A stretch of DNA of 40,848 nt from the IMG/VR virus record IMGVR_UViG_3300043609_000024, one strand, 5' to 3'. Source of the DNA: a virus. Both the position numbers and the translations under genes were made by a program. The notes beneath the pieces are model-generated. The model was not told the origin of the DNA, did not search any database, and saw nothing but the letters and a program-made list of their open reading frames with translations. Below, in pieces: positions 1-40,848 of this stretch. Every line of letters starts with the position of its first letter. Positions within the stretch are counted from its first letter, which is position 1.

Positions 1-127
1 CCGGGCGTCAGTTCTCGCCCGAGCTTGTTCGCCACCTGATCGGCTTCATTTTGCAGCTTGAGCGCGGCGATGCGTTCGTTTTCCTTGCCGTTGAAAATGT
101 CGCCTTTCCCACCCAGCCGTTTGAATT
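1..127. repeat. Terminal overlap: bases 1-127 are identical to 40722-40848 (circular-assembly overlap)
   Basis: Base-by-base comparison of the two window ends. The overlap lies inside an ORF and preserves its reading frame. Confidence 0.95.
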
Positions 128-317
128 CATCGTCCGAAAGCTGGTACAGGCCCTTGTACTTTCCGGTGCGTGCGTTCGGGTTGCCGCCGCTCTCGATCCC
201 CCGGATAGACCGCATCAGTTCAGGCGTGATCCTCGTGCGTATGCGCGGCTTGTCGGACGGCAACTCGTACTGTCCACCTTCCTTCGGCACGCTGCTGAAC
301 ATGATGGATTTCGCCAT
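1..317 (-). CDS. N-terminal part of a ~330-aa virion-associated lytic transglycosylase-like protein. The gene wraps the circular junction and continues at 40721 down to 40046.
   Basis: ATG at 317 with GGAGG about 10 nt upstream. Hand translation gives MAKSIMFSSVPKEGGQYELPSDKPRIRTRITPELMRSIRGIESGGNPNARTGKYKGLYQLSDDEFKRLGG... with an E-S...GLYQ pair like the SLT catalytic region. The frame is continuous with ORF 40046..40756 through the overlap. Confidence 0.8.
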   Translation of the reverse strand, partial: MAKSIMFSSVPKEGGQYELPSDKPRIRTRITPELMRSIRGIESGGNPNARTGKYKGLYQLSDDEFKRLGGKGDIFNGKENERIAALKLQNEADQVANKLGRELTP

Positions 318-320
318 GGG

Positions 321-692
321 TCAGCCGCCTCCACGTGCCGGATTGTAGTCGCCAAGCATGGCAGACGGGCCACCGGCCTGCGGCGGTGCTGCCGCAGGGC
401 GTGCAAGAGCCCTCGCCAGTTCGTCACGCAGGACCTGAACCGCCGCGTCGCTGCTGCTGCTCTGCTGCATGTCGCCGCTGGGGGCTTCGTATTGCAGCAT
501 CTCGGGCCGCAGCCCCGTCGCCATCGGGTTACGGCCCTCGGGCGCGAGGTCTGGCAGAAAGCTCTGGAATTTCCCATACTCGAACGGGTTGCCAACCGTG
601 CTGTCCGCGCCAGCAATCGGCAGTCCCGGCATCGCCGGGCCTACCACTGACTGTATCGGGCCGCCATATCCGCCGCCGCCACTCGAACCCAT
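321..692 (-). CDS. Gly/Pro-rich small virion (ejection-module) protein, function unknown
   Basis: Internal ATG at 692 is preceded by GAGGAG and lies 11 nt after the stop of the upstream gene (703). The longer 737 start would overlap that gene. The protein begins MGSSGGGGYGGP... Confidence 0.6.
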   Translation of the reverse strand: MGSSGGGGYGGPIQSVVGPAMPGLPIAGADSTVGNPFEYGKFQSFLPDLAPEGRNPMATGLRPEMLQYEAPSGDMQQSSSSDAAVQVLRDELARALARPAAAPPQAGGPSAMLGDYNPARGGG

Positions 693-702
693 CTCATTCT
701 CC

Positions 703-1632
703 TCACGGCATCGGGGCCATCTTCGCAAGACCGCCAATCATGCTGAAGATGCCCGCGTTGGTCTGCGCCGCCGCTGCGCTCTCGGCTTTGTAGTTGTCGC
801 TGATGTACTGGCCAATGTTTGGCGACTGGATCGGCGAGCCTTGGAATGGCTGGAATTGCGGAACGGTCGCCTGACCGCCAGACATCAAGGCGGTGATCTC
901 GTTGATCGGTTGGTTACGCATCGCCATGGTCTCTTGCGCCTGACTGCCGCGCATCGCGTTGTAGTATTCGGCCAGCGACTTATCCATGTTGTAGCGGCCG
1001 GTGGACACGTCGTTGTAGGCGGCTTGGGCCCTGCGACTTTCATCGCCCGATGTGATGTAGGCTTTACGGGCGGCCTCGCCGCGCGCATCCAGCACTTCCC
1101 GCTGATAGTTGCCGTAGCCTTTGCCGCCGGGGGACAGGCCCCGGGCCGCCATCAGGGCCTCCTGCGACTTGTTGGCCGCGCCCTGACTGCGGTCGTAGCT
1201 CTCCATCATCGCTTTTTCGATACCGGCGCGATCCGTCGGGCCCTGATCCTGTCGCAGCCCTTGCGTATTGAGTTGGTTCTGCCACGGCGTCCACTGGCTG
1301 GTGTCGATACTCTGCCCGAGATGCTCGCGCAGCTTTGCCGACTGCTCGACACCAGCAGTGCCCATGTTGTATTTGGTCTGGGTTTCGAGCCCTTGCAGCT
1401 TCTGTTGATCCGGCGAGAGCGCGGTGGTGCGCTCATAGCGCGGCGCGTAGCCGCTGATCTGGCCGTTGGTGTAGATCGGGACTTGCTCGATAGGCCGGTA
1501 GCTCACCGTGCCGTAGGGATTGACCTCGTTGACGTTGCTCGCAACCGTATTGTACTGGCTCGACGCCATATTCTGCTGGCCTTGGGCAGCAGCCGTCGCA
1601 TAGGGGTTCGGGGGGTCCGGTTGAGATACCAT
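703..1632 (-). CDS. Internal virion / ejection protein candidate (309 aa, Q/N/G-rich)
   Basis: Long ORF in the structural operon. Its ATG shares one base with the upstream stop (TGATG). Its position after the tail-tube-like gene matches T7 gp13-16 order. No recognisable motif. Confidence 0.6.
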   Translation of the reverse strand: MVSQPDPPNPYATAAAQGQQNMASSQYNTVASNVNEVNPYGTVSYRPIEQVPIYTNGQISGYAPRYERTTALSPDQQKLQGLETQTKYNMGTAGVEQSAKLREHLGQSIDTSQWTPWQNQLNTQGLRQDQGPTDRAGIEKAMMESYDRSQGAANKSQEALMAARGLSPGGKGYGNYQREVLDARGEAARKAYITSGDESRRAQAAYNDVSTGRYNMDKSLAEYYNAMRGSQAQETMAMRNQPINEITALMSGGQATVPQFQPFQGSPIQSPNIGQYISDNYKAESAAAAQTNAGIFSMIGGLAKMAPMP

Positions 1633-2123
1633 CAGTGTACTCGCTCGTAGACGTCGGCAGACAACGTCGGGTTGGCGATCACGGTCGGGCCCTTGTAGCC
1701 CGGCAGATATTTGCAGTCGTCCTTCAGCATGCCGTAGACGAGGGTGTCGCGGGAGCCTTCGAGCCCCAGACGGCGATAGCCCTCGTAGACGAAGCCCAGC
1801 CGCTGCACCTGCCGCAGCGCCCGGCGATTGTCCGGCTCGACTTCGGCAGTCAGTCGCCGCGCGTTGGTAAATGCCGCCGTGAAGATCGCGCGCAGCACCC
1901 GCCGCGACATGCAGCGCGGGTCAAGAACCATGATCGTCACCCGGCCCTCGAACCAGAACGGAAACTCGATGGCGAAGATGCCCGCTATATGCCCTTGGTC
2001 ATTACGGGCCCATGCCGAAAACCAGCGCGGGGCCTTGAAGTCGCAATGACTGAAGTCCACGCGCAGGTGCTTGGTGAGCATCGACTGCGCGTCCGGGGGG
2101 AGGTTGCCGAATTTCACGATCAC
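1632..2123 (-). CDS. GNAT-family N-acetyltransferase (163 aa)
   Basis: GTG start at 2123 is preceded by AAGGAGG with a 6-nt spacer and overlaps the upstream stop as GTGA. The sequence ...MVLDPRCMSRRVLRAIFTAAFTNARRLTAEVEPDNRRALRQVQRLGFVYEGYRR... resembles the GNAT acetyl-CoA-binding core (motifs A/B). Confidence 0.65.
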   Translation of the reverse strand: MIVKFGNLPPDAQSMLTKHLRVDFSHCDFKAPRWFSAWARNDQGHIAGIFAIEFPFWFEGRVTIMVLDPRCMSRRVLRAIFTAAFTNARRLTAEVEPDNRRALRQVQRLGFVYEGYRRLGLEGSRDTLVYGMLKDDCKYLPGYKGPTVIANPTLSADVYERVH

Positions 2124-3712
2124 AGCAGCCCTCCTTGCTCGTAGATCACATCGATCCCGGTGATGGCGTAGGTGCAGCCCAAGACGCTGGCGCGGAGGCG
2201 CGGGGCCCCGACGCGCCCGAGGCCCGTGACGCCCTGCCAGTGTTTGCGGGCAATCGGGTCGGAGTTCCAGTAATCCACGTCCCACGTCGCGACGTCCCAC
2301 ACCGCGCCGCCGAACGGCCCGTCATCCGTTTCAGGCTGGTTGATCGGCAGGGTGTTATTGTAGTCCACCTGCATGTCGATGAAAGGCCGCACCAGACCGT
2401 CGCTGATGGTGTAGAGCTTGACCAGCTTGAAGTCCTTTATCGACACGCTCTTGTAGCTCGACCACGCAAATTGCAGATCGACCTCGATGGCCTTACCATT
2501 GTCGCTGAGATACTCGGTGCCGCCGCGATAGATGCCGCCCGTGTCGTCGCCGAAATAAGTGTGGTTGTCGAGCCAGCCCCAGCAGCGCGACGGGACACCG
2601 GTCCACTTGGTCCAGACTTGCGACGGCATCTTCCGCACCATCTGCTGGTAGCCGCCGTTGTTCAGCGGCAGGTTACAGATCGCGTGCCCGGTGTGGCCGT
2701 TGAGGATGACCTGCCAGCCGAAATCGGGGCGGTTGTTCTTCGCGACGCGCTCGAACTCGTCCATCACGTTCATGTCGGACAGGCCGAGGTTCTCGGTCTC
2801 GGCGCGGATCAGCGTCGTCATCGGCACGAGGCCCGTCGAGATCATGACGTAGAGATCGCCGCCGAAATTGATCAGGCTGTTCTTGGACATCGGCGCGTCG
2901 AAGCGGAAGATGCCGACGAGCTTGAAATCGCTCTCAGGGTCCACGCCTGAGTAGATCGCGACTTCGCCGTTGCTTGAGAAGATCGCCAGCGCGTCGTCAA
3001 GACCGGTGCCGCCGTCGATGGACCATGTGGCGATGGCTTGAATGTGCCCGCCGCGCTTGAACAGCACGTCAAGCGGAAACAACTCCACCGCGCCGCTCTT
3101 CTGCTGAAGCGGCAGATAGTAGATCGCGAGGTTTTCACTGTCGGCGAACCAGAGCCGGTTCATGTGCGACAGCACCTTGTCGAACTTCAGCGGGTTGATC
3201 CACGTCTCCACGCCTACCGTAATGGGCTCCTGCCGGAAGACGGTGCCGTCCCACGAATTGACGCCGTCAAAACCGTTGCACAGGATCGTGTAATCCGCCG
3301 TGGACAGGTTACTGAATGTCGTCCACGCCCAGTCGTCGCCGTTAACGTCGTAGCCAGCAGCAACCTGACCCCCGACAAGGTCATACAGTTTGCCGCCGGA
3401 CGCTGCGGCGAGCCGGGGGATGACGTTGTTCCCGTAGTAGGGGATAAGCGTCGAGATCGGCGTATTGGACGCGAGTTGCGCTATCTTGGTGTAACCGGGC
3501 CGCACGCTGATGCGGTCGTCCAGCACGATCCAGTTGGTCAGGACCGAGGCCAGCAACGGGTCGGTCTCGCGCAGCGCGGCCGAGCGCGACAGCCCTTTCA
3601 AGGGCGCGCTTAGGTGCGCGACCTTGGCGGCGGGGCGGCCCCTGTTGAGCAGCCGCGTCGGCGTGCCGCGCCGGTTCTTGAGGGGGAGCATTCCTGCGGG
3701 AAACATCTTCAT
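2120..3712 (-). CDS. Large virion structural protein, tail tube/nozzle candidate (530 aa)
   Basis: ATGA overlap with the upstream gene. Size and position follow capsid and adaptor-size genes as for T7 gp12-like proteins. Beta-rich, W/G/D-rich composition. No diagnostic motif. Confidence 0.5.
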   Translation of the reverse strand: MKMFPAGMLPLKNRRGTPTRLLNRGRPAAKVAHLSAPLKGLSRSAALRETDPLLASVLTNWIVLDDRISVRPGYTKIAQLASNTPISTLIPYYGNNVIPRLAAASGGKLYDLVGGQVAAGYDVNGDDWAWTTFSNLSTADYTILCNGFDGVNSWDGTVFRQEPITVGVETWINPLKFDKVLSHMNRLWFADSENLAIYYLPLQQKSGAVELFPLDVLFKRGGHIQAIATWSIDGGTGLDDALAIFSSNGEVAIYSGVDPESDFKLVGIFRFDAPMSKNSLINFGGDLYVMISTGLVPMTTLIRAETENLGLSDMNVMDEFERVAKNNRPDFGWQVILNGHTGHAICNLPLNNGGYQQMVRKMPSQVWTKWTGVPSRCWGWLDNHTYFGDDTGGIYRGGTEYLSDNGKAIEVDLQFAWSSYKSVSIKDFKLVKLYTISDGLVRPFIDMQVDYNNTLPINQPETDDGPFGGAVWDVATWDVDYWNSDPIARKHWQGVTGLGRVGAPRLRASVLGCTYAITGIDVIYEQGGLL

Positions 3713-4131
3713 TGGATGCGCCCCGGGTCTTCGTTGAGGTCGATCACGGGGGCGTTACGCCCCGCGATCTTGTTGAGCCTCGTGATGAAGTCGCGCTGCT
3801 CCTCGCCGTATTCGAGCCCCTTGGCTTTGAGGAAGCGGTATTTGAGGCCGTTCACCGCAAGCCTCGGGTCGAATAGCAACAGGTCGTCGTCCGCCGTGGG
3901 CCGGTCCTTCCTGACGGTCCCGGTGCTGTCGGAGAGCCAGTTGCCGTCGCCGAGGACATCGCGGAACGGCGGATCGAGCATCAACTCGTCGGCGACGTTG
4001 CTCAGCAGCGCCAGCATCTGCGCGATGTCCTGATCCGCCGTGTTCATCACCAGCGTCACGGGCCGCTGAATGAGCCCGATCTCCAGCGAGGCGTCGGAGA
4101 TAGCGGAGGCAATGGTGGCCAGTCTCGGCAT
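3709..4131 (-). CDS. Head-tail joining / adaptor candidate (140 aa)
   Basis: Translationally coupled ORF (TAATG) between the capsid and tail genes. Functional call is from position only. Confidence 0.45.
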   Translation of the reverse strand: MPRLATIASAISDASLEIGLIQRPVTLVMNTADQDIAQMLALLSNVADELMLDPPFRDVLGDGNWLSDSTGTVRKDRPTADDDLLLFDPRLAVNGLKYRFLKAKGLEYGEEQRDFITRLNKIAGRNAPVIDLNEDPGRIQ

Positions 4132-4682
4132 TATACGGCGACCTTCATCCTGAGGGTGTCGATCAGGGTCTTCTGCGCGGCGATGGTGGTCATCGCCTCG
4201 GTGTGCTGTTCCTTCACTGCGTCAAGTTCGCCCTGAAGGCGGTTGACGATCTCCTCGTATTGTCCAGCCTTGCCGTGCATCTCGATCATCTTGACGGCGC
4301 GATCCGCGAGTTCGAGAACATCCGGCGGCACGGTCTTGACGGCTTCGCTGCGGCGCTTGCCGCTCACGACCTGCGCCAACTGTTCCACAGTATGAATATC
4401 TCGTATCGCACACATCTGGAAAATATGCGGCGCGCATGCGGGCCACAGCGCCAGCGGGTAGCCGACAATCCGCTTACGACCCTCGCAGGTTTTCTGGTAA
4501 AGCTCATAGGGCCCGGGATGATCGACGAAGTCGGCTTCTTCGGCTTCGCGCTCCAGCGACAGAAAAGGCGGGCGGTCCATTCGCACGCGAATGACCTCGC
4601 GGTACAGCGGCAGCCCGTCGGGGCCCTCGCCATCACGCTCCCAGCCAGAGAAGAACCGCACCAAAGTTGGGGTATCAGACAT
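4131..4682 (-). CDS. Hypothetical virion-module protein (183 aa) with C-terminal coiled coil
   Basis: ATG at 4682 has GGAG 5 nt upstream. It is the first gene after the capsid terminator. C-terminal heptad-like sequence: QGELDAVKEQHTEAMTTIAAQKTLIDTLRMK. Confidence 0.55.
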   Translation of the reverse strand: MSDTPTLVRFFSGWERDGEGPDGLPLYREVIRVRMDRPPFLSLEREAEEADFVDHPGPYELYQKTCEGRKRIVGYPLALWPACAPHIFQMCAIRDIHTVEQLAQVVSGKRRSEAVKTVPPDVLELADRAVKMIEMHGKAGQYEEIVNRLQGELDAVKEQHTEAMTTIAAQKTLIDTLRMKVAV

Positions 4683-4705
4683 GCTCGCTCCATCGGGGAG
4701 CGCGG

Positions 4706-4744
4706 GGAAAACGGCGACCGCGCTCCCCGCAGACGGTCGCCGTT
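4706..4744 (-). terminator. Intrinsic-terminator-like hairpin just downstream of the major capsid gene
   Basis: The minus-sense RNA reads AACGGCGACCG-N13-CGGUCGCCGUU followed by UUUU(CCCC). The stem is 11 bp perfect (4734-4744 pairing with 4710-4720). It begins 8 nt after the capsid stop. Confidence 0.5.
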
Positions 4745-4751
4745 ATGTAGG

Positions 4752-5705
4752 TCAGGTACCCGTTGCCGTGAGCCTGCCCTGCATCGAACGATTGGATAGC
4801 GTGAGCGCGCCCATAAAGGCGAGATGCTTGGTCACGGCGTCCATATCGGGCGACTGGTCCGGCAGATCGAGGGCTTCGAAATTCCTGCCAGAGTAAATCT
4901 CGAATTTCATGTATTTGGTATTCAGGAAGTAGGCCCCGGTGATGCCGGTCGCCGCACCGTCGAACACCAGCGGTGCGCTTTTGTACTTCAGCGTCTCGAA
5001 GCCGAGGCTGCCGAGTTTGGCGTCGGCATAACGCTGGTTCTCCTGCAAGCCACTCTCGTAGGTGCCATAGATTTCGGCGTCGGCGACGATCAGGTCGGGT
5101 TTCTCGGCACCACGGATCAGCTTCATCCAGAGCGCGTTCATCGCGGCCTTGAGGGCCGGGTACTGCAGGCCCGTGGCGCGCGTCACGACTTGGAACTGGT
5201 TCTTCCAGAAGGTCCACGTCGCAGCATCGATGCCCCCGATCAGACCGAGGCCGTCGGGCGTGACCATGCCTTTGAGGCCGACGAAGCTCTTCGCCACCGT
5301 ACCGTCGCCATAGACAGCCTTGGTGATGTTGTTCTTCATGGTGGCTTCGGCGTTGTCGAGCTTGCCTTCCAAGAGGTTCAAAATCCGCTCGCGGGACCTG
5401 TTCTTCGCCAGATCAGGCCCCGAGAGGGTCACTGAGGCCACGGCGTTCGCCGGGTCGTAGTGAGCCTCGGAGATGGTCTCTTTCGTGGCTCGCGAGAGCA
5501 ACTCGGTCCCGAGATACCACGCAAAGGTTTCCTCGGCGTAGGTCAGCGGGCAGGCAATGGACCTGCCGCCCTCGATGACGCGGACGCGGTTGCCTTCGCG
5601 TAAGAGGGCCGTGACTGCATTGGAGTTCGAGACGTTATCGGCAAACTGCTTGTGGTAATTGTTGAGCGTGGTCGCGACGAGTTGGGTGACGGTAGGTTCG
5701 GCCAT
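4752..5705 (-). CDS. Major capsid protein (317 aa)
   Basis: Size, position directly after the scaffold-like gene, a strong downstream hairpin, and typical coat-protein composition. No shared motif checked by search. Confidence 0.75.
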   Translation of the reverse strand: MAEPTVTQLVATTLNNYHKQFADNVSNSNAVTALLREGNRVRVIEGGRSIACPLTYAEETFAWYLGTELLSRATKETISEAHYDPANAVASVTLSGPDLAKNRSRERILNLLEGKLDNAEATMKNNITKAVYGDGTVAKSFVGLKGMVTPDGLGLIGGIDAATWTFWKNQFQVVTRATGLQYPALKAAMNALWMKLIRGAEKPDLIVADAEIYGTYESGLQENQRYADAKLGSLGFETLKYKSAPLVFDGAATGITGAYFLNTKYMKFEIYSGRNFEALDLPDQSPDMDAVTKHLAFMGALTLSNRSMQGRLTATGT

Positions 5706-5722
5706 GTTGGCTCCCCATGAGA

Positions 5723-6928
5723 TCAGAAGCCGACTTCATCAGCAGAGCGCTCGATTGCATCTCGCATACCCCCCTTCGAGGCTCCGTTCGCTTGGTCGGG
5801 CCTTGCGACGGGAGCCGTGAGCCCCCGCGTATTGCCGCGCTGTGCGAGACGAGCCCTTGCGACGTCATGTTGCGACTGCTCGCGGTGCCTTTCGGCGGCG
5901 AGCATGTGCTTCCGGACTTCAGGGTGAGCCCAGCAGGCAGCATCGTAGGTATCAGCCAAATTCCGTTCCGGATTGGCCTTGAACATGTCGAGGATAAGCG
6001 GCAGCACGGTGTTGAAGTAGGGACGCAACGGCTGGCCGTCTTTCCCCTTCTCGTCCGCGAAACCATCGACCCCCTGCTTGGCATGTTGTACCTGCATCTG
6101 CTCGCGAGCTTGTTGCTCGCGTTGTTCTCTCTGCTGTAACTGCCCCTCTAGGGCAACGAGTTTGCTTTGCGTCTTGCCGAGGTGATCGGCGATGAACTTG
6201 ACTGCCGGGTCCTTGAGGTCCTCCTCGGAGAGACCCGTCGAATTCGGCGGCGGATTGGTGAAGGCAGAGAAAATGCGCGCTGGGTCCAGACCCATGCGTT
6301 GCGTCAGGTCCACCAGCAGCTTGAATTTATCCTCTTGATTTTCCGAACTCCCCATGCGGTGCCAGTTGGCCCATTCATGGATCGCTTGGACAGGATTAAC
6401 TCCGGCTGCCTGCAGCGACTTCGCGATTTGCGGGTCGCGGAAGACTGGCGCAAGCGCGTTCGTGAACTGGACTGCTCCCGCACTCGCTTGAGATTTGCGC
6501 GTGAACTCGGCTTCCATATCGCCGTGACGCTTGAGGAGAAACGCTTGCCCCTCTTGCGGCAGCTTGGCGAAGGTCGCCTTGTCTTCCGCGCTCCAATGCT
6601 CCGGTACCTGATTGCTTTTCACCGCCGGGGGTGCGGTAGCTGGATCAGCAGTCGGTCGCTCTGGGGTAGCCTGAATTGGTTTCTTCGGGGCTGGATCGAG
6701 AGGCTCGATTGCTTCGCCCGGCTGGGGCCCCTCTGATTTGGACACCCAACGCCCACTTTTATCGCGCGGTCTTTCGTCCGTGGCAAGGGTTTCTTCGACA
6801 GCCCCTTCCGTTTCGGGGCCCGGGCCCTCGGCGGGGATGTCGGCCTCGGCATTGGTTTCGAGGTCGTCGTAAGCCTGTTCAGCTATATCCCTAAGTGAGG
6901 GAGGTGCTGCGTTGTTTTCGCCTGCCAT
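5723..6928 (-). CDS. Scaffolding protein candidate (~401 aa, acidic and coiled-coil-rich)
   Basis: Lies between the portal region and the capsid gene. ATG at 6928 is preceded by AGGAAA with a 7-nt spacer. Contains the Q/E-rich coiled coil LVALEGQLQQREQREQQAREQMQVQ. The GTG at 6961 is an alternative start. Confidence 0.55.
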   Translation of the reverse strand: MAGENNAAPPSLRDIAEQAYDDLETNAEADIPAEGPGPETEGAVEETLATDERPRDKSGRWVSKSEGPQPGEAIEPLDPAPKKPIQATPERPTADPATAPPAVKSNQVPEHWSAEDKATFAKLPQEGQAFLLKRHGDMEAEFTRKSQASAGAVQFTNALAPVFRDPQIAKSLQAAGVNPVQAIHEWANWHRMGSSENQEDKFKLLVDLTQRMGLDPARIFSAFTNPPPNSTGLSEEDLKDPAVKFIADHLGKTQSKLVALEGQLQQREQREQQAREQMQVQHAKQGVDGFADEKGKDGQPLRPYFNTVLPLILDMFKANPERNLADTYDAACWAHPEVRKHMLAAERHREQSQHDVARARLAQRGNTRGLTAPVARPDQANGASKGGMRDAIERSADEVGF

Positions 6929-7160
6929 CTCGTGCTTTCCTGAATGACGCGGGGGTATCACGCGGGTCGTAGCTGCCGGAATTGTGAAGATCGCGGTCGC
7001 GCTGGCGGTGCGACGAGATCGTGGTGTCGTCGATGGGGCTTGGATAGGCCGCGAACGACTGCACGGCAGGCGCTGGCAGGTCCGAGGCGGGGCCCCGGTA
7101 TTCCGCAGGCTTGTCCCGCTTGTCGATCAGGCGGCCCTTATAGAGGACATAGACCGGCAT
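6891..7160 (-). CDS. Hypothetical protein (89 aa)
   Basis: ORF in the operon frame series. Its start is 2 nt after the upstream stop. Its 3' end overlaps the scaffold start by about 38 nt. Confidence 0.4.
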   Translation of the reverse strand: MPVYVLYKGRLIDKRDKPAEYRGPASDLPAPAVQSFAAYPSPIDDTTISSHRQRDRDLHNSGSYDPRDTPASFRKARDGRRKQRSTSLT

Positions 7161-7161
7161 C

Positions 7162-7431
7162 TCAGCCCCCTTCGATGATCGACGCCGCCGCCCACATCCG
7201 GGTCTGGTCCAGCGCCTCGAAGGCCAGCGCCATGTGGCGGTTGCCCGGCAGCGAGCCCTCGGTGGTGCCGTCGAGTTCGTGAAGCGCGAGGCGGAACGCG
7301 TGTTCCGCCTCCTTGAGCTTCTTCAGGCGTTGAGTGACAACCGGCGGCAGGGCGTGGCCGGTCCACGGGTCTACCGGGACGCCAAGTCCCGGTAGATGCA
7401 TCTGGTCGTTGGGTCTGGCGGAGCCGCTCAT
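7162..7431 (-). CDS. Hypothetical protein (89 aa)
   Basis: ORF overlapping the upstream stop by 4 nt. Helical C-terminal half: RHMALAFEALDQTRMWAAASIIEGG. Confidence 0.5.
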   Translation of the reverse strand: MSGSARPNDQMHLPGLGVPVDPWTGHALPPVVTQRLKKLKEAEHAFRLALHELDGTTEGSLPGNRHMALAFEALDQTRMWAAASIIEGG

Positions 7432-8039
7432 GTGTAGGTAAAGTTGTCGCTGAAGCCGCTGGTCGAACTAGCGCCTTTCGGCGTCGTTACGACCACATCG
7501 ACCACCCCGACAGCGTGCGCCGGGCTAGTCACCGTGATGGTGTTGGCGTTCACCACGACCCTTGCGGTCCCCGCCGTGCCGCCAAACGTCACGTTGGTGG
7601 CTCCGGTGAAGCCGTTGCCGGAGATCGTGACGGCGGTGCCGCCCGCAGCTAAACCCGTGGCCGGGCTCACGCTTGCCACCGACGGCGGCGACGTGCTGTC
7701 CGGGTAAGGTTGTCGCGGCTGGATGGCCCCGTTGCGGTAGGTACTGCCGCTATAGGTCCCGTAGTCTTTCCCGATGTCGGCCAGCGGGGTGAGCTTCGGC
7801 ACCATGTTCTTGCCCTTGCCCTCCTGATGCTGCGGGTCGTAGTCCGTTGCGGTGAAGGCGGAGTGGCTGTTGGCGATGGCCTGCGTGGCTTCGGCAATGT
7901 CCACATCCTGACCGAAATCGCCGCCGTGCCAGTCGGCGGCGACATTCGGTGCGCTGTCGTAGCGCGGCTTGCCCTCATGGGCGGCGTTGGCTTTCGCCAG
8001 CATCGCCGCCGTGAGGGGGAGAGGCAGTTTCTGCGTCAT
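7428..8039 (-). CDS. Ig-like (IPT/TIG) domain protein, head decoration/fibre candidate (203 aa)
   Basis: The C-terminal ~85 aa are PSVASVSPATGLAAGGTAVTISGNGFTGATNVTFGGTAGTARVVVNANTITVTSPAHAVGVVDVVVTTPKGASSTSGFSDNFTYT. This follows the IPT/TIG pattern (sisP..G...GGT.vTI.G.gF....V.FGg...tP...G.V.V.V...F.Y). Confidence 0.7.
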   Translation of the reverse strand: MTQKLPLPLTAAMLAKANAAHEGKPRYDSAPNVAADWHGGDFGQDVDIAEATQAIANSHSAFTATDYDPQHQEGKGKNMVPKLTPLADIGKDYGTYSGSTYRNGAIQPRQPYPDSTSPPSVASVSPATGLAAGGTAVTISGNGFTGATNVTFGGTAGTARVVVNANTITVTSPAHAVGVVDVVVTTPKGASSTSGFSDNFTYT

Positions 8040-8626
8040 CGCGTCGGGTCCTCCGCATACTGGTCGGGCATGTCACGGGCCTCGTCGTAGCGGGCGTCTT
8101 TCGCAACCGGAGCATCGGCCTCGTCGCCGTGCCAGATGCCCTGCGAAAGGGTAGTTTCTTCACGCGACGGCGGCGGGTTGCCGGTGGGATACGGCGTCCG
8201 GGGGCCGATGCCGAGGTCTTCGATGGTCTCGACAGGGCCCGTGGTGACGGCGGAGGGCGTGACGGGGCCGACGCCCGCATTCGGACCACCGGCAGCCGCT
8301 TCCTTTTCCTGCTCGGTCAGGAGTTCGGCGGGCGGCACGGTGATGCCTTCAGCAACCGGGCGCGGGCTGGGATCGCCCGTGTAGGCAGGGGTGATGTTCG
8401 CCGGATGATCCGGGTCCTGATCGCGGTTATGGATCGTGTTCGGCGTATTCGGCTGCTTGTGCGGCGGCGGCGAGTTCTTCGGCTCGTTCGGGTCTTCGTT
8501 CGGGTCCTTGGGGATGCCCGCGAGTTCGGGCTTGTCCTTGGGGTCTTTTTCCGGCGTGCCGGGGGTATTGCCGGGGCCAGATTTTCCGGATGGTCCCGGC
8601 AGGTTATTGCTTTGGTTCTGAGCCAT
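8036..8626 (-). CDS. Proline-rich, probably disordered protein (196 aa)
   Basis: ORF coupled to the downstream gene by a 4-nt overlap. P/N/D/E/K-rich low complexity. Coding status supported mainly by operon context. Confidence 0.5.
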   Translation of the reverse strand: MAQNQSNNLPGPSGKSGPGNTPGTPEKDPKDKPELAGIPKDPNEDPNEPKNSPPPHKQPNTPNTIHNRDQDPDHPANITPAYTGDPSPRPVAEGITVPPAELLTEQEKEAAAGGPNAGVGPVTPSAVTTGPVETIEDLGIGPRTPYPTGNPPPSREETTLSQGIWHGDEADAPVAKDARYDEARDMPDQYAEDPTR

Positions 8627-8641
8627 ATCGCTCTCCTTGGG

Positions 8642-11080
8642 TTACATCATTCCGGGGGGCGGGGGTCCAACGCCTGCTGCGGGCAGAGGTTGCTGCGTCG
8701 GTGGCTGTTTGGGCGGGCCCTTGCCGTTCTGGCCCCGGGTCGGGCCCGGAGAAGCCCCGGGCGGGCCCTGCGGGGCCCCGGGTGGCGGCATCGGCGGGCG
8801 CATCATCGCGCCGGTCGGATCGACCTGCATGTAGGCATGGAGCATCTCCTGATAGCCGTCGATCAGATCGACCACGCCACGTGAGTGACGGACCGGATGT
8901 AGCAGCATCTTGATCATTTCGAGGGTGAGGTTGATGACCATCGGCGGCGGCAGCAGCCCCGCCATCAGCAGGCCCTGCGAGGACTGCATCACGCCGCCGA
9001 TCACCTGCATGATTTGCGCGTTGGCTTCCTTCTCGGTGGCTTCGTCGGCTTGGACCGTGCTGTCGGTCTCGATGTCGATGGAGCAGAACCGTGTGAAATC
9101 GTTGCGCAGGATGTCCATGATCTCGGGCGTGACGTTCTCGCCGGTCATCAGGGTGAGGGTGTCGGCATCGAAGTTGCGGGCGATGATGTCGGCTTTCAGC
9201 CGCATCAAATCGCGGGTGAAGTTGGCGACGTTGGTCTGCACGCCGCGCATGCGGCCGCTTCCGACGGTGCCCTTCATGCGCTGCGCGGTGGCGGTCTCGT
9301 ACGGGTTGGTCGCGCCGCGAATGATGTCGGCAATCCCGATGATCTCATAGATCGCGTTCTTCTGCTGATCTCTGGACATGTAGAGTTCTTTGAGCGCGTT
9401 CACCCATTCGAGAATAGGCACGAGCCATATGTGATTTTGCAGACCCCCTGACATAAGGTCCACACCATCGACGGGCAGGAGTTTGCCGTCGTCTGCCGTA
9501 AGTAGATTGGCGATGTCCTTGTTGGCCGCGTTGTAACCGCCGCGAACCTTGATCTTGGCAGTGAGATCAGAAATTCGTCGAGAAGTGTCGTCGAGGTCGG
9601 CGGCGAGGTGCGCGTAGAGGTCATAGAACGCCTTCGGGATCATGCTGTCTGTCGTCACAACGGCGCAAATCGGCTTGGGTATCGGATAAAATCCTTGCAA
9701 CCCAAGAACGTCGGGATCGACACGCAGCGCGCAGCCACCGCCTTCTCGAATGATCCAGAGAACTTCGCGCGTCGAGCGGTTCCAGATTTCCCAGACCATG
9801 GCTTTGCGAACGACACTGTCCAACTTGCCAGCGGTCTTCGGCGAAGGCCCGCCTGCAACGGGCGATTTGGCGGCGCTTTCCTCGGTCCATTTCAGTAGCT
9901 CCGAAATTTTCCCGGCGTCGGTGTACTGCTTGAGTTTTTCGCTATCTCCGAATTCGGAGAGAAGCGCCTTTTCAGAAAAGAGGTGCCGGAACGCAATCCA
10001 TTCGACGTCGCCGTGCTGGCGCACGGCATCAAGAAGGATGTCCTCCCAGAAGACATACTCGTCGTCTACGGTCTCCCAGATTTTCGTGTCCTTCATCTGG
10101 GGCTCGCCGGTCATCGGGTTTTGCAGCGGGCCGCCCATCACTGGGTCCTCGACGGGCACTTGCTTCAAAACAGGTTTCCAGCGGACACGACAAATCCCGC
10201 GTCCCGGCAACAGCATGTCTCTGACGGCAGCTTCGACGGCCGCGTGGCTCGCTTCGTCTCCAGCGACGATTTCGAGGGCCTTTTCCATGACGGCAGCCGC
10301 CGTCTCGATGTCCTGCTGGCTGGGCATGCCGGGCGGCATCGGCGCGGGCTGAGGAACGGTCTGGGGCCCGACGGGTTGGCCCGGCGGCGGAGGCATGCCC
10401 CCCAACATATCGCCGCCACCGCCCGGCATCGGTGGTCCGCCGCCCATCATGCCGGGCGGACCCATGCCGCCAGAAGGCTGAGGCGGCATGGGCGGCCCTG
10501 CCATCCCGGGAGGCGGGGTAGCCGCACCGGGTGGAGGCTGCATCATTTGCGGGGGCATAGGCCCCGCAGGTGGAGCCATTGGCGCTCCGGGCCCTCCGGG
10601 ACCCACGGGCGGCATAGGTTCACCTACAGGGCCCATCCCCGGAGGAGGCGGTGGCCCCATCCCCGGAGGCGGCATCATCGGAGGTGGCGGCAGCGGCGGC
10701 ATCGCCGATTTCTTCACGAAACGCGATCTTACTACCGGATCCGGCGGTTTCGAATACGCCGCCGGGAGCATCACTTCGGTATTGGCGTACAAGATATTGA
10801 AAACGCTGGACTGACCCGTCCGGGTGAGGGATTGGGTCTTGCCGACTTTCGGGCGGGTGATGGGGAGGTCGCCCCGGTAAATCTGGACGATTTCGCGGCC
10901 GCGTGTTCGCCAGTCTTTTTCGGCACGCTCGGCATCAGCTAGGGCCCGTTCCCAGAAAGAGGTGTCCACGTCGGCAGGATTGGAGGCCGCGATGTCGGGG
11001 GCGTCAGGCTTGTCGCCCTCGGGAGACATGGGGGCTACGCGGGGGAGATCGTCGCCCTTGGAGTAGGAGGTCTCCGCCAT
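8642..11080 (-). CDS. Portal protein (812 aa) with an internal Pro/Gly/Met-rich insertion and a similar C-terminal tail
   Basis: Largest ORF just downstream of terL. Conserved-looking N-terminal segment (SSVFNILYANTEVMLPAAYSKPPDPVVR) and a long alpha/beta body. Start shares one base with the upstream stop. Confidence 0.75.
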   Translation of the reverse strand: MAETSYSKGDDLPRVAPMSPEGDKPDAPDIAASNPADVDTSFWERALADAERAEKDWRTRGREIVQIYRGDLPITRPKVGKTQSLTRTGQSSVFNILYANTEVMLPAAYSKPPDPVVRSRFVKKSAMPPLPPPPMMPPPGMGPPPPPGMGPVGEPMPPVGPGGPGAPMAPPAGPMPPQMMQPPPGAATPPPGMAGPPMPPQPSGGMGPPGMMGGGPPMPGGGGDMLGGMPPPPGQPVGPQTVPQPAPMPPGMPSQQDIETAAAVMEKALEIVAGDEASHAAVEAAVRDMLLPGRGICRVRWKPVLKQVPVEDPVMGGPLQNPMTGEPQMKDTKIWETVDDEYVFWEDILLDAVRQHGDVEWIAFRHLFSEKALLSEFGDSEKLKQYTDAGKISELLKWTEESAAKSPVAGGPSPKTAGKLDSVVRKAMVWEIWNRSTREVLWIIREGGGCALRVDPDVLGLQGFYPIPKPICAVVTTDSMIPKAFYDLYAHLAADLDDTSRRISDLTAKIKVRGGYNAANKDIANLLTADDGKLLPVDGVDLMSGGLQNHIWLVPILEWVNALKELYMSRDQQKNAIYEIIGIADIIRGATNPYETATAQRMKGTVGSGRMRGVQTNVANFTRDLMRLKADIIARNFDADTLTLMTGENVTPEIMDILRNDFTRFCSIDIETDSTVQADEATEKEANAQIMQVIGGVMQSSQGLLMAGLLPPPMVINLTLEMIKMLLHPVRHSRGVVDLIDGYQEMLHAYMQVDPTGAMMRPPMPPPGAPQGPPGASPGPTRGQNGKGPPKQPPTQQPLPAAGVGPPPPGMM
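10322..10702 (-). other. Low-complexity P/G/M-rich segment within the portal ORF (about aa 127-253)
   Basis: The translation reads MPPLPPPPMMPPPGMGPPPPPGMGPVGEPMPPVGPGGPGAPMAPPAGPMPPQMMQPPPGAATPPPGMAGPPMPPQPSGGMGPPGMMGGGPPMPGGGGDMLGGMPPPPGQPVGPQTVPQPAPMPPGM. Confidence 0.85.
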
Positions 11081-11514
11081 CAGTCCTTATCCTTGGCTTT
11101 CGGCTTCTTTTTCGGGGATTTCGGTATGACGTACTGGCCCTTGCCATGAAACGGGGCTGGGTCTCTTTCGGGCGGCAGCTGTGCTTGCGGAACCGGCGGC
11201 ATTTGTGGCGGCGGGACAATGTTGGGAGCCCCGGGGCCCGGTTGGGCTTGCGGGAAGTTCATGCCCCTCGGGTCCATCGACCGCTGCGGCATCACGGCGA
11301 AGTCTCCCGGCTTGTTTCCAGCATCCGGCGGCAGGTCCCACGCCTGCGGGCGCATGGGGGCGGGGAACTGATCGCGGCCCTGCTGCTGCCAGACGGCTTC
11401 CTGCGGCACCGCCTGTCCGCCGGGTTGTTGGGCGAGAAGTTGCGCGAATGCATCCCGCAGCCACGCGCCGTTGTCGGAGCCTTGCGGTAGCTGGTCCTCG
11501 TAGCCTGCCGACAT
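11080..11514 (-). CDS. P/Q/M-rich protein with Lys-rich C-terminus (144 aa)
   Basis: ORF between terL and the portal, sharing one base with the portal start. C-terminus is KSPKKKPKAKDKD. Confidence 0.55.
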   Translation of the reverse strand: MSAGYEDQLPQGSDNGAWLRDAFAQLLAQQPGGQAVPQEAVWQQQGRDQFPAPMRPQAWDLPPDAGNKPGDFAVMPQRSMDPRGMNFPQAQPGPGAPNIVPPPQMPPVPQAQLPPERDPAPFHGKGQYVIPKSPKKKPKAKDKD

Positions 11515-11546
11515 GTGGTGTTTCCCCCGTCTTTCGAGCCCTACAC

Positions 11547-12959
11547 CTAGTCGCGAAGTTCGTCCAGCTTAAACGCGTTGCGGATCATGAGAGGGTTGAG
11601 GTCTTCGTCGGCCTCGATGCGCGCGCCGAAGGGCCTGCTCATGCAGGCGTAGCGGATGTCGTCAACGGCATGGTCCTCGCCCTCGGTGTCGAGGTCTTCG
11701 GGGCGGTTGTCGTCGTGCTGCTGCATCGGGAGGGTACGGATCGCGTCGCGACAGTGATCGACGAAGAAGATGAGCGGGTCGCCGTCTTCGTCTCCCTTGA
11801 GACGCCATCGGACTTGATCCCAACCACCCATCCGCTTCGGCGTAGAGACACGCGAGTTATCGGCACGCCGGAAATACACGCCATGACGTGCAAACGTTTC
11901 ACCAACTGACGGACCTGACACGACCGCGAACGCAGCAGGGTCCAGTATTCCGTAGGCGATGGGCTCTCTGAAGCCCCGTCCATCTGTTTCACGACGCACG
12001 ACCTCCTTGGCTACGGCGTCAGCGGGGAGCTTCAGCCCTTTGTTGGGGCCCGAGGCCCCATACCACTCGCGATATCTGATGATCGCGTTTTTTGGGATGC
12101 GTCTGTTATCGTGGATGAAATCGTCCTGCGCCACCACCCACCAGCCGAGGGAGAAAGGCGAGGCGGAGCCCCAATCCATCGATCTGAAGCGGGTCCAGTG
12201 AAGAGGAATTCGCGGCGGCGTGATGACGTGCCTGTCGGGATTGAACTCCGGAAAGAACGCGCCCTCGATGATGCTCCAGTCGCCGTCGAGCCAAGCCCTG
12301 ACGAGCGCGGGGCTGCCCGAGGCTTTGAGGCGGTTGATGTAGGAGGGGTCGTTATTCAGCAGCGCCGGGTTGTCGGTAATCTTGGCGGGAATAAATATCC
12401 TGATCAGCCCCGTCTCGGCGTCTTTCACGGGGCGGTACGGGCCGTTGTCGATCACCCAGCTTTTCACCCAGTGATGTCCCGGGCCCCCGGGATTGCAGGT
12501 TGCCCGGAACTGGCAGCGCACTCCGGCAGAGCCCCGGAGCGTCGCGAACAACCTGAAGATACCAGCAGAACTCGGGTACTGCGTCAGTTCCTCCACATAC
12601 ACCCGGGTGAGAGACCAGCCCTGATAGTTCATGGCATCGGCATCGTTCTCCAGATACGCCATGTGAAAGACGGCACCATTCCGGAAGCGAAACTGCTTTT
12701 CCTTGTCTTTCCATTCGGCGGCATCCCCGTACATCTGACGGGCAACGTCGATGGTGTCTTTAAGGTCCTCGCGTGACCTGCGGAGCATCAGGCCCTTGGC
12801 GTTGGGGCCCCAGTCCTCGGCGTGGCACCAGAATTCACCGAGGCTCGCAAAGGACTTGCCGCCTCCCCGGGCCCCGCCGTAAACGACAATGTCGGCAGGG
12901 CACGTCAGAAAATGATGCTGGGGCCCGGGTTGAGGCTTGAAGCCCGTGACGATCTTCAC
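11547..12959 (-). CDS. terL: Terminase large subunit
   Basis: Walker A-like GGARGGGKS near the N-terminus, a Walker B-like VYVEELT segment, and a C-terminal nuclease-like region with acidic motifs. GTG start overlaps the terS stop as GTGA. Confidence 0.9.
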   Translation of the reverse strand: MKIVTGFKPQPGPQHHFLTCPADIVVYGGARGGGKSFASLGEFWCHAEDWGPNAKGLMLRRSREDLKDTIDVARQMYGDAAEWKDKEKQFRFRNGAVFHMAYLENDADAMNYQGWSLTRVYVEELTQYPSSAGIFRLFATLRGSAGVRCQFRATCNPGGPGHHWVKSWVIDNGPYRPVKDAETGLIRIFIPAKITDNPALLNNDPSYINRLKASGSPALVRAWLDGDWSIIEGAFFPEFNPDRHVITPPRIPLHWTRFRSMDWGSASPFSLGWWVVAQDDFIHDNRRIPKNAIIRYREWYGASGPNKGLKLPADAVAKEVVRRETDGRGFREPIAYGILDPAAFAVVSGPSVGETFARHGVYFRRADNSRVSTPKRMGGWDQVRWRLKGDEDGDPLIFFVDHCRDAIRTLPMQQHDDNRPEDLDTEGEDHAVDDIRYACMSRPFGARIEADEDLNPLMIRNAFKLDELRD

Positions 12960-13858
12960 CCGAATAAATCCTTCGCGCTAGGTATCCGAGGGCTCAATAC
13001 CCGTTTTTTAACCGGTACCTTACCGCGCTGGAAGGGGGCCCCTTTTTTGGGGGCCCGGGGTCCTAATAGCGTGGTGCGTGCGCCAGCCACAGGGGTCCCA
13101 GTTACCGGCCCAGTTGGGGCCCCGTTTTCGGGTCGCCCGGGTACGCCTCCATCGCATGCGATCCAATCGGATGTGATCAAACCTAAGTCATTGATTTCAT
13201 TAGATAATCCTGAGCCTTGAGGCTCTGGCCCTTCAAGGCTCGAAGGCTCGGGCCCTGCTAAGGCATTGAAACCATTGGGGTTTGGGGGCTCGTTGAGCCC
13301 TAATGGCGGGGCGGGCGCGTCGGAGACGCGTGCTATTTGGGGCTCTGAGCCCTCAGGATGACGCAGGAAAGAGCCCTCTAGGGGCGAGCCCCCAAGGCCC
13401 GCTACCCAAGCCCCAAGGGCCTGCTCTGCCGGGGCATCAGGATCGCGCGAAGGCCTTCGCAAAACCTCAAGCGTCGCCTTGTCCGTGACATGGCCATACA
13501 GGCGAGCGAGCGAGAATGCGGCGTTATGGGCCGCGCTGAATTCGTCAGCGTTCACGGCCCCGCTAAAGACCCTTTGCAACATGGCCGTTACCTCAGGGAG
13601 CGTCACAACGCCTGTAGTCCGGCGGGCCTCAAGGATGGCTGCGGCACGCTCTTGGATGCGCGGCAGGGCGAACAAGAGGCTTGGGGCGTCTTTACGGTGC
13701 AGATTGAAACCAGCCCTTGTGAAGGCAACACCTAGGGCGATGCCGTCGCATGCCATGCGAACGAATAGCTCTTCCCGTGCGTCCGTCAAATCACGCCCTA
13801 GCAGGGCCGGGCCGGTCTCAGTCTTTTGACGCAAGCCCCTTGAAATAATCGCAGCCAT
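12956..13858 (-). CDS. terS: Terminase small subunit-like protein with a long low-complexity C-terminal extension (300 aa)
   Basis: The N-terminal ~130 aa (LTDAREELFVRMACDGIALGVAFTRAGFNLHRKDAPSLLFALPRIQERAAAILEARR) fit the Terminase_2-type pattern (LT..q..F...y.......A...AG........a..ll..p.v...i). It lies directly upstream of terL and is coupled to it. Confidence 0.7.
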   Translation of the reverse strand: MAAIISRGLRQKTETGPALLGRDLTDAREELFVRMACDGIALGVAFTRAGFNLHRKDAPSLLFALPRIQERAAAILEARRTTGVVTLPEVTAMLQRVFSGAVNADEFSAAHNAAFSLARLYGHVTDKATLEVLRRPSRDPDAPAEQALGAWVAGLGGSPLEGSFLRHPEGSEPQIARVSDAPAPPLGLNEPPNPNGFNALAGPEPSSLEGPEPQGSGLSNEINDLGLITSDWIACDGGVPGRPENGAPTGPVTGTPVAGARTTLLGPRAPKKGAPFQRGKVPVKKRVLSPRIPSAKDLFG

Positions 13859-13893
13859 CTTTGCACTGCCCCTCTCGGAAACCTAGGGTTTGA

Positions 13894-13923
13894 CTAATAG
13901 TGCCGAAACGGCCCTATTGTCAA
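13894..13923 (-). promoter_or_regulatory. Sigma70-like promoter candidate for the packaging/structural operon
   Basis: The minus strand reads TTGACA (13923-13918), an 18-nt spacer, then TATTAG (13899-13894). It lies about 35 nt upstream of the terS ATG. Confidence 0.4.
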
Positions 13924-14310
13924 AACGGTTTAGTCTCGATTTGCAACAAGATACCAAAACGGGACTAGTCCGTTTCGGCCTCGGATTATCCGAAAAACAC
14001 CCGGTTCCATACGTATGATGCATACGACGGAACTTTTAGAAGGCCCTTTGCCGGGCTTTAGAAGAGCCCTGAGGGGCCTTACGATTGGGGGCTCCATATG
14101 CACCCCCTCTCAAATCAAACGCATGGGCGGTGAATTCACGTTCCGTTCTAAAATGCCGTTTTTAGGAATGTAACCCTAGATTTGGATCATAATCCTATAT
14201 CAGAACGGCCCTAAATAAATCGGGGCATGCGGGCCCTGAGGGGTTGACAGCGAGCCCCGGCCAATGAGAAGTCAGGGCTCTTGACCCTACCAACCCGAAA
14301 GGCCCTACCA

Positions 14311-15807
14311 ATGCTTTCCCTGAATACTCAAATCCCCTCGCATGCCCGTGGCACCATTCGCGCCCTTGTTAAGGCCCATACCTCTTGGCCCGCCTATCTC
14401 GTGGAAAAGGGCATCATCTCGGCAAAAGCCCTGAATTCAAACCTCTTGGAATTCGCCCTCAGGCATCCGGCCCTAACGGCCCAAATCGAAACCATCCTAG
14501 GCCAAAGCCCGCAGGGCTCGCAGGTGGATGCCCCCGAAACCCTCATGGATGATGAAACGATGGAAGATGCAGAACCGGCGGCAGCCTCGCAAAGCGTATC
14601 GGCCCCGCATGGCTATGAGCTTGACGGCGTTTTGGCCCCGGTGGAACAACTCATGAGCCCTCTTATGCGGCAGGAACTCGGCAAGGCCCTTGGGCCCGTG
14701 ATCGCGGCAGCCAATAAGGGGCCCGTGGAAATTGAACGCATTGTGGAAATTGAACGCATTGTGGAAGTGGCCCCGGGCGAAATGCCCAAGGCCCGCACGC
14801 TCCCCAAGGCCCGCAGGGACAAGCGGGTTACGGTTCGCACGCTCTTTCCGACACGCAAGCATGACGCTTATCTTGACGCGTCCGTGACGCTTTGGACCGG
14901 TGCGGCAGCCCCGGCCGTTGACCCTCATTACGTCGTGGACCGTAATCAGATGGCGACCATGCTAACCTCTTGGGAAAGAGGCGAAAACGTGTGGTTAGTC
15001 GGGCCGTCCGCGTCGGGTAAATCATCCATGCCGCGCTATGCTGCGGCAGTCACGGGACGGCCCTTTGTCTCAATCGAGATGATGAAGCAAACCGATACGG
15101 AAGCCCTTATTGGCGGAACGGGCTTGGTCAACGGTCAGACCATATGGGTGGATGGTTCGTTCACCCAAGCCCTGCGGCAACCCGGGACCGTGATCTTGAT
15201 CGATGAATTGACGCTGGCCCCTCCTAGCGTGCAGGCGATTATTCAGCATGCGGCCAGCGAGCATAGGTCCTTGACGCTCCCAACCGGTGAAGTGGTTCAC
15301 GCTGCGGACGGCGTGGTTTTCGTGGTCGCCGATAACACGGCCGGAAGCGGGGACGAAGGCGGGCTTTATGCCGGAACCAACGTTAGCAATGTGGCCTTGG
15401 TTACGCGTTTCGCTCGCATGATCCATATGGATTATTTGAGCCCGCAGCGTGAGGCGGAAGCCCTCGCGAACCACACGGGCTGCCCATTACCTGCAGCGCG
15501 GCATTTGGCCGATTGGGTGCAACAAGCAAGGCGCATTCCGACGCTCGCTGGCGTGGTTATCAGCATGCGCCAAATGATCGCCTTGGTTCGCATGATCCAA
15601 GATGGCTTTAGTTCGCAGGACGCCTTCAAGGCCACGCTCTCAAGCCGGATGCCGTCCGTGGAACGCGCGACAATCGACGGGCTGGCCGATCTGGCGTGGA
15701 ACGTGTCTTTTGAAGCCATGGTTCACGGCAAGGACGCAGCCCCGATTGTGACGCCGTCGAATTCGGCGGCAGCCCAAGCATTCGGCGACGCAACGAACCC
15801 TTACTAG
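14311..15807 (+). CDS. cobS: CobS-like / MoxR-class AAA+ ATPase
   Basis: Walker A is VGPSASGKS and Walker B is VILIDELT. The segment ADNTAGSGDEGGLYAGTNVSNVALVTRF matches the CobS signature NTxGxGDxxGxYxGT. The ATG at 14311 is preferred over the TTG at 14281 used by the ORF track. Confidence 0.8.
   Translation: MLSLNTQIPSHARGTIRALVKAHTSWPAYLVEKGIISAKALNSNLLEFALRHPALTAQIETILGQSPQGSQVDAPETLMDDETMEDAEPAAASQSVSAPHGYELDGVLAPVEQLMSPLMRQELGKALGPVIAAANKGPVEIERIVEIERIVEVAPGEMPKARTLPKARRDKRVTVRTLFPTRKHDAYLDASVTLWTGAAAPAVDPHYVVDRNQMATMLTSWERGENVWLVGPSASGKSSMPRYAAAVTGRPFVSIEMMKQTDTEALIGGTGLVNGQTIWVDGSFTQALRQPGTVILIDELTLAPPSVQAIIQHAASEHRSLTLPTGEVVHAADGVVFVVADNTAGSGDEGGLYAGTNVSNVALVTRFARMIHMDYLSPQREAEALANHTGCPLPAARHLADWVQQARRIPTLAGVVISMRQMIALVRMIQDGFSSQDAFKATLSSRMPSVERATIDGLADLAWNVSFEAMVHGKDAAPIVTPSNSAAAQAFGDATNPY
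14725..14766 (+). repeat. In-frame 18-bp tandem repeat (about 2.3 copies) inside the CobS-like gene
   Basis: GTGGAAATTGAACGCATT occurs twice in tandem, followed by GTGGAA. It encodes VEIERI-VEIERI-VE. Confidence 0.9.
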
Positions 15808-15837
15808 GGGTTTGACAAACAAACCCGAATAGGCGTA

Positions 15838-15866
15838 AAAAGGGGGCCCAAAAGGCCCCTTTTCTG
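15838..15866. terminator. Hairpin flanked by an A-tract and a T-tract between the CobS-like and CobT-like genes
   Basis: AAAAAGGGGGCC-CAAAA-GGCCCCTTTTCTGCTTT. The GC stem is 6 bp, extendable by A-T pairs. Confidence 0.45.
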
Positions 15867-15891
15867 CTTTCAACATAGGAAAACCCTAGCA

Positions 15892-17757
15892 ATGTCATAT
15901 ACTTATCCGGAAGCTCTGACCGCGCTGGAAAGCGTCGCAAACGATTTTATCAAGGTGCTTCGCCCCCGTGAAATCGCCCGCGTGCTTTTGGTTTGCGATA
16001 GCGCCGCGCAAACGGCGTCCGTGACTTGGGACGCCTATAACATCAAGGTGAACATGCCCGTACGCCCTGCGGCGTCCCGCATGACGCAAGCCGAATTCGA
16101 AAACTGGGTTTCCTATTTGCTTCACGAGTTAGGCCATCCCGCGCATACCGATATGGTGGCGTGGCAGGCGGCATGCCGCGACGGCGTGGCCCGCATGGTC
16201 AACGCGCTGGAAGATGTCCGAATGGAAAAAGCCCTTATCGTTTCAGGCATTGTGCCGAACGCTAAAAGCGTCCTTTCCCGCCTCTTGTCCCGCAAGATTG
16301 TGGAAGCCCGTTCCAATGGCTGGAAACCGAACGCTCGCCGCGAATTCGGGTGGACCATTTGCGTTCTAGGGCGTGCGGCCAATGGTTATGCTTTCGACGG
16401 TTCCGATTTGGCTTGGATCGACGCGCAAATCAAAGCAGGCGGGACGGTTCACGCCGTTTTGGCTTGGGCCTTGCCGGATTTGGCCGCGTGCAAATCGACG
16501 GCCGATTGTACAGCCCTTGCAAAGCGTATCATGGCAGCCCTTGCGGCCCCTCAGGTTGACGGCCCCGGTGGTTTCCCCGGCGAGCAGGGCGAGCAGGGCG
16601 AGCAGGGCGAGCAGGGCGAGAGCGAGCAGGGCGAGAGCGAGAGCGGGGCGCAGCCCCGCGAGGGCGAGGGCGAGGAAGGCCCGCAGGAAGGGCAGGGAGA
16701 GGGCGAGGGCGAGGAAGGCGAGGAAGGCGAGGGCGAGCAGGACGAACGCACGGACGGCCCTCCTAGCGAGACTGAAAGCCCCTCCGGTGAAACCGGAGGT
16801 TCTGAGGGCGAGGAAGGGGGCAAAGGCGGCAAGGGGCAGGGAGATGGAACCTTTGACGCTGATGAAAAGCCCGTGAAAAACGACAAGGACCTGACCGAAC
16901 GGGAACTAGCCCCCGACGATAGCGCCGACGAAAACCTCACGGGCGCGGAAGCGGTCAACGAACGCGTGGTCATCAACATCCTGCGTAGCGGGATTATCGG
17001 CATGAAGCCCAAGGATCAAGGCCATTCGCGCAACGGCCCCAATGCCGAACGCCTCAAGAGCGCGGCAGCCCGTGCTTCCAAACAGCGCGCCCTTTTGGCG
17101 CGGGCTTTGAGGGCTAACGATACCGACGAACGGGAAGGCGGAAAACGCACGGGACGCTTGAACCGTAGCGCGCTGGCCCGCGTCGCCGCAGGTTCGTCAA
17201 CAATCTTTGAACGCCGTGACGTTTGCGAGGGTTTTGATACTGACGTTCACGTCCTGCTAGATGCATCCGGCAGTATGGGCGACGCGGGCAAGATGTCCGC
17301 AGCCCTTGAGGTGGGCTTGATCGTGACGCAAGCGGCAGCCAGCGTCGGGGCGTCCTGCACAACGGAGGTTTTCAATTCCATAGGTTACATCCGGGCCGGG
17401 GCCCTTGCAGGCAAGCGCACGCCTAATCCGGCGGATTTTGGGGTCCTTGTGAACCAAGCGGACGGCGGCACGCCCTTGAGCCCCCATATGGCGCGGGCTG
17501 CCGTGGCCCAAGCGGCACGGGCCCCCGGCAAGCGTCGGGTTCTGTTTTTGGTGACGGACGGGGGCTGCGACTACGGCCAAGAAACCGTCAAGCGAATGGC
17601 GCGGCATCTTGAGAAAACCTGCGGAACCGTGATCGCTCACGTTTCGATTTTCACGGCCCTGCGGGGCTCGTTCAAGGCAGAGGTTCGCGTGGCCCCGGGA
17701 CAAGCCATTGCCGACGTCGGGCTTGACCATTTCGTCCGGGTCCTGCAGGCCCTTTGA
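15892..17757 (+). CDS. cobT: CobT-like VWA-domain protein with an N-terminal HExxH motif and an acidic G/E/Q linker (621 aa)
   Basis: The C-terminal MIDAS motif is DVHVLLDASGSMGD (DxSxS at 17260-17274). The acidic repeat linker spans about aa 230-310. HELGH lies at aa 78-82. The gene is paired with the CobS-like ATPase. Confidence 0.75.
   Translation: MSYTYPEALTALESVANDFIKVLRPREIARVLLVCDSAAQTASVTWDAYNIKVNMPVRPAASRMTQAEFENWVSYLLHELGHPAHTDMVAWQAACRDGVARMVNALEDVRMEKALIVSGIVPNAKSVLSRLLSRKIVEARSNGWKPNARREFGWTICVLGRAANGYAFDGSDLAWIDAQIKAGGTVHAVLAWALPDLAACKSTADCTALAKRIMAALAAPQVDGPGGFPGEQGEQGEQGEQGESEQGESESGAQPREGEGEEGPQEGQGEGEGEEGEEGEGEQDERTDGPPSETESPSGETGGSEGEEGGKGGKGQGDGTFDADEKPVKNDKDLTERELAPDDSADENLTGAEAVNERVVINILRSGIIGMKPKDQGHSRNGPNAERLKSAAARASKQRALLARALRANDTDEREGGKRTGRLNRSALARVAAGSSTIFERRDVCEGFDTDVHVLLDASGSMGDAGKMSAALEVGLIVTQAAASVGASCTTEVFNSIGYIRAGALAGKRTPNPADFGVLVNQADGGTPLSPHMARAAVAQAARAPGKRRVLFLVTDGGCDYGQETVKRMARHLEKTCGTVIAHVSIFTALRGSFKAEVRVAPGQAIADVGLDHFVRVLQAL
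16579..16821 (+). repeat. Coding low-complexity/tandem region (GGCGAGCAG units, GEQ/GE repeats)
   Basis: GEQGEQGEQGEQGESEQGESESG...EGEGEEGPQEGQGEGEGEEGEEGEGEQDE. The 9-bp unit GGCGAGCAG is repeated 4 times at the start. Confidence 0.9.
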
Positions 17758-17795
17758 ACCGGGACCACAGCCCCGAAAGCCTCGCAAAGCGTATC

Positions 17796-17830
17796 AAGCC
17801 CCGGCCCCGCAAGGTGCCGGGGCTTTTGCT
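17796..17830 (+). terminator. Rho-independent terminator after the CobT-like gene
   Basis: AAGCCCCGGC-N10-GCCGGGGCTT forms a 10-bp perfect stem, running into TTTTGCT. It begins 39 nt after the stop codon. Confidence 0.7.
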
Positions 17831-17953
17831 TGCCCTCCAGAAGCCCTTGGGAAGGCCCGTAGGGAGTTTATTTTGGGCCCCCGCTAGGGAGATGGCCCCC
17901 GGGGCCCTAAACGCACCCCCGGGCTTCCTAGGGCCTTGGAAGCCCTATCAATT

Positions 17954-17969
17954 GTAATGGTACCATTAC
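17954..17969. promoter_or_regulatory. Perfect 16-bp palindrome GTAATGGTACCATTAC (candidate dimeric protein-binding site)
   Basis: Read directly from the sequence. It is AT-rich in a GC-rich context and centred on GGTACC. Confidence 0.5.
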
Positions 17970-18005
17970 GTTTTGGGGCTCGCGACGCGGGCGTGCGCGT
18001 GACGG

Positions 18006-18145
18006 GCGCGGGCCCGCAGGCGCGCAGGCGCGCGGGCGCGCGGGCGCAGGCGCGCGGGCGCAGGCGCGCGGGCGCGCGGGCCCGCAGGCGCGCAGGCGCG
18101 CAGGCGCGCAGGCGCGCGGGCGCGCGGGCGCGCGGGCGCGCGGGC
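18006..18145. repeat. GC-rich tandem array of 18 units (16 octamers GCGC[G/A]GGC or CCGCAGGC, plus 2 hexamers GCAGGC)
   Basis: Hand parsing covers exactly 140 bp. The 8-bp period is incompatible with coding. It lies between convergent operons. Confidence 0.9.
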
Positions 18146-18165
18146 GCGCACGGGGGAAAATCCCT

Positions 18166-18209
18166 TTAAGGATCGACCGGGTTTTCTATTAAGGATCGAC
18201 CGGGTTTTC
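18166..18209. repeat. Perfect 21-bp direct repeat TTAAGGATCGACCGGGTTTTC, two copies at a 23-bp period
   Basis: Copy 2 (18189-18209) is the stop codon plus the last 6 codons of the HTH gene. Copy 1 (18166-18186) lies just downstream of that gene. Confidence 0.9.
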
Positions 18210-18467
18210 CATTACGAGGCCGCCCAGTTCTTCGAGCGGCGCAGTCGCCAGATAATACTCTTTGCGCAGGTGATCCGGCACCGGCCCGTCGAGCCCGTGC
18301 TTCTCGAAGAACGCCATCGAACGCTCACGCCGTCTCTTGGACAGCATCTTGCTGGTCACGGCCCTGACAAGCTGGCGCGAAACACCAAAGTGCCTTCCGA
18401 CCTCGGTGGCACTGAACAGTTTGCTTTCGTACATCTCGGCGACCATTCCGGCAGTCCTATGATCCAT
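18189..18467 (-). CDS. Small HTH DNA-binding protein (92 aa)
   Basis: ATG at 18467 is preceded by GGGGGAGG with a 6-nt spacer. The HTH-like segment is FSATEVGRHFGVSRQLVRAV, followed by the basic stretch KRRRER. Confidence 0.65.
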   Translation of the reverse strand: MDHRTAGMVAEMYESKLFSATEVGRHFGVSRQLVRAVTSKMLSKRRRERSMAFFEKHGLDGPVPDHLRKEYYLATAPLEELGGLVMENPVDP

Positions 18468-18512
18468 TGTAAACCTCCCCCTCGCGTCCACTCCAGCAGC
18501 AGCCCAAATCGG

Positions 18513-18631
18513 GAATGATGTACATGGTGTACACGAAAACCATTCCCGCCATAAGAATGATGTGGTCCTATAATGAGACTAGATTTTTCTTACGCGCGTA
18601 ATGGTTTTCATGTACACCATGTACATCATTC
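18513..18631. repeat. 32-bp inverted repeat (one mismatch) flanking a 55-nt AT-rich spacer
   Basis: GAATGATGTACATGGTGTACACGAAAACCATT (18513-18544) pairs with the reverse complement of 18600-18631. The only difference is 18534 C against 18610 A. Confidence 0.9.
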
Positions 18632-18635
18632 GCCA

Positions 18636-20909
18636 TCAGAATACCTTTTTGGGTTTGGTTTTCAACGCAACACCCTCGATGTACTTTCCATGCCTATCCC
18701 GATCCACCACATACCCGCCCTCTCGGAGTTTGGTCCCCAACTCCTGCGACGTGTGAGGGCCCGTCGCATGGCTCTTGTTGTCTTCCCGAAAAGCCTCCCA
18801 CGTCTTGAAAGCCTCACCAACGTAGACCCTGTCCTTCACCGCCACGCGGCCCCCAACGTCCATAATAAACTCCTTCCGCCACCGCCCAAAAACGTCGGCA
18901 TTGTCGAGATACTCCTCGGTTGCGTCATGGATCGCCCGGCATGCCGGAAGGCCCCCCGCCGCCCAGCCGACCCAGCCGTCCACCATCCACCGCAATATCT
19001 CAGCCTTCTCCCCTCGCAGCTTGTCCACTAGCCCCACATCGACCGCTTTGGGCCGAAACAGCGCGGGTACCAGCCGCATGCGACGTCGAACGCCATCATC
19101 GACCGTATCCAGACGAGGCTTCTCGTTGCCCGCCATGACGATCTTGAACTGCGGCACAAACGTCGTCGGGTCCTGCCGCATGCGGTTTGCCGTAATGGCC
19201 CCACCGCCCGACGCCTGCTTGACCAGCCCCATGTCCCAAGTCGCACCAACAGCCACGTCAGGAACCGTAACCAGACGAGCCCCCTCAAGCACCGCCAGAG
19301 GAGCCAGATGCTTGCCGCCCTTGCTGTCCATGAATACCCGGTGATCCGCCCGCTCATGATAGTCCCCCATCACCTCGCCGATCATGTCCAAAAACACGCT
19401 CTTGCCGTTGCCGCCGGGCCCATAGACAAAGACAACCACATGCTCGCTTGTATGGCCCGACAGGCAATAACCGCAGAACACCTGCCACCAGCGGCGAAGC
19501 TCCGGGTCCTTCTGCGTGAAGTCGTCCAAAAACTTCTCCCAGTATTTTCCCTTTGCGCCTGCCGGTGCGATCTTCGTGGAAGTGCTCCTCGTCACGAAGT
19601 CCTTCGGGGCCCCGGGCCTTCCCGTCACGCCCAGCCCCATCGCGTCCATCTCCAGAACAAAACCCGGCAGCCCCAGAAGATCACGGTTGGCGTCGAACGC
19701 GTCTCGTTCGAGACAGAGCGACGGCCGCAGCCGTACCAGCGAAGCCACAGCATGATGCCAGCCCGCCTTGAGCAGTTGCGCCGTCATCTTCGGGTCCGTC
19801 CCCAGCAGATGCCGACTGATGCTCTCCCGCACCGCCTCGTGAAGCGCCGCCTCGTTCGTCGAGATCACCCAGCGCAGCATCACGGGATCGAACATGGCCC
19901 ATGACCCCGCAGCCCCGTTGATCCACCCCAGACGTCCCCTCTCCGCCCGGGACACGTCGGCAGACATCGACCAGTGCGTGGGATGGGTGGGAAGAGCCCC
20001 AGCCACCGGCGCTGCCGGTGGAGGCGGCGGCGGCGGCGGATCATCGTCGAACACCAGAGATGCAAAACCCTGCGGGTTCGAGCCCTCGGCCCGGGCCCTG
20101 AGACGCCCACCCTTCGACCGCAGCCCGCCGGTCCCAAGGCTATCCCATACCCGCCGCGTCTCCTCGGCGTCGTAGCTCGCATGTCCCGCCGACCACTCGT
20201 CGAACACCACCAGCCCGTCGGCATCGTTCTCGCAAAGCGCCTTGAGCCCGTGGGCCACTTCGATCCACTCGCCCCTGTCGTCGAGATCGTTGGGTATAAG
20301 AGCCATCAGGGCCCGCAGCTTTTTGATATCCATGTCCCCGCCGCCGACGCTCCCTGCCGTGCTTGACCGCGCCACCTGCACCGGATCGACGGTCGCAGGG
20401 TCCATCGCGAGCCCCTGTATCGCCTCGGCCAGCCGCACCTTAAAACCGCCCCGGCCTTTCTTGGTGTTCACGCCCATCGGAAGCCGGAACAGATGCACCG
20501 CGTCGCGACCCTCCAGCTTGGTGCCCACGAGAAACTCCACCGAAGCGAAGAACCGCGCCCAGTCCGCCACCGGGACCGCAGGGTCCAGCCGGTAGACCCA
20601 TTGGTAGTTGCCTGCCGACGTTTCGACGACAGCCGTCGGGGCTCCGATGGCCCCCAGCACGGCGGGCCCTTTGACCTTCGTGCCGACGTCGTCGATCACT
20701 AGGGCTCGAACTTCCAAGGCTTTATCGGTGGTGCGCGAGAGGTGTCCTCGATCAAAAGCCGCCACGCTCCAGTAGCAATCGCGCGTGCCGTCCAGAGCAG
20801 TATAATCGCGCGTAGCTGCAGGCGGATGAAGGTTGGCGAAAATAGCGTGTTCCGCATGGTCAGGAAAAACCGCTTGGAGGAACCGCGAGGCCTCTGTATG
20901 GTTAGCCAT
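18636..20909 (-). CDS. Bifunctional primase-polymerase / D5-P4-type helicase (757 aa)
   Basis: The N-terminal prim-pol motifs are LVIDDVG and VVETSAGNYQWVYRL. A PriCT-like segment reads EWIEVAHGLKAL...FDEWS. A poly-Pro linker follows. The helicase Walker A is VYGPGGNGKS. AAGGA lies 8 nt before the ATG. Confidence 0.85.
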   Translation of the reverse strand: MANHTEASRFLQAVFPDHAEHAIFANLHPPAATRDYTALDGTRDCYWSVAAFDRGHLSRTTDKALEVRALVIDDVGTKVKGPAVLGAIGAPTAVVETSAGNYQWVYRLDPAVPVADWARFFASVEFLVGTKLEGRDAVHLFRLPMGVNTKKGRGGFKVRLAEAIQGLAMDPATVDPVQVARSSTAGSVGGGDMDIKKLRALMALIPNDLDDRGEWIEVAHGLKALCENDADGLVVFDEWSAGHASYDAEETRRVWDSLGTGGLRSKGGRLRARAEGSNPQGFASLVFDDDPPPPPPPPAAPVAGALPTHPTHWSMSADVSRAERGRLGWINGAAGSWAMFDPVMLRWVISTNEAALHEAVRESISRHLLGTDPKMTAQLLKAGWHHAVASLVRLRPSLCLERDAFDANRDLLGLPGFVLEMDAMGLGVTGRPGAPKDFVTRSTSTKIAPAGAKGKYWEKFLDDFTQKDPELRRWWQVFCGYCLSGHTSEHVVVFVYGPGGNGKSVFLDMIGEVMGDYHERADHRVFMDSKGGKHLAPLAVLEGARLVTVPDVAVGATWDMGLVKQASGGGAITANRMRQDPTTFVPQFKIVMAGNEKPRLDTVDDGVRRRMRLVPALFRPKAVDVGLVDKLRGEKAEILRWMVDGWVGWAAGGLPACRAIHDATEEYLDNADVFGRWRKEFIMDVGGRVAVKDRVYVGEAFKTWEAFREDNKSHATGPHTSQELGTKLREGGYVVDRDRHGKYIEGVALKTKPKKVF

Positions 20910-20978
20910 GTGACTATCCTTCTTTGTCGGTTGGGTGGTTGAGTTCCGGTCTTTTGGTAGGGTCCGGAGCTTGTTCTC

Positions 20979-21011
20979 AAACGGCCTTCGCAGCCCCCGC
21001 GAAGGCCGTTT
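20979..21011. terminator. Strong hairpin between the DNA polymerase and primase genes
   Basis: AAACGGCCTTCGC-AGCCCCC-GCGAAGGCCGTTT forms a 13-bp stem. The long T-tract (TTTTCTTTTG) follows on the plus strand, while only UUUG follows on the minus (coding-sense) strand. Confidence 0.5.
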
Positions 21012-21043
21012 TCTTTTGAGGGCGAACCCTCATAATCTGCCTC

Positions 21044-23020
21044 TCAGGGTCCTTTTGCAATCGCCATATATGACGCCGCAATACCGTAGCGACGCATGAT
21101 CTTGTGTTCGCCCGCCAGCGGCAACCCGCCCGCCCAAGGCGGCGCTTCCAGCATCAAGGCGTTCATTAGGGACGAGACTGCCGCCAGCGACGAGCCTGTT
21201 GGTAGCGGGTAGACCAGTTCGTCGTGGACCGTCATGCACGGCACCAGCGCGTGCCGCCGGTAGCCGCGAAGCATCGCCTCCGACATGATGTCCCGCGCCG
21301 CCGCTTGAGTGGCGTTCTCGGCCAGCTTGCCGCCCCATGTACGTTGCTCGACCCACCGGCCGCCGACCTCGGCACCCCAGTACACGATGCTGCCGCTGAC
21401 CGCGTCGAGACGAGGCTTGTGATAGTAGAGAACTCGCCCCGACGGCAATCGCATTTGAAGCGTCTTGGGCGTGCAGACGAACGCGACGCCAGAGCCCCCG
21501 ACGGCATAGACCGTCCCCCGCCGGAAGATGGCTTGCCGCGCCGCATGATCTATCTCGGACCAGAAGCTGACGATGTGGTGGTTGGCCTGCCGCCAGACAT
21601 TCTTGAACTTCTCGGCTTCCCCCGACGTGAGCCGCACGCCGTAGCTCTTCAGGGCGGTTTCCCGCAGCTTGGTCGCGCCCATGCCGAAGCCCAGCGCCAG
21701 CACCAATACCTTCCCCAGTTGCCGGTCCTTCGAGCCGAACTGCGCCGCCGCCCAGACGTAGACGTCGTCGCCTGCCGCGAACACCGCGAGAATGTCCTGC
21801 TGCCCCGCGAGCCACGCGAGGACACGGGCCTCGATCTGCGAGAAGTCGAACGACCAAAGAAGTTTCTGATCGTCGGTCGCCTTCAGGCAGGACCGCAGCG
21901 ACCACGAGACGCAATCCAGTATCGGTGCCGACGTGATCGCGTTTAACGCGCCGACGGCGCGCGGCGACGTGGCGGCCCGGGCCATGTCGCAAAACAAATC
22001 CGGATCGAAGCCCTTGGGGATGCGCGGCAGGTTCTGGACTTGCACGCCCCGCCCCGACCAGCGGCCGGTTCGACCGGCCCCGCAAAACTGGAACTGGCCC
22101 CGGAGCCCTCCGCCGTGGCCCGTCATCGCCGTCATGCGTTCCAGCTTGCGCGTCGAGGCCCGGGCCATCCGCAGCCTGATCTGAAGCACTTCGACCACGT
22201 TGTCCATCAGCCCCGGCGGTGCCGTCGCGAAGTTAAGCAGGGCTTCTTCGATGGTGGCCCGCGTCGTATCTACGAGGCTACAGCCCTTCGACGCCAGCCA
22301 CGCCAACAGCCTTGCCGTCTGCGTCCCCGGAGAGGTAACTGCGCCAGCAGTCAGGACCGCGCAGCGTGCCGCATCCTCCTTCTCGGCGGCCTCGGCGGCC
22401 AGCTTCAAATCCAGCACCCGGTGCAAATCCGTCCCCAGTTCGCCGGACGTATTCATGAGAGCGTCGAGCCTCGAAAGCTCGTCTTCGTCAGGCTGCAATT
22501 CGGGGATCGCGTCCGACAGCGCCGCCTCGGCTTCGACGTCTTTTTCGCAGTAGATTGTCAGCGCGTCGTAGTCTCCTATGGTCCACGGCCCATCGCCCGG
22601 TTTCTGTGGCCGCGACATGCGGAGCATCAACCGGTGGCCCGCCATGTCCTTCTGCGAAGCCAACCCTAACGCTGCCGCCGCCTGTTCAAGCCTGCCGGGA
22701 AGCCCATAGGCCAAGGCCCTTTGCATGGTGCATTTGATGGGTATGGCGACGAACACCCCCAGCCGCTCCAGCACGGCCGTCTCGAACGCGGCGTTGAAGG
22801 CGTGGCCCTGCACGTCCACGTTCTGCAGGGCCTGCAGGAAAGAGGGCGGCAGGCGGTTGCCGACAATGGCGGACTTGCCCGGCTGGCTGTCCATCTTCCA
22901 CGCCACGCACATCACGCGAAAGGACGGGTCCGCGACGTAGCGGTGGACGCCGACTTTCTTCAGGTCCAGATCGCAGTAGGTCTCGAAGTCGAAATGCAAA
23001 TCATGTGTGGGGCGCGGCAT
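21044..23020 (-). CDS. Family A DNA polymerase with 3'-5' exonuclease domain (658 aa)
   Basis: Exo I is DFETYCD. Motif A is FDFSQIEARVLA, motif B is RQLGKVLVLALGFGMG and motif C is VHDELV. GGAG lies 7 nt before the ATG. Confidence 0.9.
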   Translation of the reverse strand: MPRPTHDLHFDFETYCDLDLKKVGVHRYVADPSFRVMCVAWKMDSQPGKSAIVGNRLPPSFLQALQNVDVQGHAFNAAFETAVLERLGVFVAIPIKCTMQRALAYGLPGRLEQAAAALGLASQKDMAGHRLMLRMSRPQKPGDGPWTIGDYDALTIYCEKDVEAEAALSDAIPELQPDEDELSRLDALMNTSGELGTDLHRVLDLKLAAEAAEKEDAARCAVLTAGAVTSPGTQTARLLAWLASKGCSLVDTTRATIEEALLNFATAPPGLMDNVVEVLQIRLRMARASTRKLERMTAMTGHGGGLRGQFQFCGAGRTGRWSGRGVQVQNLPRIPKGFDPDLFCDMARAATSPRAVGALNAITSAPILDCVSWSLRSCLKATDDQKLLWSFDFSQIEARVLAWLAGQQDILAVFAAGDDVYVWAAAQFGSKDRQLGKVLVLALGFGMGATKLRETALKSYGVRLTSGEAEKFKNVWRQANHHIVSFWSEIDHAARQAIFRRGTVYAVGGSGVAFVCTPKTLQMRLPSGRVLYYHKPRLDAVSGSIVYWGAEVGGRWVEQRTWGGKLAENATQAAARDIMSEAMLRGYRRHALVPCMTVHDELVYPLPTGSSLAAVSSLMNALMLEAPPWAGGLPLAGEHKIMRRYGIAASYMAIAKGP

Positions 23021-23044
23021 GTGGGGGCTCCGGTAGGGTCAACG

Positions 23045-23073
23045 AATATACCCCACAAAAAAGGGGTTGACAA
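23045..23073 (-). promoter_or_regulatory. Sigma70-like promoter candidate for the polymerase-primase-HTH operon
   Basis: The minus strand reads TTGTCA (23073-23068), a 17-nt spacer, then TATATT (23050-23045). It lies about 25 nt upstream of the polymerase ATG. Confidence 0.45.
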
Positions 23074-23094
23074 TGCTTTTCTGCGTGATACAAC
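23067..23094 (+). promoter_or_regulatory. Sigma70-like promoter candidate for the plus-strand replication/recombination block
   Basis: TTGACA (23067-23072), a 16-nt spacer, then TACAAC (23089-23094). Its -35 element overlaps the divergent promoter's -35. Confidence 0.4.
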
Positions 23095-23123
23095 TCCCAT
23101 ACACCGACAAAAGGAACACCGTG

Positions 23124-23411
23124 ATGGCCGCCAAGAAAACTCAAGTCGAACGACCCAACATCCACCCCGCCGACGAACTCGCCGCCACCCGCGAAGAGAT
23201 CAAGATCATGCAGGGCCGCGCCGACGAACTGCGCGACATGCTCTTGGCTGAAGGCGCAAGCCTCGAAGGCGACCAGCACACCGCCGTAATCATTCCCGGT
23301 AGCCGCGAGACGCTGGATCGTAAAGCCCTTGAAGAAACCTTCGGTGCCGATGTGATCGCGCCGTTCCTCAAGAAGACCCACTTTAAGACCGTCAAGCTAC
23401 AGGAGAAATGA
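23124..23411 (+). CDS. Hypothetical protein (95 aa)
   Basis: ATG at 23124 is preceded by AAAGGAA with an 8-nt spacer. It is the first gene of the block. Confidence 0.6.
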   Translation: MAAKKTQVERPNIHPADELAATREEIKIMQGRADELRDMLLAEGASLEGDQHTAVIIPGSRETLDRKALEETFGADVIAPFLKKTHFKTVKLQEK

Positions 23412-23412
23412 A

Positions 23413-23721
23413 ATGCCGAAGCGTGAGCGTATCCTCTTCGCCCCGTCCGCCCCGGTGTGGAAGGTGCGGGACATCATCGAGAAACTCGGCGGCGTCGGGC
23501 CCCTGACGGACAAGCTGATGGCGCGCGGGTTCTTCCCGCCGGGCGTGGACACCATTCAGGGCTGGTCCACCCGGAACTCGATCCCCGGGGCTTGGGCCCC
23601 GGCGCTGTTCGCGCTGGCGCAGGCGGAGGGGCTTATCGAAACGCCGATGGACGCCCTCGTCCGCGATTTCAAGCTCGACCCGAAAAAAGGCCGTGCCCGC
23701 AGGATGATCGAAAATGGATAG
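23413..23721 (+). CDS. Hypothetical protein, possible Cro/YdaS-like DNA-binding protein (102 aa)
   Basis: AGGAG lies 8 nt upstream of the start. The segment LGGVGPLTDKLMARGFFPPGVDTIQGWSTRNSIPGAWAPALFALAQ loosely resembles YdaS/Cro-type HTH proteins. The functional call is weak. Confidence 0.5.
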   Translation: MPKRERILFAPSAPVWKVRDIIEKLGGVGPLTDKLMARGFFPPGVDTIQGWSTRNSIPGAWAPALFALAQAEGLIETPMDALVRDFKLDPKKGRARRMIENG

Positions 23722-23815
23722 CATCGACGTTATCGCCGTCCTCGCCGCCGCGATCACCGTGGCGCTCGTGGTGTCGCTGTACGCGCTGCTGATCGCCGAA
23801 TGGCGGGCCCTATGA
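23714..23815 (+). CDS. 33-aa single-pass membrane peptide (absent from the ORF track, which appears to list only ORFs of about 60 aa or more)
   Basis: Translation is MDSIDVIAVLAAAITVALVVSLYALLIAEWRAL. Its stop overlaps the RuvC ATG as ATGA, and its start overlaps the upstream gene by 8 nt. Confidence 0.5.
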   Translation: MDSIDVIAVLAAAITVALVVSLYALLIAEWRAL

Positions 23816-24306
23816 TTTTCGCCGCCATCGACCCCGGGGCTGTCCATGCCGCCATCGCCGTGTTCCACGATCACACGCCCGTGTTCGTGGACGACATCCG
23901 CACCGTCAACGGTATGCTGGATGCCGTCGCGTTCGCGCACGCCCTGCAGGACATGAAGGTGGAGAGGATGGTCGTCGAGAACGTCCACGCCATGCCGCTT
24001 CAGGGCCTCTCCAGCACGTTCAAGTTCGGGATGGGCGTCGGCATCATCCACGGCGTCGCCGGGGCCCTGAGGCTCCCGCTGACGCTCGTGACGCCCTCCC
24101 AGTGGAAGGCCCACCACGGGCTTGGCCGGGACAAGGAACCCGGCCGGGCCCTCGCCATCCGGAAGTGGCCGGAACACAACCGGCACCTCGACCGCAAGAA
24201 AGACGCCGATAGAGCAGAGGCTTTGCTGATCGGTGACTGGTACTACGTCAAGTGCATCATCCCTCGCACCGCTGGCGGAGCCAGCGAACCGGAGGTATTC
24301 GCGTGA
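23812..24306 (+). CDS. ruvC: RuvC-like Holliday junction resolvase
   Basis: MIFAAIDPG..., ...VVENVH..., ...KKDADRAEALLIG. The acidic residues sit in typical RuvC positions. The ATG at 23812 is preferred over 23800. Confidence 0.75.
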   Translation: MIFAAIDPGAVHAAIAVFHDHTPVFVDDIRTVNGMLDAVAFAHALQDMKVERMVVENVHAMPLQGLSSTFKFGMGVGIIHGVAGALRLPLTLVTPSQWKAHHGLGRDKEPGRALAIRKWPEHNRHLDRKKDADRAEALLIGDWYYVKCIIPRTAGGASEPEVFA

Positions 24307-24773
24307 AGGCCCCCCGACACTGGAAGCCGCTGACCGAAATCGGTCCCGAGGATTTCGAGCCGATGAACCCCAAACTGATCACCGAGGTCATGGCTCACTA
24401 TGGCTATGACGAAGCTACGGCCCGGGCCTTTTTGCAGGATTATAATGATCGCTGCCGGTTCTACGCCAACGACATCTACCAGATCGCCGTCGAGGAGTAC
24501 CACCCCGGCTGCCTCCATTTGAACATCCGCCGCCGCGACGGCGGGATGGTCAAGGACTGGCGGCACTTCCAGCAGATCAAGAACGAGATCGCGGGTCCTG
24601 AGCGCGAGGCCGTGGAACTCTATCCGGCCGAAAGCCGCAAGGTGGACACCACCAACAAGTGGCACCTGTGGGTCCAGCCCGAAGGCGTGCAGGTCAACGT
24701 CGGCTGGTCGCAGCGCGACGTGAGCTATGACGAACACCGTGATGTCCCCGGAATGCGCCAGAGGCCCCTATGA
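24303..24773 (+). CDS. Conserved-looking phage protein of unknown function (156 aa)
   Basis: GTGA overlap with ruvC and ATGA overlap with the helicase gene. Core sequence: HLNIRRRDGGMVKDWRHFQQIKNEIAGPEREAVELYPAESRKVDTTNKWHLW. Confidence 0.65.
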   Translation: MKAPRHWKPLTEIGPEDFEPMNPKLITEVMAHYGYDEATARAFLQDYNDRCRFYANDIYQIAVEEYHPGCLHLNIRRRDGGMVKDWRHFQQIKNEIAGPEREAVELYPAESRKVDTTNKWHLWVQPEGVQVNVGWSQRDVSYDEHRDVPGMRQRPL

Positions 24774-26131
24774 GCAAGCCCCTCTTCCCCCACCAGCACA
24801 CCGGAGCCATGCGGATCGCGGAGAAAATCCCGACCTATCTTGGGCTCGACATGGGTATCGGCAAGACCCGCACGTTTATCGAAGCCGTCTTGATCCGCCG
24901 CGCCAAGCGCGTCCTGATACTCTGTCCCGCCAGCGCCAAGCTGGTCTGGAAACGCGAAATAGGTCTCTGGGCCCCGGGCTACACCTTCGTCATCGTCAAC
25001 TCGGCCGCCGACCTCAAGAAGCCCGCGCACTTCTTCATCGTGAGCCACGGCCTCATGTCCCAAGCCAACGGCGCGATCCCGGCGGCGCTGGCGCTGGGGG
25101 CCTCCTTTGACATGACCGCCATCGACGAGGCTCAGGCCTTCAACGCGCCTTCCAACAACCGGGTGAATGCCCTGCGGCGCGCGGCCCCGAGGCTGGGCGA
25201 CATCACCCCCCTCAGCGGCACCCCCATGAAGAACCACGCGGGAGAACTCTACACGCTGCTGTCGATCTGCTGGCCGAAGGGCATCAACATGCCCCGGCAC
25301 GAGTACGAGGAGAAGTTCTGCAAGGTGACGCACCGCTCGTTTGGCGGGGGCCCGATGGTCCGGATCATCGAGGGGTCCAAGAACCTCGACGTCCTCAAGA
25401 AACTGATCGCGCCGTTCATGATGCGTGTCCGCAAGGATGAGGTTTTCAAGGACTTGCCGCCGATCCTGTGGGACCAGATACCCGTGCCGTTGGACGCCGG
25501 GCACCTGTCCGTGATGGACCTCGAACGGCTGAACAGTGCCGTCACCCGGCAAAGCGCGACGGGCACGCCCGAAGAGGATTTGACCGATGCCCTGCGCCGG
25601 GTCGCTTCCGACGCTTCGCTGATGACGCTGCGCCGGATGCTGGGGCTCGCGAAGCTCAGGGGCGCAACCGACTACATCATCGACATGCTCGAAAATCTCC
25701 CCGAGGATCGCAAGGTGCTGGTGTTCGCGCACCACCTCGATGTGATTACCGCCCTGAAGAACCAGCTTGGGGAATACGCCCCTGCGGTCCTCACCGGCCA
25801 GTCTACCCCGCGAGAGCGCGAAGAAGCCGTCGATAAGTTCCTGAGCGATCCACGGTGCCGCGTGTTCGTCGGCAACATTCAGGCGGCCGGAACCGCGATC
25901 ACTCTCGTGGGGCCCAAATGCAAATGCTCCGATGTCGTGTTTGTGGAGAGTAGCTGGACCCCGATGGACAACGCGCAAGCCGCGTGTCGCGTGCACCGGA
26001 TCGGCCAGAAGGACGGAGTAGTGGCCCGCATGCTTTCCGCCAGCGGGACCATCGACGACCTCATCAACGGGCTTCTCGTCCGCAAGGCCCGGGACTTCAC
26101 CCAACTGTTCGACGAAGGAAAAACAGCGTGA
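24770..26131 (+). CDS. SNF2/DEAD-like helicase (453 aa)
   Basis: Motif I is LDMGIGKT, motif II is IDEAQAF, and motif VI is QAACRVHRIGQ. Confidence 0.85.
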   Translation: MSKPLFPHQHTGAMRIAEKIPTYLGLDMGIGKTRTFIEAVLIRRAKRVLILCPASAKLVWKREIGLWAPGYTFVIVNSAADLKKPAHFFIVSHGLMSQANGAIPAALALGASFDMTAIDEAQAFNAPSNNRVNALRRAAPRLGDITPLSGTPMKNHAGELYTLLSICWPKGINMPRHEYEEKFCKVTHRSFGGGPMVRIIEGSKNLDVLKKLIAPFMMRVRKDEVFKDLPPILWDQIPVPLDAGHLSVMDLERLNSAVTRQSATGTPEEDLTDALRRVASDASLMTLRRMLGLAKLRGATDYIIDMLENLPEDRKVLVFAHHLDVITALKNQLGEYAPAVLTGQSTPREREEAVDKFLSDPRCRVFVGNIQAAGTAITLVGPKCKCSDVVFVESSWTPMDNAQAACRVHRIGQKDGVVARMLSASGTIDDLINGLLVRKARDFTQLFDEGKTA

Positions 26132-26385
26132 AAGACCCTAGCATCCGAAATCCAAAGCACGTCACCATCAAGGTGACGGACAGCGAACTTCGCTGCTATT
26201 TCGTCCACTTCGACCGCGCCACCCGCGACGTGGTCGAGGTGGCAGAGTACAAGGTCGTCTATCGCCCGTGGATGAGCGCCATGCCCCGCAGCGTCAAGAA
26301 CGCCATCGACGCCGCCAAGACCAAGATCACCGAAACTATCCTCGCAACTGAAACCAAGGAGACGACCAGTGAAACTGAGCTTTGA
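26128..26385 (+). CDS. Hypothetical protein (85 aa)
   Basis: GTG start overlaps the helicase stop (GTGA). GAAGGA lies 8 nt upstream. Confidence 0.55.
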   Translation: MKDPSIRNPKHVTIKVTDSELRCYFVHFDRATRDVVEVAEYKVVYRPWMSAMPRSVKNAIDAAKTKITETILATETKETTSETEL

Positions 26386-26944
26386 AGGCCCGAACTTCCA
26401 CAGCATTCTTGTCCAAATTCGAGGGCTACTTGCTGCGGCAGATCACCCCGTGCCGCACGCAGCCCCCTCCGACGAGGCTCAGGGCCCGGGCCCTGACCCG
26501 TTCGACAGTGGCGAAACATTTATCTCACCACCGGGGGATAACCCTGTGGGCAAGCCTGTGGAGAAACCCCGCACCGAAAAGCAGAAGGCGAACGACGAGC
26601 GCCTGCGGCAAGCGGCGTTAGCCAAGGCTGCTGCCGCCAAGAAAGCCGCTCCGCCGCCGCCTGTGGATGAACCCGAGGAAGAGGATCAAGACGAGGCTCC
26701 GCCCCCGCCGCCCAAGGCCGTCAAGGCCCCCAAGGCGGCCAAGGCAGCACCCTCACCCGAGGAAATCGTGAAGCTGCGTCAAAGCACGATCTCGGACCTC
26801 CAGACCGCTTACGCCAACGGCAAGCAGGCGGAAGTGTTCGAGCTACTCTCTCGCTTCGGCAACGGCGCGAAGAGCTTCCGCGAGTTGCCGCCTGACGCCT
26901 TCGTGCCGATCCGCGACGCCATCGACAAAGGGGCCCTGACGTGA
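26369..26944 (+). CDS. Hypothetical protein with an A/K/P/E-rich central linker (191 aa)
   Basis: GTG start with AAGGAG 7 nt upstream. Low-complexity segment: AKAAAAKKAAPPPPVDEPEEEDQDEAPPPPPKAVKAPKAAKAAP. Confidence 0.6.
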   Translation: MKLSFEGPNFHSILVQIRGLLAAADHPVPHAAPSDEAQGPGPDPFDSGETFISPPGDNPVGKPVEKPRTEKQKANDERLRQAALAKAAAAKKAAPPPPVDEPEEEDQDEAPPPPPKAVKAPKAAKAAPSPEEIVKLRQSTISDLQTAYANGKQAEVFELLSRFGNGAKSFRELPPDAFVPIRDAIDKGALT

Positions 26945-27330
26945 AGCGTCTCTTCCTCCTGCTCGCACTGATCCCTGCCGCTTCGGCGGCAGGGGACCTT
27001 GCCCCGGAGCCCTCCGAACAGGCTAAGGTCGAGGCCCTGAAACTCGGCTACATGCTGAACGACAACTCGATGGCGCGGGACATCAGTCTTGGCTCTATCG
27101 ACGTATCCGGCGTATCCAGCCGCAACCTGACCCCGCCGCCGCCCGGCGTGATCAGAACCATTCCGATCACGCCCGGCAAGACCGAAAAGCCGGTGACGAT
27201 GCCGGAAGCGGCCGAGGCGAAGCCCGAGAAGAAAGTTCAGTCGGCGTCGGCGACGCCGGTCGCCGACATCTGCGCCCGTCATGGCAAGCGGCGCATTGTC
27301 CGGGGCTCGTCATGGCGGTGCAGCCGATGA
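26941..27330 (+). CDS. Secreted/periplasmic protein with signal peptide (129 aa)
   Basis: GTGA overlap start. The N-terminus MKRLFLLLALIPAASAAGD is a classic signal peptide with an A-x-A-like cleavage site. Confidence 0.6.
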   Translation: MKRLFLLLALIPAASAAGDLAPEPSEQAKVEALKLGYMLNDNSMARDISLGSIDVSGVSSRNLTPPPPGVIRTIPITPGKTEKPVTMPEAAEAKPEKKVQSASATPVADICARHGKRRIVRGSSWRCSR

Positions 27331-28064
27331 GCGCGCACGCCGCCTGCTCGCCTTCTTCGGCCGCGATGTGGATGGCGTGCCCCGCCAGCGTCACCAAGAC
27401 GAAGGGCATGACGCGCCCTTCGTCGAAGTTCGCGAAAGAAGGTACCGCCGCGCACACCGTCGCAGAGCTTACGCTCAACGGCGATATCTTCCTGCCCGAC
27501 AAGATCACCGTCGAGGGCGACGAGTTCATCGTGTCGCCCGGCATGGCCCGGGCCATCAATCCCTACGTCACCCACGTCCAGAGCCTCAGGGCCCGGTGGG
27601 GCGTCGAGGTCGTTCTTGAGAAGCGCCTCGTCGTGCCGAGGACCGACGGCATGGTCTGGGGCACGCTCGACTGCGGCGTCTACGACCGGCTGGCGGATGA
27701 GATCCACGTCGTGGACCTCAAGTTTGGCAAGGGCGTCACGGTGGGTCCCGATGGCCCGCAACTGAAATTCTATGCGCTGGCGTTCGCGCACCACGTCGAG
27801 GGCCCGACAGCAGGCACCAAGGTCACGCTGACCATCTGCCAGCCCCGCATCGAGGGCCCGCCGCTGCGCTCGCACGACACGACGCTGGGAGCCCTGCGGA
27901 AGTGGCGCGACACCGAGGTGCGGCCCGTCGTGGCCCGGATCAAGGGCGGCGACCCGACCGAGAACGCGGGCGCGCATTGCCGCTGGTGCGTCCGCAAGAC
28001 CGAGTGCGACGCCTTCAACGGCAAGCATCAAAAACATGCCGCCGCCGTGTTTGATGACGCTTGA
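27327..28064 (+). CDS. PD-(D/E)XK (Cas4/DUF2800-like) nuclease with Cys cluster
   Basis: MSAHAACSPSSAAMWMACPAS..., ...DCGVY...VVDLKFGKG..., and C-terminal HCRWCVRKTEC. ATGA overlap with the upstream gene. Confidence 0.75.
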   Translation: MSAHAACSPSSAAMWMACPASVTKTKGMTRPSSKFAKEGTAAHTVAELTLNGDIFLPDKITVEGDEFIVSPGMARAINPYVTHVQSLRARWGVEVVLEKRLVVPRTDGMVWGTLDCGVYDRLADEIHVVDLKFGKGVTVGPDGPQLKFYALAFAHHVEGPTAGTKVTLTICQPRIEGPPLRSHDTTLGALRKWRDTEVRPVVARIKGGDPTENAGAHCRWCVRKTECDAFNGKHQKHAAAVFDDA

Positions 28065-28090
28065 CAGAGGAGTTAGAAAAGACGTATTGT
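28061..28090 (+). promoter_or_regulatory. Sigma70-like promoter candidate upstream of the SSB gene
   Basis: TTGACA (28061-28066), an 18-nt spacer, then TATTGT (28085-28090). The architecture matches the terS promoter candidate. Confidence 0.4.
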
Positions 28091-28126
28091 ATCCCTGTTA
28101 CCAGATTTGAAAAAGGAACCAAACTC

Positions 28127-28669
28127 ATGACTGCCATCAATACCCCCTACGCCACGCTTTCGTTCGCGAACGTCTTCACCCCGAGACCTCGCGCAGAAGG
28201 CGGCGATCCCGTTTACTCCTGCTCGCTGATCTTCGATCCGGCACAGCAGAAGTCCCCCGCCTACAAGGCCATGCAGGACGCCTGCATCGCGGCGGCCCGC
28301 AAGGAGTGGGGCGACAACGTCCAACTCAAGACCATCAAGATGCCGTTCCGCGACGCGGGTGAGAAGGCCTATGACGGCTACCACGCCGGTCACACCTACA
28401 TTTCGCCGTGGTCGAAGAACAAGCCGGGCATTGTTGACACCAACCGGCAGGACATCCTGTTGCCGGAACAGGTCTGGTCGGGCCAGCTTGTGCGCGCCAA
28501 CGTGGTCCCGTTCGCGTGGACCCACACCGGCAGGAAGGGCGTTTCCTTCGGCCTCAACCACCTTCAGGTGATCCAGTCCGAGGGCCGCCAGCGGCTCGAC
28601 GGTCGCCCCGCAGCCTCGTCCGCCTTCGATGACGGCACAGTCGAGGAAAAAGAGGATATGCCCTTCTGA
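28127..28669 (+). CDS. DUF2815-type single-stranded DNA-binding protein (180 aa)
   Basis: AAGGAA lies 8 nt before the ATG at 28127. The acidic C-terminal tip is EEKEDMPF, like SSB tails (D-D-D-I-P-F). It is the usual partner of DUF2800 nucleases in phage replication modules. Confidence 0.7.
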   Translation: MTAINTPYATLSFANVFTPRPRAEGGDPVYSCSLIFDPAQQKSPAYKAMQDACIAAARKEWGDNVQLKTIKMPFRDAGEKAYDGYHAGHTYISPWSKNKPGIVDTNRQDILLPEQVWSGQLVRANVVPFAWTHTGRKGVSFGLNHLQVIQSEGRQRLDGRPAASSAFDDGTVEEKEDMPF

Positions 28670-29031
28670 TGTCGAACATTCCCGAAAGGCCCCACCCGGG
28701 TGAACTGCTCTCCCTCGCGTTCGAGGTTATCAACGCGAGGGGAAGCGACTACGACAACGTCAGCGATATCGAGCAAAACTTCAGGGAGGCTGCCGCCGTG
28801 GCGTCTGTTGTTATCGGAAAGCCCTTGACCCCGCGCGACGTCGCGATGGTCTTGGCCGTCGTCAAACTGATACGGTCCAAAAGCAGCCCGGAGAAGATCG
28901 ACAACTACGTTGACGGAATGAACTATCTGGCGTTCGCGGCTTGTTTCCAAGGGCTCGTGCCGATGCCGCCTCTCGGGGCCCGGGCCCCGGTCAAGCAGAC
29001 GGTGGTCCCGCTCAAGGAAGTCGCCGAATGA
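28669..29031 (+). CDS. DUF6378-like conserved phage protein (120 aa)
   Basis: The pattern RGSDYDN...F...A......G..LTPRDVAMVLAVVKLIRSK......D...DGMNYLAFAA matches my recollection of that family. TGATG coupling to the upstream gene. Confidence 0.6.
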   Translation: MSNIPERPHPGELLSLAFEVINARGSDYDNVSDIEQNFREAAAVASVVIGKPLTPRDVAMVLAVVKLIRSKSSPEKIDNYVDGMNYLAFAACFQGLVPMPPLGARAPVKQTVVPLKEVAE

Positions 29032-29402
29032 AAGCCCTCGTGATCGTCGCGGCCCTGCTGGTTTCAGCAGGGCCGTCTTTCGCTGAAGCCAAGCACACCG
29101 CTACGGCAGCGCAGTGGAAAGACATCCGCAAGCTCCAACAAGTATTCGGGCAGTGTGGCGGTCGGACTAACCCCGAAATGCTGGAGAAAGACTTGAACAT
29201 CAGGAAAGCCTGCGCCCTTTCCGGCAGGCTGCAAGACAAGTTGATCGCGCAAGGGTTCTGTTTTTACGGGCGTATCGATGCTGGCAAGCCCGGCAAGCTG
29301 TGGACCCAGAAACAATGGGAACAGGCGACCGAGGGCACTACCCCCGTGCCGAAAAACCATCGGAGTTGCGAGCCTCTGAGTAATCCGCCCCGATGGTTTT
29401 AA
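29028..29402 (+). CDS. Secreted Cys-containing protein with signal peptide (124 aa)
   Basis: ATGA overlap start with AAGGAAG 7 nt upstream. The N-terminus is MKALVIVAALLVSAGPSFAEA. The mature part has four Cys residues. Confidence 0.6.
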   Translation: MKALVIVAALLVSAGPSFAEAKHTATAAQWKDIRKLQQVFGQCGGRTNPEMLEKDLNIRKACALSGRLQDKLIAQGFCFYGRIDAGKPGKLWTQKQWEQATEGTTPVPKNHRSCEPLSNPPRWF

Positions 29403-31078
29403 GGCGTTGGGAAGATATTCGGGGAGGCTCTGCTCACATTGTTAAACCACTTGTTGTTTTGCGCCGTGATACCGGGGCCCGCAAACGCCACTCCAGCGGG
29501 GGTGCCGAGGTTCTTGATATAGAAATTGTTGGCTCCCAGAGCTAGCGTTGGGTTGACGAGCGGCTGTTCCCTCTCCCAAGTCTTACCGCTCGACCAGTTG
29601 GTGCCGAATTTCGCCAAGTTCGAGCCGCCGAAGGCCCGCTCCACGTCCTTGAGGACTTGGGCATACAGCGCGGGATTGTTCCGCAGTCGCTGCTCTATCT
29701 CGGCGTTGTACGCTTCTTTATCCGTCGGGTAGTATTTCGGGTTCAGCGGGTTCTGCCCGGTCGCGTTCAGCCGGTTCAGCATGGCCTCTACGACAGCCGT
29801 GCGCCCTTCCGAACTGTTCTGATCTTCTTCCATCGCTTTCGCGACCAACTTGAACATCAAGTTCGGATCGTTGCGGGCGAGAGTTGCGTAGCTTTGGCGT
29901 TGTCCCGCGAGGAGGTTGGTGAGGGGATCGCGGGCGCTGGACTGGAATTGGTCGTAGTTGCCGGTGGGGCTCATGCTGCCGCTGCCTGTGCCTCCGGTAC
30001 CGAGGCCGAAATCATCAAACCCTTCGGTCCCGGTCTGGAACGGATTTCGTTTCTGGCCTCCGAAGTCCCAGCCGCCCCGGCCTTCGTTGGCCCCGTAGGT
30101 CATCCACTGTTCGAACGGGTCTTCACCGCGTTCCGCGATGTCGGGGTTCGCCGCCAGATATCCTGAATAATCGAACTCGGGCGTCGGCGCGGCACGGCCC
30201 TCGTTCTTGCCGAACGTATTGTAGTGCCAGAACGGGTCTTCGCCTCGCTGCGCGATATCGGGGTTATCCCGCAGGTACGCTGCTTTCGCCAGCTTCGTAT
30301 AATTATCCATCTCCTTGAAGCCGCCGGTACGTCCCTCGTTGATGCCGAATTTGAGGTACTGCTCCCACGGGTCCTCGCCGCGCCCCGCGACGTCGGGGTT
30401 CGCCCTCAGATACGCAGCCCCGTCGAACGTGTCCGAGGTCAGGGCCCGGCCCTCGTTCCTGCCGTATGTATTCCAGTGCTCCCACGGGTTTTCGTTTCGT
30501 TGCGCGATATCGGGGTTCTGGAACAGATACTCATACGGGTTGAAGATATTCTGGGACGGCCCGCTGACCGGCGTCGGCGGGGGCCCGAAGGTATTCTGCT
30601 GGGGCCCGGCTCCCAGCGCGGGATTGCCATAGTCGTTATAGGGCGCGCTCCCGCTGGTGAACACGTTGGGGACGGCAGCGCTTAAACCGCCGCCGAACGT
30701 GTTTTGCTGCCCCGCGCCAAAACTGAGGTTGCCGTAGGGGTTAAAGGCCGTGGTCCCGGTGTCGAACACCGAAGCGCCGCCGCCACCGCCGCCGCCACCG
30801 GGGGACAACGGCGTGCCGCTGAAGGAGCTTAGGTTGCGTTGATTGCCGGGGCTGTAGGTGCCGGGGTCTGCGGCAGGGCCAAACGTAGGGGACAGTGAGT
30901 TGGTCAGGTTCTGGTAGTACGGCGTCCCAAATCCGCCGGGGCCGTATGGCGTATTATGGTTGTACGCAAACAGCCCGCCGTTCAGGGCGTCGTTCGATTG
31001 CTGGTTCCACTGCGCCATCTGGTTGTTCTGATTGTTCAGAAAATTCTGGGTACCGGCGTTCGTGAATAGGTCAGACAT
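29399..31078 (-). CDS. 559-aa repeat protein: Q/N/G-rich N-terminus, four NPD-x-A-x-RGEDP...G.NEGR repeats, and a C-terminal possible cell-wall-hydrolase-like domain
   Basis: The ATG at 31078 lies 2 nt after the lipoprotein stop. The longer 31372 start would overlap that gene. The C-terminal segment SSEGRTAVVEAMLNRLNATG loosely resembles the SleB-type hydrolase motif (G..AV..V..NR). The functional call is weak. Confidence 0.6.
   Translation of the reverse strand: MSDLFTNAGTQNFLNNQNNQMAQWNQQSNDALNGGLFAYNHNTPYGPGGFGTPYYQNLTNSLSPTFGPAADPGTYSPGNQRNLSSFSGTPLSPGGGGGGGGASVFDTGTTAFNPYGNLSFGAGQQNTFGGGLSAAVPNVFTSGSAPYNDYGNPALGAGPQQNTFGPPPTPVSGPSQNIFNPYEYLFQNPDIAQRNENPWEHWNTYGRNEGRALTSDTFDGAAYLRANPDVAGRGEDPWEQYLKFGINEGRTGGFKEMDNYTKLAKAAYLRDNPDIAQRGEDPFWHYNTFGKNEGRAAPTPEFDYSGYLAANPDIAERGEDPFEQWMTYGANEGRGGWDFGGQKRNPFQTGTEGFDDFGLGTGGTGSGSMSPTGNYDQFQSSARDPLTNLLAGQRQSYATLARNDPNLMFKLVAKAMEEDQNSSEGRTAVVEAMLNRLNATGQNPLNPKYYPTDKEAYNAEIEQRLRNNPALYAQVLKDVERAFGGSNLAKFGTNWSSGKTWEREQPLVNPTLALGANNFYIKNLGTPAGVAFAGPGITAQNNKWFNNVSRASPNIFPTP
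30077..30532 (-). repeat. Four tandem ~36-45-aa coding repeats
   Basis: The four units are YLFQNPDIAQRNENPWEHWNTYGRNEGR, YLRANPDVAGRGEDPWEQYLKFGINEGR, YLRDNPDIAQRGEDPFWHYNTFGKNEGR and YLAANPDIAERGEDPFEQWMTYGANEGR. Confidence 0.9.
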
Positions 31079-31080
31079 GG

Positions 31081-31338
31081 CTAGGGCCCTCTTCGGTTGC
31101 CGGTGCAGCGCGCCATATCGAGGCTGTTGCGGGCGGTCTGCTTGCATTGCATCTCGGCGTTGATCGCGTCCACTTCGGCGCGGCGGTAAACGTCGGGGTC
31201 GTAGAGTTCGAGCCCCAGCCGTTGCTGGGCGCAGCCGCTCAGAAACACCACGATGATGATCATGACGGCGATCACTGCAATCGTCAGCACCGGACGTTGC
31301 CGGGCCCTGCGAAAGAAGCGGTCGCCAAGCTGGGTCAT
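31081..31338 (-). CDS. Small lipoprotein (85 aa precursor)
   Basis: The precursor has a basic n-region (RFFRRARQR), a hydrophobic core ([16 protein letters not shown]) and a lipobox (LSGC). ATGA overlap with the upstream fibre gene. Confidence 0.7.
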
Positions 31339-33236
31339 TTTGGCTCCACCTCGAAGTAGCCTTCCAGTTCACGGACCCGGGCCCTGAGGGCTTTAAGCTC
31401 CTGCAGGATCACCGGCACATACTTCGAGTAGTCCACGCCCCAGAACTCGGGCCCGGCCTCGCTCTCTTCGTTATGGACGATGGCTGCCGGGTAGACCTCG
31501 ACGGCCTGCTGCGCGATCACGCCATAGGAGCGTTCCTTGGTGGACCGCCACGCGAAATCGTAGACGTTGGTCTGTTCGATGATGTTGCCCGCGTCGAAGC
31601 TGCGCAGGTCTTCCTTCAGTTCGGCGCTGGAGGCGGTGGCGTAGGTCACGGCGGTCGGGGACTGGGTAATCTGGCCCACGGAGCCGTTGGACGTGTTTAC
31701 GAACGCTATCGCGGTGGTGGTATCCGCAGCGGGCCTGAAGCCCATGCCGTACTGAATAGCACCACCAGCGAAGGTGATGTGAGCAGCAGCGTTGTATGGA
31801 TCGAGGCCGCTGATGCCGACGTTCAGGCCGGGAACACTAACAAAACCGCCGAGGAAATTGAACTTGCCGACCTCGTAGGAGAGGTAATTGCTGCCCGCGC
31901 TGCCGAAGCGGTAGACGCCGTCGGTGGTGCTGCCGCCCATCCACTGCTTGATGCCGTCGGCAGCGATAGTGGCGTGTGCCACTCCTGCAAAGGTGCGGAA
32001 GTTCGTCGCGGTGGCGGCGTCGATGTAGTTGTTGCCGGTGCCGTTGTTATCGATGATGAGACTGCCATACGATCCGGTCACAGCGAGCGGTGTGACCCCC
32101 GCAGGCACGGTGATGGAGGCACCGCCCGTCATGATCACGGCACCTCCGGAGAACTGGAAGTTGGTACCGTTATAAGTCAAGTACTTGGTGCCGGTGTTAC
32201 CGAAGTAGTAGCTGCCGGTAGTCGGTGCCCCAGTCACTGTGCTGACGAAATTGGCGGTCGAGATGATGCCGGGAGCGTAGAGCGCACCTCCGCCAAACTG
32301 AAAGTTGGTGCCGTCAAAAGACAGGTACTTGGTGCCGGTATTGCCGAAGTAGTAACTGCCGGTGGTCGGTGTCGCGGTCACTGAGCTTATGAAATTGCCG
32401 GTCGAGATGATGCCGGGCGCGGTCAGCGTCCCGGTCATGGTGTCGCCAGCCTTCGCCACCCGCGAGGTGTCGCTGGGGTGGCGGTGGTCGCCGCGTGCGT
32501 AGAGTAGCGCCGTTCCCGGCGCGGCGGTGCCATCCATCAGCGGCGCGGCATCGCTGGGCACTTGTGGATCGCCCTTGACGCCCTGCACGCCCTGAATGCC
32601 CTGCGGCCCCTGCGAGCCGGTTGCGCCGGTATCGCCCTTGACGCCCTGCAAGCCCTGCGGCCCCTGCGCGCCGGTCGCCCCCGTCGCGCCGGGCGTACCC
32701 GCCGCACCCGTATCGCCCTTGACGCCTTGAGGGCCCGGCAAGCCGGGATCGCCTTGCGCGCCGGTTGCACCCGTTGCACCCGTTGCGCCGGGCGTGCCTT
32801 GGAGACCCTGCACACCGGGGTCGCCTTTCGGGCCTTGAGCACCGGTTGCGCCCGTGGCACCGGCAGGGCCCGTTGCGCCCGTGTCGCCCTTCGGGCCTTG
32901 CGCGCCCGTGGCTCCCGTGGGTCCCGGCGGCCCTTGGATGGGACCGGCGTTGATCCACGCCGAGGTATCGGCATCCCATACCCAGAGATCACCAGTCGCG
33001 GTGACGACGTAGGCGTCACCCTCGACGTTGCCTGTCGGCGGCAGCGAGCCGACGTTTGGCACCTGACCTTTGAGGTTGATGCCGGTGCCAGCCGACCCCT
33101 GCGGCCCGGCCGGACCCACCGGCCCCTGCACCCCGGTTGACCCTGTCGGCCCGGCAGGACCTGTCGGGCCCGGCGGCCCGGCGAGAGCGAGGTCCTGCCA
33201 GCCTTCGGAGGTGCGAACGCGAACGGCGTAGTTCAT
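31335..33236 (-). CDS. Collagen-like tail fibre with C-terminal intramolecular chaperone (Peptidase_S74) domain (633 aa)
   Basis: Long G-X-Y runs. An internal ~47-aa duplication ([46 protein letters not shown], two copies). The C-terminus [12 protein letters not shown]...[13 protein letters not shown]...[19 protein letters not shown] is typical of the S74 chaperone. The ATG at 33236 overlaps the upstream stop (ATGA). Confidence 0.85.
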
Positions 33237-33640
33237 GTCAATGCCACCTGTTTCGTGACGCCGTTGATGCGAATAAACAGGCCAGCCTCCGTCATCCACA
33301 TCTCGCCATCGATTGGATCTACGGGAGTGGCGCGGGGAGCCATACGCAAGGCACCCGAGATGGTGAACGTGCCATCGTCGCCGAAAATGTGTGTCGCTAC
33401 GGTCGCGGCCGCATTGATCAGCGAAAGGCTTGGAGTTGCTCCGGGGTTCGTCCGCATGAACCGGGTGTAGCCCGCGATATTTTTCCAGAACACGCCGCCA
33501 TAGTCGCCCGACGATACCGACAGGTTACCCGTCATCTCGTCGCCGGTCGTATTGACGTAGCGGACGTCGGCATCGGCTTGGCTGATGCCGCCTCCGCCAC
33601 TGCCGCCCGCTGCACTGGGGGATAATTCGACATATGCCAT
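33233..33640 (-). CDS. Small tail-fibre-associated protein (135 aa)
   Basis: ORF within the fibre cluster. Gly-rich N-terminus and beta-rich body. Coupled to the downstream fibre gene. Confidence 0.55.
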
Positions 33641-33655
33641 TTCACATCGCTCCCA

Positions 33656-35230
33656 TCACAGGCTCGCAATCTGGTTCGCGCCTATAGCTGCCGTTATGGC
33701 CCCCGGCCAAATACAAAGTTCAGTAATCCATCCGGTAAACGGCTCGGGGACGGCACTCAGGCCAAAGAAAAGCTGGCCTCCAAAATCACCGCTGCCGACA
33801 TTCTGGTTAGGTGTGTCCGCGCCACTGGGCGACGCGACAGATGCAATGTTGATGTGGCTGGAAGCACCATTGTAGACGCATTGCGTGGCGTACCATGTGT
33901 TCATATTGGCGGTGCCAAATTGCAACGTACCGCCGCCCGCATGCAGATAGAACGTGGCCGTATTGCCGGTGTAGCCAAAACGCGGAATGAGCGAAGTGCC
34001 GCAGAATATTCCGTTCGGTACACCACCGGCTGTTTGCGCTGTCTGGCGAGAGACAACAGACGCGGTAAATGGCTGCGCAAAAGCAGGGAGGGCTATCTGT
34101 GGTCTCGTCGGGAGTGACCCGTCAAAGACAAGCGCCGCGCGTCCAGCAGTCAGTCCTGTCGGACTGATAATAATGCGAGGCAACTGACCATTAACGCCAT
34201 ACGTCATGTCGCTGCCTGTCGCCAGCTGATCATACCAGAGCTGTACGACTGCGGTGCCGTGCGCCGCGATCCACGCATTCAGCGCGGCGTAATCCAGCAG
34301 TCCGCTTGGAAGAATAAAGATGTCTGTCGCGAAGTTGAAGCTGTTGTCGCAAATCTTCATCGCCTTGGTCGTTCCGGTCATCTGCGCGGCGCTGTAGGCA
34401 CGCAAACCGTAGAAACAAATGGCTCCCGGCAGAATGTCGCCCGGCCCCTGATAGGCCGGGGCACCGGCAATCGGTCCCACCGCCGTTGATGTGGCGCTGG
34501 CACTGCCCGCGCCATTGGTGGCGGTGACTGTGACGGTAATCATCGCGGAAAGATCGGCAGTCACCAGCAGATATGTACCTGCCGTAGCGCCGCTGATGAC
34601 GGTGCCGCCGCGCTTCCACTGATAGGTGTAGGACGGCGATCCGCTCCACGTCCCGCTGCTGGCGGTCAGTGTCGAACCAACCTGCACCGTGCCGGAAATG
34701 CCGGGCAGCGCGGTATTGGCAGGTGGCGTCTCCGCATCCCAGCGGTACATCTTGTTGGTGTCTTTCGCGACGTAGATCGAGGCAACCACGCCCGTCGCCG
34801 GGAACGACGCGAGATTGGCGTATTCGAAAACTTCGGTAGCGCCGCCACTGCCGACCGATGGCGCAAGCTCGTCGGTGTCCACCCACAGCGCGCCGATCTC
34901 GACGCTGCCGGGGTCGTTCGGCTGCTCGTAGACCTCAACCTGCCCCTCGGGGCCGACGGGGCCGGTAGCGCCGGGAGCCCCGGTGGCACCCGTCGCACCC
35001 GTGGGGCCCGAGGGCCCGGGATTGCCCTGCACGCCCTGAACGCCTTGGGAACCGGTGTCGCCCTTGACGCCTTGGGCACCCGTTGCGCCGGTATCGCCTT
35101 TGACGCCTTGGACGCCTTGCGCGCCGGTATCGCCCTTCGGGCCCTGCGGCCCCGGCACGGAACTGGCGGCACCCGGGTCGCCTTTCGGCCCGGGAGGTCC
35201 CTTGATGTTGGTTTCAAGCCCCCAAGCCAT
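33656..35230 (-). CDS. Collagen-like tail fibre / receptor-binding candidate with an Ig-like repeat and a lectin-like C-terminus (524 aa)
   Basis: The N-terminal ~100 aa are G-X-Y repeats ([10 protein letters not shown]...). The Ig-like segment is [63 protein letters not shown]. Confidence 0.75.
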
Positions 35231-35839
35231 TCACACGCCCTTGAATGCGGTCCACGCCGTGCCGTTCCAGCGGTAGACGTCGCCAGTGAGTTCATCCAGA
35301 CACATATCGCCCACCACCCGGTCGCCGCCGGGTACGGAAGCACTGGGCGGCCCGGAGGTCGTGTACCAGCGCGATCCGCGTATGCCCGGGTCTCCCTTGG
35401 GTCCCTCCGCGCCCGTCGCACCCACGGGGCCCGCAGGCCCGCTGGGGCCGGTCTGGAACGTAGCAGGACCAAGCGGGCCCGTGTTCCGGTAGCCGTAGCC
35501 GTCCATCGACAAGCGCCCGTAGGCGAACATCACCTGCGGCGCTCCTGCGGCATCCCGGGTGTAGAGTTCGATGTGGTAGTCGTCGTTCAGGACGGACGCG
35601 GGAACCTTGGCCAGACCGGCGGCTCCATCCTCGTCGTAGATGTCGATGTCGTAGCCGACGGCCCCGGATCGGGTGAACGGGCGCATCACCATCTGCGGGT
35701 GCATGTTCTTGATGTTCGTATAGGGCTGGTTGGCTTGGTTCTTGAAACTATAATAGAAATAGCCGAGTTCCCCCATCGCGGCGGTGAAGCCAATCGGGGC
35801 CCGCCCCATCCAGTTGATGTAGACCGTCGAGTACAGCAT
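35231..35839 (-). CDS. Tail fibre/adaptor protein with a short collagen-like segment (202 aa)
   Basis: Collagen-like segment: GPLGPATFQTGPSGPAGPVGATGAEGPKGDPGIRG. Lies within the fibre cluster. Confidence 0.65.
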   Translation of the reverse strand: MLYSTVYINWMGRAPIGFTAAMGELGYFYYSFKNQANQPYTNIKNMHPQMVMRPFTRSGAVGYDIDIYDEDGAAGLAKVPASVLNDDYHIELYTRDAAGAPQVMFAYGRLSMDGYGYRNTGPLGPATFQTGPSGPAGPVGATGAEGPKGDPGIRGSRWYTTSGPPSASVPGGDRVVGDMCLDELTGDVYRWNGTAWTAFKGV

Positions 35840-35842
35840 CGG

Positions 35843-36889
35843 TCAGGTTCCCTTGGCTTCGAGGGCTTCAATGCGGGCTTGCAGGGCGTCGATCTTCGCT
35901 TGGAGGTCTTCCTCCAGCGCCGTGATGGCCCCGGTGTAGGCGATGCGGCCCTGACGCTGGTCGTCGGCGTAGAGATCGAAACCCGAGCCGGTCCAGTTGA
36001 GATTGTAGCAAACCGTGCCGTAGCCGCCGCTGAAGCCCGCCTTGGACTGGATGCCATTGGCCAGCTTCACCTTGCCGTCGGCCGCACAGGAGATCGACAC
36101 CGGGGCGGCCCGGTTCCAGAACGTCACGGAGTTGTCGACCGGGTCCCAGTACCACTCGGCGGCAACCGAGGCGTCGCTCTTCTGCAACTGAATGCCCGCC
36201 GTGCCGCCGTTCGAGCGCGACACGAGGTTACCGCCGAGCGCATAAACAATCCCGTAACAGAAAATGCTGCCTGACGTGGTGACGCTTAACGCCTCGACAG
36301 CGCCCGGTGTCGCGATCTTTCCGACGGACATATTGAGGCCGACGGAACTCATGGTGCCCCACGTACCGAACGCCATCGCACCGTTGATGCGATTGATTAG
36401 CAGGGATTGCCCGAGATACGTGCCGTCGTCGGCGTAGCGATGCAGGTCGAAGTCCGAGCCCGCATTGGACCCGGTTTCGGGGCTGTCGTTGCCGAGCCGC
36501 ATCAGCCAGCGTTGCTTGCCGCCTTCCGTTCCGTTGATGTTGCTGCTGCCGCCCGGGACGCTGTTGAGCCACAGCGCCGGATTGATTGATGAGATGGTGA
36601 TGTCGCCGGTCATCGAGCCGCCGCCAGCGGCTAGCTTGGTGTCGGCATACGATTTGGTGACGGCATCCTGCGGGTTGATCGCGTCGGCAAGGCCCGTGAT
36701 CCGCTTCGAATTGAACGGGATGTTCTGGGTGATGAGGCTCTGGCCGTCCCGGGTGATGCAGTTGGAGATGCCAGCGGCGAAGTTGTCGTCTTCGCTGTCG
36801 TGCAGATCAGCCTTGATCTTGATGCCCGCCGCCGCGTCCTGCACCCAGTTGCGGACACGCTGGAAAACGCCTGAACCGTTGAACGGCAT
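35843..36889 (-). CDS. Tail fibre protein (348 aa)
   Basis: The N-terminus MPFNGSGVFQRVRNWVQDAAAGIKIKADLHDSEDDNFAAGISNCITRDGQS...ITGLADAINPQDAVTKSY resembles a fibre N-terminal pattern I recall from alphaproteobacterial phages and prophages. C-terminal coiled coil: LEEDLQAKIDALQARIEALEAKG. Confidence 0.7.
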   Translation of the reverse strand: MPFNGSGVFQRVRNWVQDAAAGIKIKADLHDSEDDNFAAGISNCITRDGQSLITQNIPFNSKRITGLADAINPQDAVTKSYADTKLAAGGGSMTGDITISSINPALWLNSVPGGSSNINGTEGGKQRWLMRLGNDSPETGSNAGSDFDLHRYADDGTYLGQSLLINRINGAMAFGTWGTMSSVGLNMSVGKIATPGAVEALSVTTSGSIFCYGIVYALGGNLVSRSNGGTAGIQLQKSDASVAAEWYWDPVDNSVTFWNRAAPVSISCAADGKVKLANGIQSKAGFSGGYGTVCYNLNWTGSGFDLYADDQRQGRIAYTGAITALEEDLQAKIDALQARIEALEAKGT

Positions 36890-36905
36890 ATCGGCTACCC
36901 CTTCA

Positions 36906-37139
36906 CTACTTCATGTCTTTGTCGGTGTCGGGGTGGATCGAAATCCGCAAATGAAGGCCCGGGCCCTTGCTAGGGGACTTCGGCAGCCCGAACTGGCTGC
37001 CGGGGTTCTGCGCGCCTTTTTGCATCTTCTTGGTCTTGGTGTAGCCGTCCCCAGTGGCTTCGGAAATAGCCTGTCCGCGCGGGGCCTTGGAATATTCCTT
37101 GGCGACCTGAGGCGGCACGTCGGCGGTGGTTTTGGCCAT
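36906..37139 (-). CDS. Small basic protein (77 aa)
   Basis: ORF fitting exactly between neighbours (2-nt and 16-nt gaps). K/P/G-rich. Confidence 0.45.
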   Translation of the reverse strand: MAKTTADVPPQVAKEYSKAPRGQAISEATGDGYTKTKKMQKGAQNPGSQFGLPKSPSKGPGLHLRISIHPDTDKDMK

Positions 37140-37141
37140 GG

Positions 37142-38719
37142 TTATCTATCCTTCTCATTGACGAAGCTCGCGGCGTAGTTGCCCGCGCCCCGTGCGGCGT
37201 CCCGGCTGGCTATTATCTTCGCGAGCAATTCGCGCGGGACATAGGCCCCCGGTAGTTCTTTTGTCGAGCCGGTGGCGATGTTGCGCAGGAGATCGTTGAC
37301 GCGATCCGCGCCCTGTTCGGCGATCATGCGCTTCAGCCCGCCGCTGGCCCCTTTTGCGCCCAAGCCCGCTGCTATCGCCGCCAGCCCGGCGGTCGAGGCC
37401 CCGCTGCCGAGGCCCTTTTCGTCGTTGAACACGAAGGGCAGCGCCGCGCCTCCCACTGCGCCTGCGGTGCCGTAGCCGAGCAGATTGTTGCCCCAGCGAT
37501 CCAAGCTCTTCGCCGCTGCCGCCGTCTTCGGCGAGCCCTCGGCAATCGTATCTATCAGGCGACGCTGCTCCGGATTGTTCGGGTTGAACTTGCCCGGGTT
37601 CTTGGTGAAATTGTCGGAGTATTTCTGGAACACCGACTGTGTCGCTTTTCCCGGGTCGTCAGCCTTGGCGGCGACCTCGGCCATGCCCTCTATTTTTGCG
37701 GAGTGCTTGCCGCTGGCGTAGAGTTCCTTGGCCGTATTGACGTCTTTGGCCGGGTTAACCCCGGCAGCAACGCTGGCGGCAGGCATGGTCGGCTTGGCCG
37801 TATTGAGAAAATTATCCACTTCGTCAGCCAGTTCGCCCGCGATCCGCCGCAGGCGCGGATCCGGGCTGGCCTTCAAATCGCTAATCTGGGTCTGCATGTT
37901 CCGCAATTGGGCCCATGTCATGCCCCGCCCCTGCGTGCCTCCGATTTCTTCAAGAACCGGGATTAGCTGCTTGTGCATGTTCGGGTTGAAGCCCTCTTGA
38001 ACGAGCTTGTTCACCACGTTCCCGGTTAGTGGCGCGGCTTCCTTGGCGCTGTATTTGATACCCGCGTCCTTGAGCGTCTCGAAGATTTCGCCCGCATCGG
38101 TTTTCATCTGCTGACCGCTGCCGCCCCGGCTGGCGACACCGAGGTCTTTCTTGGTCACGGCGTCCTTGAAGCGGCCCAGCAGGGCCCCGAGGATGCCGGT
38201 GGTCCCGGCACTGAGGCCGCCGCCGACGACGGCACCGCCAGCGGCGCTACCGACGTCCTTGGCGTTGTTGGAGGCCCCTTCGATAGCGCCCTGCACGCCG
38301 GACTGGAGCATCTGCTTGCCAAGGCTCGCGGGGCCCGTGGACTTGCCGCCGCCGACGAGGCTTCCGACAACATCCGTTGCCACCCCCAGCGGGGCCTTCC
38401 AGCCCTTGCTGGTATTGTCGATGGCGCGCTGCCGGTAGTCTTCTTCGGCACCGACGCCGCCACGATAGAGTTCGCCCGCCGTCGCGTCGCTGCCTTTGAG
38501 CTTGCCCTCGATCACCGACATCACGCCGCCGATGGGCTGCATCACGCCCGACGTGACTTGCCCCTTGAGCCGCTCCGAGAAGCCGGGCTCGCCCGCCGCC
38601 AGCAGGCGCTGGAGCCTTTCGCGGCGGATTTCCTGCTCGCGCGACGGCGTGTCGAATTCGAGCTTCCGCTCGCCTTCGACAGGTGCAGGGGCGGTATCGA
38701 ACTCCAGTTTTTCTGCCAT
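37142..38719 (-). CDS. Internal virion/ejection protein candidate with Gly/Ala-rich hydrophobic segments (525 aa)
   Basis: Glycine-zipper-like stretches GGAVVGGGLSAGTTGILGALLG, YGTAGAVGGAALPFVF and TAGLAAIAAGLGAKG. N-terminal duplicated KLEFDT motif. TGATG-type one-base coupling. Confidence 0.6.
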   Translation of the reverse strand: MAEKLEFDTAPAPVEGERKLEFDTPSREQEIRRERLQRLLAAGEPGFSERLKGQVTSGVMQPIGGVMSVIEGKLKGSDATAGELYRGGVGAEEDYRQRAIDNTSKGWKAPLGVATDVVGSLVGGGKSTGPASLGKQMLQSGVQGAIEGASNNAKDVGSAAGGAVVGGGLSAGTTGILGALLGRFKDAVTKKDLGVASRGGSGQQMKTDAGEIFETLKDAGIKYSAKEAAPLTGNVVNKLVQEGFNPNMHKQLIPVLEEIGGTQGRGMTWAQLRNMQTQISDLKASPDPRLRRIAGELADEVDNFLNTAKPTMPAASVAAGVNPAKDVNTAKELYASGKHSAKIEGMAEVAAKADDPGKATQSVFQKYSDNFTKNPGKFNPNNPEQRRLIDTIAEGSPKTAAAAKSLDRWGNNLLGYGTAGAVGGAALPFVFNDEKGLGSGASTAGLAAIAAGLGAKGASGGLKRMIAEQGADRVNDLLRNIATGSTKELPGAYVPRELLAKIIASRDAARGAGNYAASFVNEKDR

Positions 38720-40044
38720 CAGCGTGCCGTCCCTGTTCGCCCGTCAGGCAGCTTGAACCGCGTGCCCGGGGAGAGCTTCAGGGCGTCAGCCTCGGAAGCG
38801 GCGTTCACCACTTCTCCACCGGCAGGTGCAGGCGCGGCCCCGGATGAAGGCGCGATCTGAGTGGTGTCGCCACCGACTTTTCTGACGGCGCGTTCTTCGA
38901 TTTCGCGGTCGCGCTTCGCTGCCGCCAGCACGTCGCCGAACGCCGCGCGCTTGGTTTCCATCGAGATGTTCGGGTTGTTGTACATCGCGATGAATTTCTT
39001 CATCTCGAAGTCGGTGGACTGGCCTTTCAGGATGTTGGACATCGCCCCGGTGGCGACCTTGTTCATGGTATTGTCGAACTCGGTGGTGCGCTGGGCCTTT
39101 TCCTTGTCGCCGAGGTAATTGCCGACGAGCGGGGCATTGCCAAGTGCGGTCTGGCCCCCTGCTGAAGGCCCCGTGAAAATGCCCTTGTCGAGCGCCTCTT
39201 GGGCCCGTCCAAGCTCGTTGACCATCAGGTTCTTCTGGGTGAGTTGCTGCTCCAGTTCCGCCACCGCCTTGGCCTTGACGGGGTCGGCAGCGGCGGCAGC
39301 CACGGTGGCGTCGGCCGTCAGCTTGGCGTTGCGCTCCCGGCTGGCGCGGTCTTCCGTGGCGGTATCCGCCCCGATGTCCTGTCCCCGAACCGTGATGTCC
39401 TGCCCTCGGGCCGCAGTGTTTGCTCCGATATCCTGCCCCCTAACGTCGATGTCCTGACCACGGGCTGCGGTGTTTGCCGTCATGTCCTGACCACGAGTTG
39501 CGGTCTGCGCCCCGATGTCCTGACCACGGGCTGTTATGTCCTGACCCCGGGCGTCGATGTCCTGACCACGGGTTGCGGTGCTTGCCGTTATGTCCTGACC
39601 ACGGGCCGTTACGTCCTGACCACGGGTTGTGGTCTGCGCGGTGATGTCCTGCCCCCGGTTTGTCGATGCGATCTGTGCCGCCGCCCGGCGGTTCTCCGCC
39701 AAGGTCGAGAGCGCCTGCCGGGCGAGTTCGGGGTCGGCGGAGTTGATGATCGCTACCTGCTGCGAGGTCGGGCCCTTCTCCCAATCGACGCCCGCCATTA
39801 CCCGCGCCAGCGTCTCCTTCTGCGCCGCGAGGGCTTGATCGGCGCGCCCCTGCTGCATGCGGTCGCCGACAACGCCGAGAACATGACCGATACCGCCCGG
39901 GATGGTCGCCATCATAGCGGCATCGGGCTTCTCCGCCGCCTGCTGCGCCAGCAAGTCCTTCTGCCGCTGCTCCAGCGCCTTGATGGTCATCGCCTTCATC
40001 GGGTCGCTGTAGCCCGACGTGGTGGTGGATGCGAAAATTGCCAT
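38719..40044 (-). CDS. Internal virion/ejection protein candidate with an RGQD repeat array (441 aa)
   Basis: Eleven RGQD[IVM]xx units of alternating 7 and 11 aa at residues 130-230. Lies directly downstream of the transglycosylase-like gene. Confidence 0.6.
   Translation of the reverse strand: MAIFASTTTSGYSDPMKAMTIKALEQRQKDLLAQQAAEKPDAAMMATIPGGIGHVLGVVGDRMQQGRADQALAAQKETLARVMAGVDWEKGPTSQQVAIINSADPELARQALSTLAENRRAAAQIASTNRGQDITAQTTTRGQDVTARGQDITASTATRGQDIDARGQDITARGQDIGAQTATRGQDMTANTAARGQDIDVRGQDIGANTAARGQDITVRGQDIGADTATEDRASRERNAKLTADATVAAAAADPVKAKAVAELEQQLTQKNLMVNELGRAQEALDKGIFTGPSAGGQTALGNAPLVGNYLGDKEKAQRTTEFDNTMNKVATGAMSNILKGQSTDFEMKKFIAMYNNPNISMETKRAAFGDVLAAAKRDREIEERAVRKVGGDTTQIAPSSGAAPAPAGGEVVNAASEADALKLSPGTRFKLPDGRTGTAR
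39355..39657 (-). repeat. Coding tandem repeat (21-nt and 33-nt units) encoding the RGQD array
   Basis: RGQDITAQTTT RGQDVTA RGQDITASTAT RGQDIDA RGQDITA RGQDIGAQTAT RGQDMTANTAA RGQDIDV RGQDIGANTAA RGQDITV RGQDIGADTAT. Confidence 0.9.
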
Positions 40045-40045
40045 C

Positions 40046-40848
40046 TCAGTACAACTTTCTGCTGTTCAGTCGTTGCAACGCCATAGCCAATTGCTGCCGC
40101 TGCGCCTCGGCTATCCGGGGATCGACGACAGGCTGAATACCCGGCGGCATCGGCAGGGACGCTGACGGAAGGTTGGCAGGGCCCGAGGCCCGGGCCGCGT
40201 TCTGGGCCACCGGGCCCTTGGCGAAGAGTTCGCCGAGGCCCGAAAATGCGTCTCCCGCGATCTCCTGCTTGGACTTCGTTTTATCGCCTGCCACTTCAGC
40301 CAATGCCCCCTTGTTCGGTTCGCCGCCGCCCGCCTCGGCGATGTTCGCTTGGGTTTCAGCGGCGGGGCTCGCAGGGCTCGCAGGGCTCGCGGTGTTCCCC
40401 TCCGGATCGTCCAAGGGGTTGGGCACGACGGTGGCGGCAGGTTGAACGACGCTCGCGGTGTCCGCACCGCCCTGCCCCATGCCGCGCAGGACGCGAGCAT
40501 TCCACATTTTGGCGAATTCGCCGCTGGTGAGGTTCTCGACGGAGCCGTAGCGGGCCTTATCCTTGTCAGGGACGTTGCCCCAGATCGCCAGCCGGGACCA
40601 ACCTTCGCCCTTGTTGCGGCCTTCACCCGTCGCGTGCATGGACTGCCACGCCGGACGATCCGGCTTGGTGATGTGTTCGTAGGAGCCGCCGACGCCCTGC
40701 TGGTGCACGAGGTAGATTTCGCCGGGCGTCAGTTCTCGCCCGAGCTTGTTCGCCACCTGATCGGCTTCATTTTGCAGCTTGAGCGCGGCGATGCGTTCGT
40801 TTTCCTTGCCGTTGAAAATGTCGCCTTTCCCACCCAGCCGTTTGAATT
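40046..40848 (-). CDS. C-terminal part of the transglycosylase-like virion protein (same gene as 1..317)
   Basis: No in-frame stop from 40848 down to the TGA at 40046-40048. The sequence ...TPGEIYLVHQQGVGG... continues the muramidase-like N-domain. The C-terminal half is A/P/G-rich. The ORF-track start at 40756 is an internal codon. Confidence 0.8.
   Translation of the reverse strand, partial: FKRLGGKGDIFNGKENERIAALKLQNEADQVANKLGRELTPGEIYLVHQQGVGGSYEHITKPDRPAWQSMHATGEGRNKGEGWSRLAIWGNVPDKDKARYGSVENLTSGEFAKMWNARVLRGMGQGGADTASVVQPAATVVPNPLDDPEGNTASPASPASPAAETQANIAEAGGGEPNKGALAEVAGDKTKSKQEIAGDAFSGLGELFAKGPVAQNAARASGPANLPSASLPMPPGIQPVVDPRIAEAQRQQLAMALQRLNSRKLY
40722..40848. repeat. Second copy of the 127-bp terminal overlap
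   Basis: Identical to bases 1-127. Confidence 0.95.

Follow-up and report, generated by a model that had tools for sequence, protein, structure and literature searches.

Tailed phages and archaeal viruses carry pairs of a MoxR-class AAA+ ATPase and a vWA-metallopeptidase, the viral 'cobST' class (PMC8651126; PMC7824862; PHROG 249 with PHROG 1576/5298). In the cellular system, cryo-EM structures of CobST place CobN at the MIDAS face and N-domain sheet edge of CobT, the client surface of this protein. CobT also has a disordered linker of ~90 aa and a shaft (Q373-R413). NorQ/NorD and CbbQ/CbbO share a common logic, in which an ATPase ring and a VWA-MIDAS adaptor act on a protein client. Liu et al. 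2021 (PMC8651126) proposed that phage CobS/CobT-like proteins are a true cobaltochelatase motor that docks on host CobN, replaces or supplements host CobST and raises cobalamin synthesis during infection.

We identified one such pair, genes A and B (Table 1), in a 40,848-nt stretch of viral DNA (the window) that holds a complete phage genome of 40.7 kb with a 127-bp terminal overlap. The genes are two long plus-strand ORFs flanked by minus-strand genes, with the replication module on one side and the packaging module on the other. They are a member of the viral cobST/MoxR-vWA-metallopeptidase class, which is present in many phages. As in that class, an AAA_5 ATPase gene adjoins a gene for a VWA protein with an HExxH N-domain, an acidic linker and a MIDAS, near replication genes. 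Unlike the class, the ATPase has a ~170-aa family-specific N-terminal extension, and the cassette is inverted in this phage clade relative to its flanks. Both genes are also very divergent, with at most 36% identity to any deposited phage, and a tblastn search with gene B matched one phage record only. The closest deposited pairs, Microcystis phage Mae-Yong1326-1 ORF3/ORF4 and Roseobacter phage CRP-810 gp06/gp07, share the gene order found here (ATPase first), whereas the VWA gene comes first in T4-like phages and an E. coli plasmid. Each has an N-terminally extended 'CobS' protein (508 and 617 aa) and a 'CobT' protein (644 and 650 aa) that carries HExxH and MIDAS. Identity to gene A is 27-37% over the AAA core, and the N-extensions are not detectably homologous.

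Table 1. Features of the gene A/gene B locus, with positions in the window.
Feature	Position	Strand	Evidence or remark
-35-like motif AGGGGTTGACA, possible promoter	14239-14251	+	Sequence; upstream of gene A; weak evidence
Gene A, CobS-like MoxR-class AAA+ ATPase	14311-15807	+	498 aa; ATG preceded by GAAAGG
Gene A N-terminal extension, ~170 aa	14311-14820	+	AlphaFold2 model; conserved across family
18-bp in-frame tandem repeat, (V)EIERI units	14725-14766	+	TRF: 2.3 copies, 100% identity
Walker A GPSASGKS, aa 231-238	15001-15024	+	G231, G236, K237 invariant, 39 sequences
Walker B D298-E299	15202-15207	+	Nearly invariant in family
Sensor-1 Asn and CobS-type insert, ADNTAGSGDEGGLYAGT	15328-15378	+	D341, N342, G347, G351, Y353 invariant
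Promoter-like TTGACA-N18-TAAAAA in A-B spacer	15812-15841	+	In silico
GC-rich hairpin and T-tract, terminator- or attenuator-like	15839-15871	+	dG -20.2 kcal/mol, z -2.8
Gene B, CobT-like adaptor, 621 aa	15892-17757	+	Profile matches, AlphaFold2 model
Gene B N-domain, zincin-like, aa 1-222	15892-16557	+	Model: helix, three-stranded sheet, eight helices
HELGH (H78-E79-x-x-H82), predicted zincin metal/catalytic motif	16123-16137	+	Invariant, 39/39 sequences
NALEDVRME (N104-E112), helix with candidate third metal ligand E107	16201-16227	+	Conservation
Acidic Gly/Glu-rich disordered linker, aa ~223-345	16558-16926	+	pLDDT <50 at residues 229-316
Pre-VWA helices and 'shaft'-equivalent, aa ~346-446	16927-17229	+	Aligns to CobT ~345-413
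VWA domain, complete MIDAS (D457xS459xS461, T527, D556)	17230-17754	+	Residues invariant or nearly so
Intrinsic terminator 3' of gene B	17796-17834	+	Hairpin 17796-17825, 13-nt arms, then U-tract

The original prediction described adjacent CobS-like AAA+ and CobT-like VWA genes, and family profiles searched against PDB sequences agree with it. The gene A profile ranks Brucella CobS (7.9e-43, 150 bits) ahead of NorQ (1.6e-33) and CbbQ (1e-28), and CobS is the best single-ring match among solved proteins. The gene B profile matches Brucella CobT (2e-39, 139 bits) ahead of NorD. The motifs named in that prediction (Walker A, the CobS signature, MIDAS DxSxS, here DASGS, and the acidic linker) are all found in the translations, and HMM searches place the ATPase among MoxR-class proteins (AAA_5, 6.7e-16; phrog_249, the phage 'CobS' family, 7.8e-48). 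An alternative TTG start at 14281 would give a 508-aa product; the ATG is more plausible.

From its sequence, gene A is predicted to encode a MoxR-class ATPase with intact catalytic motifs, a CobS-type insert and extra C-terminal helices. Its Walker B pair corresponds to D141-E142 of CobS (bioRxiv 10.64898/2026.07.21.739949), and the family has conserved arginines besides Walker A, Walker B and sensor 1. The insert follows the pattern GxGDxxGxYxGT, which favours the chelatase proposal; strongly CobS-like proteins share it (for example FATANTLGMGDDTGLYHGT in L043, TIGR01650 454 bits), and midasin has a six-residue gap at this site. Like cellular CobS, gene A has the H2 and pre-sensor-1 hairpins of its class and the additional C-terminal helices. 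The AlphaFold2 model (pLDDT 86.8) retrieves CbbQ and NorQ with Foldseek (TM 0.82-0.88). The matched NorQ and CbbQ chains have just ~270 aa, and their profile match stops short of the C-terminal segment to which CobS aligns.

Gene A is also much longer than cellular CobS (328 aa), and this extra domain counts against a chelatase motor. The N-terminal region had been estimated at ~230 aa; the extension is real, at ~170 aa, since homology to CobS begins at about residue 170-185. In the model, aa 10-64 form a four-helix domain and aa 104-135 a helical hairpin; aa 75-99 are a disordered acidic linker, and aa 140-155 a linker made of repeats. The extension is confined to this phage family, with no match in Pfam or PDB and only 34 matches among 1.84e9 representative proteins. 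The 18-bp tandem duplication was correctly recognised in the original prediction but is not 'fresh': homologues carry hexapeptide VE(I/V)ER(I/V) units at the equivalent place in variable copy number. The repeat encodes a flexible linker (pLDDT 40-47 in the model).

Gene B has the full CobT architecture. A zincin-like N-domain comes first, followed by an acidic disordered linker and a shaft, and last by a VWA domain whose MIDAS is complete. This domain order is a further point for the chelatase proposal. Gene B matches phrog_1576 (7.5e-24), and among its relatives CobT_C is matched in 15/22 and Pfam CobT in 4/22. In the AlphaFold2 model (pLDDT 84.4), the N-domain has the topology described for CobT_N, an M48C-like domain, and the alignment sets it against cellular CobT N-domains. 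The predicted VWA fold is confirmed by Foldseek matches to NorD, the MDN1 MIDAS and integrin I domains, and full-length fold matches are phage and haloarchaeal-virus CobT/VWFA proteins. Short tandem repeats occupy the linker DNA at 16579-16732. In the shaft region, R399, L402, R404, G421 and L423 are nearly invariant.

The original prediction did not mention the invariant HExxH zincin motif of the N-domain. N104, E107, D108, R110 and E112 are invariant in the gene B family as well. HExxH is present in six viral lineages. Proteins that combine it with MIDAS include the P-HM1 'peptidase' and those of Pelagibacter phage Mosig, of an E. coli phage-plasmid, of Mae-Yong1326-1 and of CRP-810. In a cellular sample limited to Brucella and close Rhizobiales relatives, SMALR replaces the motif in Brucella CobT and in ten Rhizobiales fragments matching Pfam CobT (PF06213), which keep the equivalents of E107, R110 and E112 as VEQARVE. 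HExxH is the main feature by which the viral proteins differ from the cellular CobT sampled here. In two prophage-like relatives within Rhizobiales genomes the motif reads HEVLGH (HExxxH), so strict zincin geometry is not universal. An intact protease-type metal site that is lost from the bacterial CobT examined points to a role other than B12 synthesis. At about even chances, we favour a phage-core AAA+ machine, an ATP-driven remodeller of a protein client and possibly a protease, expressed with the replication genes.

Several further observations make a chelatase motor unlikely. First, NCBIfam equivalog scores are far below cutoff for gene A (TIGR01650, 42.8 bits against 558) and gene B (TIGR01651, 10.4 against 759), indicating that neither product is a CobS or CobT equivalog. 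Second, the complete genome, whose longest ORF is an 812-aa portal, encodes no CobN, as originally predicted, and no recognisable B12-dependent enzyme. The pair is not a self-sufficient cobaltochelatase. Third, such pairs persist in hosts that supply no corrin substrate. CHUG roseobacters have been shown by experiment to be B12 auxotrophs, yet the pair is present in nearly all phages of the CRP-810 type. A Pelagibacter phage carries it, and 1091 plasmid records match (mostly Klebsiella, Escherichia, Acinetobacter and Enterobacter); those examined are ~110-kb Enterobacteriaceae plasmids resembling phage-plasmids. E. coli and SAR11 are not known to make corrins. In favour of the chelatase proposal, relatives sit in Rhizobiales genomes, and the phage probably infects Rhizobiales or other alphaproteobacteria, which do have CobN. 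Cobalt insertion is probably not the conserved function of the pair. The original prediction also took 'cobaviruses' to be named for a cobT-like gene; the name refers to a cobalamin-dependent RNR (PMC6775973).

By structure, the nearest neighbours of both proteins are the MoxR-VWA maturation systems NorQ/NorD and CbbQ/CbbO, whose profile similarity is lower than that of CobS/CobT. This likeness, the conserved metal-binding-type motif beside a MIDAS and the nearby replication genes would suit a chaperone of the NorQD, CbbQO or CoxDE kind that delivers the HExxH...E metal to a metalloenzyme of phage or host, such as one in DNA metabolism. We consider this improbable, to the same degree as the chelatase motor: no candidate client enzyme is conserved beside the pair across lineages, and HExxH followed further along by a Glu, with the catalytic Glu in place, is the classic mark of a catalytic zincin and not of a site for metal transfer.

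The order primase, pair, terminase is kept in relatives down to ~38% identity, so the pair is a long-standing conserved core cassette and, contrary to the earlier suggestion, was not recently acquired. Its GC3 (0.67-0.69) is low but lies within the values of the remaining genes (0.605-0.864). Viral pairs recur next to replisome genes in seven lineages, in the company of genes for replication and recombination (gp46, gp45, gp44, dnaE, DNA polymerase, primase). Adjacency to replication genes is also predicted by the idea that B12 serves dNTP synthesis.

The genomic setting bears on two other explanations. A MoxR-vWA role is known in tail development of Acidianus two-tailed virus (ATV), the ATV VWFA protein is among the weaker fold matches, and in the window the pair also adjoins the terminase module. 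A virion role has been proposed for the same architecture in jumbo phages (Iyer et al. 2021, PMC7824862). We find it doubtful, more so than metal insertion, that the pair folds, assembles or processes structural proteins here, as a chaperone or maturation protease: across lineages such pairs do not travel with head or tail genes, and in the window the pair is oriented opposite to transcription of the structural arm. MoxR-vWA modules also occur in conflict systems (PMC7159879), and a counter-defence or conflict role of the vWA-MoxR (VMAP ternary) type had been raised for this locus. Such a role is very unlikely. PADLOC gives no match, there is no third (VMAP or effector) gene, and the pair is a stable core element rather than part of a variable accessory island.

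The original prediction treated the pair as its own transcription unit. This is too simple, because the spacer between the genes holds a promoter-like element and a terminator-like hairpin, both conserved, and a single A/B unit is thus not established. TTGAC(A/T)-N18-TA(A/T)AAA is also found in L010 and L011. The -35 TTGAC motif is present in these and in L005, where the -10 is ACAAAT, and L012, where no -10 was identified in the spacer and the hairpin comes directly after. The spacer hairpin (0/200 shuffles fold as well) and its T-tract recur in L005, L010, L011 and L012 with differing stem sequences. No good -10 was found downstream of the -35-like motif before gene A; AGGGKTTGAC recurs at 13885, 14239, 15807 and 23062, with 7 occurrences overall against 3.9 expected, not above chance. 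The clean terminator predicted after gene B holds up (dG -28 kcal/mol, z -4.2, 0/200 shuffles). A hairpin with T-tract follows gene B in the window, L010, L011, L012 and L003, and L005 and L013 have a strong hairpin without a clear T-tract. Of the flanks described as repeat-rich, the downstream spacer is; in the upstream one there is a single 12-nt inverted repeat.

By analogy with CobST as seen by cryo-EM, a gene A hexamer would bind one or two copies of gene B. The gene B shaft would enter the ring's pore, the gene B N-domain would dock onto the ATPase small subdomain, and ATP turnover would move the gene B product. The promoter-like site and hairpin between the genes probably allow unequal amounts of A and B. 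The best solved profile matches are CobS and CobT themselves, which counts against the proposed remodeller; given these matches and the conserved shaft and linker, the pair may dock to host CobN. In the favoured reading as a remodelling machine, the gene B surface equivalent to the CobN-binding site would instead hold a different protein client. This host or phage protein would be remodelled, and possibly cleaved or metallated since the zincin site is intact, by a pair co-expressed with the replication genes of the phage.

We identified exactly two plus-strand genes between the terminase and primase arms of the window: gene A, encoding a CobS-like AAA+ ATPase, and gene B, encoding a CobT-like VWA protein. 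A spacer of 84 nt separates the two genes, which share a strand. These results confirm the originally predicted two-gene plus-strand pair, and every motif quoted for it is present in the sequence. The first and last 127 bases of the window are identical; the window is therefore a complete phage genome of 40,721 bp, circular or circularly permuted. The minus strand encodes a large terminase, portal, amidase and collagen-like tail fibers, as well as the primase-helicase and family A DNA polymerase. Because there is a second plus-strand arm, the genome has four alternating transcription blocks. No close phage has been deposited: the portal is less than 30% identical to any deposited phage record, with distant matches to Brucella, Rhizobium and Ruegeria phages, and a megablast search of window positions 14000-18000 against phages returned no match.

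Features of the window and of the gene A protein
Feature	Position	Strand	Description
Terminal overlap	1-127 and 40722-40848		exact, 127 bp
Gene A	14281/14311-15807	+	two alternative starts
18-bp repeat	14725-14766		exact
Gene B	15892-17757	+	ORF
Terminator hairpin after gene B	17796-17825	+	dG -28 kcal/mol, z -4.2, no shuffle as stable
Tandem repeat in gap after gene B	18006-18150		8-bp unit GCGCAGGC x 18.6
Direct repeat in gap after gene B	18166-18214		23-bp unit TTAAGGATCGACCGGGTTTTC(C/T)A x 2.1 copies
Small ORF	18189-18491	-	3' end overlapped by second copy of 23-bp repeat
Imperfect inverted repeat	18508-18636		60 nt, 80% complementary, 9-nt spacer
Primase-helicase and family A DNA polymerase	18.6-23 kb	-	
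Second plus-strand arm	24770-29402	+	SNF2-type helicase, exonuclease, Gp2.5-like ssDNA-binding/annealing protein, more small ORFs
Two large tail-fiber-like proteins	31335-33299 and 33656-35230	-	collagen-type Gly-X-Y repeats
Four-helix module of gene A	residues 10-64		model, confident
Acidic disordered stretch of gene A	N-extension, between four-helix module and hairpin		model
Helical hairpin of gene A	residues 104-135		model
Linker of gene A	N-extension		model, low confidence; holds VEIERI repeats

The gene A protein matches Pfam AAA_5 (6.7e-16) and belongs to PHROG 249, the phage 'CobS / porphyrin biosynthesis' family (7.8e-48, 165 bits). It is not a CobS equivalog, scoring 42.8 bits on the NCBIfam CobS model (TIGR01650), below the curated equivalog cutoff of 558.55 bits. 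Six CobS-like proteins recovered from genomes (L037, L043, L044, L017, L029 and L036) reach 454, 409, 381, 168, 136 and 124 bits on this model, the 454 bits being those of L043. All six are under the cutoff of 558, and one (L037, 5896-6828) comes from a Rickettsiales MAG. The scores form a continuum, with no sharp boundary between 'CobS' and 'CobS-like'. Compared with PDB sequences, a profile of 39 gene A homologs matched Brucella CobS (7.9e-43, 150 bits) over nearly its whole length (residues 14-315), NorQ (1.6e-33, 120 bits) and CbbQ (1e-28). Midasin reached 87 bits with its best single domain, and its total score is higher only because its six AAA domains sum.

Gene A has a MoxR-class AAA+ core, including an arginine finger and sensor 2. 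Across the 39 homologs there is little or no variation in Walker A and B, in the sensor-1 Asn or in the conserved arginines (conserved residues G231, G236, K237, D298, E299, N342, R366, R407 and R420), and the AlphaFold2 model (pLDDT 86.8) places the H2 and pre-sensor-1 hairpins at residues 268-281 and 320-330. This model resembles CbbQ and NorQ (TM 0.82-0.88, Foldseek, in a fold library without CobS structures). The 'CobS signature' noted originally is real: xxNTxGxGD(E/D)xGxYxGT is common to gene A and strongly CobS-like proteins from genomes, whereas midasin has a gap at this position.

CobS is about 330 aa long without an extra N-terminal domain, whereas gene A has 498 aa. CobS residue 14 aligns at profile position 184, and the first ~170 residues of gene A are not CobS-like. 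AlphaFold2 models this N-extension as separate helical modules. It has no match in Pfam or the PDB, and a search of 1.84e9 representative proteins found only 34 relatives, mostly fragments or members of gene A's own family, the only family recovered. The 18-bp repeat in this region is exact; since homologs differ in the number of hexapeptide units at this site, it is a copy-number-variable linker and not a one-off event.

A direct Pfam scan of the 621-aa gene B protein gave no hit at E 0.01, and gene B was therefore placed through its relatives and profiles. It matches PHROG 1576 (7.5e-24) and the 'cobalamin biosynthesis' PHROG 5298 (8e-7). We found 40 relatives, many on 40-44 kb contigs; scanned one by one, 15 of 22 hit CobT_C and 4 of 22 hit Pfam CobT. 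The link of gene B to these Pfam families is thus transitive, running through relatives. Gene B is not a CobT equivalog (10.4 bits on TIGR01651, cutoff 759). Its family profile matches Brucella CobT at 2e-39, spanning the linker, pre-VWA helices, shaft region and VWA domain, versus only 2.8e-5 for NorD. The profile of the N-domain alone had no meaningful hit among PDB sequences.

Gene B shares the CobT architecture of an M48C-like N-domain, a disordered linker of ~90 aa, a shaft and a VWA domain with a MIDAS. From N- to C-terminus, its AlphaFold2 model (pLDDT 84.4) contains a helix, a three-stranded sheet, eight helices, acidic disorder at residues 229-316 and the VWA domain. The modeled N-domain has exactly the topology published for CobT_N, a domain likened to an M48C peptidase domain in the CobSTN cryo-EM study, and the shaft region aligns with that of CobT. 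Foldseek confirmed the VWA/MIDAS fold through hits to NorD, MDN1 and integrin I domains; its PDB library predates the CobS and CobT entries, and fold hits for the pair are thus to NorQD, CbbQ and MDN1. The MIDAS is complete, with D457, S459 and S461 invariant and T527 and D556 invariant or nearly so.

One feature of the gene B N-domain, missed in the original description, sets it apart from the cellular CobT examined. Residues H78-E79-x-x-H82 (HELGH in the window), N104, E107, D108, R110 and E112 are invariant in 39 of 39 homologs, and such an HExxH, followed by a helix that bears a Glu, is a classic zincin signature. For cellular CobT, we aligned Brucella CobT residues 25-107 and ten Rhizobiales fragments matching Pfam CobT (PF06213), several of them labeled cobaltochelatase CobT by their source. 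A search with the Brucella N-terminal fragment gave only short Rhizobiales fragments, so that the motif column is readable in a sample that is not broad. With MAFFT, the cellular 'RGLGD-SMALR-xACHD ... DAVEQARVE' aligns with the viral 'RGYVD-HEAGH-xRHxD ... NALEDVRxE'; this alignment shows no variation at E107 and E112 and hardly any at R110. Within this sample, the cellular proteins have S-M-A-L-R in place of His-Glu-x-x-His: Ser/Ala, Met and Arg stand where the viral proteins have the two histidines and the catalytic Glu. Because of these replacements, the cellular CobT N-domain is an inactivated zincin, at least in the Brucella/Rhizobiales lineage, whereas the phage protein retains the site.

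An N-terminal HExxH domain is likewise present in six other viral lineages. HExxH combined with MIDAS is found in the 'peptidase' adjoining cobS in the Prochlorococcus phage P-HM1, its counterpart in Pelagibacter phage Mosig, the CobT-like proteins of Mae-Yong1326-1 and CRP-810, and the 'CobT' of an E. coli 110-kb plasmid. Several CobS-like loci in bacterial genomes carry both motifs as well. As a caveat, two prophage-like Rhizobiales relatives (L014 and L015) have HEVLGH (HExxxH), with one more residue before the second His.

The window pair is a divergent member of a known, widely distributed viral gene pair rather than a new system. Like other viral cobST or MoxR-vWA-metallopeptidase pairs, it sits in a viral genome and joins an AAA_5 ATPase gene to a neighboring VWA gene, with PHROG 249 membership and an N-terminal HExxH metallopeptidase-like domain on the VWA protein. 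We consider it very improbable that the pair instead belongs to a vWA-MoxR ternary conflict system (VMAP): there is no third VMAP or effector gene on the plus-strand arm, and PADLOC defense-system models gave no hit in the window.

The pair occupies the same position in close and distant relatives. In four close relatives (L005, L010, L011 and L012; 55-73% identity), it is inverted between minus-strand terminase and primase/polymerase arms, as in the window. Two distant relatives (L003 and L013; ~38-43% identity) have the order polA, primase, A and B. In L003, B is followed by a small gene, the terminase and a large ORF of portal size, with the whole series on one strand. The DNA polymerase and primase of these relatives run in the same direction as the pair (L003 4190-7923, L013 3353-6626), and so does the L003 terminase. 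The shared position indicates that the cassette is an old core component that was inverted in place in the window clade. The core of the original interpretation stands, and several side claims fall, among them the acquisition argument. Recent horizontal acquisition is rejected: GC3 of genes A and B (0.67-0.69) is within the range of other genes (0.605-0.864), their RSCU distances are high without being outliers, and synteny is kept down to 38% identity.

Searching bacterial genomes, we found the same primase/pair arrangement in a 288-kb Rhizobiales contig (L015, 5998-9333) and in Brucella anthropi OA9225 (L014, 985-4317), both prophage-like. This arrangement suggests alphaproteobacterial hosts for the window phage, and these relatives point to hosts that have CobN. 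L015 also carries polA and a GH108 lysozyme.

The spacer between genes A and B contains TTGACA-N18-TAAAAA, followed directly by a GC hairpin (dG -20.2 kcal/mol, z -2.8) and a T-tract. A -35-like TTGAC and a hairpin with a T-tract recur in the four close relatives; the stem sequences differ, pointing to conservation of structure rather than of sequence. The full two-hexamer promoter-like element is present in L010 and L011 and is weaker in L005. L010 has an extra 62-aa ORF (2737-2925) between the ATPase and VWA genes, upstream of the promoter-like site and hairpin. If the promoter is real, its transcripts would begin inside the 5' arm of the hairpin and therefore escape termination, and transcripts arriving from gene A would end there. 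This arrangement would permit unequal amounts of motor and adaptor, and such amounts would fit the CobS:CobT stoichiometry of 6:1-2 seen in CobST structures (bioRxiv 10.64898/2026.07.21.739949).

The terminator called after gene B proved strong, and a hairpin with a T-tract follows gene B in the window, L010, L011, L012 and L003; L005 and L013 have strong hairpins with no clear T-tract. A consensus scan for a sigma-70 promoter upstream of gene A was empty on the plus strand. The sequence AGGG(G/T)TTGAC occurs on this strand at 13885, 14239, 15807 and 23062; three copies are in spacers flanking genes A and B, and the fourth sits just past the polA start. This motif may serve as the -35 element of a phage promoter, although it is not enriched overall (7 found vs 3.9 expected by chance). 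A 430-nt non-coding gap of GC 0.73 follows gene B, and the repeats at 18006-18214 may be iterons or mark an origin or packaging signal. The inverted repeat, a candidate operator or origin, sits in an AT-rich spacer (GC 0.44) between a small minus-strand gene and the primase.

Across unrelated lineages, the pair adjoins replisome genes. Its neighbors are dnaE on the E. coli 110-kb plasmid; gp46 on one side and gp45/gp44 on the other in P-HM1; the sliding clamp and clamp loader in Mosig; an endonuclease subunit, sliding clamp and clamp loader in Ochrobactrum phage OC; a RecA-family ATPase in Mae-Yong1326-1; and DNA polymerase and primase/helicase in a Cobavirinae podophage. The name 'cobavirus', which the original prediction traced to cobT, refers to a cobalamin-dependent RNR (PMC6775973). 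According to a published proposal (PMC7824862), the pair serves virion assembly as a MoxR-vWA chaperone that includes a metallopeptidase domain. We give this reading little credence for the window pair, since the recurring neighbors are replisome genes.

It has also been proposed that viral CobST hijacks host CobN to increase B12 (PMC8651126). This is unlikely here, and we retain it because CobS and CobT are still the nearest characterized relatives and the likely hosts possess CobN. Several observations argue against chelation as the conserved function. First, equivalog status is reached by neither protein, gene B conserves the zincin site and the ATPase carries an extra N-domain. Second, the complete genome encodes no CobN, and no B12-dependent enzyme was found in it. 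Third, almost all CRP-810-type phages carry a homologous pair, and their CHUG hosts have been shown by experiment to be B12 auxotrophs, with no de novo synthesis. Finally, homologous pairs are present in a Pelagibacter phage and in 1091 plasmid records, those examined being ~110-kb replicons of Enterobacteriaceae; neither E. coli nor SAR11 is known to synthesize the corrin ring.

The best-supported mechanism is that of a CobST-like motor and adaptor; the pair conserves each of its elements, namely ring, shaft, N-domain clamp and MIDAS. CobN binds CobT at the MIDAS face and the N-domain sheet edge (bioRxiv 10.64898/2026.07.21.739949), and at the equivalent client site the phage protein still has a functional-looking peptidase cleft. 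On this basis, we see an even chance that the pair remodels a protein client, possibly cleaving or metallating it, during the DNA-metabolism phase of infection. A further reading, doubtful as a whole yet a real possibility, is that viral CobS/CobT-like pairs are a distinct type of AAA+ protease. The HExxH zincin peptidase would be on the VWA/MIDAS adaptor, not beneath the ring. A protein of the host or phage that is tied to DNA replication would be caught by the MIDAS, and the CobS-like motor would present it for cleavage via the shaft. Cellular CobT would be an inactivated pseudo-peptidase relative whose old substrate cleft now holds CobN.

Lists of B12-related auxiliary metabolic genes in marine phages routinely include cobS-type genes. 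The viral CobT-like proteins checked, from seven lineages, keep a zincin HExxH that is missing from the cellular CobT examined; the pair is a stable core cassette traveling with replisome genes in unrelated phage lineages; and it is kept by phages of corrin-less hosts. Together, these three points undercut a label in wide use in viromics, 'B12 auxiliary metabolic gene', and direct attention to a testable remodeler or protease function. Recent CobSTN structures ease the design of structure-guided mutants, and the E. coli plasmid relatives are genetically tractable. The value of the window pair lies in sharpening the question of what this known viral gene pair does.

Follow-up and report, generated by a model that had tools for sequence, protein, structure and literature searches.

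Is the CobT-like protein encoded in this viral DNA a part of a cobaltochelatase, or does it belong to an ATP-driven machine of another kind? The window, by which we mean the whole stretch of 40,848 nucleotides that was analysed (IMG/VR virus record IMGVR_UViG_3300043609_000024), carries on its plus strand a two-gene cassette. The upstream gene encodes an AAA+ ATPase of the CobS/NorQ/CbbQ/midasin (MoxR, AAA_5) class (14281..15807, assigned by comparison with Pfam, PHROG and PDB), and the downstream gene encodes a CobT-like protein of 621 amino acids (15892..17757, assigned from its ORF, from 40 homologues and from the A1 profile compared with CobT). The cassette is located where the replication and packaging modules meet. 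Between the two genes there is a GC-rich hairpin, GGGGCC / GGCCCC, with an A-run and a T-run at its flanks (15843..15859, no strand assigned), which gave a terminator-like match, and downstream of the cassette there is a terminator-like hairpin with a T-tract (17803..17824, plus strand), identified as a consensus match only. A preliminary description of the locus had pointed to a zinc-peptidase-like HExxH motif in the N-terminal domain of the CobT-like protein, and had suggested that the module would be an ATPase-driven protease rather than a chelatase.

The bases at positions 16123-16137 of the plus strand (cac gag tta ggc cat) translate to H-E-L-G-H, residues 78-82, exactly where the preliminary description had placed the motif, and the peptide around it, YLLHELGHPAHTDMVAWQAACRDGVARMVNALEDVRMEKA, is identical to the one quoted there. 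H78 and H82 are proposed as two zinc ligands and E79 as the catalytic base. That HELGH occurs by chance and has no function would be conceivable from a single sequence, as a single HExxH is not rare: 0.014 are expected per protein of the same composition (10 His, 54 Glu), so that one HExxH alone is weak evidence. It is the conservation of the motif, and not its single occurrence, that decides that it is real. H78, E79 and H82 were invariant in all 38 N-domains of alignment A2, and likewise in an alignment of 133 sequences in which 132 separate clusters at 50% identity are represented. In the latter, the only N-domain positions conserved at 100% were these three together with D108 and E112, followed by E107, N104 and P56 (99% each) and R110 (98%); the nine top-conserved positions of the domain are the residues of HExxH, those of NxxEDxRxE, and P56. 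Among 147 cluster representatives retrieved by the N-domain profile, 144 contained HExxH and three contained HExxxH, and HExxH was also present in 52 of 53 IMG/VR viral loci, which had been retrieved via other motifs. With the motif invariant in 133 sequences and followed, 22-30 residues further on, by a second conserved motif, the probability of a chance origin is negligible, and we rejected it on the conservation in the 133-sequence alignment. Judged from these alignments, the motif is real and under strong constraint.

The second conserved motif, N104-A-L-E107-D108-V-R110-M-E112 (16201..16227, plus strand), lies on helix 100-118 of the AF2 model and is a candidate 'glutamate helix'. It includes the EDVRME cluster, in which the preliminary description had seen a possible source of a third zinc ligand, and the conservation of D108, E112, E107, N104 and R110 assigns the cluster to the same conserved signature as HExxH. 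In the predicted structure the conserved acidic candidates E107, D108 and E112 are all on helix 100-118, which could supply the third ligand.

The N-domain (residues 1-222; 15892..16557, plus strand) was assigned as zincin-like, of the CobT_N / M48C-like type, from its AF2 model (pLDDT 93.8, pTM 0.90) and its matches in BFVD. The model consists of a helix and a three-stranded sheet followed by eight helices, with HELGH at the C-terminus of helix 66-85. This topology matches what has been published on the crystal structure of CobT_N, likened by its authors to peptidase M48C (bioRxiv 10.64898/2026.07.21.739949), and the BFVD fold matches were viral CobT/VWFA proteins, with E down to 7.5e-11. Foldseek searches of the N-domain against PDB (library up to April 2026) returned no active peptidase at a significant score, the best E being 0.6, and no CobT chain appeared among the matches. 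The top non-significant matches were mostly zincins, namely ZMPSTE24, the M48 entry 3c37, SPRTN (probability 0.63) and jannalysin (probability 0.51). In the comparison with zincin folds raised in the preliminary description, the topology of the model thus fits a zincin-like (M48C-like) N-domain, at non-significant Foldseek scores. In common with the M48 and minigluzincin peptidases (Ste24, HtpX, Oma1/BepA-type, jannalysin), the domain has its HExxH helix after a small beta-sheet and a downstream helix with conserved acidic residues, whereas its motif spacing and NxxEDxRxE signature are peculiar to the family of the window protein. At the level of sequence none of the scores was significant: among the 38 N-domains, Peptidase_M48, Peptidase_M60 and WLM of Pfam were each matched weakly by single members (best Peptidase_M48 E 0.022, in one member), and the N-domain of the window protein had no Pfam match even at E<=10. 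An HMM search of PDB sequences with the N-domain profile returned designed coiled coils only, CobT_N being too divergent for HMMER to recover it.

Along the 621-aa protein the order of domains is zincin-like N-domain, acidic disordered linker, shaft region and VWA/MIDAS domain (full-length AF2 model: pLDDT 83.4, pTM 0.75). The Gly/Glu-rich linker (approximately residues 223-320; 16558..16851, plus strand) was recognized by its pLDDT, which is <50 at residues 231-316 of the full-length model, and by its repeats, 6-9-bp tandem repeats in the coding DNA being found at 16579-16732; it varies in length and sequence between homologues. The pre-VWA helices and the shaft-equivalent segment (approximately residues 351-447; 16942..17232, plus strand) were delineated by alignment with Brucella CobT, where the segment aligns with GRLANRLQRRLMAQQ...DSARL, which contains shaft Q373-R413. 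In the R399-L-A-R-A-L406 stretch R399, L402, A403, R404, A405 and L406 are nearly invariant, and residues 411-450 have a lower pLDDT (58-72) in the full-length model. The VWA domain (17233..17754, plus strand), assigned by Foldseek and by conservation, contains the MIDAS motif D457-x-S459-x-S461 (nt 17260-17274), the three named residues of which are invariant among homologues. Its closest Foldseek matches were the MIDAS domain of MDN1 (1.6e-8) and the VWA domain of NorD (1.9e-7).

How close is this protein to CobT, the only relative with a solved structure? By itself, it had no Pfam match at E<=1, and in the NCBIfam search it reached CobT at E 0.18 only. The A1 profile, on the other hand, matched PDB CobT (9uka_G) at 9e-33 over residues 241-604, the C-terminal half with the shaft-equivalent segment included. 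Relatives that bear HExxH pass Pfam CobT (up to 2e-39) and CobT_C (1e-114), and while the window protein is below PF06213, its homologues P0037, P0039 and P0101 and the pMT1 protein are above the gathering score of this Pfam CobT family. For the N-domain, hhalign of A2 gave weak matches both to one canonical CobT (E 0.058) and to an alignment of 45 canonical CobT sequences (E 0.21); since the direct profile match is that weak, homology of the N-domain to CobT_N rests on the intermediate sequences and on the topology. By these sequence comparisons, the 621-aa protein belongs to the CobT superfamily, as a divergent member. It has in common with CobT an M48C-like N-domain, an acidic disordered linker, a shaft and a VWA domain with a DxSxS MIDAS, all in the same order, as well as an adjacent CobS-class AAA+ partner and a conserved (A/D)(L/V)E(D/Q)xRxE helix, with NALEDVRME of the window protein aligning with the conserved AVEQARVE of canonical CobT.

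The HExxH motif sets the two apart. It was found in none of 120 canonical, PF06213-positive CobT sequences, in agreement with the preliminary description, where it is not counted as a known feature of canonical CobT. Where canonical CobT reads RGxxD-SMALR (an RGxxD[SA][MI]AL helix), the window protein reads SYLLHELGH. The register of HExxH relative to RGxxDSMALR differs between hhalign and MAFFT, and the one statement that is safe across both is that canonical CobT has no His-Glu-His. We favour the MAFFT register because the pMT1-type proteins read RGFLD-HEVAH. In the MAFFT alignment the CobS-contacting RGxxD immediately precedes the position of HExxH, so that the active site might lie near the ATPase interface or be buried by it.

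The partner ATPase (508 aa as listed, its true start codon being uncertain) has an N-terminal extension of about 200 amino acids that is absent from CobS. It matched Pfam AAA_5 (6.7e-16, residues 236-355) and phrog_249 (7.8e-48) and, among PDB sequences, midasin (3.6e-36), NorQ (5e-15) and CobS (1.4e-11); a match to CbbQ_C at residues 391-471 was sub-threshold (E 0.0026, 18.4 bits vs the 20.6-bit cut-off). The pairing of the two genes is strict: of 46 related viral loci, 44 encode a homologue of the ATPase directly upstream in the same orientation. Unlike the CobT setting, the window has neither a CobN-sized ORF nor a corrin context: CobN is a protein of ~137 kDa, the longest ORF of the window is that of the portal, and as no ORF exceeds its 812 aa, none has the length required for CobN; none of the 12 window ORFs scanned was a corrin gene. 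A scan of 185,579 species genomes for the host yielded only 10 distant matches (Sutterella, Burkholderia and Rhodobacteraceae MAGs), from which none was assigned. No PADLOC model was matched by either the ATPase or the CobT-like protein, and on this ground we rejected their membership in an anti-phage defence system.

Several known systems resemble the module. The DUF2201 family combines an HExxH domain, a VWA-type domain and a MoxR-class ATPase, an architecture similar to that of the window module, and it was to this MoxR-partnered family (DUF2201_N metallopeptidase / DUF2201 VWA-like, PF13203/PF09967) that the preliminary description had likened the protein. The link did not survive the searches. 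None of the 38 N-domains matched PF13203 at E<=10, three of them matching Pfam CobT instead, the full-length protein gave no match either, and the C-terminal half matches CobT_C and PDB CobT; we consequently rejected membership in DUF2201, to which we attach a very small probability. Structurally, the VWA/MIDAS half is matched best by NorQ/NorD and midasin, which also match the ATPase strongly in sequence and share with the window module the logic of motor, adaptor and client, with NorB metalation and ribosome assembly factors on the client side. They differ from it in that we saw no sign of a peptidase-like HExxH domain in them.

The architecture as a whole has already been predicted in jumbo phages, and the window module joins it. 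For jumbo phages of group 2.2, a MoxR AAA+ protein and a vWA protein with an N-terminal metallopeptidase (ASV44728.2 and ASV44729.1) have been predicted by computational analysis, with the proposal that they act both as a chaperone and proteolytically (Iyer et al., 2021; PMC7824862). Compared by architecture, the two are alike as two-gene modules with a vWA co-chaperone that has an N-terminal zincin-type domain, and they differ in their carriers, the window phage being of ~41 kb and thus no jumbo phage. The location of the cassette at the replication/packaging junction neither supports nor excludes the virion-maturation role proposed for the jumbo-phage pair. In view of this description, and of cyanophage cobT being often annotated as 'peptidase' (PMC8651126), the idea, raised in the preliminary description, that such a function is new to phages is not supported. 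A further relative is the 'porphyrin biosynthesis protein' of Yersinia pMT1 and phage SSU5, which contains the motifs HEVAH and NALEDVFIE within a CobT + CobT_C architecture, adjoins an AAA ATPase and replication genes, and still has the RGxxD known from canonical CobT immediately ahead of HExxH. At 788 aa it is the longer protein, and its gene order is adaptor first, the reverse of that in the window; SSU5-type phages were not recovered by tblastn with the window protein.

Could the pair nevertheless be a true viral cobaltochelatase, in which CobS and CobT would act with the CobN of the host and boost cobalamin synthesis during infection, HExxH being irrelevant or structural? The two proteins are homologous to CobT and CobS, there are isolated phages with relatives annotated as CobS/CobT, and this role has been stated explicitly for viral cobST (PMC8651126). 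The scores of the window proteins, however, are far under the equivalog cut-offs, 10.4 vs 759 bits for TIGR01651 (CobT) and, for the ATPase, 42.8 vs 558.55 bits for TIGR01650 (CobS), and the window offers neither a CobN-sized ORF nor a corrin gene among the ORFs scanned. Such a role would also leave unexplained why an HExxH with its catalytic Glu is present in 100% of the viral family and in none of the canonical CobT sequences. Close relatives of the pMT1/SSU5 type are, moreover, carried by some 1000 plasmids from Escherichia, Klebsiella, Yersinia and others; to our knowledge E. coli has no aerobic CobN pathway, which reportedly had to be engineered into it. We regard the chelatase role as improbable, and an ATPase-coupled protease adaptor as more likely than a chelatase part, since the zinc-protease signature is kept here and lost in bacterial CobT. 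Of the earlier assertion that the module is not a chelatase, the functional part is backed by the missing CobN-sized ORF and by the low equivalog scores, while the protein itself is still CobT-like, with relatives that pass CobT and CobT_C.

The N-domain might, alternatively, bind a metal via HExxH without being a protease, as a structural zinc site, as a metal-handling (metallochaperone-like) module or as a dock for the ATPase lid, in which case the machine would be a MoxR-VWA remodeller or chaperone acting, for example, in virion assembly or replication. The MoxR-VWA systems characterised so far (NorQD, CbbQO, CoxDE) are indeed remodellers or metal-insertion chaperones and not proteases, active peptidases gave no significant structural match to the domain, and the homologous domain of CobST serves for docking alone, to the ATPase lid (the small domain of CobS) and to CobN, without catalysis (bioRxiv 10.64898/2026.07.21.739949). 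Yet docking or a structural role needs no general-base Glu, and E79 is invariant in the 133 sequences; HExxH with a conserved acidic helix and an N-terminal beta-sheet is a catalytic gluzincin signature; and the His residues were lost precisely in canonical CobT, where the domain is a docking module only. A metal-binding domain that does not cleave is a possibility to be taken seriously, although we consider it unlikely.

We lean towards reading the 621-aa protein as a divergent CobT relative that serves as the adaptor in a viral AAA+/VWA machine of two genes and whose N-domain would be an active zinc metallopeptidase. The signature is complete and of the gluzincin type, H78-E79-x-x-H82 followed by N104-x-x-E107-D108-x-R110-x-E112, and the predicted zinc peptidase of this VWA/MIDAS adaptor, the partner of a MoxR-class ATPase, is probably active. 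We infer zinc binding, catalysis and coupling to the ATPase as follows. Zn2+ would be held by H78, H82 and an acidic residue of helix 100-118, with E79 as the general base, which together would make the N-domain an active metallopeptidase. The acidic disordered linker of about 100 residues would tether this domain to the shaft and the VWA/MIDAS domain. Reasoning from the solved complexes CobST and NorQD, a hexamer of the upstream CobS/NorQ-class ATPase would grip the shaft, the MIDAS face would capture a client protein, ATP hydrolysis would remodel the client, and the tethered peptidase would cleave it, the client being a host or a phage protein. In cobaltochelatase CobT, the N-domain would have degenerated into a docking module. 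In the literature we found no experimental report of proteolysis by any member of the viral CobT-like family.

The 'CobT/CobS' pairs of viruses and plasmids form a family of 2921 clusters at 50% identity, the pMT1/SSU5 phage-plasmids included. As a tentative extension, about which we are more hesitant, these pairs may all constitute a distinct ATP-driven protease and no chelatase parts, composed of a MoxR-class AAA+ ring, a VWA/MIDAS adaptor and a tethered zincin that cuts a captured host or phage protein, and cobaltochelatase CobT may descend from it as a catalytically dead form, its former peptidase surface re-used for binding CobS and CobN. Such a combination of a MoxR-class ATPase with a tethered zinc peptidase would, if true, represent ATP-dependent proteolysis unlike the FtsH, Lon and Clp types. 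It is open to testing in cultivable systems such as SSU5, Pseudomonas phage nickie and Rhizobium phage RHEph10. In terms of evolution, the N-domain of CobT would have the fold of a peptidase and would have lost HExxH on becoming a chelatase adaptor. In phages and phage-plasmids, 'cobT' and 'cobS' are routinely classed among the auxiliary metabolic genes of vitamin B12, and if the adaptor is an active protease, these annotations and the ecological inferences derived from them would be wrong for a very large gene family.

The 621-aa CobT-like protein of the window (ORF 15892-17757, + strand; hereafter the adaptor) carries HELGH at residues 78-82, encoded by cac gag tta ggc cat at bases 16123-16137. 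The preliminary description had read this as a zinc-peptidase motif, and both the coordinates and the flanking peptide are exactly as it quoted them. HExxH is expected by chance 0.014 times per protein of this composition, so the motif alone is little proof and its weight comes from conservation. A profile search with the N-domain (residues 1-222) returned 2921 representatives of 50%-identity clusters at E ≤ 0.001. Among the best 147 of these, HExxH is present in 144 and HExxxH in three; N-x-[LIVM]-E-D-x-R-x-E follows 22-30 residues after the motif in almost all of them. In an alignment of 133 sequences H78, E79 and H82, the residues that the preliminary description had singled out, were each conserved at 100%; together with D108 and E112 they were the only invariant positions, followed by N104, E107 and P56 (99% each) and R110 (98%). 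HExxH was also present in 52 of 53 IMG/VR loci, although these had been retrieved using other motifs. Within this viral and plasmid family conservation is highest in the predicted zincin signature, and the quantitative demonstration of this is new here. A small subgroup (P0141, P0142, P0172 and locus L046) has HEVCGH or HEVLGH, with a one-residue insertion in the motif, and retains the NALEDVRIE helix.

Modelled alone by AF2 with 38 homologues (pLDDT 93.8, pTM 0.90), the N-domain comprises a three-stranded sheet preceded by one helix and followed by eight; helix 66-85 ends with HExxH, and helix 100-118 contains N104-E112. Foldseek against the PDB gave nothing significant (best E 0.6) and no CobT chain among the results; the top non-significant ranks were mostly zinc peptidases (ZMPSTE24, 4l7a, the M48 entry 3c37, SPRTN at prob 0.63, jannalysin at prob 0.51, M61, M32 and ACE). 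Among predicted viral structures there were 14 matches at E ≤ 0.001 (best 7.5e-11); those with names were viral 'CobT' or 'VWFA' proteins, and after these came weak matches to lethal-factor, IrrE-like and SprT-like zincins. The DUF2201-type link suggested in the preliminary description is not supported: in a direct Pfam test none of 38 N-domains matched PF13203 (DUF2201_N) at E ≤ 10.

Canonical CobT, the bacterial cobaltochelatase subunit, was searched with the N-domain of a Shinella CobT that shares 88.7% identity with Brucella CobT in the C-terminal half. Of the 515 proteins found, the best 120 were all PF06213-positive, many of them named cobaltochelatase CobT, and none of these 120 has HExxH, which agrees with the preliminary description, where the motif was not a known feature of canonical CobT. 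In its place they have RG[LH][GA]D[SA][MI]AL ... F[DE]AVEQARVE. Profile-profile comparison of the two N-domains was weak (E 0.21), with NALEDVRxE aligned to DAVEQARVE. RGFLD-HEVAH ... NALEDVFIE was read in P0039, P0101 and the 'porphyrin biosynthesis protein' of Yersinia pestis pMT1, which score above the Pfam thresholds for CobT (up to 2e-39) and CobT_C (1e-114); judged by sequence, these proteins are a bridge between the HExxH adaptors and canonical CobT. A joint MAFFT alignment placed the canonical RGxxD-S-M-A-L-R opposite RGFLD-H-E-V-A-H, so that H78 corresponds to S/A, E79 to M/I and H82 to R/K; the hhalign register differs, and canonical CobT keeps the triad in no register. The intermediates and the modelled topology argue for homology of the N-domain to CobT_N, the N-terminal domain of CobT. 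In the solved CobT_N fold, called M48C-like, R76 and D80 salt-bridge to the CobS small domain and the beta-sheet touches CobN (bioRxiv 10.64898/2026.07.21.739949). These two CobT_N residues are probably those of the RGxxD motif, and the contacts with CobS and CobN indicate that the former active-site surroundings are an interaction surface in the chelatase. HExxH and zinc are both unmentioned in that preprint; what is added here is the systematic absence of the signature from true CobT and its link to the M48C-like fold.

In the AF2 model of the full-length adaptor (pLDDT 83.4, pTM 0.75) the confident N-domain (residues 1-222) is followed by an acidic Gly/Glu linker (pLDDT <50 at residues 231-316). 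The linker DNA consists of short tandem repeats, with units of 6-9 bp (GGCGAGCAG and similar) at 16579-16732; linker length and sequence vary widely across homologues, which suggests slippage-driven length variation. Residues 321-350, which join the disordered linker to the pre-VWA helices, have no secondary structure yet a pLDDT of about 89-92, and P341 within 'L-A-P' of this segment is invariant family-wide. Helices and then a lower-confidence segment (residues 411-450) lead to the VWA domain, whose MIDAS motif D457-x-S-x-S461 is invariant in homologues. The family profile matched the PDB CobT chain 9uka_G at 9e-33 across the C-terminal 360 residues, with the conserved RALLARAL aligned to the CobT segment holding the 'shaft', and structurally the C-terminal half came closest to the MDN1/Rea1 MIDAS domain (1.6e-8) and NorD of NorQD complexes (1.9e-7).

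The window, about 41 kb long, is the genome of a tailed phage, with genes for large terminase, portal, tail fibre, amidase, DNA polymerase and primase/helicase. The adaptor gene comes second in a cassette of two genes on the + strand, flanked by − strand blocks, with terminase on one side and primase and polymerase on the other; this position at the replication/packaging boundary favours neither a host-takeover nor a morphogenesis role of the putative protease. Close relatives keep the inverted arrangement, and in a second clade, at about 38% identity, a single strand carries polymerase, primase, ATPase, adaptor, terminase and portal. The first cassette gene encodes an AAA_5 ATPase (14281-15807, + strand; CbbQ_C match weak and sub-threshold) related to midasin AAA modules (3.6e-36), NorQ (5e-15), CobS (1.4e-11) and CbbQ. 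Among 68 IMG/VR loci, 46 had enough upstream sequence, and an ATPase homologue lies directly upstream on the same strand in 44 of them and slightly further upstream in the other two. Some 200 N-terminal residues of the ATPase (within residues 1-235, 14281-14985; ATPase start codon uncertain) form an extension that CobS and NorQ lack and that is conserved in closer relatives only; it includes an exact 18-bp repeat (x2.3, 14725-14766) encoding IERIVEIERIVE. Between the ATPase stop (15807) and the adaptor start (15892) lies a GC-rich hairpin (15843-15859), with an A-run on one side and a T-run on the other, which could attenuate read-through and set the ATPase:adaptor ratio. The gap between the adaptor gene and the − strand block of a 100-aa ORF and primase contains an 8-bp tandem array, GCGCAGGC (18.6 copies, 18006-18150), and then a 23-bp direct repeat (2.1 copies, 18166-18214); this region could be regulatory or origin-like.

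HExxH-type proteins occur in the isolated phages SSU5 and relatives, Pseudomonas phage nickie, Rhizobium RHEph10-like phages, Stenotrophomonas phages and Roseobacter CRP-810, annotated as CobT or porphyrin biosynthesis protein. Plasmid records with CobT-like genes numbered 1021, most of them for non-mobilisable plasmids of about 110 kb from Klebsiella, Escherichia, Yersinia and Salmonella; HExxH was read by eye in the one examined, pMT1, whose protein is 97% identical to that of SSU5 over the N-domain. In locus L081 (1-3092) the module is split into an ATPase (at least 403 aa), a 352-aa HExxH protein (P0135) and a separate 269-aa CobT_C/VWA protein, adjoining a Toprim-DnaB primase-helicase. 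This form resembles the split cobT of archaeal virus HHTV-2 (PMC8651126), and HELGH/NGLEDPRIE proteins of ~300 aa from the representative search look like it in length and motif. On a Rhodanobacter MAG contig (L082, 562-3490) the HExxH CobT-like gene P0040 is immediately preceded by a DUF3150 gene and followed by a Toprim_3 primase; this arrangement could represent a three-gene form of the module carried by a mobile element.

For a MoxR/metallopeptidase-vWA pair of jumbo phages, Iyer et al. proposed a virion-assembly role with proteolytic processing (PMC7824862), and for viral cobST Liu et al. proposed that the proteins hijack host CobN (PMC8651126). The architecture was thus already predicted computationally, and the field has two conflicting readings; we found no experimental test of either in the literature. 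That the viral pair acts as a chelatase is unlikely, because the window has no ORF of CobN length (the longest is 812 aa), the scores are far under the equivalog cut-offs for CobT and CobS, the residues invariant in the viral family are exactly those that chelatase CobT has lost, and relatives thrive in enterobacterial phage-plasmids, the hosts of which are not known to have the aerobic CobN pathway. The main rival, that the N-domain binds metal or docks on the ATPase and cleaves nothing, is a substantial but clearly minor possibility; E79, at the catalytic-base position, is constrained as strongly as both histidines, which fits a working zincin and which a docking module would not need. What the evidence supports best is a motor-adaptor pair built from AAA+ and VWA proteins, of the MoxR, CobST and NorQD kind, in which the adaptor, judging from its sequence and model, probably carries an active zinc peptidase. 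By analogy with CobST and NorQD structures, the ATPase ring would grip the adaptor shaft and the MIDAS face would capture a client protein, which the N-domain, given zincin chemistry, would then cleave.

What the first reader, a model, noticed from the sequence alone, without database searches (positions are those of the whole stretch)
18006..18156. GC-rich octamer tandem array with G-quadruplex and Z-DNA potential at a convergent operon junction
Eighteen head-to-tail units cover exactly 140 bp: GCGCGGGC, GCGCAGGC, CCGCAGGC and two truncated GCAGGC units. There is higher-order structure, since the trio GCGCGGGC-CCGCAGGC-GCGCAGGC recurs at 18006 and 18074. The 8-bp period excludes coding, so the Arg/Ala ORFs 17936..18169 and 17966..18151 are artefacts. 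At 18118-18144 four G3 tracts are separated by 5-nt CGCGC loops, with a G5 run at 18152, which satisfies the G3N1-7 quadruplex pattern. The alternating GCGC runs and the GCGGGCCCGC palindromes (18007, 18075) could form Z-DNA or cruciforms. The array sits between the terminator of the plus-strand module and the 3' end of the minus-strand replication operon. Candidate roles are a replication or packaging landmark, a polymerase roadblock between convergent transcripts, or a hypervariable VNTR.
Basis: seen in the sequence. Interest (0 to 1): 0.65.

Follow-up and report, generated by a model that had tools for sequence, protein, structure and literature searches.

The report
Hypervariable GC-rich repeat beside phage origin
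A real, non-coding, fast-changing run of GC-rich 8-base repeats sits at a fixed place next to the probable replication origin of an uncultured 40-kb phage lineage; it is kept for its bulk physical properties and not for a G-quadruplex, and its exact job is still unproven.

Summary
Positions 18006-18150 hold 18 head-to-tail units (140 bp) plus a partial unit. The tract is 94.5% G+C, and lag-8 autocorrelation is 0.88 against 0.46 in shuffles.

The window is a circularly assembled 40,721-bp phage genome. The array is non-coding and is a true VNTR: an assembly with zero SNPs over 10 kb has 17 units instead of 18.

Fifteen related phage lineages carry an array at the same place. The shared order is: CobT-like gene, terminator, 107-bp conserved block, array, 2-5 sequence-specific iterons, optional small ORF, large stem-loop palindrome, primase-helicase stop codon.

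Unit sequence and length turn over completely between relatives (6, 8, 9, 14 and 16 bp). What persists is 82-94% G+C, 107-245 bp, mostly single-phase purine/pyrimidine alternation, and A>>T strand asymmetry.

- G-quadruplex motifs occur in only 4 of 14 arrays.
- Hairpin potential equals that of shuffles.
- More distant relatives with an equally conserved terminase and the same palindrome lack the array, so it is accessory.

Best guess (about 0.35): a sequence-nonspecific, hard-to-melt, Z-DNA-prone origin-flanking barrier or topology element. Rivals are a tolerated slippage product, a protein-binding array, and a packaging or terminal element. Function is untested and the host is unknown.

The parts
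15892..17757 (+). CobT-like protein (HExxH N-terminal region, acidic repeat linker, C-terminal VWA/MIDAS domain). It is the last gene of the plus-strand AAA_5 (MoxR-like, 14281-15807) / VWA cassette that converges on the array.
   Evidence: Its 3' end is 66-72% nt identical in array-bearing relatives.
17796..17830 (+). Intrinsic terminator of the plus-strand cassette (GC hairpin plus T-run).
   Evidence: (I6). The hairpin is kept with compensatory changes in 7 relatives.
17841..17947 (.). Single-copy, sequence-conserved non-coding block (consensus ...GGGAAGGCCCGTGAGGGGTTTAT...CCCCCGCTAGGGTGATGGCCC...CAAAACGCAC...AGGGCCC...).
   Evidence: Alignment A4. nhmmer finds one strong hit per genome (E 1e-24 to 1e-27). 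It is 77-87% nt identical, against 66-72% for the adjacent coding DNA. No RNA covariation. It is inverted in L119.
17954..17969 (.). Perfect 16-bp palindrome GTAATGGTACCATTAC. It is specific to this genome and not conserved in relatives.
17977..18005 (.). Degenerate GC-rich lead-in to the array (GGCTCGCGACGCGGGCGTGCGCGTGACGG). Relatives share a (C)GTCGCGCGCG-type left boundary.
   Evidence: (D1).
18006..18150 (.). The GC-rich octamer array: 18 units (140 bp) plus a partial unit. 94% G+C, with G and A enriched on the + strand.
   Evidence: VNTR allele with 17 units in L103.
18166..18211 (.). Two 23-bp direct iterons, TTAAGGATCGACCGGGTTTTC(T/C)A. The core (T)AAGGATCGACC is conserved in window, L002, L003, L109 (x3), L114 (x2) and L119 (x5 at 13-bp spacing). 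Other clades carry different iterons at the same place.
18189..18467 (-). Small 92-aa ORF with a weak sigma-70 region-4-like helix-turn-helix. Its stop codon overlaps iteron 2. It is present in only some relatives.
18508..18636 (.). 129-bp imperfect palindrome with 60-nt arms, each carrying two 9-bp (A/G)TGTACA-type repeats around an AT-richer centre, directly after the primase stop codon. Probable replication origin.
   Evidence: I1. (-39.3 kcal/mol, z = -9.5). An equivalent element with clade-specific 9-mers is present in all relatives, including those without the array. The experimental precedent is pRN1 (PMC4234260).
18636..20909 (-). Primase-helicase (RepB-type/AEP primase, PriCT_2, D5_N, DUF5906 SF3 helicase).

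Best explanation
SHOWN. The array is a genuine, non-coding, rapidly evolving GC-rich minisatellite. It is a fixed component of a roughly 800-bp composite cis-acting region. That region lies between the 3' end of the primase-helicase gene and a convergent MoxR/CobT-like cassette, in a lineage of uncultured ~40-kb phages. The order of parts is: terminator, conserved block, array, sequence-specific iterons, optional small ORF, large stem-loop palindrome, primase stop codon.

INFERRED. The palindrome is the replication origin, of the pRN1/BIP-1 type: a stem-loop immediately 3' of an AEP-primase/SF3-helicase gene. The iterons bind a conserved sequence-specific protein.

PROPOSED MECHANISM. The array works through bulk physical properties and not through its exact sequence. 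It is a 107-245-bp tract of 82-94% G+C, built mostly of in-phase alternating purine/pyrimidine steps. It is therefore the hardest DNA in the genome to melt. By a rough estimate it can also flip to left-handed Z-DNA at a superhelical density of about -0.03. Placed beside the AT-richer iterons and the origin, it would do three things:
- confine unwinding to the origin side;
- buffer superhelical stress;
- act as a barrier to replication forks and to read-through from the replication operon at the convergent junction.

Replication slippage continually remodels unit sequence and copy number, while selection keeps the tract long, GC-rich and alternating. The element is accessory and not essential, because related phages do without it.
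For: Position and architecture:
- The position and the order of parts are conserved in 15 lineages.
- Adjacent coding DNA is only 66-72% nt identical, yet no CobT-bearing relative has lost the array.

Sequence turnover with retained bulk properties:
- Unit sequence and period turn over completely.
- G+C stays at 82-94% and length at 107-245 bp.
- Single-phase RY match is 84-93% in 12 of 14 arrays (shuffles reach at most 0.71).
- A>>T on the same strand in 13 of 14 arrays.

Variation and composition:
- One 8-bp unit differs on a background of 0 SNPs in 10.3 kb.
- The array is the G+C extreme of the genome: 94.5% against at most 80% elsewhere.

Z-DNA estimate:
- Cost about 0.62 kcal/mol per bp, critical sigma about -0.033 in a 40.7-kb circle. 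This is similar to (CA)n and far below random GC sequence (energy parameters recalled from memory).

Origin context:
- A stem-loop with z = -9.5 lies directly after the primase gene and is present in every relative.
- This matches the experimentally defined pRN1 origin and the arrangement proposed for phage BIP-1 (PMC4234260).
- The 23-bp iteron spacing equals two helical turns.

Independent occurrence:
- An unrelated 49-kb phage carries short inverted arrays of the same octamer immediately after a DUF3987 helicase gene.
- It is one of only four viral contigs in the collection with three exact tandem copies.
Against: - No experiment and no read-level data support any function. The origin assignment is by analogy only.
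- The distance from the array/iteron module to the palindrome varies from about 50 to more than 500 bp, because ORFs are inserted between them. That is unusual for parts of a single origin.
- Relatives L032, L033 and L039 have the palindrome but no iterons or array, so the array is dispensable.
- L114 uses 9-bp units that break the single-phase alternation (0.52), and L110 reaches only 0.73.
- Alternation is partly an automatic by-product of GCGC-based repeats.
- A convergent junction accumulates positive supercoiling, not negative, which disfavours Z-DNA.
- The cumulative GC-skew maximum at 18204 would mark a terminus, not an origin, under the bacterial convention.
- The Z-DNA energetics use parameters recalled from memory.
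Confidence: 0.35

Rival explanations
1. A tolerated slippage product with no function of its own. A GC-rich seed (the shared ...GTCGCGCGCG... boundary) in a gene-free convergent gap keeps expanding and contracting by replication slippage, and it persists because it is harmless.
For: - VNTR behaviour: 17 versus 18 units with zero SNPs.
- Complete turnover of units between relatives, and mixed variants within arrays.
- No designed secondary structure.
- The array is dispensable in L032, L033 and L039.
- A second VNTR in the CobT acidic linker varies in the same assemblies.
- The A>>T asymmetry could be strand-biased deamination and need not reflect selection.
Against: - The array is retained in all 15 CobT-bearing lineages although the flanking coding DNA has diverged by about 30% at the nucleotide level.
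- Phage genomes are compact and deletion-prone, and arrays contract easily, yet none is shorter than 107 bp.
- Orientation and strand asymmetry are kept.
- It always lies between two constrained elements, the block and the iterons.
Confidence: 0.25
2. A protein-binding array. Each 8-bp unit would be a site for a small DNA-binding protein that coats the tract. Precedents are the contiguous 8-bp MetJ boxes, the 7-bp omega heptads of pSM19035, ParR-type centromeres, and the octamer iterons of phage P4. The array would then serve partition, copy control (handcuffing) or repression.
For: - Contiguous 7-8-bp repeats are the geometry used by ribbon-helix-helix proteins (established knowledge, recalled from memory).
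- Arrays are fairly homogeneous within some genomes (L036, L038, L111).
- A CGCA/GCAG-type core recurs in most unit types.
- The same octamer occurs next to an unrelated helicase gene in L118.
- Sequence-specific iterons and a small HTH ORF lie alongside.
Against: - Units differ in sequence and length (6, 8, 9, 14, 16 bp) between close relatives whose flanks are 89-96% identical (L109, L110, L115).
- The 6-bp units shift the register inside the window's own array.
- No partition ATPase or RHH protein was identified among the ORFs scanned. The scan was not exhaustive.
- The small HTH ORF is absent from several array-bearing relatives.
- The octamer is not enriched elsewhere in the genome.
Confidence: 0.2
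3. A packaging or terminal element. The block, array and iterons together would be the pac/cos region or the boundary of a direct terminal repeat. Comparable cases are the short-repeat arrays SRL/SRR that flank the T7 terminal repeat, and the GC-rich DR2 reiterations between pac1 and pac2 in the herpes simplex 'a' sequence.
For: - A unique, strongly conserved block plus direct repeats resembles terminase-binding sites.
- The module is separable from the palindrome.
- The cumulative GC-skew maximum falls at 18204.
- Many contigs end inside the array from either side: L035, L038, L107, L110, L111, L115 and five Logan contigs.
Against: - The contig ends are explained by assembly. Five Logan contigs stop at the identical base, where four identical units exceed k = 31. 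Perfect arrays longer than k cannot be resolved.
- Three full-length assemblies read through the array and break at arbitrary places: a 127-nt k-mer overlap in the window, about 13312 in L103, and about 21912 in L104.
- The module is 5 kb from the terminase gene, with another cassette in between.
- Array-less L032 and L033 have an equally conserved TerL, 88% against 89-91% in array-bearing genomes.
- The block is inverted in L119.
Confidence: 0.12
4. A G-quadruplex-forming regulatory element on the G-rich strand.
For: One canonical G3N5G3N5G3N5G3 motif at 18118-18144, plus a G5 run. The G4Hunter maximum is 1.4.
Against: - The motif is present in only 4 of 14 related arrays on this strand. Most units have no G3 run. 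L110 and L111 are C-rich on this strand.
- The genome holds 17 such motifs and 465 windows with |G4Hunter| above 1.2.
- The complementary strand and GC duplex stability compete strongly.
Confidence: 0.03

Closest known systems
GC-rich segments next to the iterons of plasmid origins (RSF1010/IncQ oriV; also P1 oriR and RK2 oriV)
   Same: - Direct iterons spaced about two helical turns apart, with a GC-rich stretch beside them.
- A nearby inverted repeat used by an AEP-type primase. RepB' primes on the 40-nt inverted repeats ssiA and ssiB (PMC8567376).
- The window's primase gives a weak RepB_primase hit plus a PriCT_2 hit.
   Different: - Those GC-rich stretches are about 30-60 bp of unique sequence (recalled from memory, not checked here). 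They are not 107-245-bp tandem arrays and are not hypervariable.
- Here the distance to the palindrome varies.
- No separate RepC-like iteron-binding protein has been identified.
Stem-loop origin downstream of the AEP-primase/SF3-helicase gene (plasmid pRN1; proposed for Bordetella phage BIP-1)
   Same: A stem-loop of about 100-130 nt lies immediately 3' of a primase-helicase gene. Its structure is conserved, its sequence varies between relatives, and it is flanked by conserved sequences of unknown auxiliary role (PMC4234260).
   Different: This comparison applies to the neighbouring palindrome (18508-18636) and not to the array. pRN1 has no GC-rich tandem array or iterons.
Octamer 'type I' iterons of satellite phage P4 ori/crr, bound by the alpha primase-helicase
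   Same: 8-bp repeats close to a primase-helicase gene, serving replication (recalled from memory; P4 is discussed in PMC4234260).
   Different: P4 octamers have a fixed sequence (TGTTCACC), are dispersed and lie in both orientations. Here the units are head-to-tail, in one orientation, and change sequence and length between relatives.
GC-rich reiterations at packaging junctions: DR2 arrays in the herpes simplex 'a' sequence, and SRL/SRR arrays flanking the T7 terminal repeat
   Same: Short tandem repeats of variable copy number, embedded between conserved unique cis elements in a double-stranded DNA virus with a terminase. Their function is still unclear (recalled from memory).
   Different: There is no evidence that this locus is at a genome end. 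Assemblies read through it, and array-less relatives have the same terminase.
Bacterial intergenic VNTRs / minisatellites, and (CG)n or (CA)n Z-DNA-forming microsatellites
   Same: Slippage-driven copy-number change on an otherwise identical background. In-phase purine/pyrimidine alternation.
   Different: The position is conserved over about 30% flank divergence, always inside a conserved cis region next to a replication gene. One out-of-alternation base pair per unit makes it a weaker Z-former than (CG)n.

Membership tests
VNTR / minisatellite | Head-to-tail tandem units | tested here: met
   TRF period 8, 18.6 copies. Lag-8 autocorrelation 0.876, with 0 of 2000 shuffles reaching it.
VNTR / minisatellite | Copy number differs between otherwise near-identical genomes | tested here: met
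   L103 has 17 units against 18 in the window, L104, L105 and L123, with 0 mismatches over 10.3 kb.
G-quadruplex-forming element | At least four G3 tracts with 1-7-nt loops | tested here: met
   One match at 18118-18144.
G-quadruplex-forming element | Motif conserved where the element is conserved | tested here: not met
   Present in 4 of 14 related arrays on this strand. Two arrays carry it only on the other strand.
G-quadruplex-forming element | Quadruplex forms in vitro (CD, K+-dependent melting) | not testable with these tools
   Needs oligonucleotide biophysics.
Z-DNA-forming tract | Long in-phase alternating purine/pyrimidine sequence rich in CG or CA steps | tested here: inconclusive
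   A single-phase RY pattern fits 86% of positions in the window and 84-93% in 12 of 14 arrays, against at most 0.71 in shuffles. There is one out-of-alternation pair per unit, and L114 (0.52) and L110 (0.73) fail. Estimated critical sigma is about -0.033, using parameters recalled from memory.
Z-DNA-forming tract | B-to-Z transition under negative supercoiling | not testable with these tools
   Needs 2D gels, chemical probing or antibody binding.
Cruciform / designed hairpin (including REP/BIME-like elements) | Single-strand folding better than composition predicts; dispersed multi-copy palindromic units | tested here: not met
   -79.8 kcal/mol, but z = -0.28 against dinucleotide shuffles. 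The octamers are at chance frequency elsewhere in the genome.
Iteron-type replication origin | Several direct repeats of about 17-24 bp, spaced about two helical turns, next to a replication gene | tested here: met
   2 x 23 bp at 18166-18211. Relatives have 2-5.5 copies, and the core is conserved in six lineages. This concerns the neighbouring iterons, not the array.
Iteron-type replication origin | Initiator binding and origin firing at the site | not testable with these tools
   Needs EMSA or footprinting and origin mapping.
pRN1/BIP-1-type stem-loop origin | Large stem-loop immediately 3' of an AEP-primase/SF3-helicase gene, with structure conserved among relatives | tested here: met
   Stem-loop at 18508-18636, z = -9.5. 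Equivalent palindromes with clade-specific 9-mers occur in all relatives. Domains are and the precedent is PMC4234260. This concerns the palindrome, not the array.
P4-type octamer iterons | Fixed octamer sequence, dispersed and in both orientations, recognised by the primase-helicase C-terminal domain | tested here: not met
   Units are contiguous, in one orientation, and not conserved in sequence or length.
Terminal-repeat or pac-associated arrays (T7 SRL/SRR, HSV DR2) | Located at or next to the physical genome ends or the terminase cleavage site | not testable with these tools
   No reads were available. Circumstantial evidence is against it: arbitrary contig break points and read-through, k-mer-explained contig ends, and TerL equally conserved in array-less relatives.
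CRISPR array | 24-48-bp repeats separated by unique spacers | tested here: not met
   Units of 6-8 bp with no spacers.
Protein-coding repeat | Reading frame maintained within the array and among relatives | tested here: not met
   6-bp units inside the array, an 8-bp indel between identical genomes, and periods of 6, 8, 9, 14 and 16 bp in relatives.
Structured RNA (Rfam families, tRNA) | Match to a covariance model, or covariation | tested here: not met
   Only sub-threshold miRNA-hairpin hits on the palindrome. No tRNA. The covariation term is about 0 for the flanking block.

The most novel reading that the evidence does not exclude
The array is a natural supercoil-sensing B-Z switch, or 'topological capacitor', beside a phage replication origin. 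Selection would keep a long, in-phase alternating GC tract poised at physiological superhelical density, so that its B-to-Z flip (about 26 turns absorbed) gates origin opening or fork passage. Slippage would tune its length within populations. This would be the first functional Z-DNA element described in a bacteriophage.
Probability: 0.08. Interest if true: 0.75.

Novelty: new variant of a known kind. Interest (0 to 1): 0.45.

Why it matters
- If the array is selected for bulk physical properties, it is a clear natural example of a cis element whose function is independent of sequence. It would link DNA mechanics (melting resistance, Z-DNA, supercoil buffering) to phage replication control.
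- It defines a compact, easily recognised origin-region signature (block, GC array, iterons, stem-loop) for a widespread but uncultured soil phage lineage.
- It explains why assemblies of these phages break at this point.
- It offers a ready strain-level VNTR marker.
- If it is merely tolerated slippage DNA, it is ordinary.

Tried and rejected
- Coding: rejected because of frame-breaking units and indels.
- Cruciform or hairpin design: z = -0.28.
- Conserved G-quadruplex: present in 4 of 14 arrays.
- Known RNA families or tRNA: none. No covariation in the flanking block.
- Chi-like or dispersed host-recognised octamer: the units occur at chance frequency and without strand bias elsewhere in the genome.
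- Cultured relatives that might have mapped genome ends: no megablast hit. Protein hits are all below 45% identity.
- Host identification or prophage copies in 185,579 species genomes: only one unrelated fragment.
- Contig ends inside the array as evidence of physical termini: rejected as k-mer artefacts.
- GC skew as an origin/terminus marker: the maximum is at 18204 and the minimum at 28716, but it is confounded by gene content and opposite to the bacterial convention for an origin, so I left it as ambiguous.
- sigma-70 promoter scan: nothing convincing in the block or iterons.
- Exact-protein look-ups of the small ORF with wrong start codons and of the 621-aa CobT-like protein found nothing.
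- L113, where only the last 71 aa of the primase plus the cis region match L002: it could be a mosaic or an assembly chimera and gave no Pfam hits, so I did not use it.
Full report
**What the window is.** The first and last 127 nt are identical. The window is therefore a circularly assembled genome of 40,721 bp at about 62% G+C. It encodes:
- a T4-type large terminase, a portal, a major head protein and other virion proteins on the minus strand;
- a replication set made of a family A DNA polymerase, a primase-helicase (RepB-type/AEP primase, PriCT_2, D5_N and DUF5906 SF3 helicase domains), a RuvC-like resolvase, an SNF2 helicase, a DUF2800 PD-(D/E)XK nuclease and an Enc34-type SSB;
- a plus-strand cassette of an AAA_5 (MoxR-like) ATPase and a CobT-like HExxH/VWA protein.

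No tRNA and no integrase (among the ORFs scanned) were found. There is no close cultured relative: megablast found nothing, and the best protein identities in the phage collection are 35-43%. A scan of 185,579 species genomes gave no prophage copy and no host.

**The observation.** Tandem Repeats Finder reports 18006-18150, period 8, 18.6 copies, consensus GCGCAGGC. The recurring trio, the G3-N5 x4 run at 18118-18144 and the G5 run at 18152 are all there. The decamer palindromes start at 18008 and 18076, one base later than stated.

The tract is 94.5% G+C, and no other 145-nt window in the genome exceeds 80%. Lag-8 autocorrelation is 0.876, against 0.458 +/- 0.052 in dinucleotide-preserving shuffles of the array itself (0 of 2000). 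The raw TRF score is not exceptional once the extreme dinucleotide content is granted. The anomaly is the composition together with the strict period.

**It is non-coding and a true VNTR.** The two 6-bp units break any reading frame. Contigs from other samples encode the identical 757-aa primase, and they were compared with the window:
- L103 differs over 10.3 kb by zero substitutions and two indels. One indel is the loss of a single 8-bp unit (17 units instead of 18). The other is 9 bp; L104 also carries a 9-bp indel. I did not locate it; it probably lies in the 9-bp acidic-linker repeat of the CobT-like gene.
- L104, L105 and L123 carry the 18-unit allele.

**Relatives.** Relatives came from four kinds of scan: the primase protein, the iteron core, the conserved block and exact array words. 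Fifteen distinct lineages carry an array at the same position: the window, L002, L003, L030, L035, L036, L037, L038, L040, L109, L110, L111, L114, L115 and L119.

In window orientation the shared architecture is:
1. stop codon of the CobT-like gene;
2. intrinsic terminator;
3. a block of about 107 bp conserved in sequence;
4. the GC-rich array;
5. 2-5.5 direct iterons;
6. an optional small ORF, different in different relatives;
7. a large imperfect palindrome built from clade-specific 9-bp repeats;
8. the primase stop codon.

**What varies and what is kept in the array.**

Variable features:
- Units include GCGCAGGC, GCGCGGGC, GCAGGC, GCACACGC with GCGGGCCC, CGCACGCC, GGCGCGCGT (9 bp), and 14-16-bp units.
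- L109, L110 and L115 have flanks 89-96% identical but quite different arrays.

Retained features:
- Complete arrays are 107-245 bp long.
- G+C is 82-94%.
- A single-phase purine/pyrimidine alternation fits 84-93% of positions in 12 of 14 arrays. Shuffles average 0.53 and never exceed 0.71. The exceptions are L114 (9-bp units, 0.52) and L110 (0.73).
- A strongly outnumbers T on the window's plus strand in 13 of 14 arrays.

Structural readings tested:
- The G3N1-7 x4 pattern occurs on that strand in only 4 of 14 arrays, and two arrays are C-rich there. In the window it is one of 17 such motifs in the genome. The quadruplex idea is therefore not supported as a lineage-wide function.
- Single-strand folding of the array (-79.8 kcal/mol) is no better than that of its shuffles (z = -0.28). 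There is no designed hairpin or cruciform.
- A rough B-Z calculation uses dinucleotide energies recalled from memory. It gives about 0.62 kcal/mol per bp and a critical superhelical density near -0.033 in a 40.7-kb circle. That is like (CA)n, weaker than (CG)n and far easier than random GC sequence.

**The neighbours.**
- *Block (17841-17947).* It is single-copy per genome. It is 77-87% identical between relatives, while the adjacent coding sequence is only 66-72% identical. It shows no RNA covariation, so it is a DNA-level element. In L119 it is inverted relative to the array and iterons.
- *Iterons (2 x 23 bp at 18166-18211).* The core (T)AAGGATCGACC is identical in six lineages, with 2, 3 or 5 copies. 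Other clades have different iterons at the same place. This is the signature of a sequence-specific binding protein.
- *Palindrome (18508-18636).* It folds far better than shuffles (z = -9.5). An equivalent element follows the primase gene in every relative, including L032, L033 and L039. Those three lack the iterons and the array and show no CobT-like sequence in the DNA held (L033 and L039 checked); L033 has at most a weak block-like match (E = 0.12).
- *Precedent.* In plasmid pRN1 the origin was shown experimentally to be a ~100-bp stem-loop directly downstream of the AEP-primase/SF3-helicase gene. The same arrangement was proposed for phage BIP-1 (PMC4234260). RepB' of RSF1010 primes on inverted repeats within oriV (PMC8567376). 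By analogy the palindrome is the probable origin, and the array lies 50 to more than 500 bp from it.

**Evidence bearing on function.**
- *Against a packaging or terminal role.* Three full-length assemblies read through the array and break at unrelated places. The many contigs that end inside the array are explained by repeats longer than the assembler's k: five Logan contigs stop at the same base, where four identical units begin. The terminase is equally conserved in array-less genomes (88%) and array-bearing genomes (89-91%). The locus is 5 kb from the terminase gene.
- *For a replication-linked role.* The array is close to the primase-helicase gene, the stem-loop and the iterons. Only four viral contigs in the collection hold three exact GCGCAGGC units in tandem. 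Three are family members. The fourth is an unrelated 49-kb phage in which short inverted arrays of the same octamer lie immediately after a DUF3987 helicase gene.
- *For selection and against pure drift.* No CobT-bearing lineage has lost the array despite about 30% nucleotide divergence of the flanks.
- *Against an essential role.* Array-less relatives exist.
- *Against a sequence-specific protein array.* Units turn over between close relatives, there are register shifts within arrays, and the octamers occur at chance frequency elsewhere in the genome.
- *Ambiguous.* The cumulative GC-skew maximum coincides with the junction (18204).

**Conclusion.** Three things are established. The array is real and non-coding. 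It is a hypervariable minisatellite. Its position is conserved inside a composite cis region next to the probable origin of an uncultured phage lineage.

My preferred mechanism (about 0.35) is a sequence-nonspecific physical element. It would be a very stable, Z-DNA-prone GC tract that bounds origin opening, buffers supercoiling, and blocks forks or read-through at the convergent junction, while slippage continually remodels it.

The rivals are:

| Rival | Confidence |
|---|---|
| Tolerated slippage by-product | 0.25 |
| Protein-coated repeat array | 0.20 |
| Packaging or terminal element | 0.12 |
| G-quadruplex | 0.03 |

None can be settled without reads, biophysics or genetics. The decisive tests are listed separately.

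Noticed in passing
window 1-127 and 40722-40848: An exact 127-nt terminal overlap, typical of a k = 127 circular assembly. The true genome length is 40,721 bp. Other assemblies of the same phage break at unrelated positions.
   Followed up: yes
window 18508-18636: A 129-bp imperfect palindrome directly after the primase stop codon (z = -9.5). Each arm carries two 9-bp repeats. An equivalent element with clade-specific 9-mers is present in all relatives, including those without the array. It is the probable pRN1/BIP-1-type origin.
   Followed up: partly
window 17841-17947: A single-copy non-coding block that is more conserved (77-87% nt) than the adjacent coding DNA (66-72%). No RNA covariation. 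It is inverted in relative L119. Function unknown.
   Followed up: partly
window 16579-16732: 9-bp and 6-bp tandem repeats encoding the Gly/Glu-rich acidic linker of the CobT-like protein. A 9-bp indel that separates otherwise identical assemblies (L103 and L104 versus the window) probably lies here, which would make it a second VNTR; its exact position was not located. Relatives have TCGCCC- or CTCGCCCTG-type arrays at the same place.
   Followed up: partly
window 14228-14250, and the start of the block near 17850: The motif GGGCCCTGAGGGGTT, fused at 14232 to a TTGACA -35-like hexamer, recurs at the start of the conserved block and in intergenic regions of distant relatives (L032, L033, L039). 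It is possibly a lineage-specific promoter or operator motif.
   Followed up: partly
L118 6965-7260 (IMGVR_UViG_3300045977_000284): An unrelated 49-kb phage has short arrays of the same octamer (GCGCAGGC/TGCGCGCC) in inverted orientation immediately after a DUF3987 helicase gene. They flank two copies of GGACTTACGTCG.
   Followed up: partly
L113 6112-7636 (Ga0207701_10014560): The contig is 100% identical to L002 from the last 71 codons of the primase through the palindrome, iterons, array and block. Upstream it is unrelated. The 71 residues end a stand-alone 133-aa ORF. This is either a mosaic that carries the primase C-terminal domain together with its cis sites, or an assembly chimera.
   Followed up: partly
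window 18189-18467 (-): A 92-aa ORF with a weak sigma-70 region-4-like HTH. Its stop codon overlaps the second iteron. Homologous ORFs sit at the same place in L037 and L114, but other relatives have different ORFs or none.
   Followed up: partly
window 14725-14766: A perfect 18-bp tandem repeat (2.3 copies) inside the AAA_5 ATPase gene. Similar 18-bp repeats occur at the equivalent place in L002, L030 and L037.
   Followed up: no
window 32140-32421, 32568-32926, 35016-35153, 39368-39658: A 144-bp tandem duplication, collagen-like 9-bp (Gly-X-Y) repeats, and 54-bp and 108-bp repeats in the large minus-strand ORFs that are probably tail fibre or spike genes.
   Followed up: no
window 13859-14280: An AT-richer divergent intergenic region between the late (terminase) operon and the AAA/CobT cassette. 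It has several AAACGG-containing inverted repeats and a CGTATG..CATACG palindrome, and is a likely regulatory region. It is also the more conventional place to look for a pac or cos site.
   Followed up: no
window whole genome: Cumulative GC skew has its maximum at 18204 (the array junction) and its minimum at 28716 (the other convergent junction). It does not follow gene strand.
   Followed up: partly
loci L131-L210: The large terminase is 87-93% identical across dozens of soil and rhizosphere viral contigs, while primases of the same genomes are only 37-66% identical. The replication module is therefore much more mosaic than the structural module.
   Followed up: no

Follow-up and report, generated by a model that had tools for sequence, protein, structure and literature searches.

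SaPI origins carry 6-12 short iterons immediately downstream of the rep open reading frame (ORF) (PMC9371898; Ubeda et al. 2007, 2012, cited there). These iterons flank an AT-rich centre, with at least two oppositely pointing copies on each side; they are 5-6 nt long and element-specific in sequence, and the initiator, an SF3 helicase that loads itself, reads them through a winged-helix domain at its C-terminus (PMC9371898). For pRN1, the origin has been described as a stem-loop downstream of orf904, with a 21-nt stem and a 58-nt loop, whose structure is conserved and whose sequence is not. [quoted passage not shown]

Here we describe a long inverted repeat next to a primase-helicase gene in an uncultured phage, within a window of 40,848 nt (the whole stretch of DNA analysed). 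An earlier note on this DNA had put forward chiefly an RNase III substrate or attenuator in the minus-sense transcript, with a DNA-level origin as the alternative. It is the alternative that is backed, by the position of the element, the periodicity of its iterons, its low-GC centre and the swap of iterons together with the helicase. The inverted repeat is probably the outer part of the phage replication origin, a DNA element read by the adjoining primase-helicase.

Anatomy and surroundings of the inverted repeat

Direct reading and a pattern search found the two arms to be reverse-complementary over 32 nt, with 18534 (C) against 18610 (A) as the sole exception; plus-sense RNA has C-A at this pair, minus-sense RNA G-U. 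The arms enclose 55 nt, and the stem ends 45 nt before the start of the downstream ORF, which has its ATG at 18467 and a GGAGG ribosome-binding site. These readings agree with the earlier note, whereas the distance from the primase stop codon (18636-18638) to the stem is 4 nt, not the 5 nt given there. Imperfect pairing extends inward, so that 60-nt arms with 80% complementarity lie 9 nt apart, and the inverted repeat is by far the largest in the window. The coordinates of all features are given in Table 1.

The pattern TGTACA-N3-TGTACA was confined to the two arms within the 40.8-kb window, with 0.12 occurrences expected. All four exact GRTGTACAY sites of the window lie in the arms, two per arm in mirrored orientation. 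The spacer holds a third copy of GAATGATGT (18555-18563) and a plus-strand TATAAT (18569-18574), both of which had been noticed before, together with most of the palindrome TTACGCGCGTAA (18590-18601). Its description as AT-rich was borne out at genome scale, the 100-nt segment of lowest GC content in the genome being 18551-18650, with 36% GC vs 63% overall. Away from the element, an arm motif recurs in the window as GTAATGGTACCATTAC at 17954-17969, and one relative (L012) has one extra copy of the inner motif; no copies elsewhere were found in the other relatives.

The ends of the window overlap by 127 nt and close the assembly into a circle, so that the genome is 40,721 bp long and the element is internal to it. 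The source is a tailed phage without a close cultured relative. Deposited phages included no close DNA relative, a scan of 185,579 bacterial and archaeal genomes returned no relative, and the best cultured protein matches were 34.5% identical for the primase (partial) and 39.5% for the family A DNA polymerase (PolA). Genes for a RuvC-like resolvase, a helicase, an exonuclease and a gp2.5-like SSB run divergently from 23.0 kb. Plus-strand genes, including one for a MoxR-like ATPase, converge from the left and stop at a canonical bidirectional terminator at 17803-17824, beyond the element as seen from the primase gene. No tRNAs were found.

The gene that the earlier note called HTH is variable cargo in the slot past the proposed origin, outside the element. 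Its HTH label corresponds to a sub-threshold HTH_28 match (E = 0.05). Between this ORF and the terminator lie a GC-rich tandem array and, overlapping the end of the ORF, two direct repeats that may form an accessory site. The cumulative GC skew peaks at 18204, adjoining the element. We dropped this extremum as evidence for an origin: it is a maximum, not a minimum of the bacterial type, and it is uninformative because it coincides with convergent transcription. No DnaA boxes were found near the element, which is expected for a helicase that loads itself.

Table 1. Features of the proposed origin region in the window, and 9-bp units of the window and its relatives
Feature	Position	Strand	Sequence	Basis or remark
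Primase-helicase gene, 757 aa, proposed initiator	18636..20909	-		Pfam and PHROG matches, profile search, structure model
Whole quasi-palindrome, ~125 bp (119-129 nt), proposed origin	18508..18636	.		60-nt arms, ssDNA fold
Primase-proximal arm of the 32-bp inverted repeat	18600..18631	.	GAATGATGTACATGGTGTACATGAAAACCATT (reverse complement)	Direct reading, pattern search
Primase-distal arm of the 32-bp inverted repeat	18513..18544	.	GAATGATGTACATGGTGTACACGAAAACCATT	Direct reading, pattern search
Two tandem 9-bp iterons	18610..18627	-	GATGTACAT + GGTGTACAT	GRTGTACAY match, 9-bp periodicity
Two tandem 9-bp iterons, mirror orientation	18517..18534	+	GATGTACAT + GGTGTACAC	GRTGTACAY match, 9-bp periodicity
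Inner arm motif	18598..18609	-	GAAAACCATTAC	Sequence-conserved in close clade as ..ATTAC(C)G / CGGTAAT
Inner arm motif, mirror copy	18535..18546	+	GAAAACCATTCC	Direct reading, arm comparison
55-nt low-GC spacer, proposed DNA-unwinding region	18545..18599	.		Sequence and GC scan
Family A DNA polymerase (PolA)	21044-23020	-		
Small downstream ORF, 92 aa, weak HTH_28 signature	18189..18467	-		Homologues found only in L014 and L024
Two 23-bp direct repeats	18166..18211	.	GGTCGATCCTTA (core)	Conserved flanking context
Tandem array, 8-bp GC-rich unit, 18.6 copies	18006..18150	.		Conserved flanking context
9-bp unit, window			GRTGTACAY	
9-bp unit, L002			ATGACGCTC	
9-bp unit, L003			GGTGTAGAC	
9-bp unit, L004			ATGTAGATG	
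9-bp unit, L006/L034/L037			GGTGACGCT	
9-bp unit, L016			GGTGACGAG	
9-bp unit, L012			GCGGGGCAA	
9-bp unit, L013			AGTAGGGRG	
9-bp unit, L015			AGGTAAGAN	
9-bp unit, L017			AAGTGACCC	
9-bp unit, L038-40			AAGTGRGCT	

The adjoining primase-helicase and its counterparts

The product of the adjoining gene comprises a RepB/AEP-like primase domain, a PriCT_2 domain, D5_N, an SF3 helicase (DUF5906) and a variable C-terminal part of ~85 aa. The primase assignment is weak (RepB_primase, E = 3e-4, 21 bits, under the cut-off of 24.3), while the PriCT_2 match is clear. JGI labels the homologues 'P4 family phage/plasmid primase'. A profile of the family matched ASFV C962R (2e-10) and SaPI5 PriRep5 (7OLA, 1e-5), the latter being among the few sequence relatives of the window protein in the PDB. 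Identity within the close clade is 90-96% for the helicase core and about 50% for the last ~85 residues; between the window and L006, the respective values are 85% for the helicase and 31% for the C-terminus.

An AlphaFold model of the last 99 residues (pLDDT 81) shows a helix-helix-wing topology. When this model was searched with Foldseek, the best hit, a weak one (E = 0.016), was the C-terminal part of the ASFV D5-like primase C962R, followed by classical winged-helix proteins at E > 0.1; the origin-binding domain of P4 alpha was not in the top 50. The model thereby hints at a winged-helix-like C-terminal domain. Among the relatives compared, a clean correspondence between C-terminus and iteron sequence was not found, and L006 and L034 have the unit GGTGACGCT in common, yet are just 33% identical over the last 75 alignment columns. 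For this reason, it is by analogy that we infer the C-terminal domain to be the part that reads the iterons.

SaPI elements likewise use as initiator an SF3 helicase that loads itself; in SaPI5 PriRep5, to which the window protein is related, it carries a fused primase. The SaPI origin lies directly 3' of the initiator ORF, as does the window element, and has at least two mirrored iterons on each side of an AT-rich centre, matching the two per arm seen here. The iteron sequence changes from element to element in SaPIs, as it does between these phages. The window differs in that its units have a 9-bp period, vs 5-6 nt in SaPIs, and are embedded in a long, almost perfect palindrome that additionally contains a conserved inner repeat. 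Further, the window element belongs not to a satellite but to a phage of 40.7 kb that encodes PolA, a helicase, an exonuclease and SSB itself, and the sequence similarity to the window protein is confined to the helicase core.

With pRN1 and BPP-1, the locus shares a protein made up of a primase, a helical domain (PriCT_2 in BPP-1 and the window), an SF3 helicase and a C-terminal winged helix, the last of these being weakly predicted from the model in the case of the window. The pRN1 origin is also a stem-loop of ~100 nt just 3' of the gene (32-nt stem and 55-nt loop in the window), and among the relatives of the window, too, the structure is conserved and the sequence is not. However, the window arms consist of iterons, which were reported to be absent from pRN1, and pRN1 is an archaeal plasmid that depends on host polymerases. 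The window protein is 26% identical to Bbp29 of BPP-1 over 360 aa (E = 9e-21), but past the Bbp29 stop there is just a 9-bp inverted repeat, with no tandem 9-bp units.

The alpha protein of satellite phage P4 unites in one polypeptide a primase, a helicase and a C-terminal winged-helix domain that binds short repeated octamers of the origin. The window protein resembles it in joining primase, helicase and C-terminal domain in this way, whereas P4 has a TOPRIM-type primase in place of AEP/PriCT_2, and its ori and crr form two distinct clusters of repeats instead of one palindrome abutting a stop codon. The hairpins that RNase III processes between T7 genes are shorter and irregular, and they are defined at the level of RNA. 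The window element shares with them the setting of an intergenic hairpin within one transcription unit of a lytic-type phage, but its arms are tandem DNA repeats, its mismatches are not wobble-biased, and it co-varies with the DNA helicase module. The layout is already known from other mobile elements, and what makes the present case notable is a stem-loop whose stem is built of iterons.

Constant layout and changing iterons among the relatives

Protein searches and contig scans of soil and rhizosphere metagenomes and IMG/VR yielded more than 25 loci with homologous primase-helicases. In all 20 relatives with downstream DNA, whose primases are 32-69% identical to that of the window, an inverted repeat starts 0-30 nt past the stop codon of the gene, often overlapping it. 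The outer part of each arm consists of two to three tandem copies of a 9-bp unit. Upon comparing each arm with itself, we found 76% identity at an offset of 9, vs 20-30% at the other offsets between 4 and 14 (20 loci, both arms), indicating a repeat period of 9 bp, within which unit cores of 6-9 nt are recognisable.

The design of the arms is constant, and their sequences are unrelated between phages. The unit cores include TGTACA, TGACGCT, TGTAGAC, TGTAGAT, TGACGAG, GTAGGG, AAGTGGGCT, AAGTGACCC, GGTAAG and GCGGGGCAA, and inside any one genome all four to six unit copies are alike. The turnover of units between phages, combined with their likeness within each genome, therefore points to a concerted change of binding sites. 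Inward of the units lies an inner repeat whose sequence is shared within clades, as ..ATTACCG/CGGTAAT.. or as TTTTCGGTATTCTC/GAGAATACC. The centre is TA-rich and in many relatives has the form TATA-(GCGC)n-TATA, which is not uniformly AT-rich; the GC content between the iterons was 32-56% in all 21 loci (the window included), vs ~63% genome-wide.

The element is also linked to the helicase part of the gene. The relative L046 was found by an IMG/VR 14-mer scan for the core of the direct repeats, in which the rest of the matches were mostly single chance matches. Its PolA is 74% identical to that of the window, and residues 1-297 of its primase are 68% identical, but it differs in the helicase, which is VapE-like, in the C-terminus, which is unrelated, and in the iterons (GTTACAGAG). 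Nucleotide homology to the window stops at 20044 and restarts at 18208. Judged from this comparison of sequences, the helicase, the C-terminal domain and the iterons have been exchanged together as one cassette. Among further relatives with unrelated helicases, five of seven loci keep iterons after the stop codon that are mirrored around an AT-rich spacer. As iterons are exchanged along with the helicase module, a pairing of protein and DNA is indicated.

Alternative readings and the proposed origin

Some weight, though small, belongs to a reading in which the iteron palindrome is one module of a composite, family-conserved replication-control region of ~0.5-0.9 kb. The modules may be ordered as a specificity palindrome, a slot for cargo genes, the invariant 23-bp direct repeats and the 8-bp GC-rich, structure-prone arrays. 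Here the palindrome would be the origin for the phage's own helicase, and the repeats and GC-rich arrays would either recruit a second, conserved factor or block forks or transcription and so set directionality. Initiator expression could in addition be subject to feedback from the hairpin in primase mRNA. We know of no described phage origin with this combination of modules.

It is quite unlikely that the element works primarily at the RNA level, with the minus-sense 32-bp stem serving as an RNase III site, a stabiliser of the mRNA 3' end or an attenuator. The minus-sense RNA does fold very stably (-75.8 kcal/mol, z = -11.6, stability matched by none of 200 shuffles), and the one position at which the arms differ pairs as G-U, as the earlier note had predicted, but the plus-sense RNA is nearly as stable (-70.7 kcal/mol, z = -10.9, again none of 200 shuffles). 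As single-stranded DNA, the quasi-palindrome folds with -39 to -42 kcal/mol (z about -10 to -11). Across 21 loci, the sense RNA was more stable than the antisense RNA in 15, by a mean of -4.3 kcal/mol (Wilcoxon p = 0.02, the loci being non-independent). The site is probably transcribed, since the only canonical terminator at the point of convergence is the one further on. This transcription and the weak trend in sense stability make a secondary role of the RNA possible.

Complementarity of the stem persists through complete turnover of its sequence, with 717 of 814 arm positions complementary across the 21 loci. Covariation cannot by itself decide between RNA and DNA, because inverted DNA sites and RNA stems give an equal compensatory signal, and a formal count of covarying positions was abandoned, since MAFFT had aligned the arms with gaps that brought differing iterons into register. 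The mismatches are more telling: among 97 in the arms, 57 pair on neither strand, and sense G-U (25) vs sense C-A (15) shows no clear bias, so that the single G-U of the window is unremarkable. When homologous phages were checked for substitutions that separate RNA pairing from DNA motifs, L014, L009/L011 and L039 were found to have lost pairing where the unit varies but retained its core, which by the earlier note's own criterion goes against an RNA element.

Moreover, the tandem 9-bp periodicity of the arms has no RNA rationale and is a signature of iterons. A scan for intrinsic terminators detected no GC-rich stem with a U-tract at 18500-18640; the window has no U-run after the stem, and the relatives are inconsistent on this point. 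No Rfam family matched at the gathering score. The element is independent of the identity of the downstream gene, and its iterons move with the helicase module. The headline of the earlier note, an RNase III substrate or attenuator, is accordingly not supported, in view of the broken pairing with retained unit cores, the 9-bp periodicity and the missing U-tract.

We consider it very improbable that the element is an operator for some other DNA-binding protein, be it the product of the small HTH-like ORF or another phage regulator, controlling the cargo gene or a promoter in the spacer. Symmetric repeated sites are typical of operators, the spacer contains TATAAT, and in many relatives the distal arm is followed by a conserved CTGC(C/T)G motif and then a ribosome-binding site and start codon. 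However, an HTH-like ORF is present in just 3 of 21 loci, the other loci having unrelated genes or none, and the element is still there in L002, L003 and L006, which have no downstream gene. A promoter scan found no sigma-70-like site in the spacer, the central TATAAT core is reversed in orientation in L003/L004, and the element tracks the helicase module rather than its flanks.

Least probable of all is another kind of DNA site (pac or cos, a site of recombination or cruciform formation, a fork barrier or terminus of replication, or a target of the protelomerase type). In its favour are the long near-palindrome and the setting, where direct repeats and GC-rich arrays lie in a complex, conserved non-coding region and where transcription converges and the skew peaks. 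However, the terminase genes are ~6 kb off, and neither abutment to the helicase stop codon nor joint replacement with the helicase fits any of these functions. A protelomerase target was rejected on two grounds, the lack of a palindrome at the dyad centre itself and the internal position of the element in an assembly that closes into a circle.

Returning to the origin, we infer protein binding, DNA melting and origin activity at the element as follows. Each arm would present its two 9-bp iterons and the inner motif GAAAACCATTAC to the initiator, facing those of the other arm, with the genome's lowest-GC segment between them. If the element works as the origins of SaPI Rep/PriRep and pRN1 ORF904 do, the SF3 helicase would contact the iterons on both sides through its variable, winged-helix-like C-terminal domain, and two hexamers would load themselves in opposite orientation and melt the AT-rich centre. 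Formation of a hairpin or cruciform by the near-palindrome possibly aids melting. The N-terminal primase would then prime synthesis for the phage PolA. Transcripts that cross the site would form a hairpin as well, as a by-product or with at most a secondary function. A point against this reading is that the true origin, or a co-origin, could instead lie in the neighbouring conserved direct repeats and GC-rich arrays.

The element is a candidate origin for a family of uncultured soil and rhizosphere phages of ~40 kb that has no characterised relative. It would join two descriptions of origins, iterons in SaPIs and a stem-loop in pRN1, since to judge by the arm sequences the iterons here make up the stem. 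At least 12 differing 9-bp iteron specificities form a natural series in this family, and the primase-helicases that go with them are close relatives with 85-94% identity in the helicase core. Swaps of whole cassettes, comprising helicase, C-terminal domain and origin, provide material on how SF3 helicases read origins and how their specificity evolves, and the family could supply mutually orthogonal replicons.

Genome layout and compositional landmarks

Positions 1-127 of the window are identical to 40722-40848, an exact terminal overlap of 127 nt. The assembly in the window is circularised and represents a complete genome of approximately 40.7 kb. Cumulative GC skew peaked at 18204 and was lowest at 28716, a course that was not a simple reflection of gene orientation. 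The minus strand at 31335-35230 has large ORFs that presumably encode tail fibres; they contain collagen-like triplet repeats as well as long tandem repeats with periods of 144 nt and 63-72 nt.

Elements beside and within the palindrome

The features placed on the primase-distal side of the palindrome and in its spacer are listed in the table. Related loci encoding homologous primase-helicases (handles beginning with L) were used for comparison.

Features beside and within the palindrome (window coordinates)
Feature	Position	Sequence	Description
Bidirectional terminator	17803-17824		
Conserved non-coding block	~17860-17905	CCCTAGCGGGGGCCCAAAATAAAC(T/C)CC...CGGGCCTTCCC	minus-strand reading
Perfect palindrome	17954-17969	GTAATGGTACCATTAC	16 bp; composed of inner-arm motif ACCATTAC
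GC-rich tandem array	18006-18150	GCGCAGGC	8-bp unit, 18.6 copies; 92-95% GC
G-quadruplex-type motif	18118-18156		one; counted with the GC-rich array
Direct repeats	18166-18211	TTAAGGATCGACCGGGTTTTCYA	2 x 23 bp
CTGC(C/T)G motif	~18488-18500	GGGCTGCTGCTGG	window version
Central spacer core	18565-18577	GGTCCTATAATG	includes TATAAT

Almost every relative, the swapped-helicase ones among them, carried the conserved CTGC(C/T)G motif 8-30 nt past the distal arm, with or without a downstream gene. In the window sequence, no mirror copy was seen immediately outside the primase-side arm. A priming or start site is one possible role for the motif, and an element of a 5ʹ untranslated region is another. 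Within the spacer, the core is reversed relative to the primase gene when the window is compared with the spacers of L003 and L004, while the flanking AAGAAAAA and ATTCTTATGG keep their orientation. From this comparison, the segment between the inner repeats seems to have been inverted.

The inner-arm motif occurred 3 times in the window, compared to 0.37 expected, and the 16-bp palindrome composed of it was situated across the GC-rich array, on its far side. Extra copies of the inner motif were not general in relatives, L012 alone having one. Arrays at the same position as that of the window, built from other units (GCGCGCCC, GTGCGGGC, GGGCTTC and GCGCGTGT), were present in L002, L003, L006, L009, L010, L012, L015, L020, L034, and L046. 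The non-coding block, placed between the terminator and the array, was strongly conserved in the window, L002, L003, L009, L034, and L046, and the ORFs called over this region (17754-17957 and 17936-18169) are probably spurious.

Cargo slot, cassette swap and direct repeats

The slot that separates the palindrome from the direct repeats (18189-18467 in the window) differed in its contents among relatives. It held an HTH-like ORF of 92 aa in the window, L014, and L024, an ORF of 82-132 aa in L013, L015, and L017, one of 232 aa in L011 and L016, a Cys-rich ORF of 91 aa in L009, and an ORF of 191 aa in L004, and it was empty in L002, L003, L006, and L046. The stop codon of the small ORF in the window lies in the first direct repeat.

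An exchange was observed in L046, in which positions 2172-3662 correspond to 18209-20043 of the window as a swapped cassette. PolA and the primase N-terminus were 74% and 68% identical between the two, respectively, while the VapE-like helicase, the C-terminus, and the iterons (GTTACAGAG) of L046 were all unrelated to those of the window. One recombination boundary fell within the primase gene, at approximately residue 290, and the other at the direct repeats. The core of these repeats, GGTCGATCCTTA, was found in 2-5 copies at the equivalent place in relatives, irrespective of the type of 9-bp iteron or helicase. Given this retention across types, the direct repeats are presumably read by a conserved factor other than the helicase C-terminal domain.
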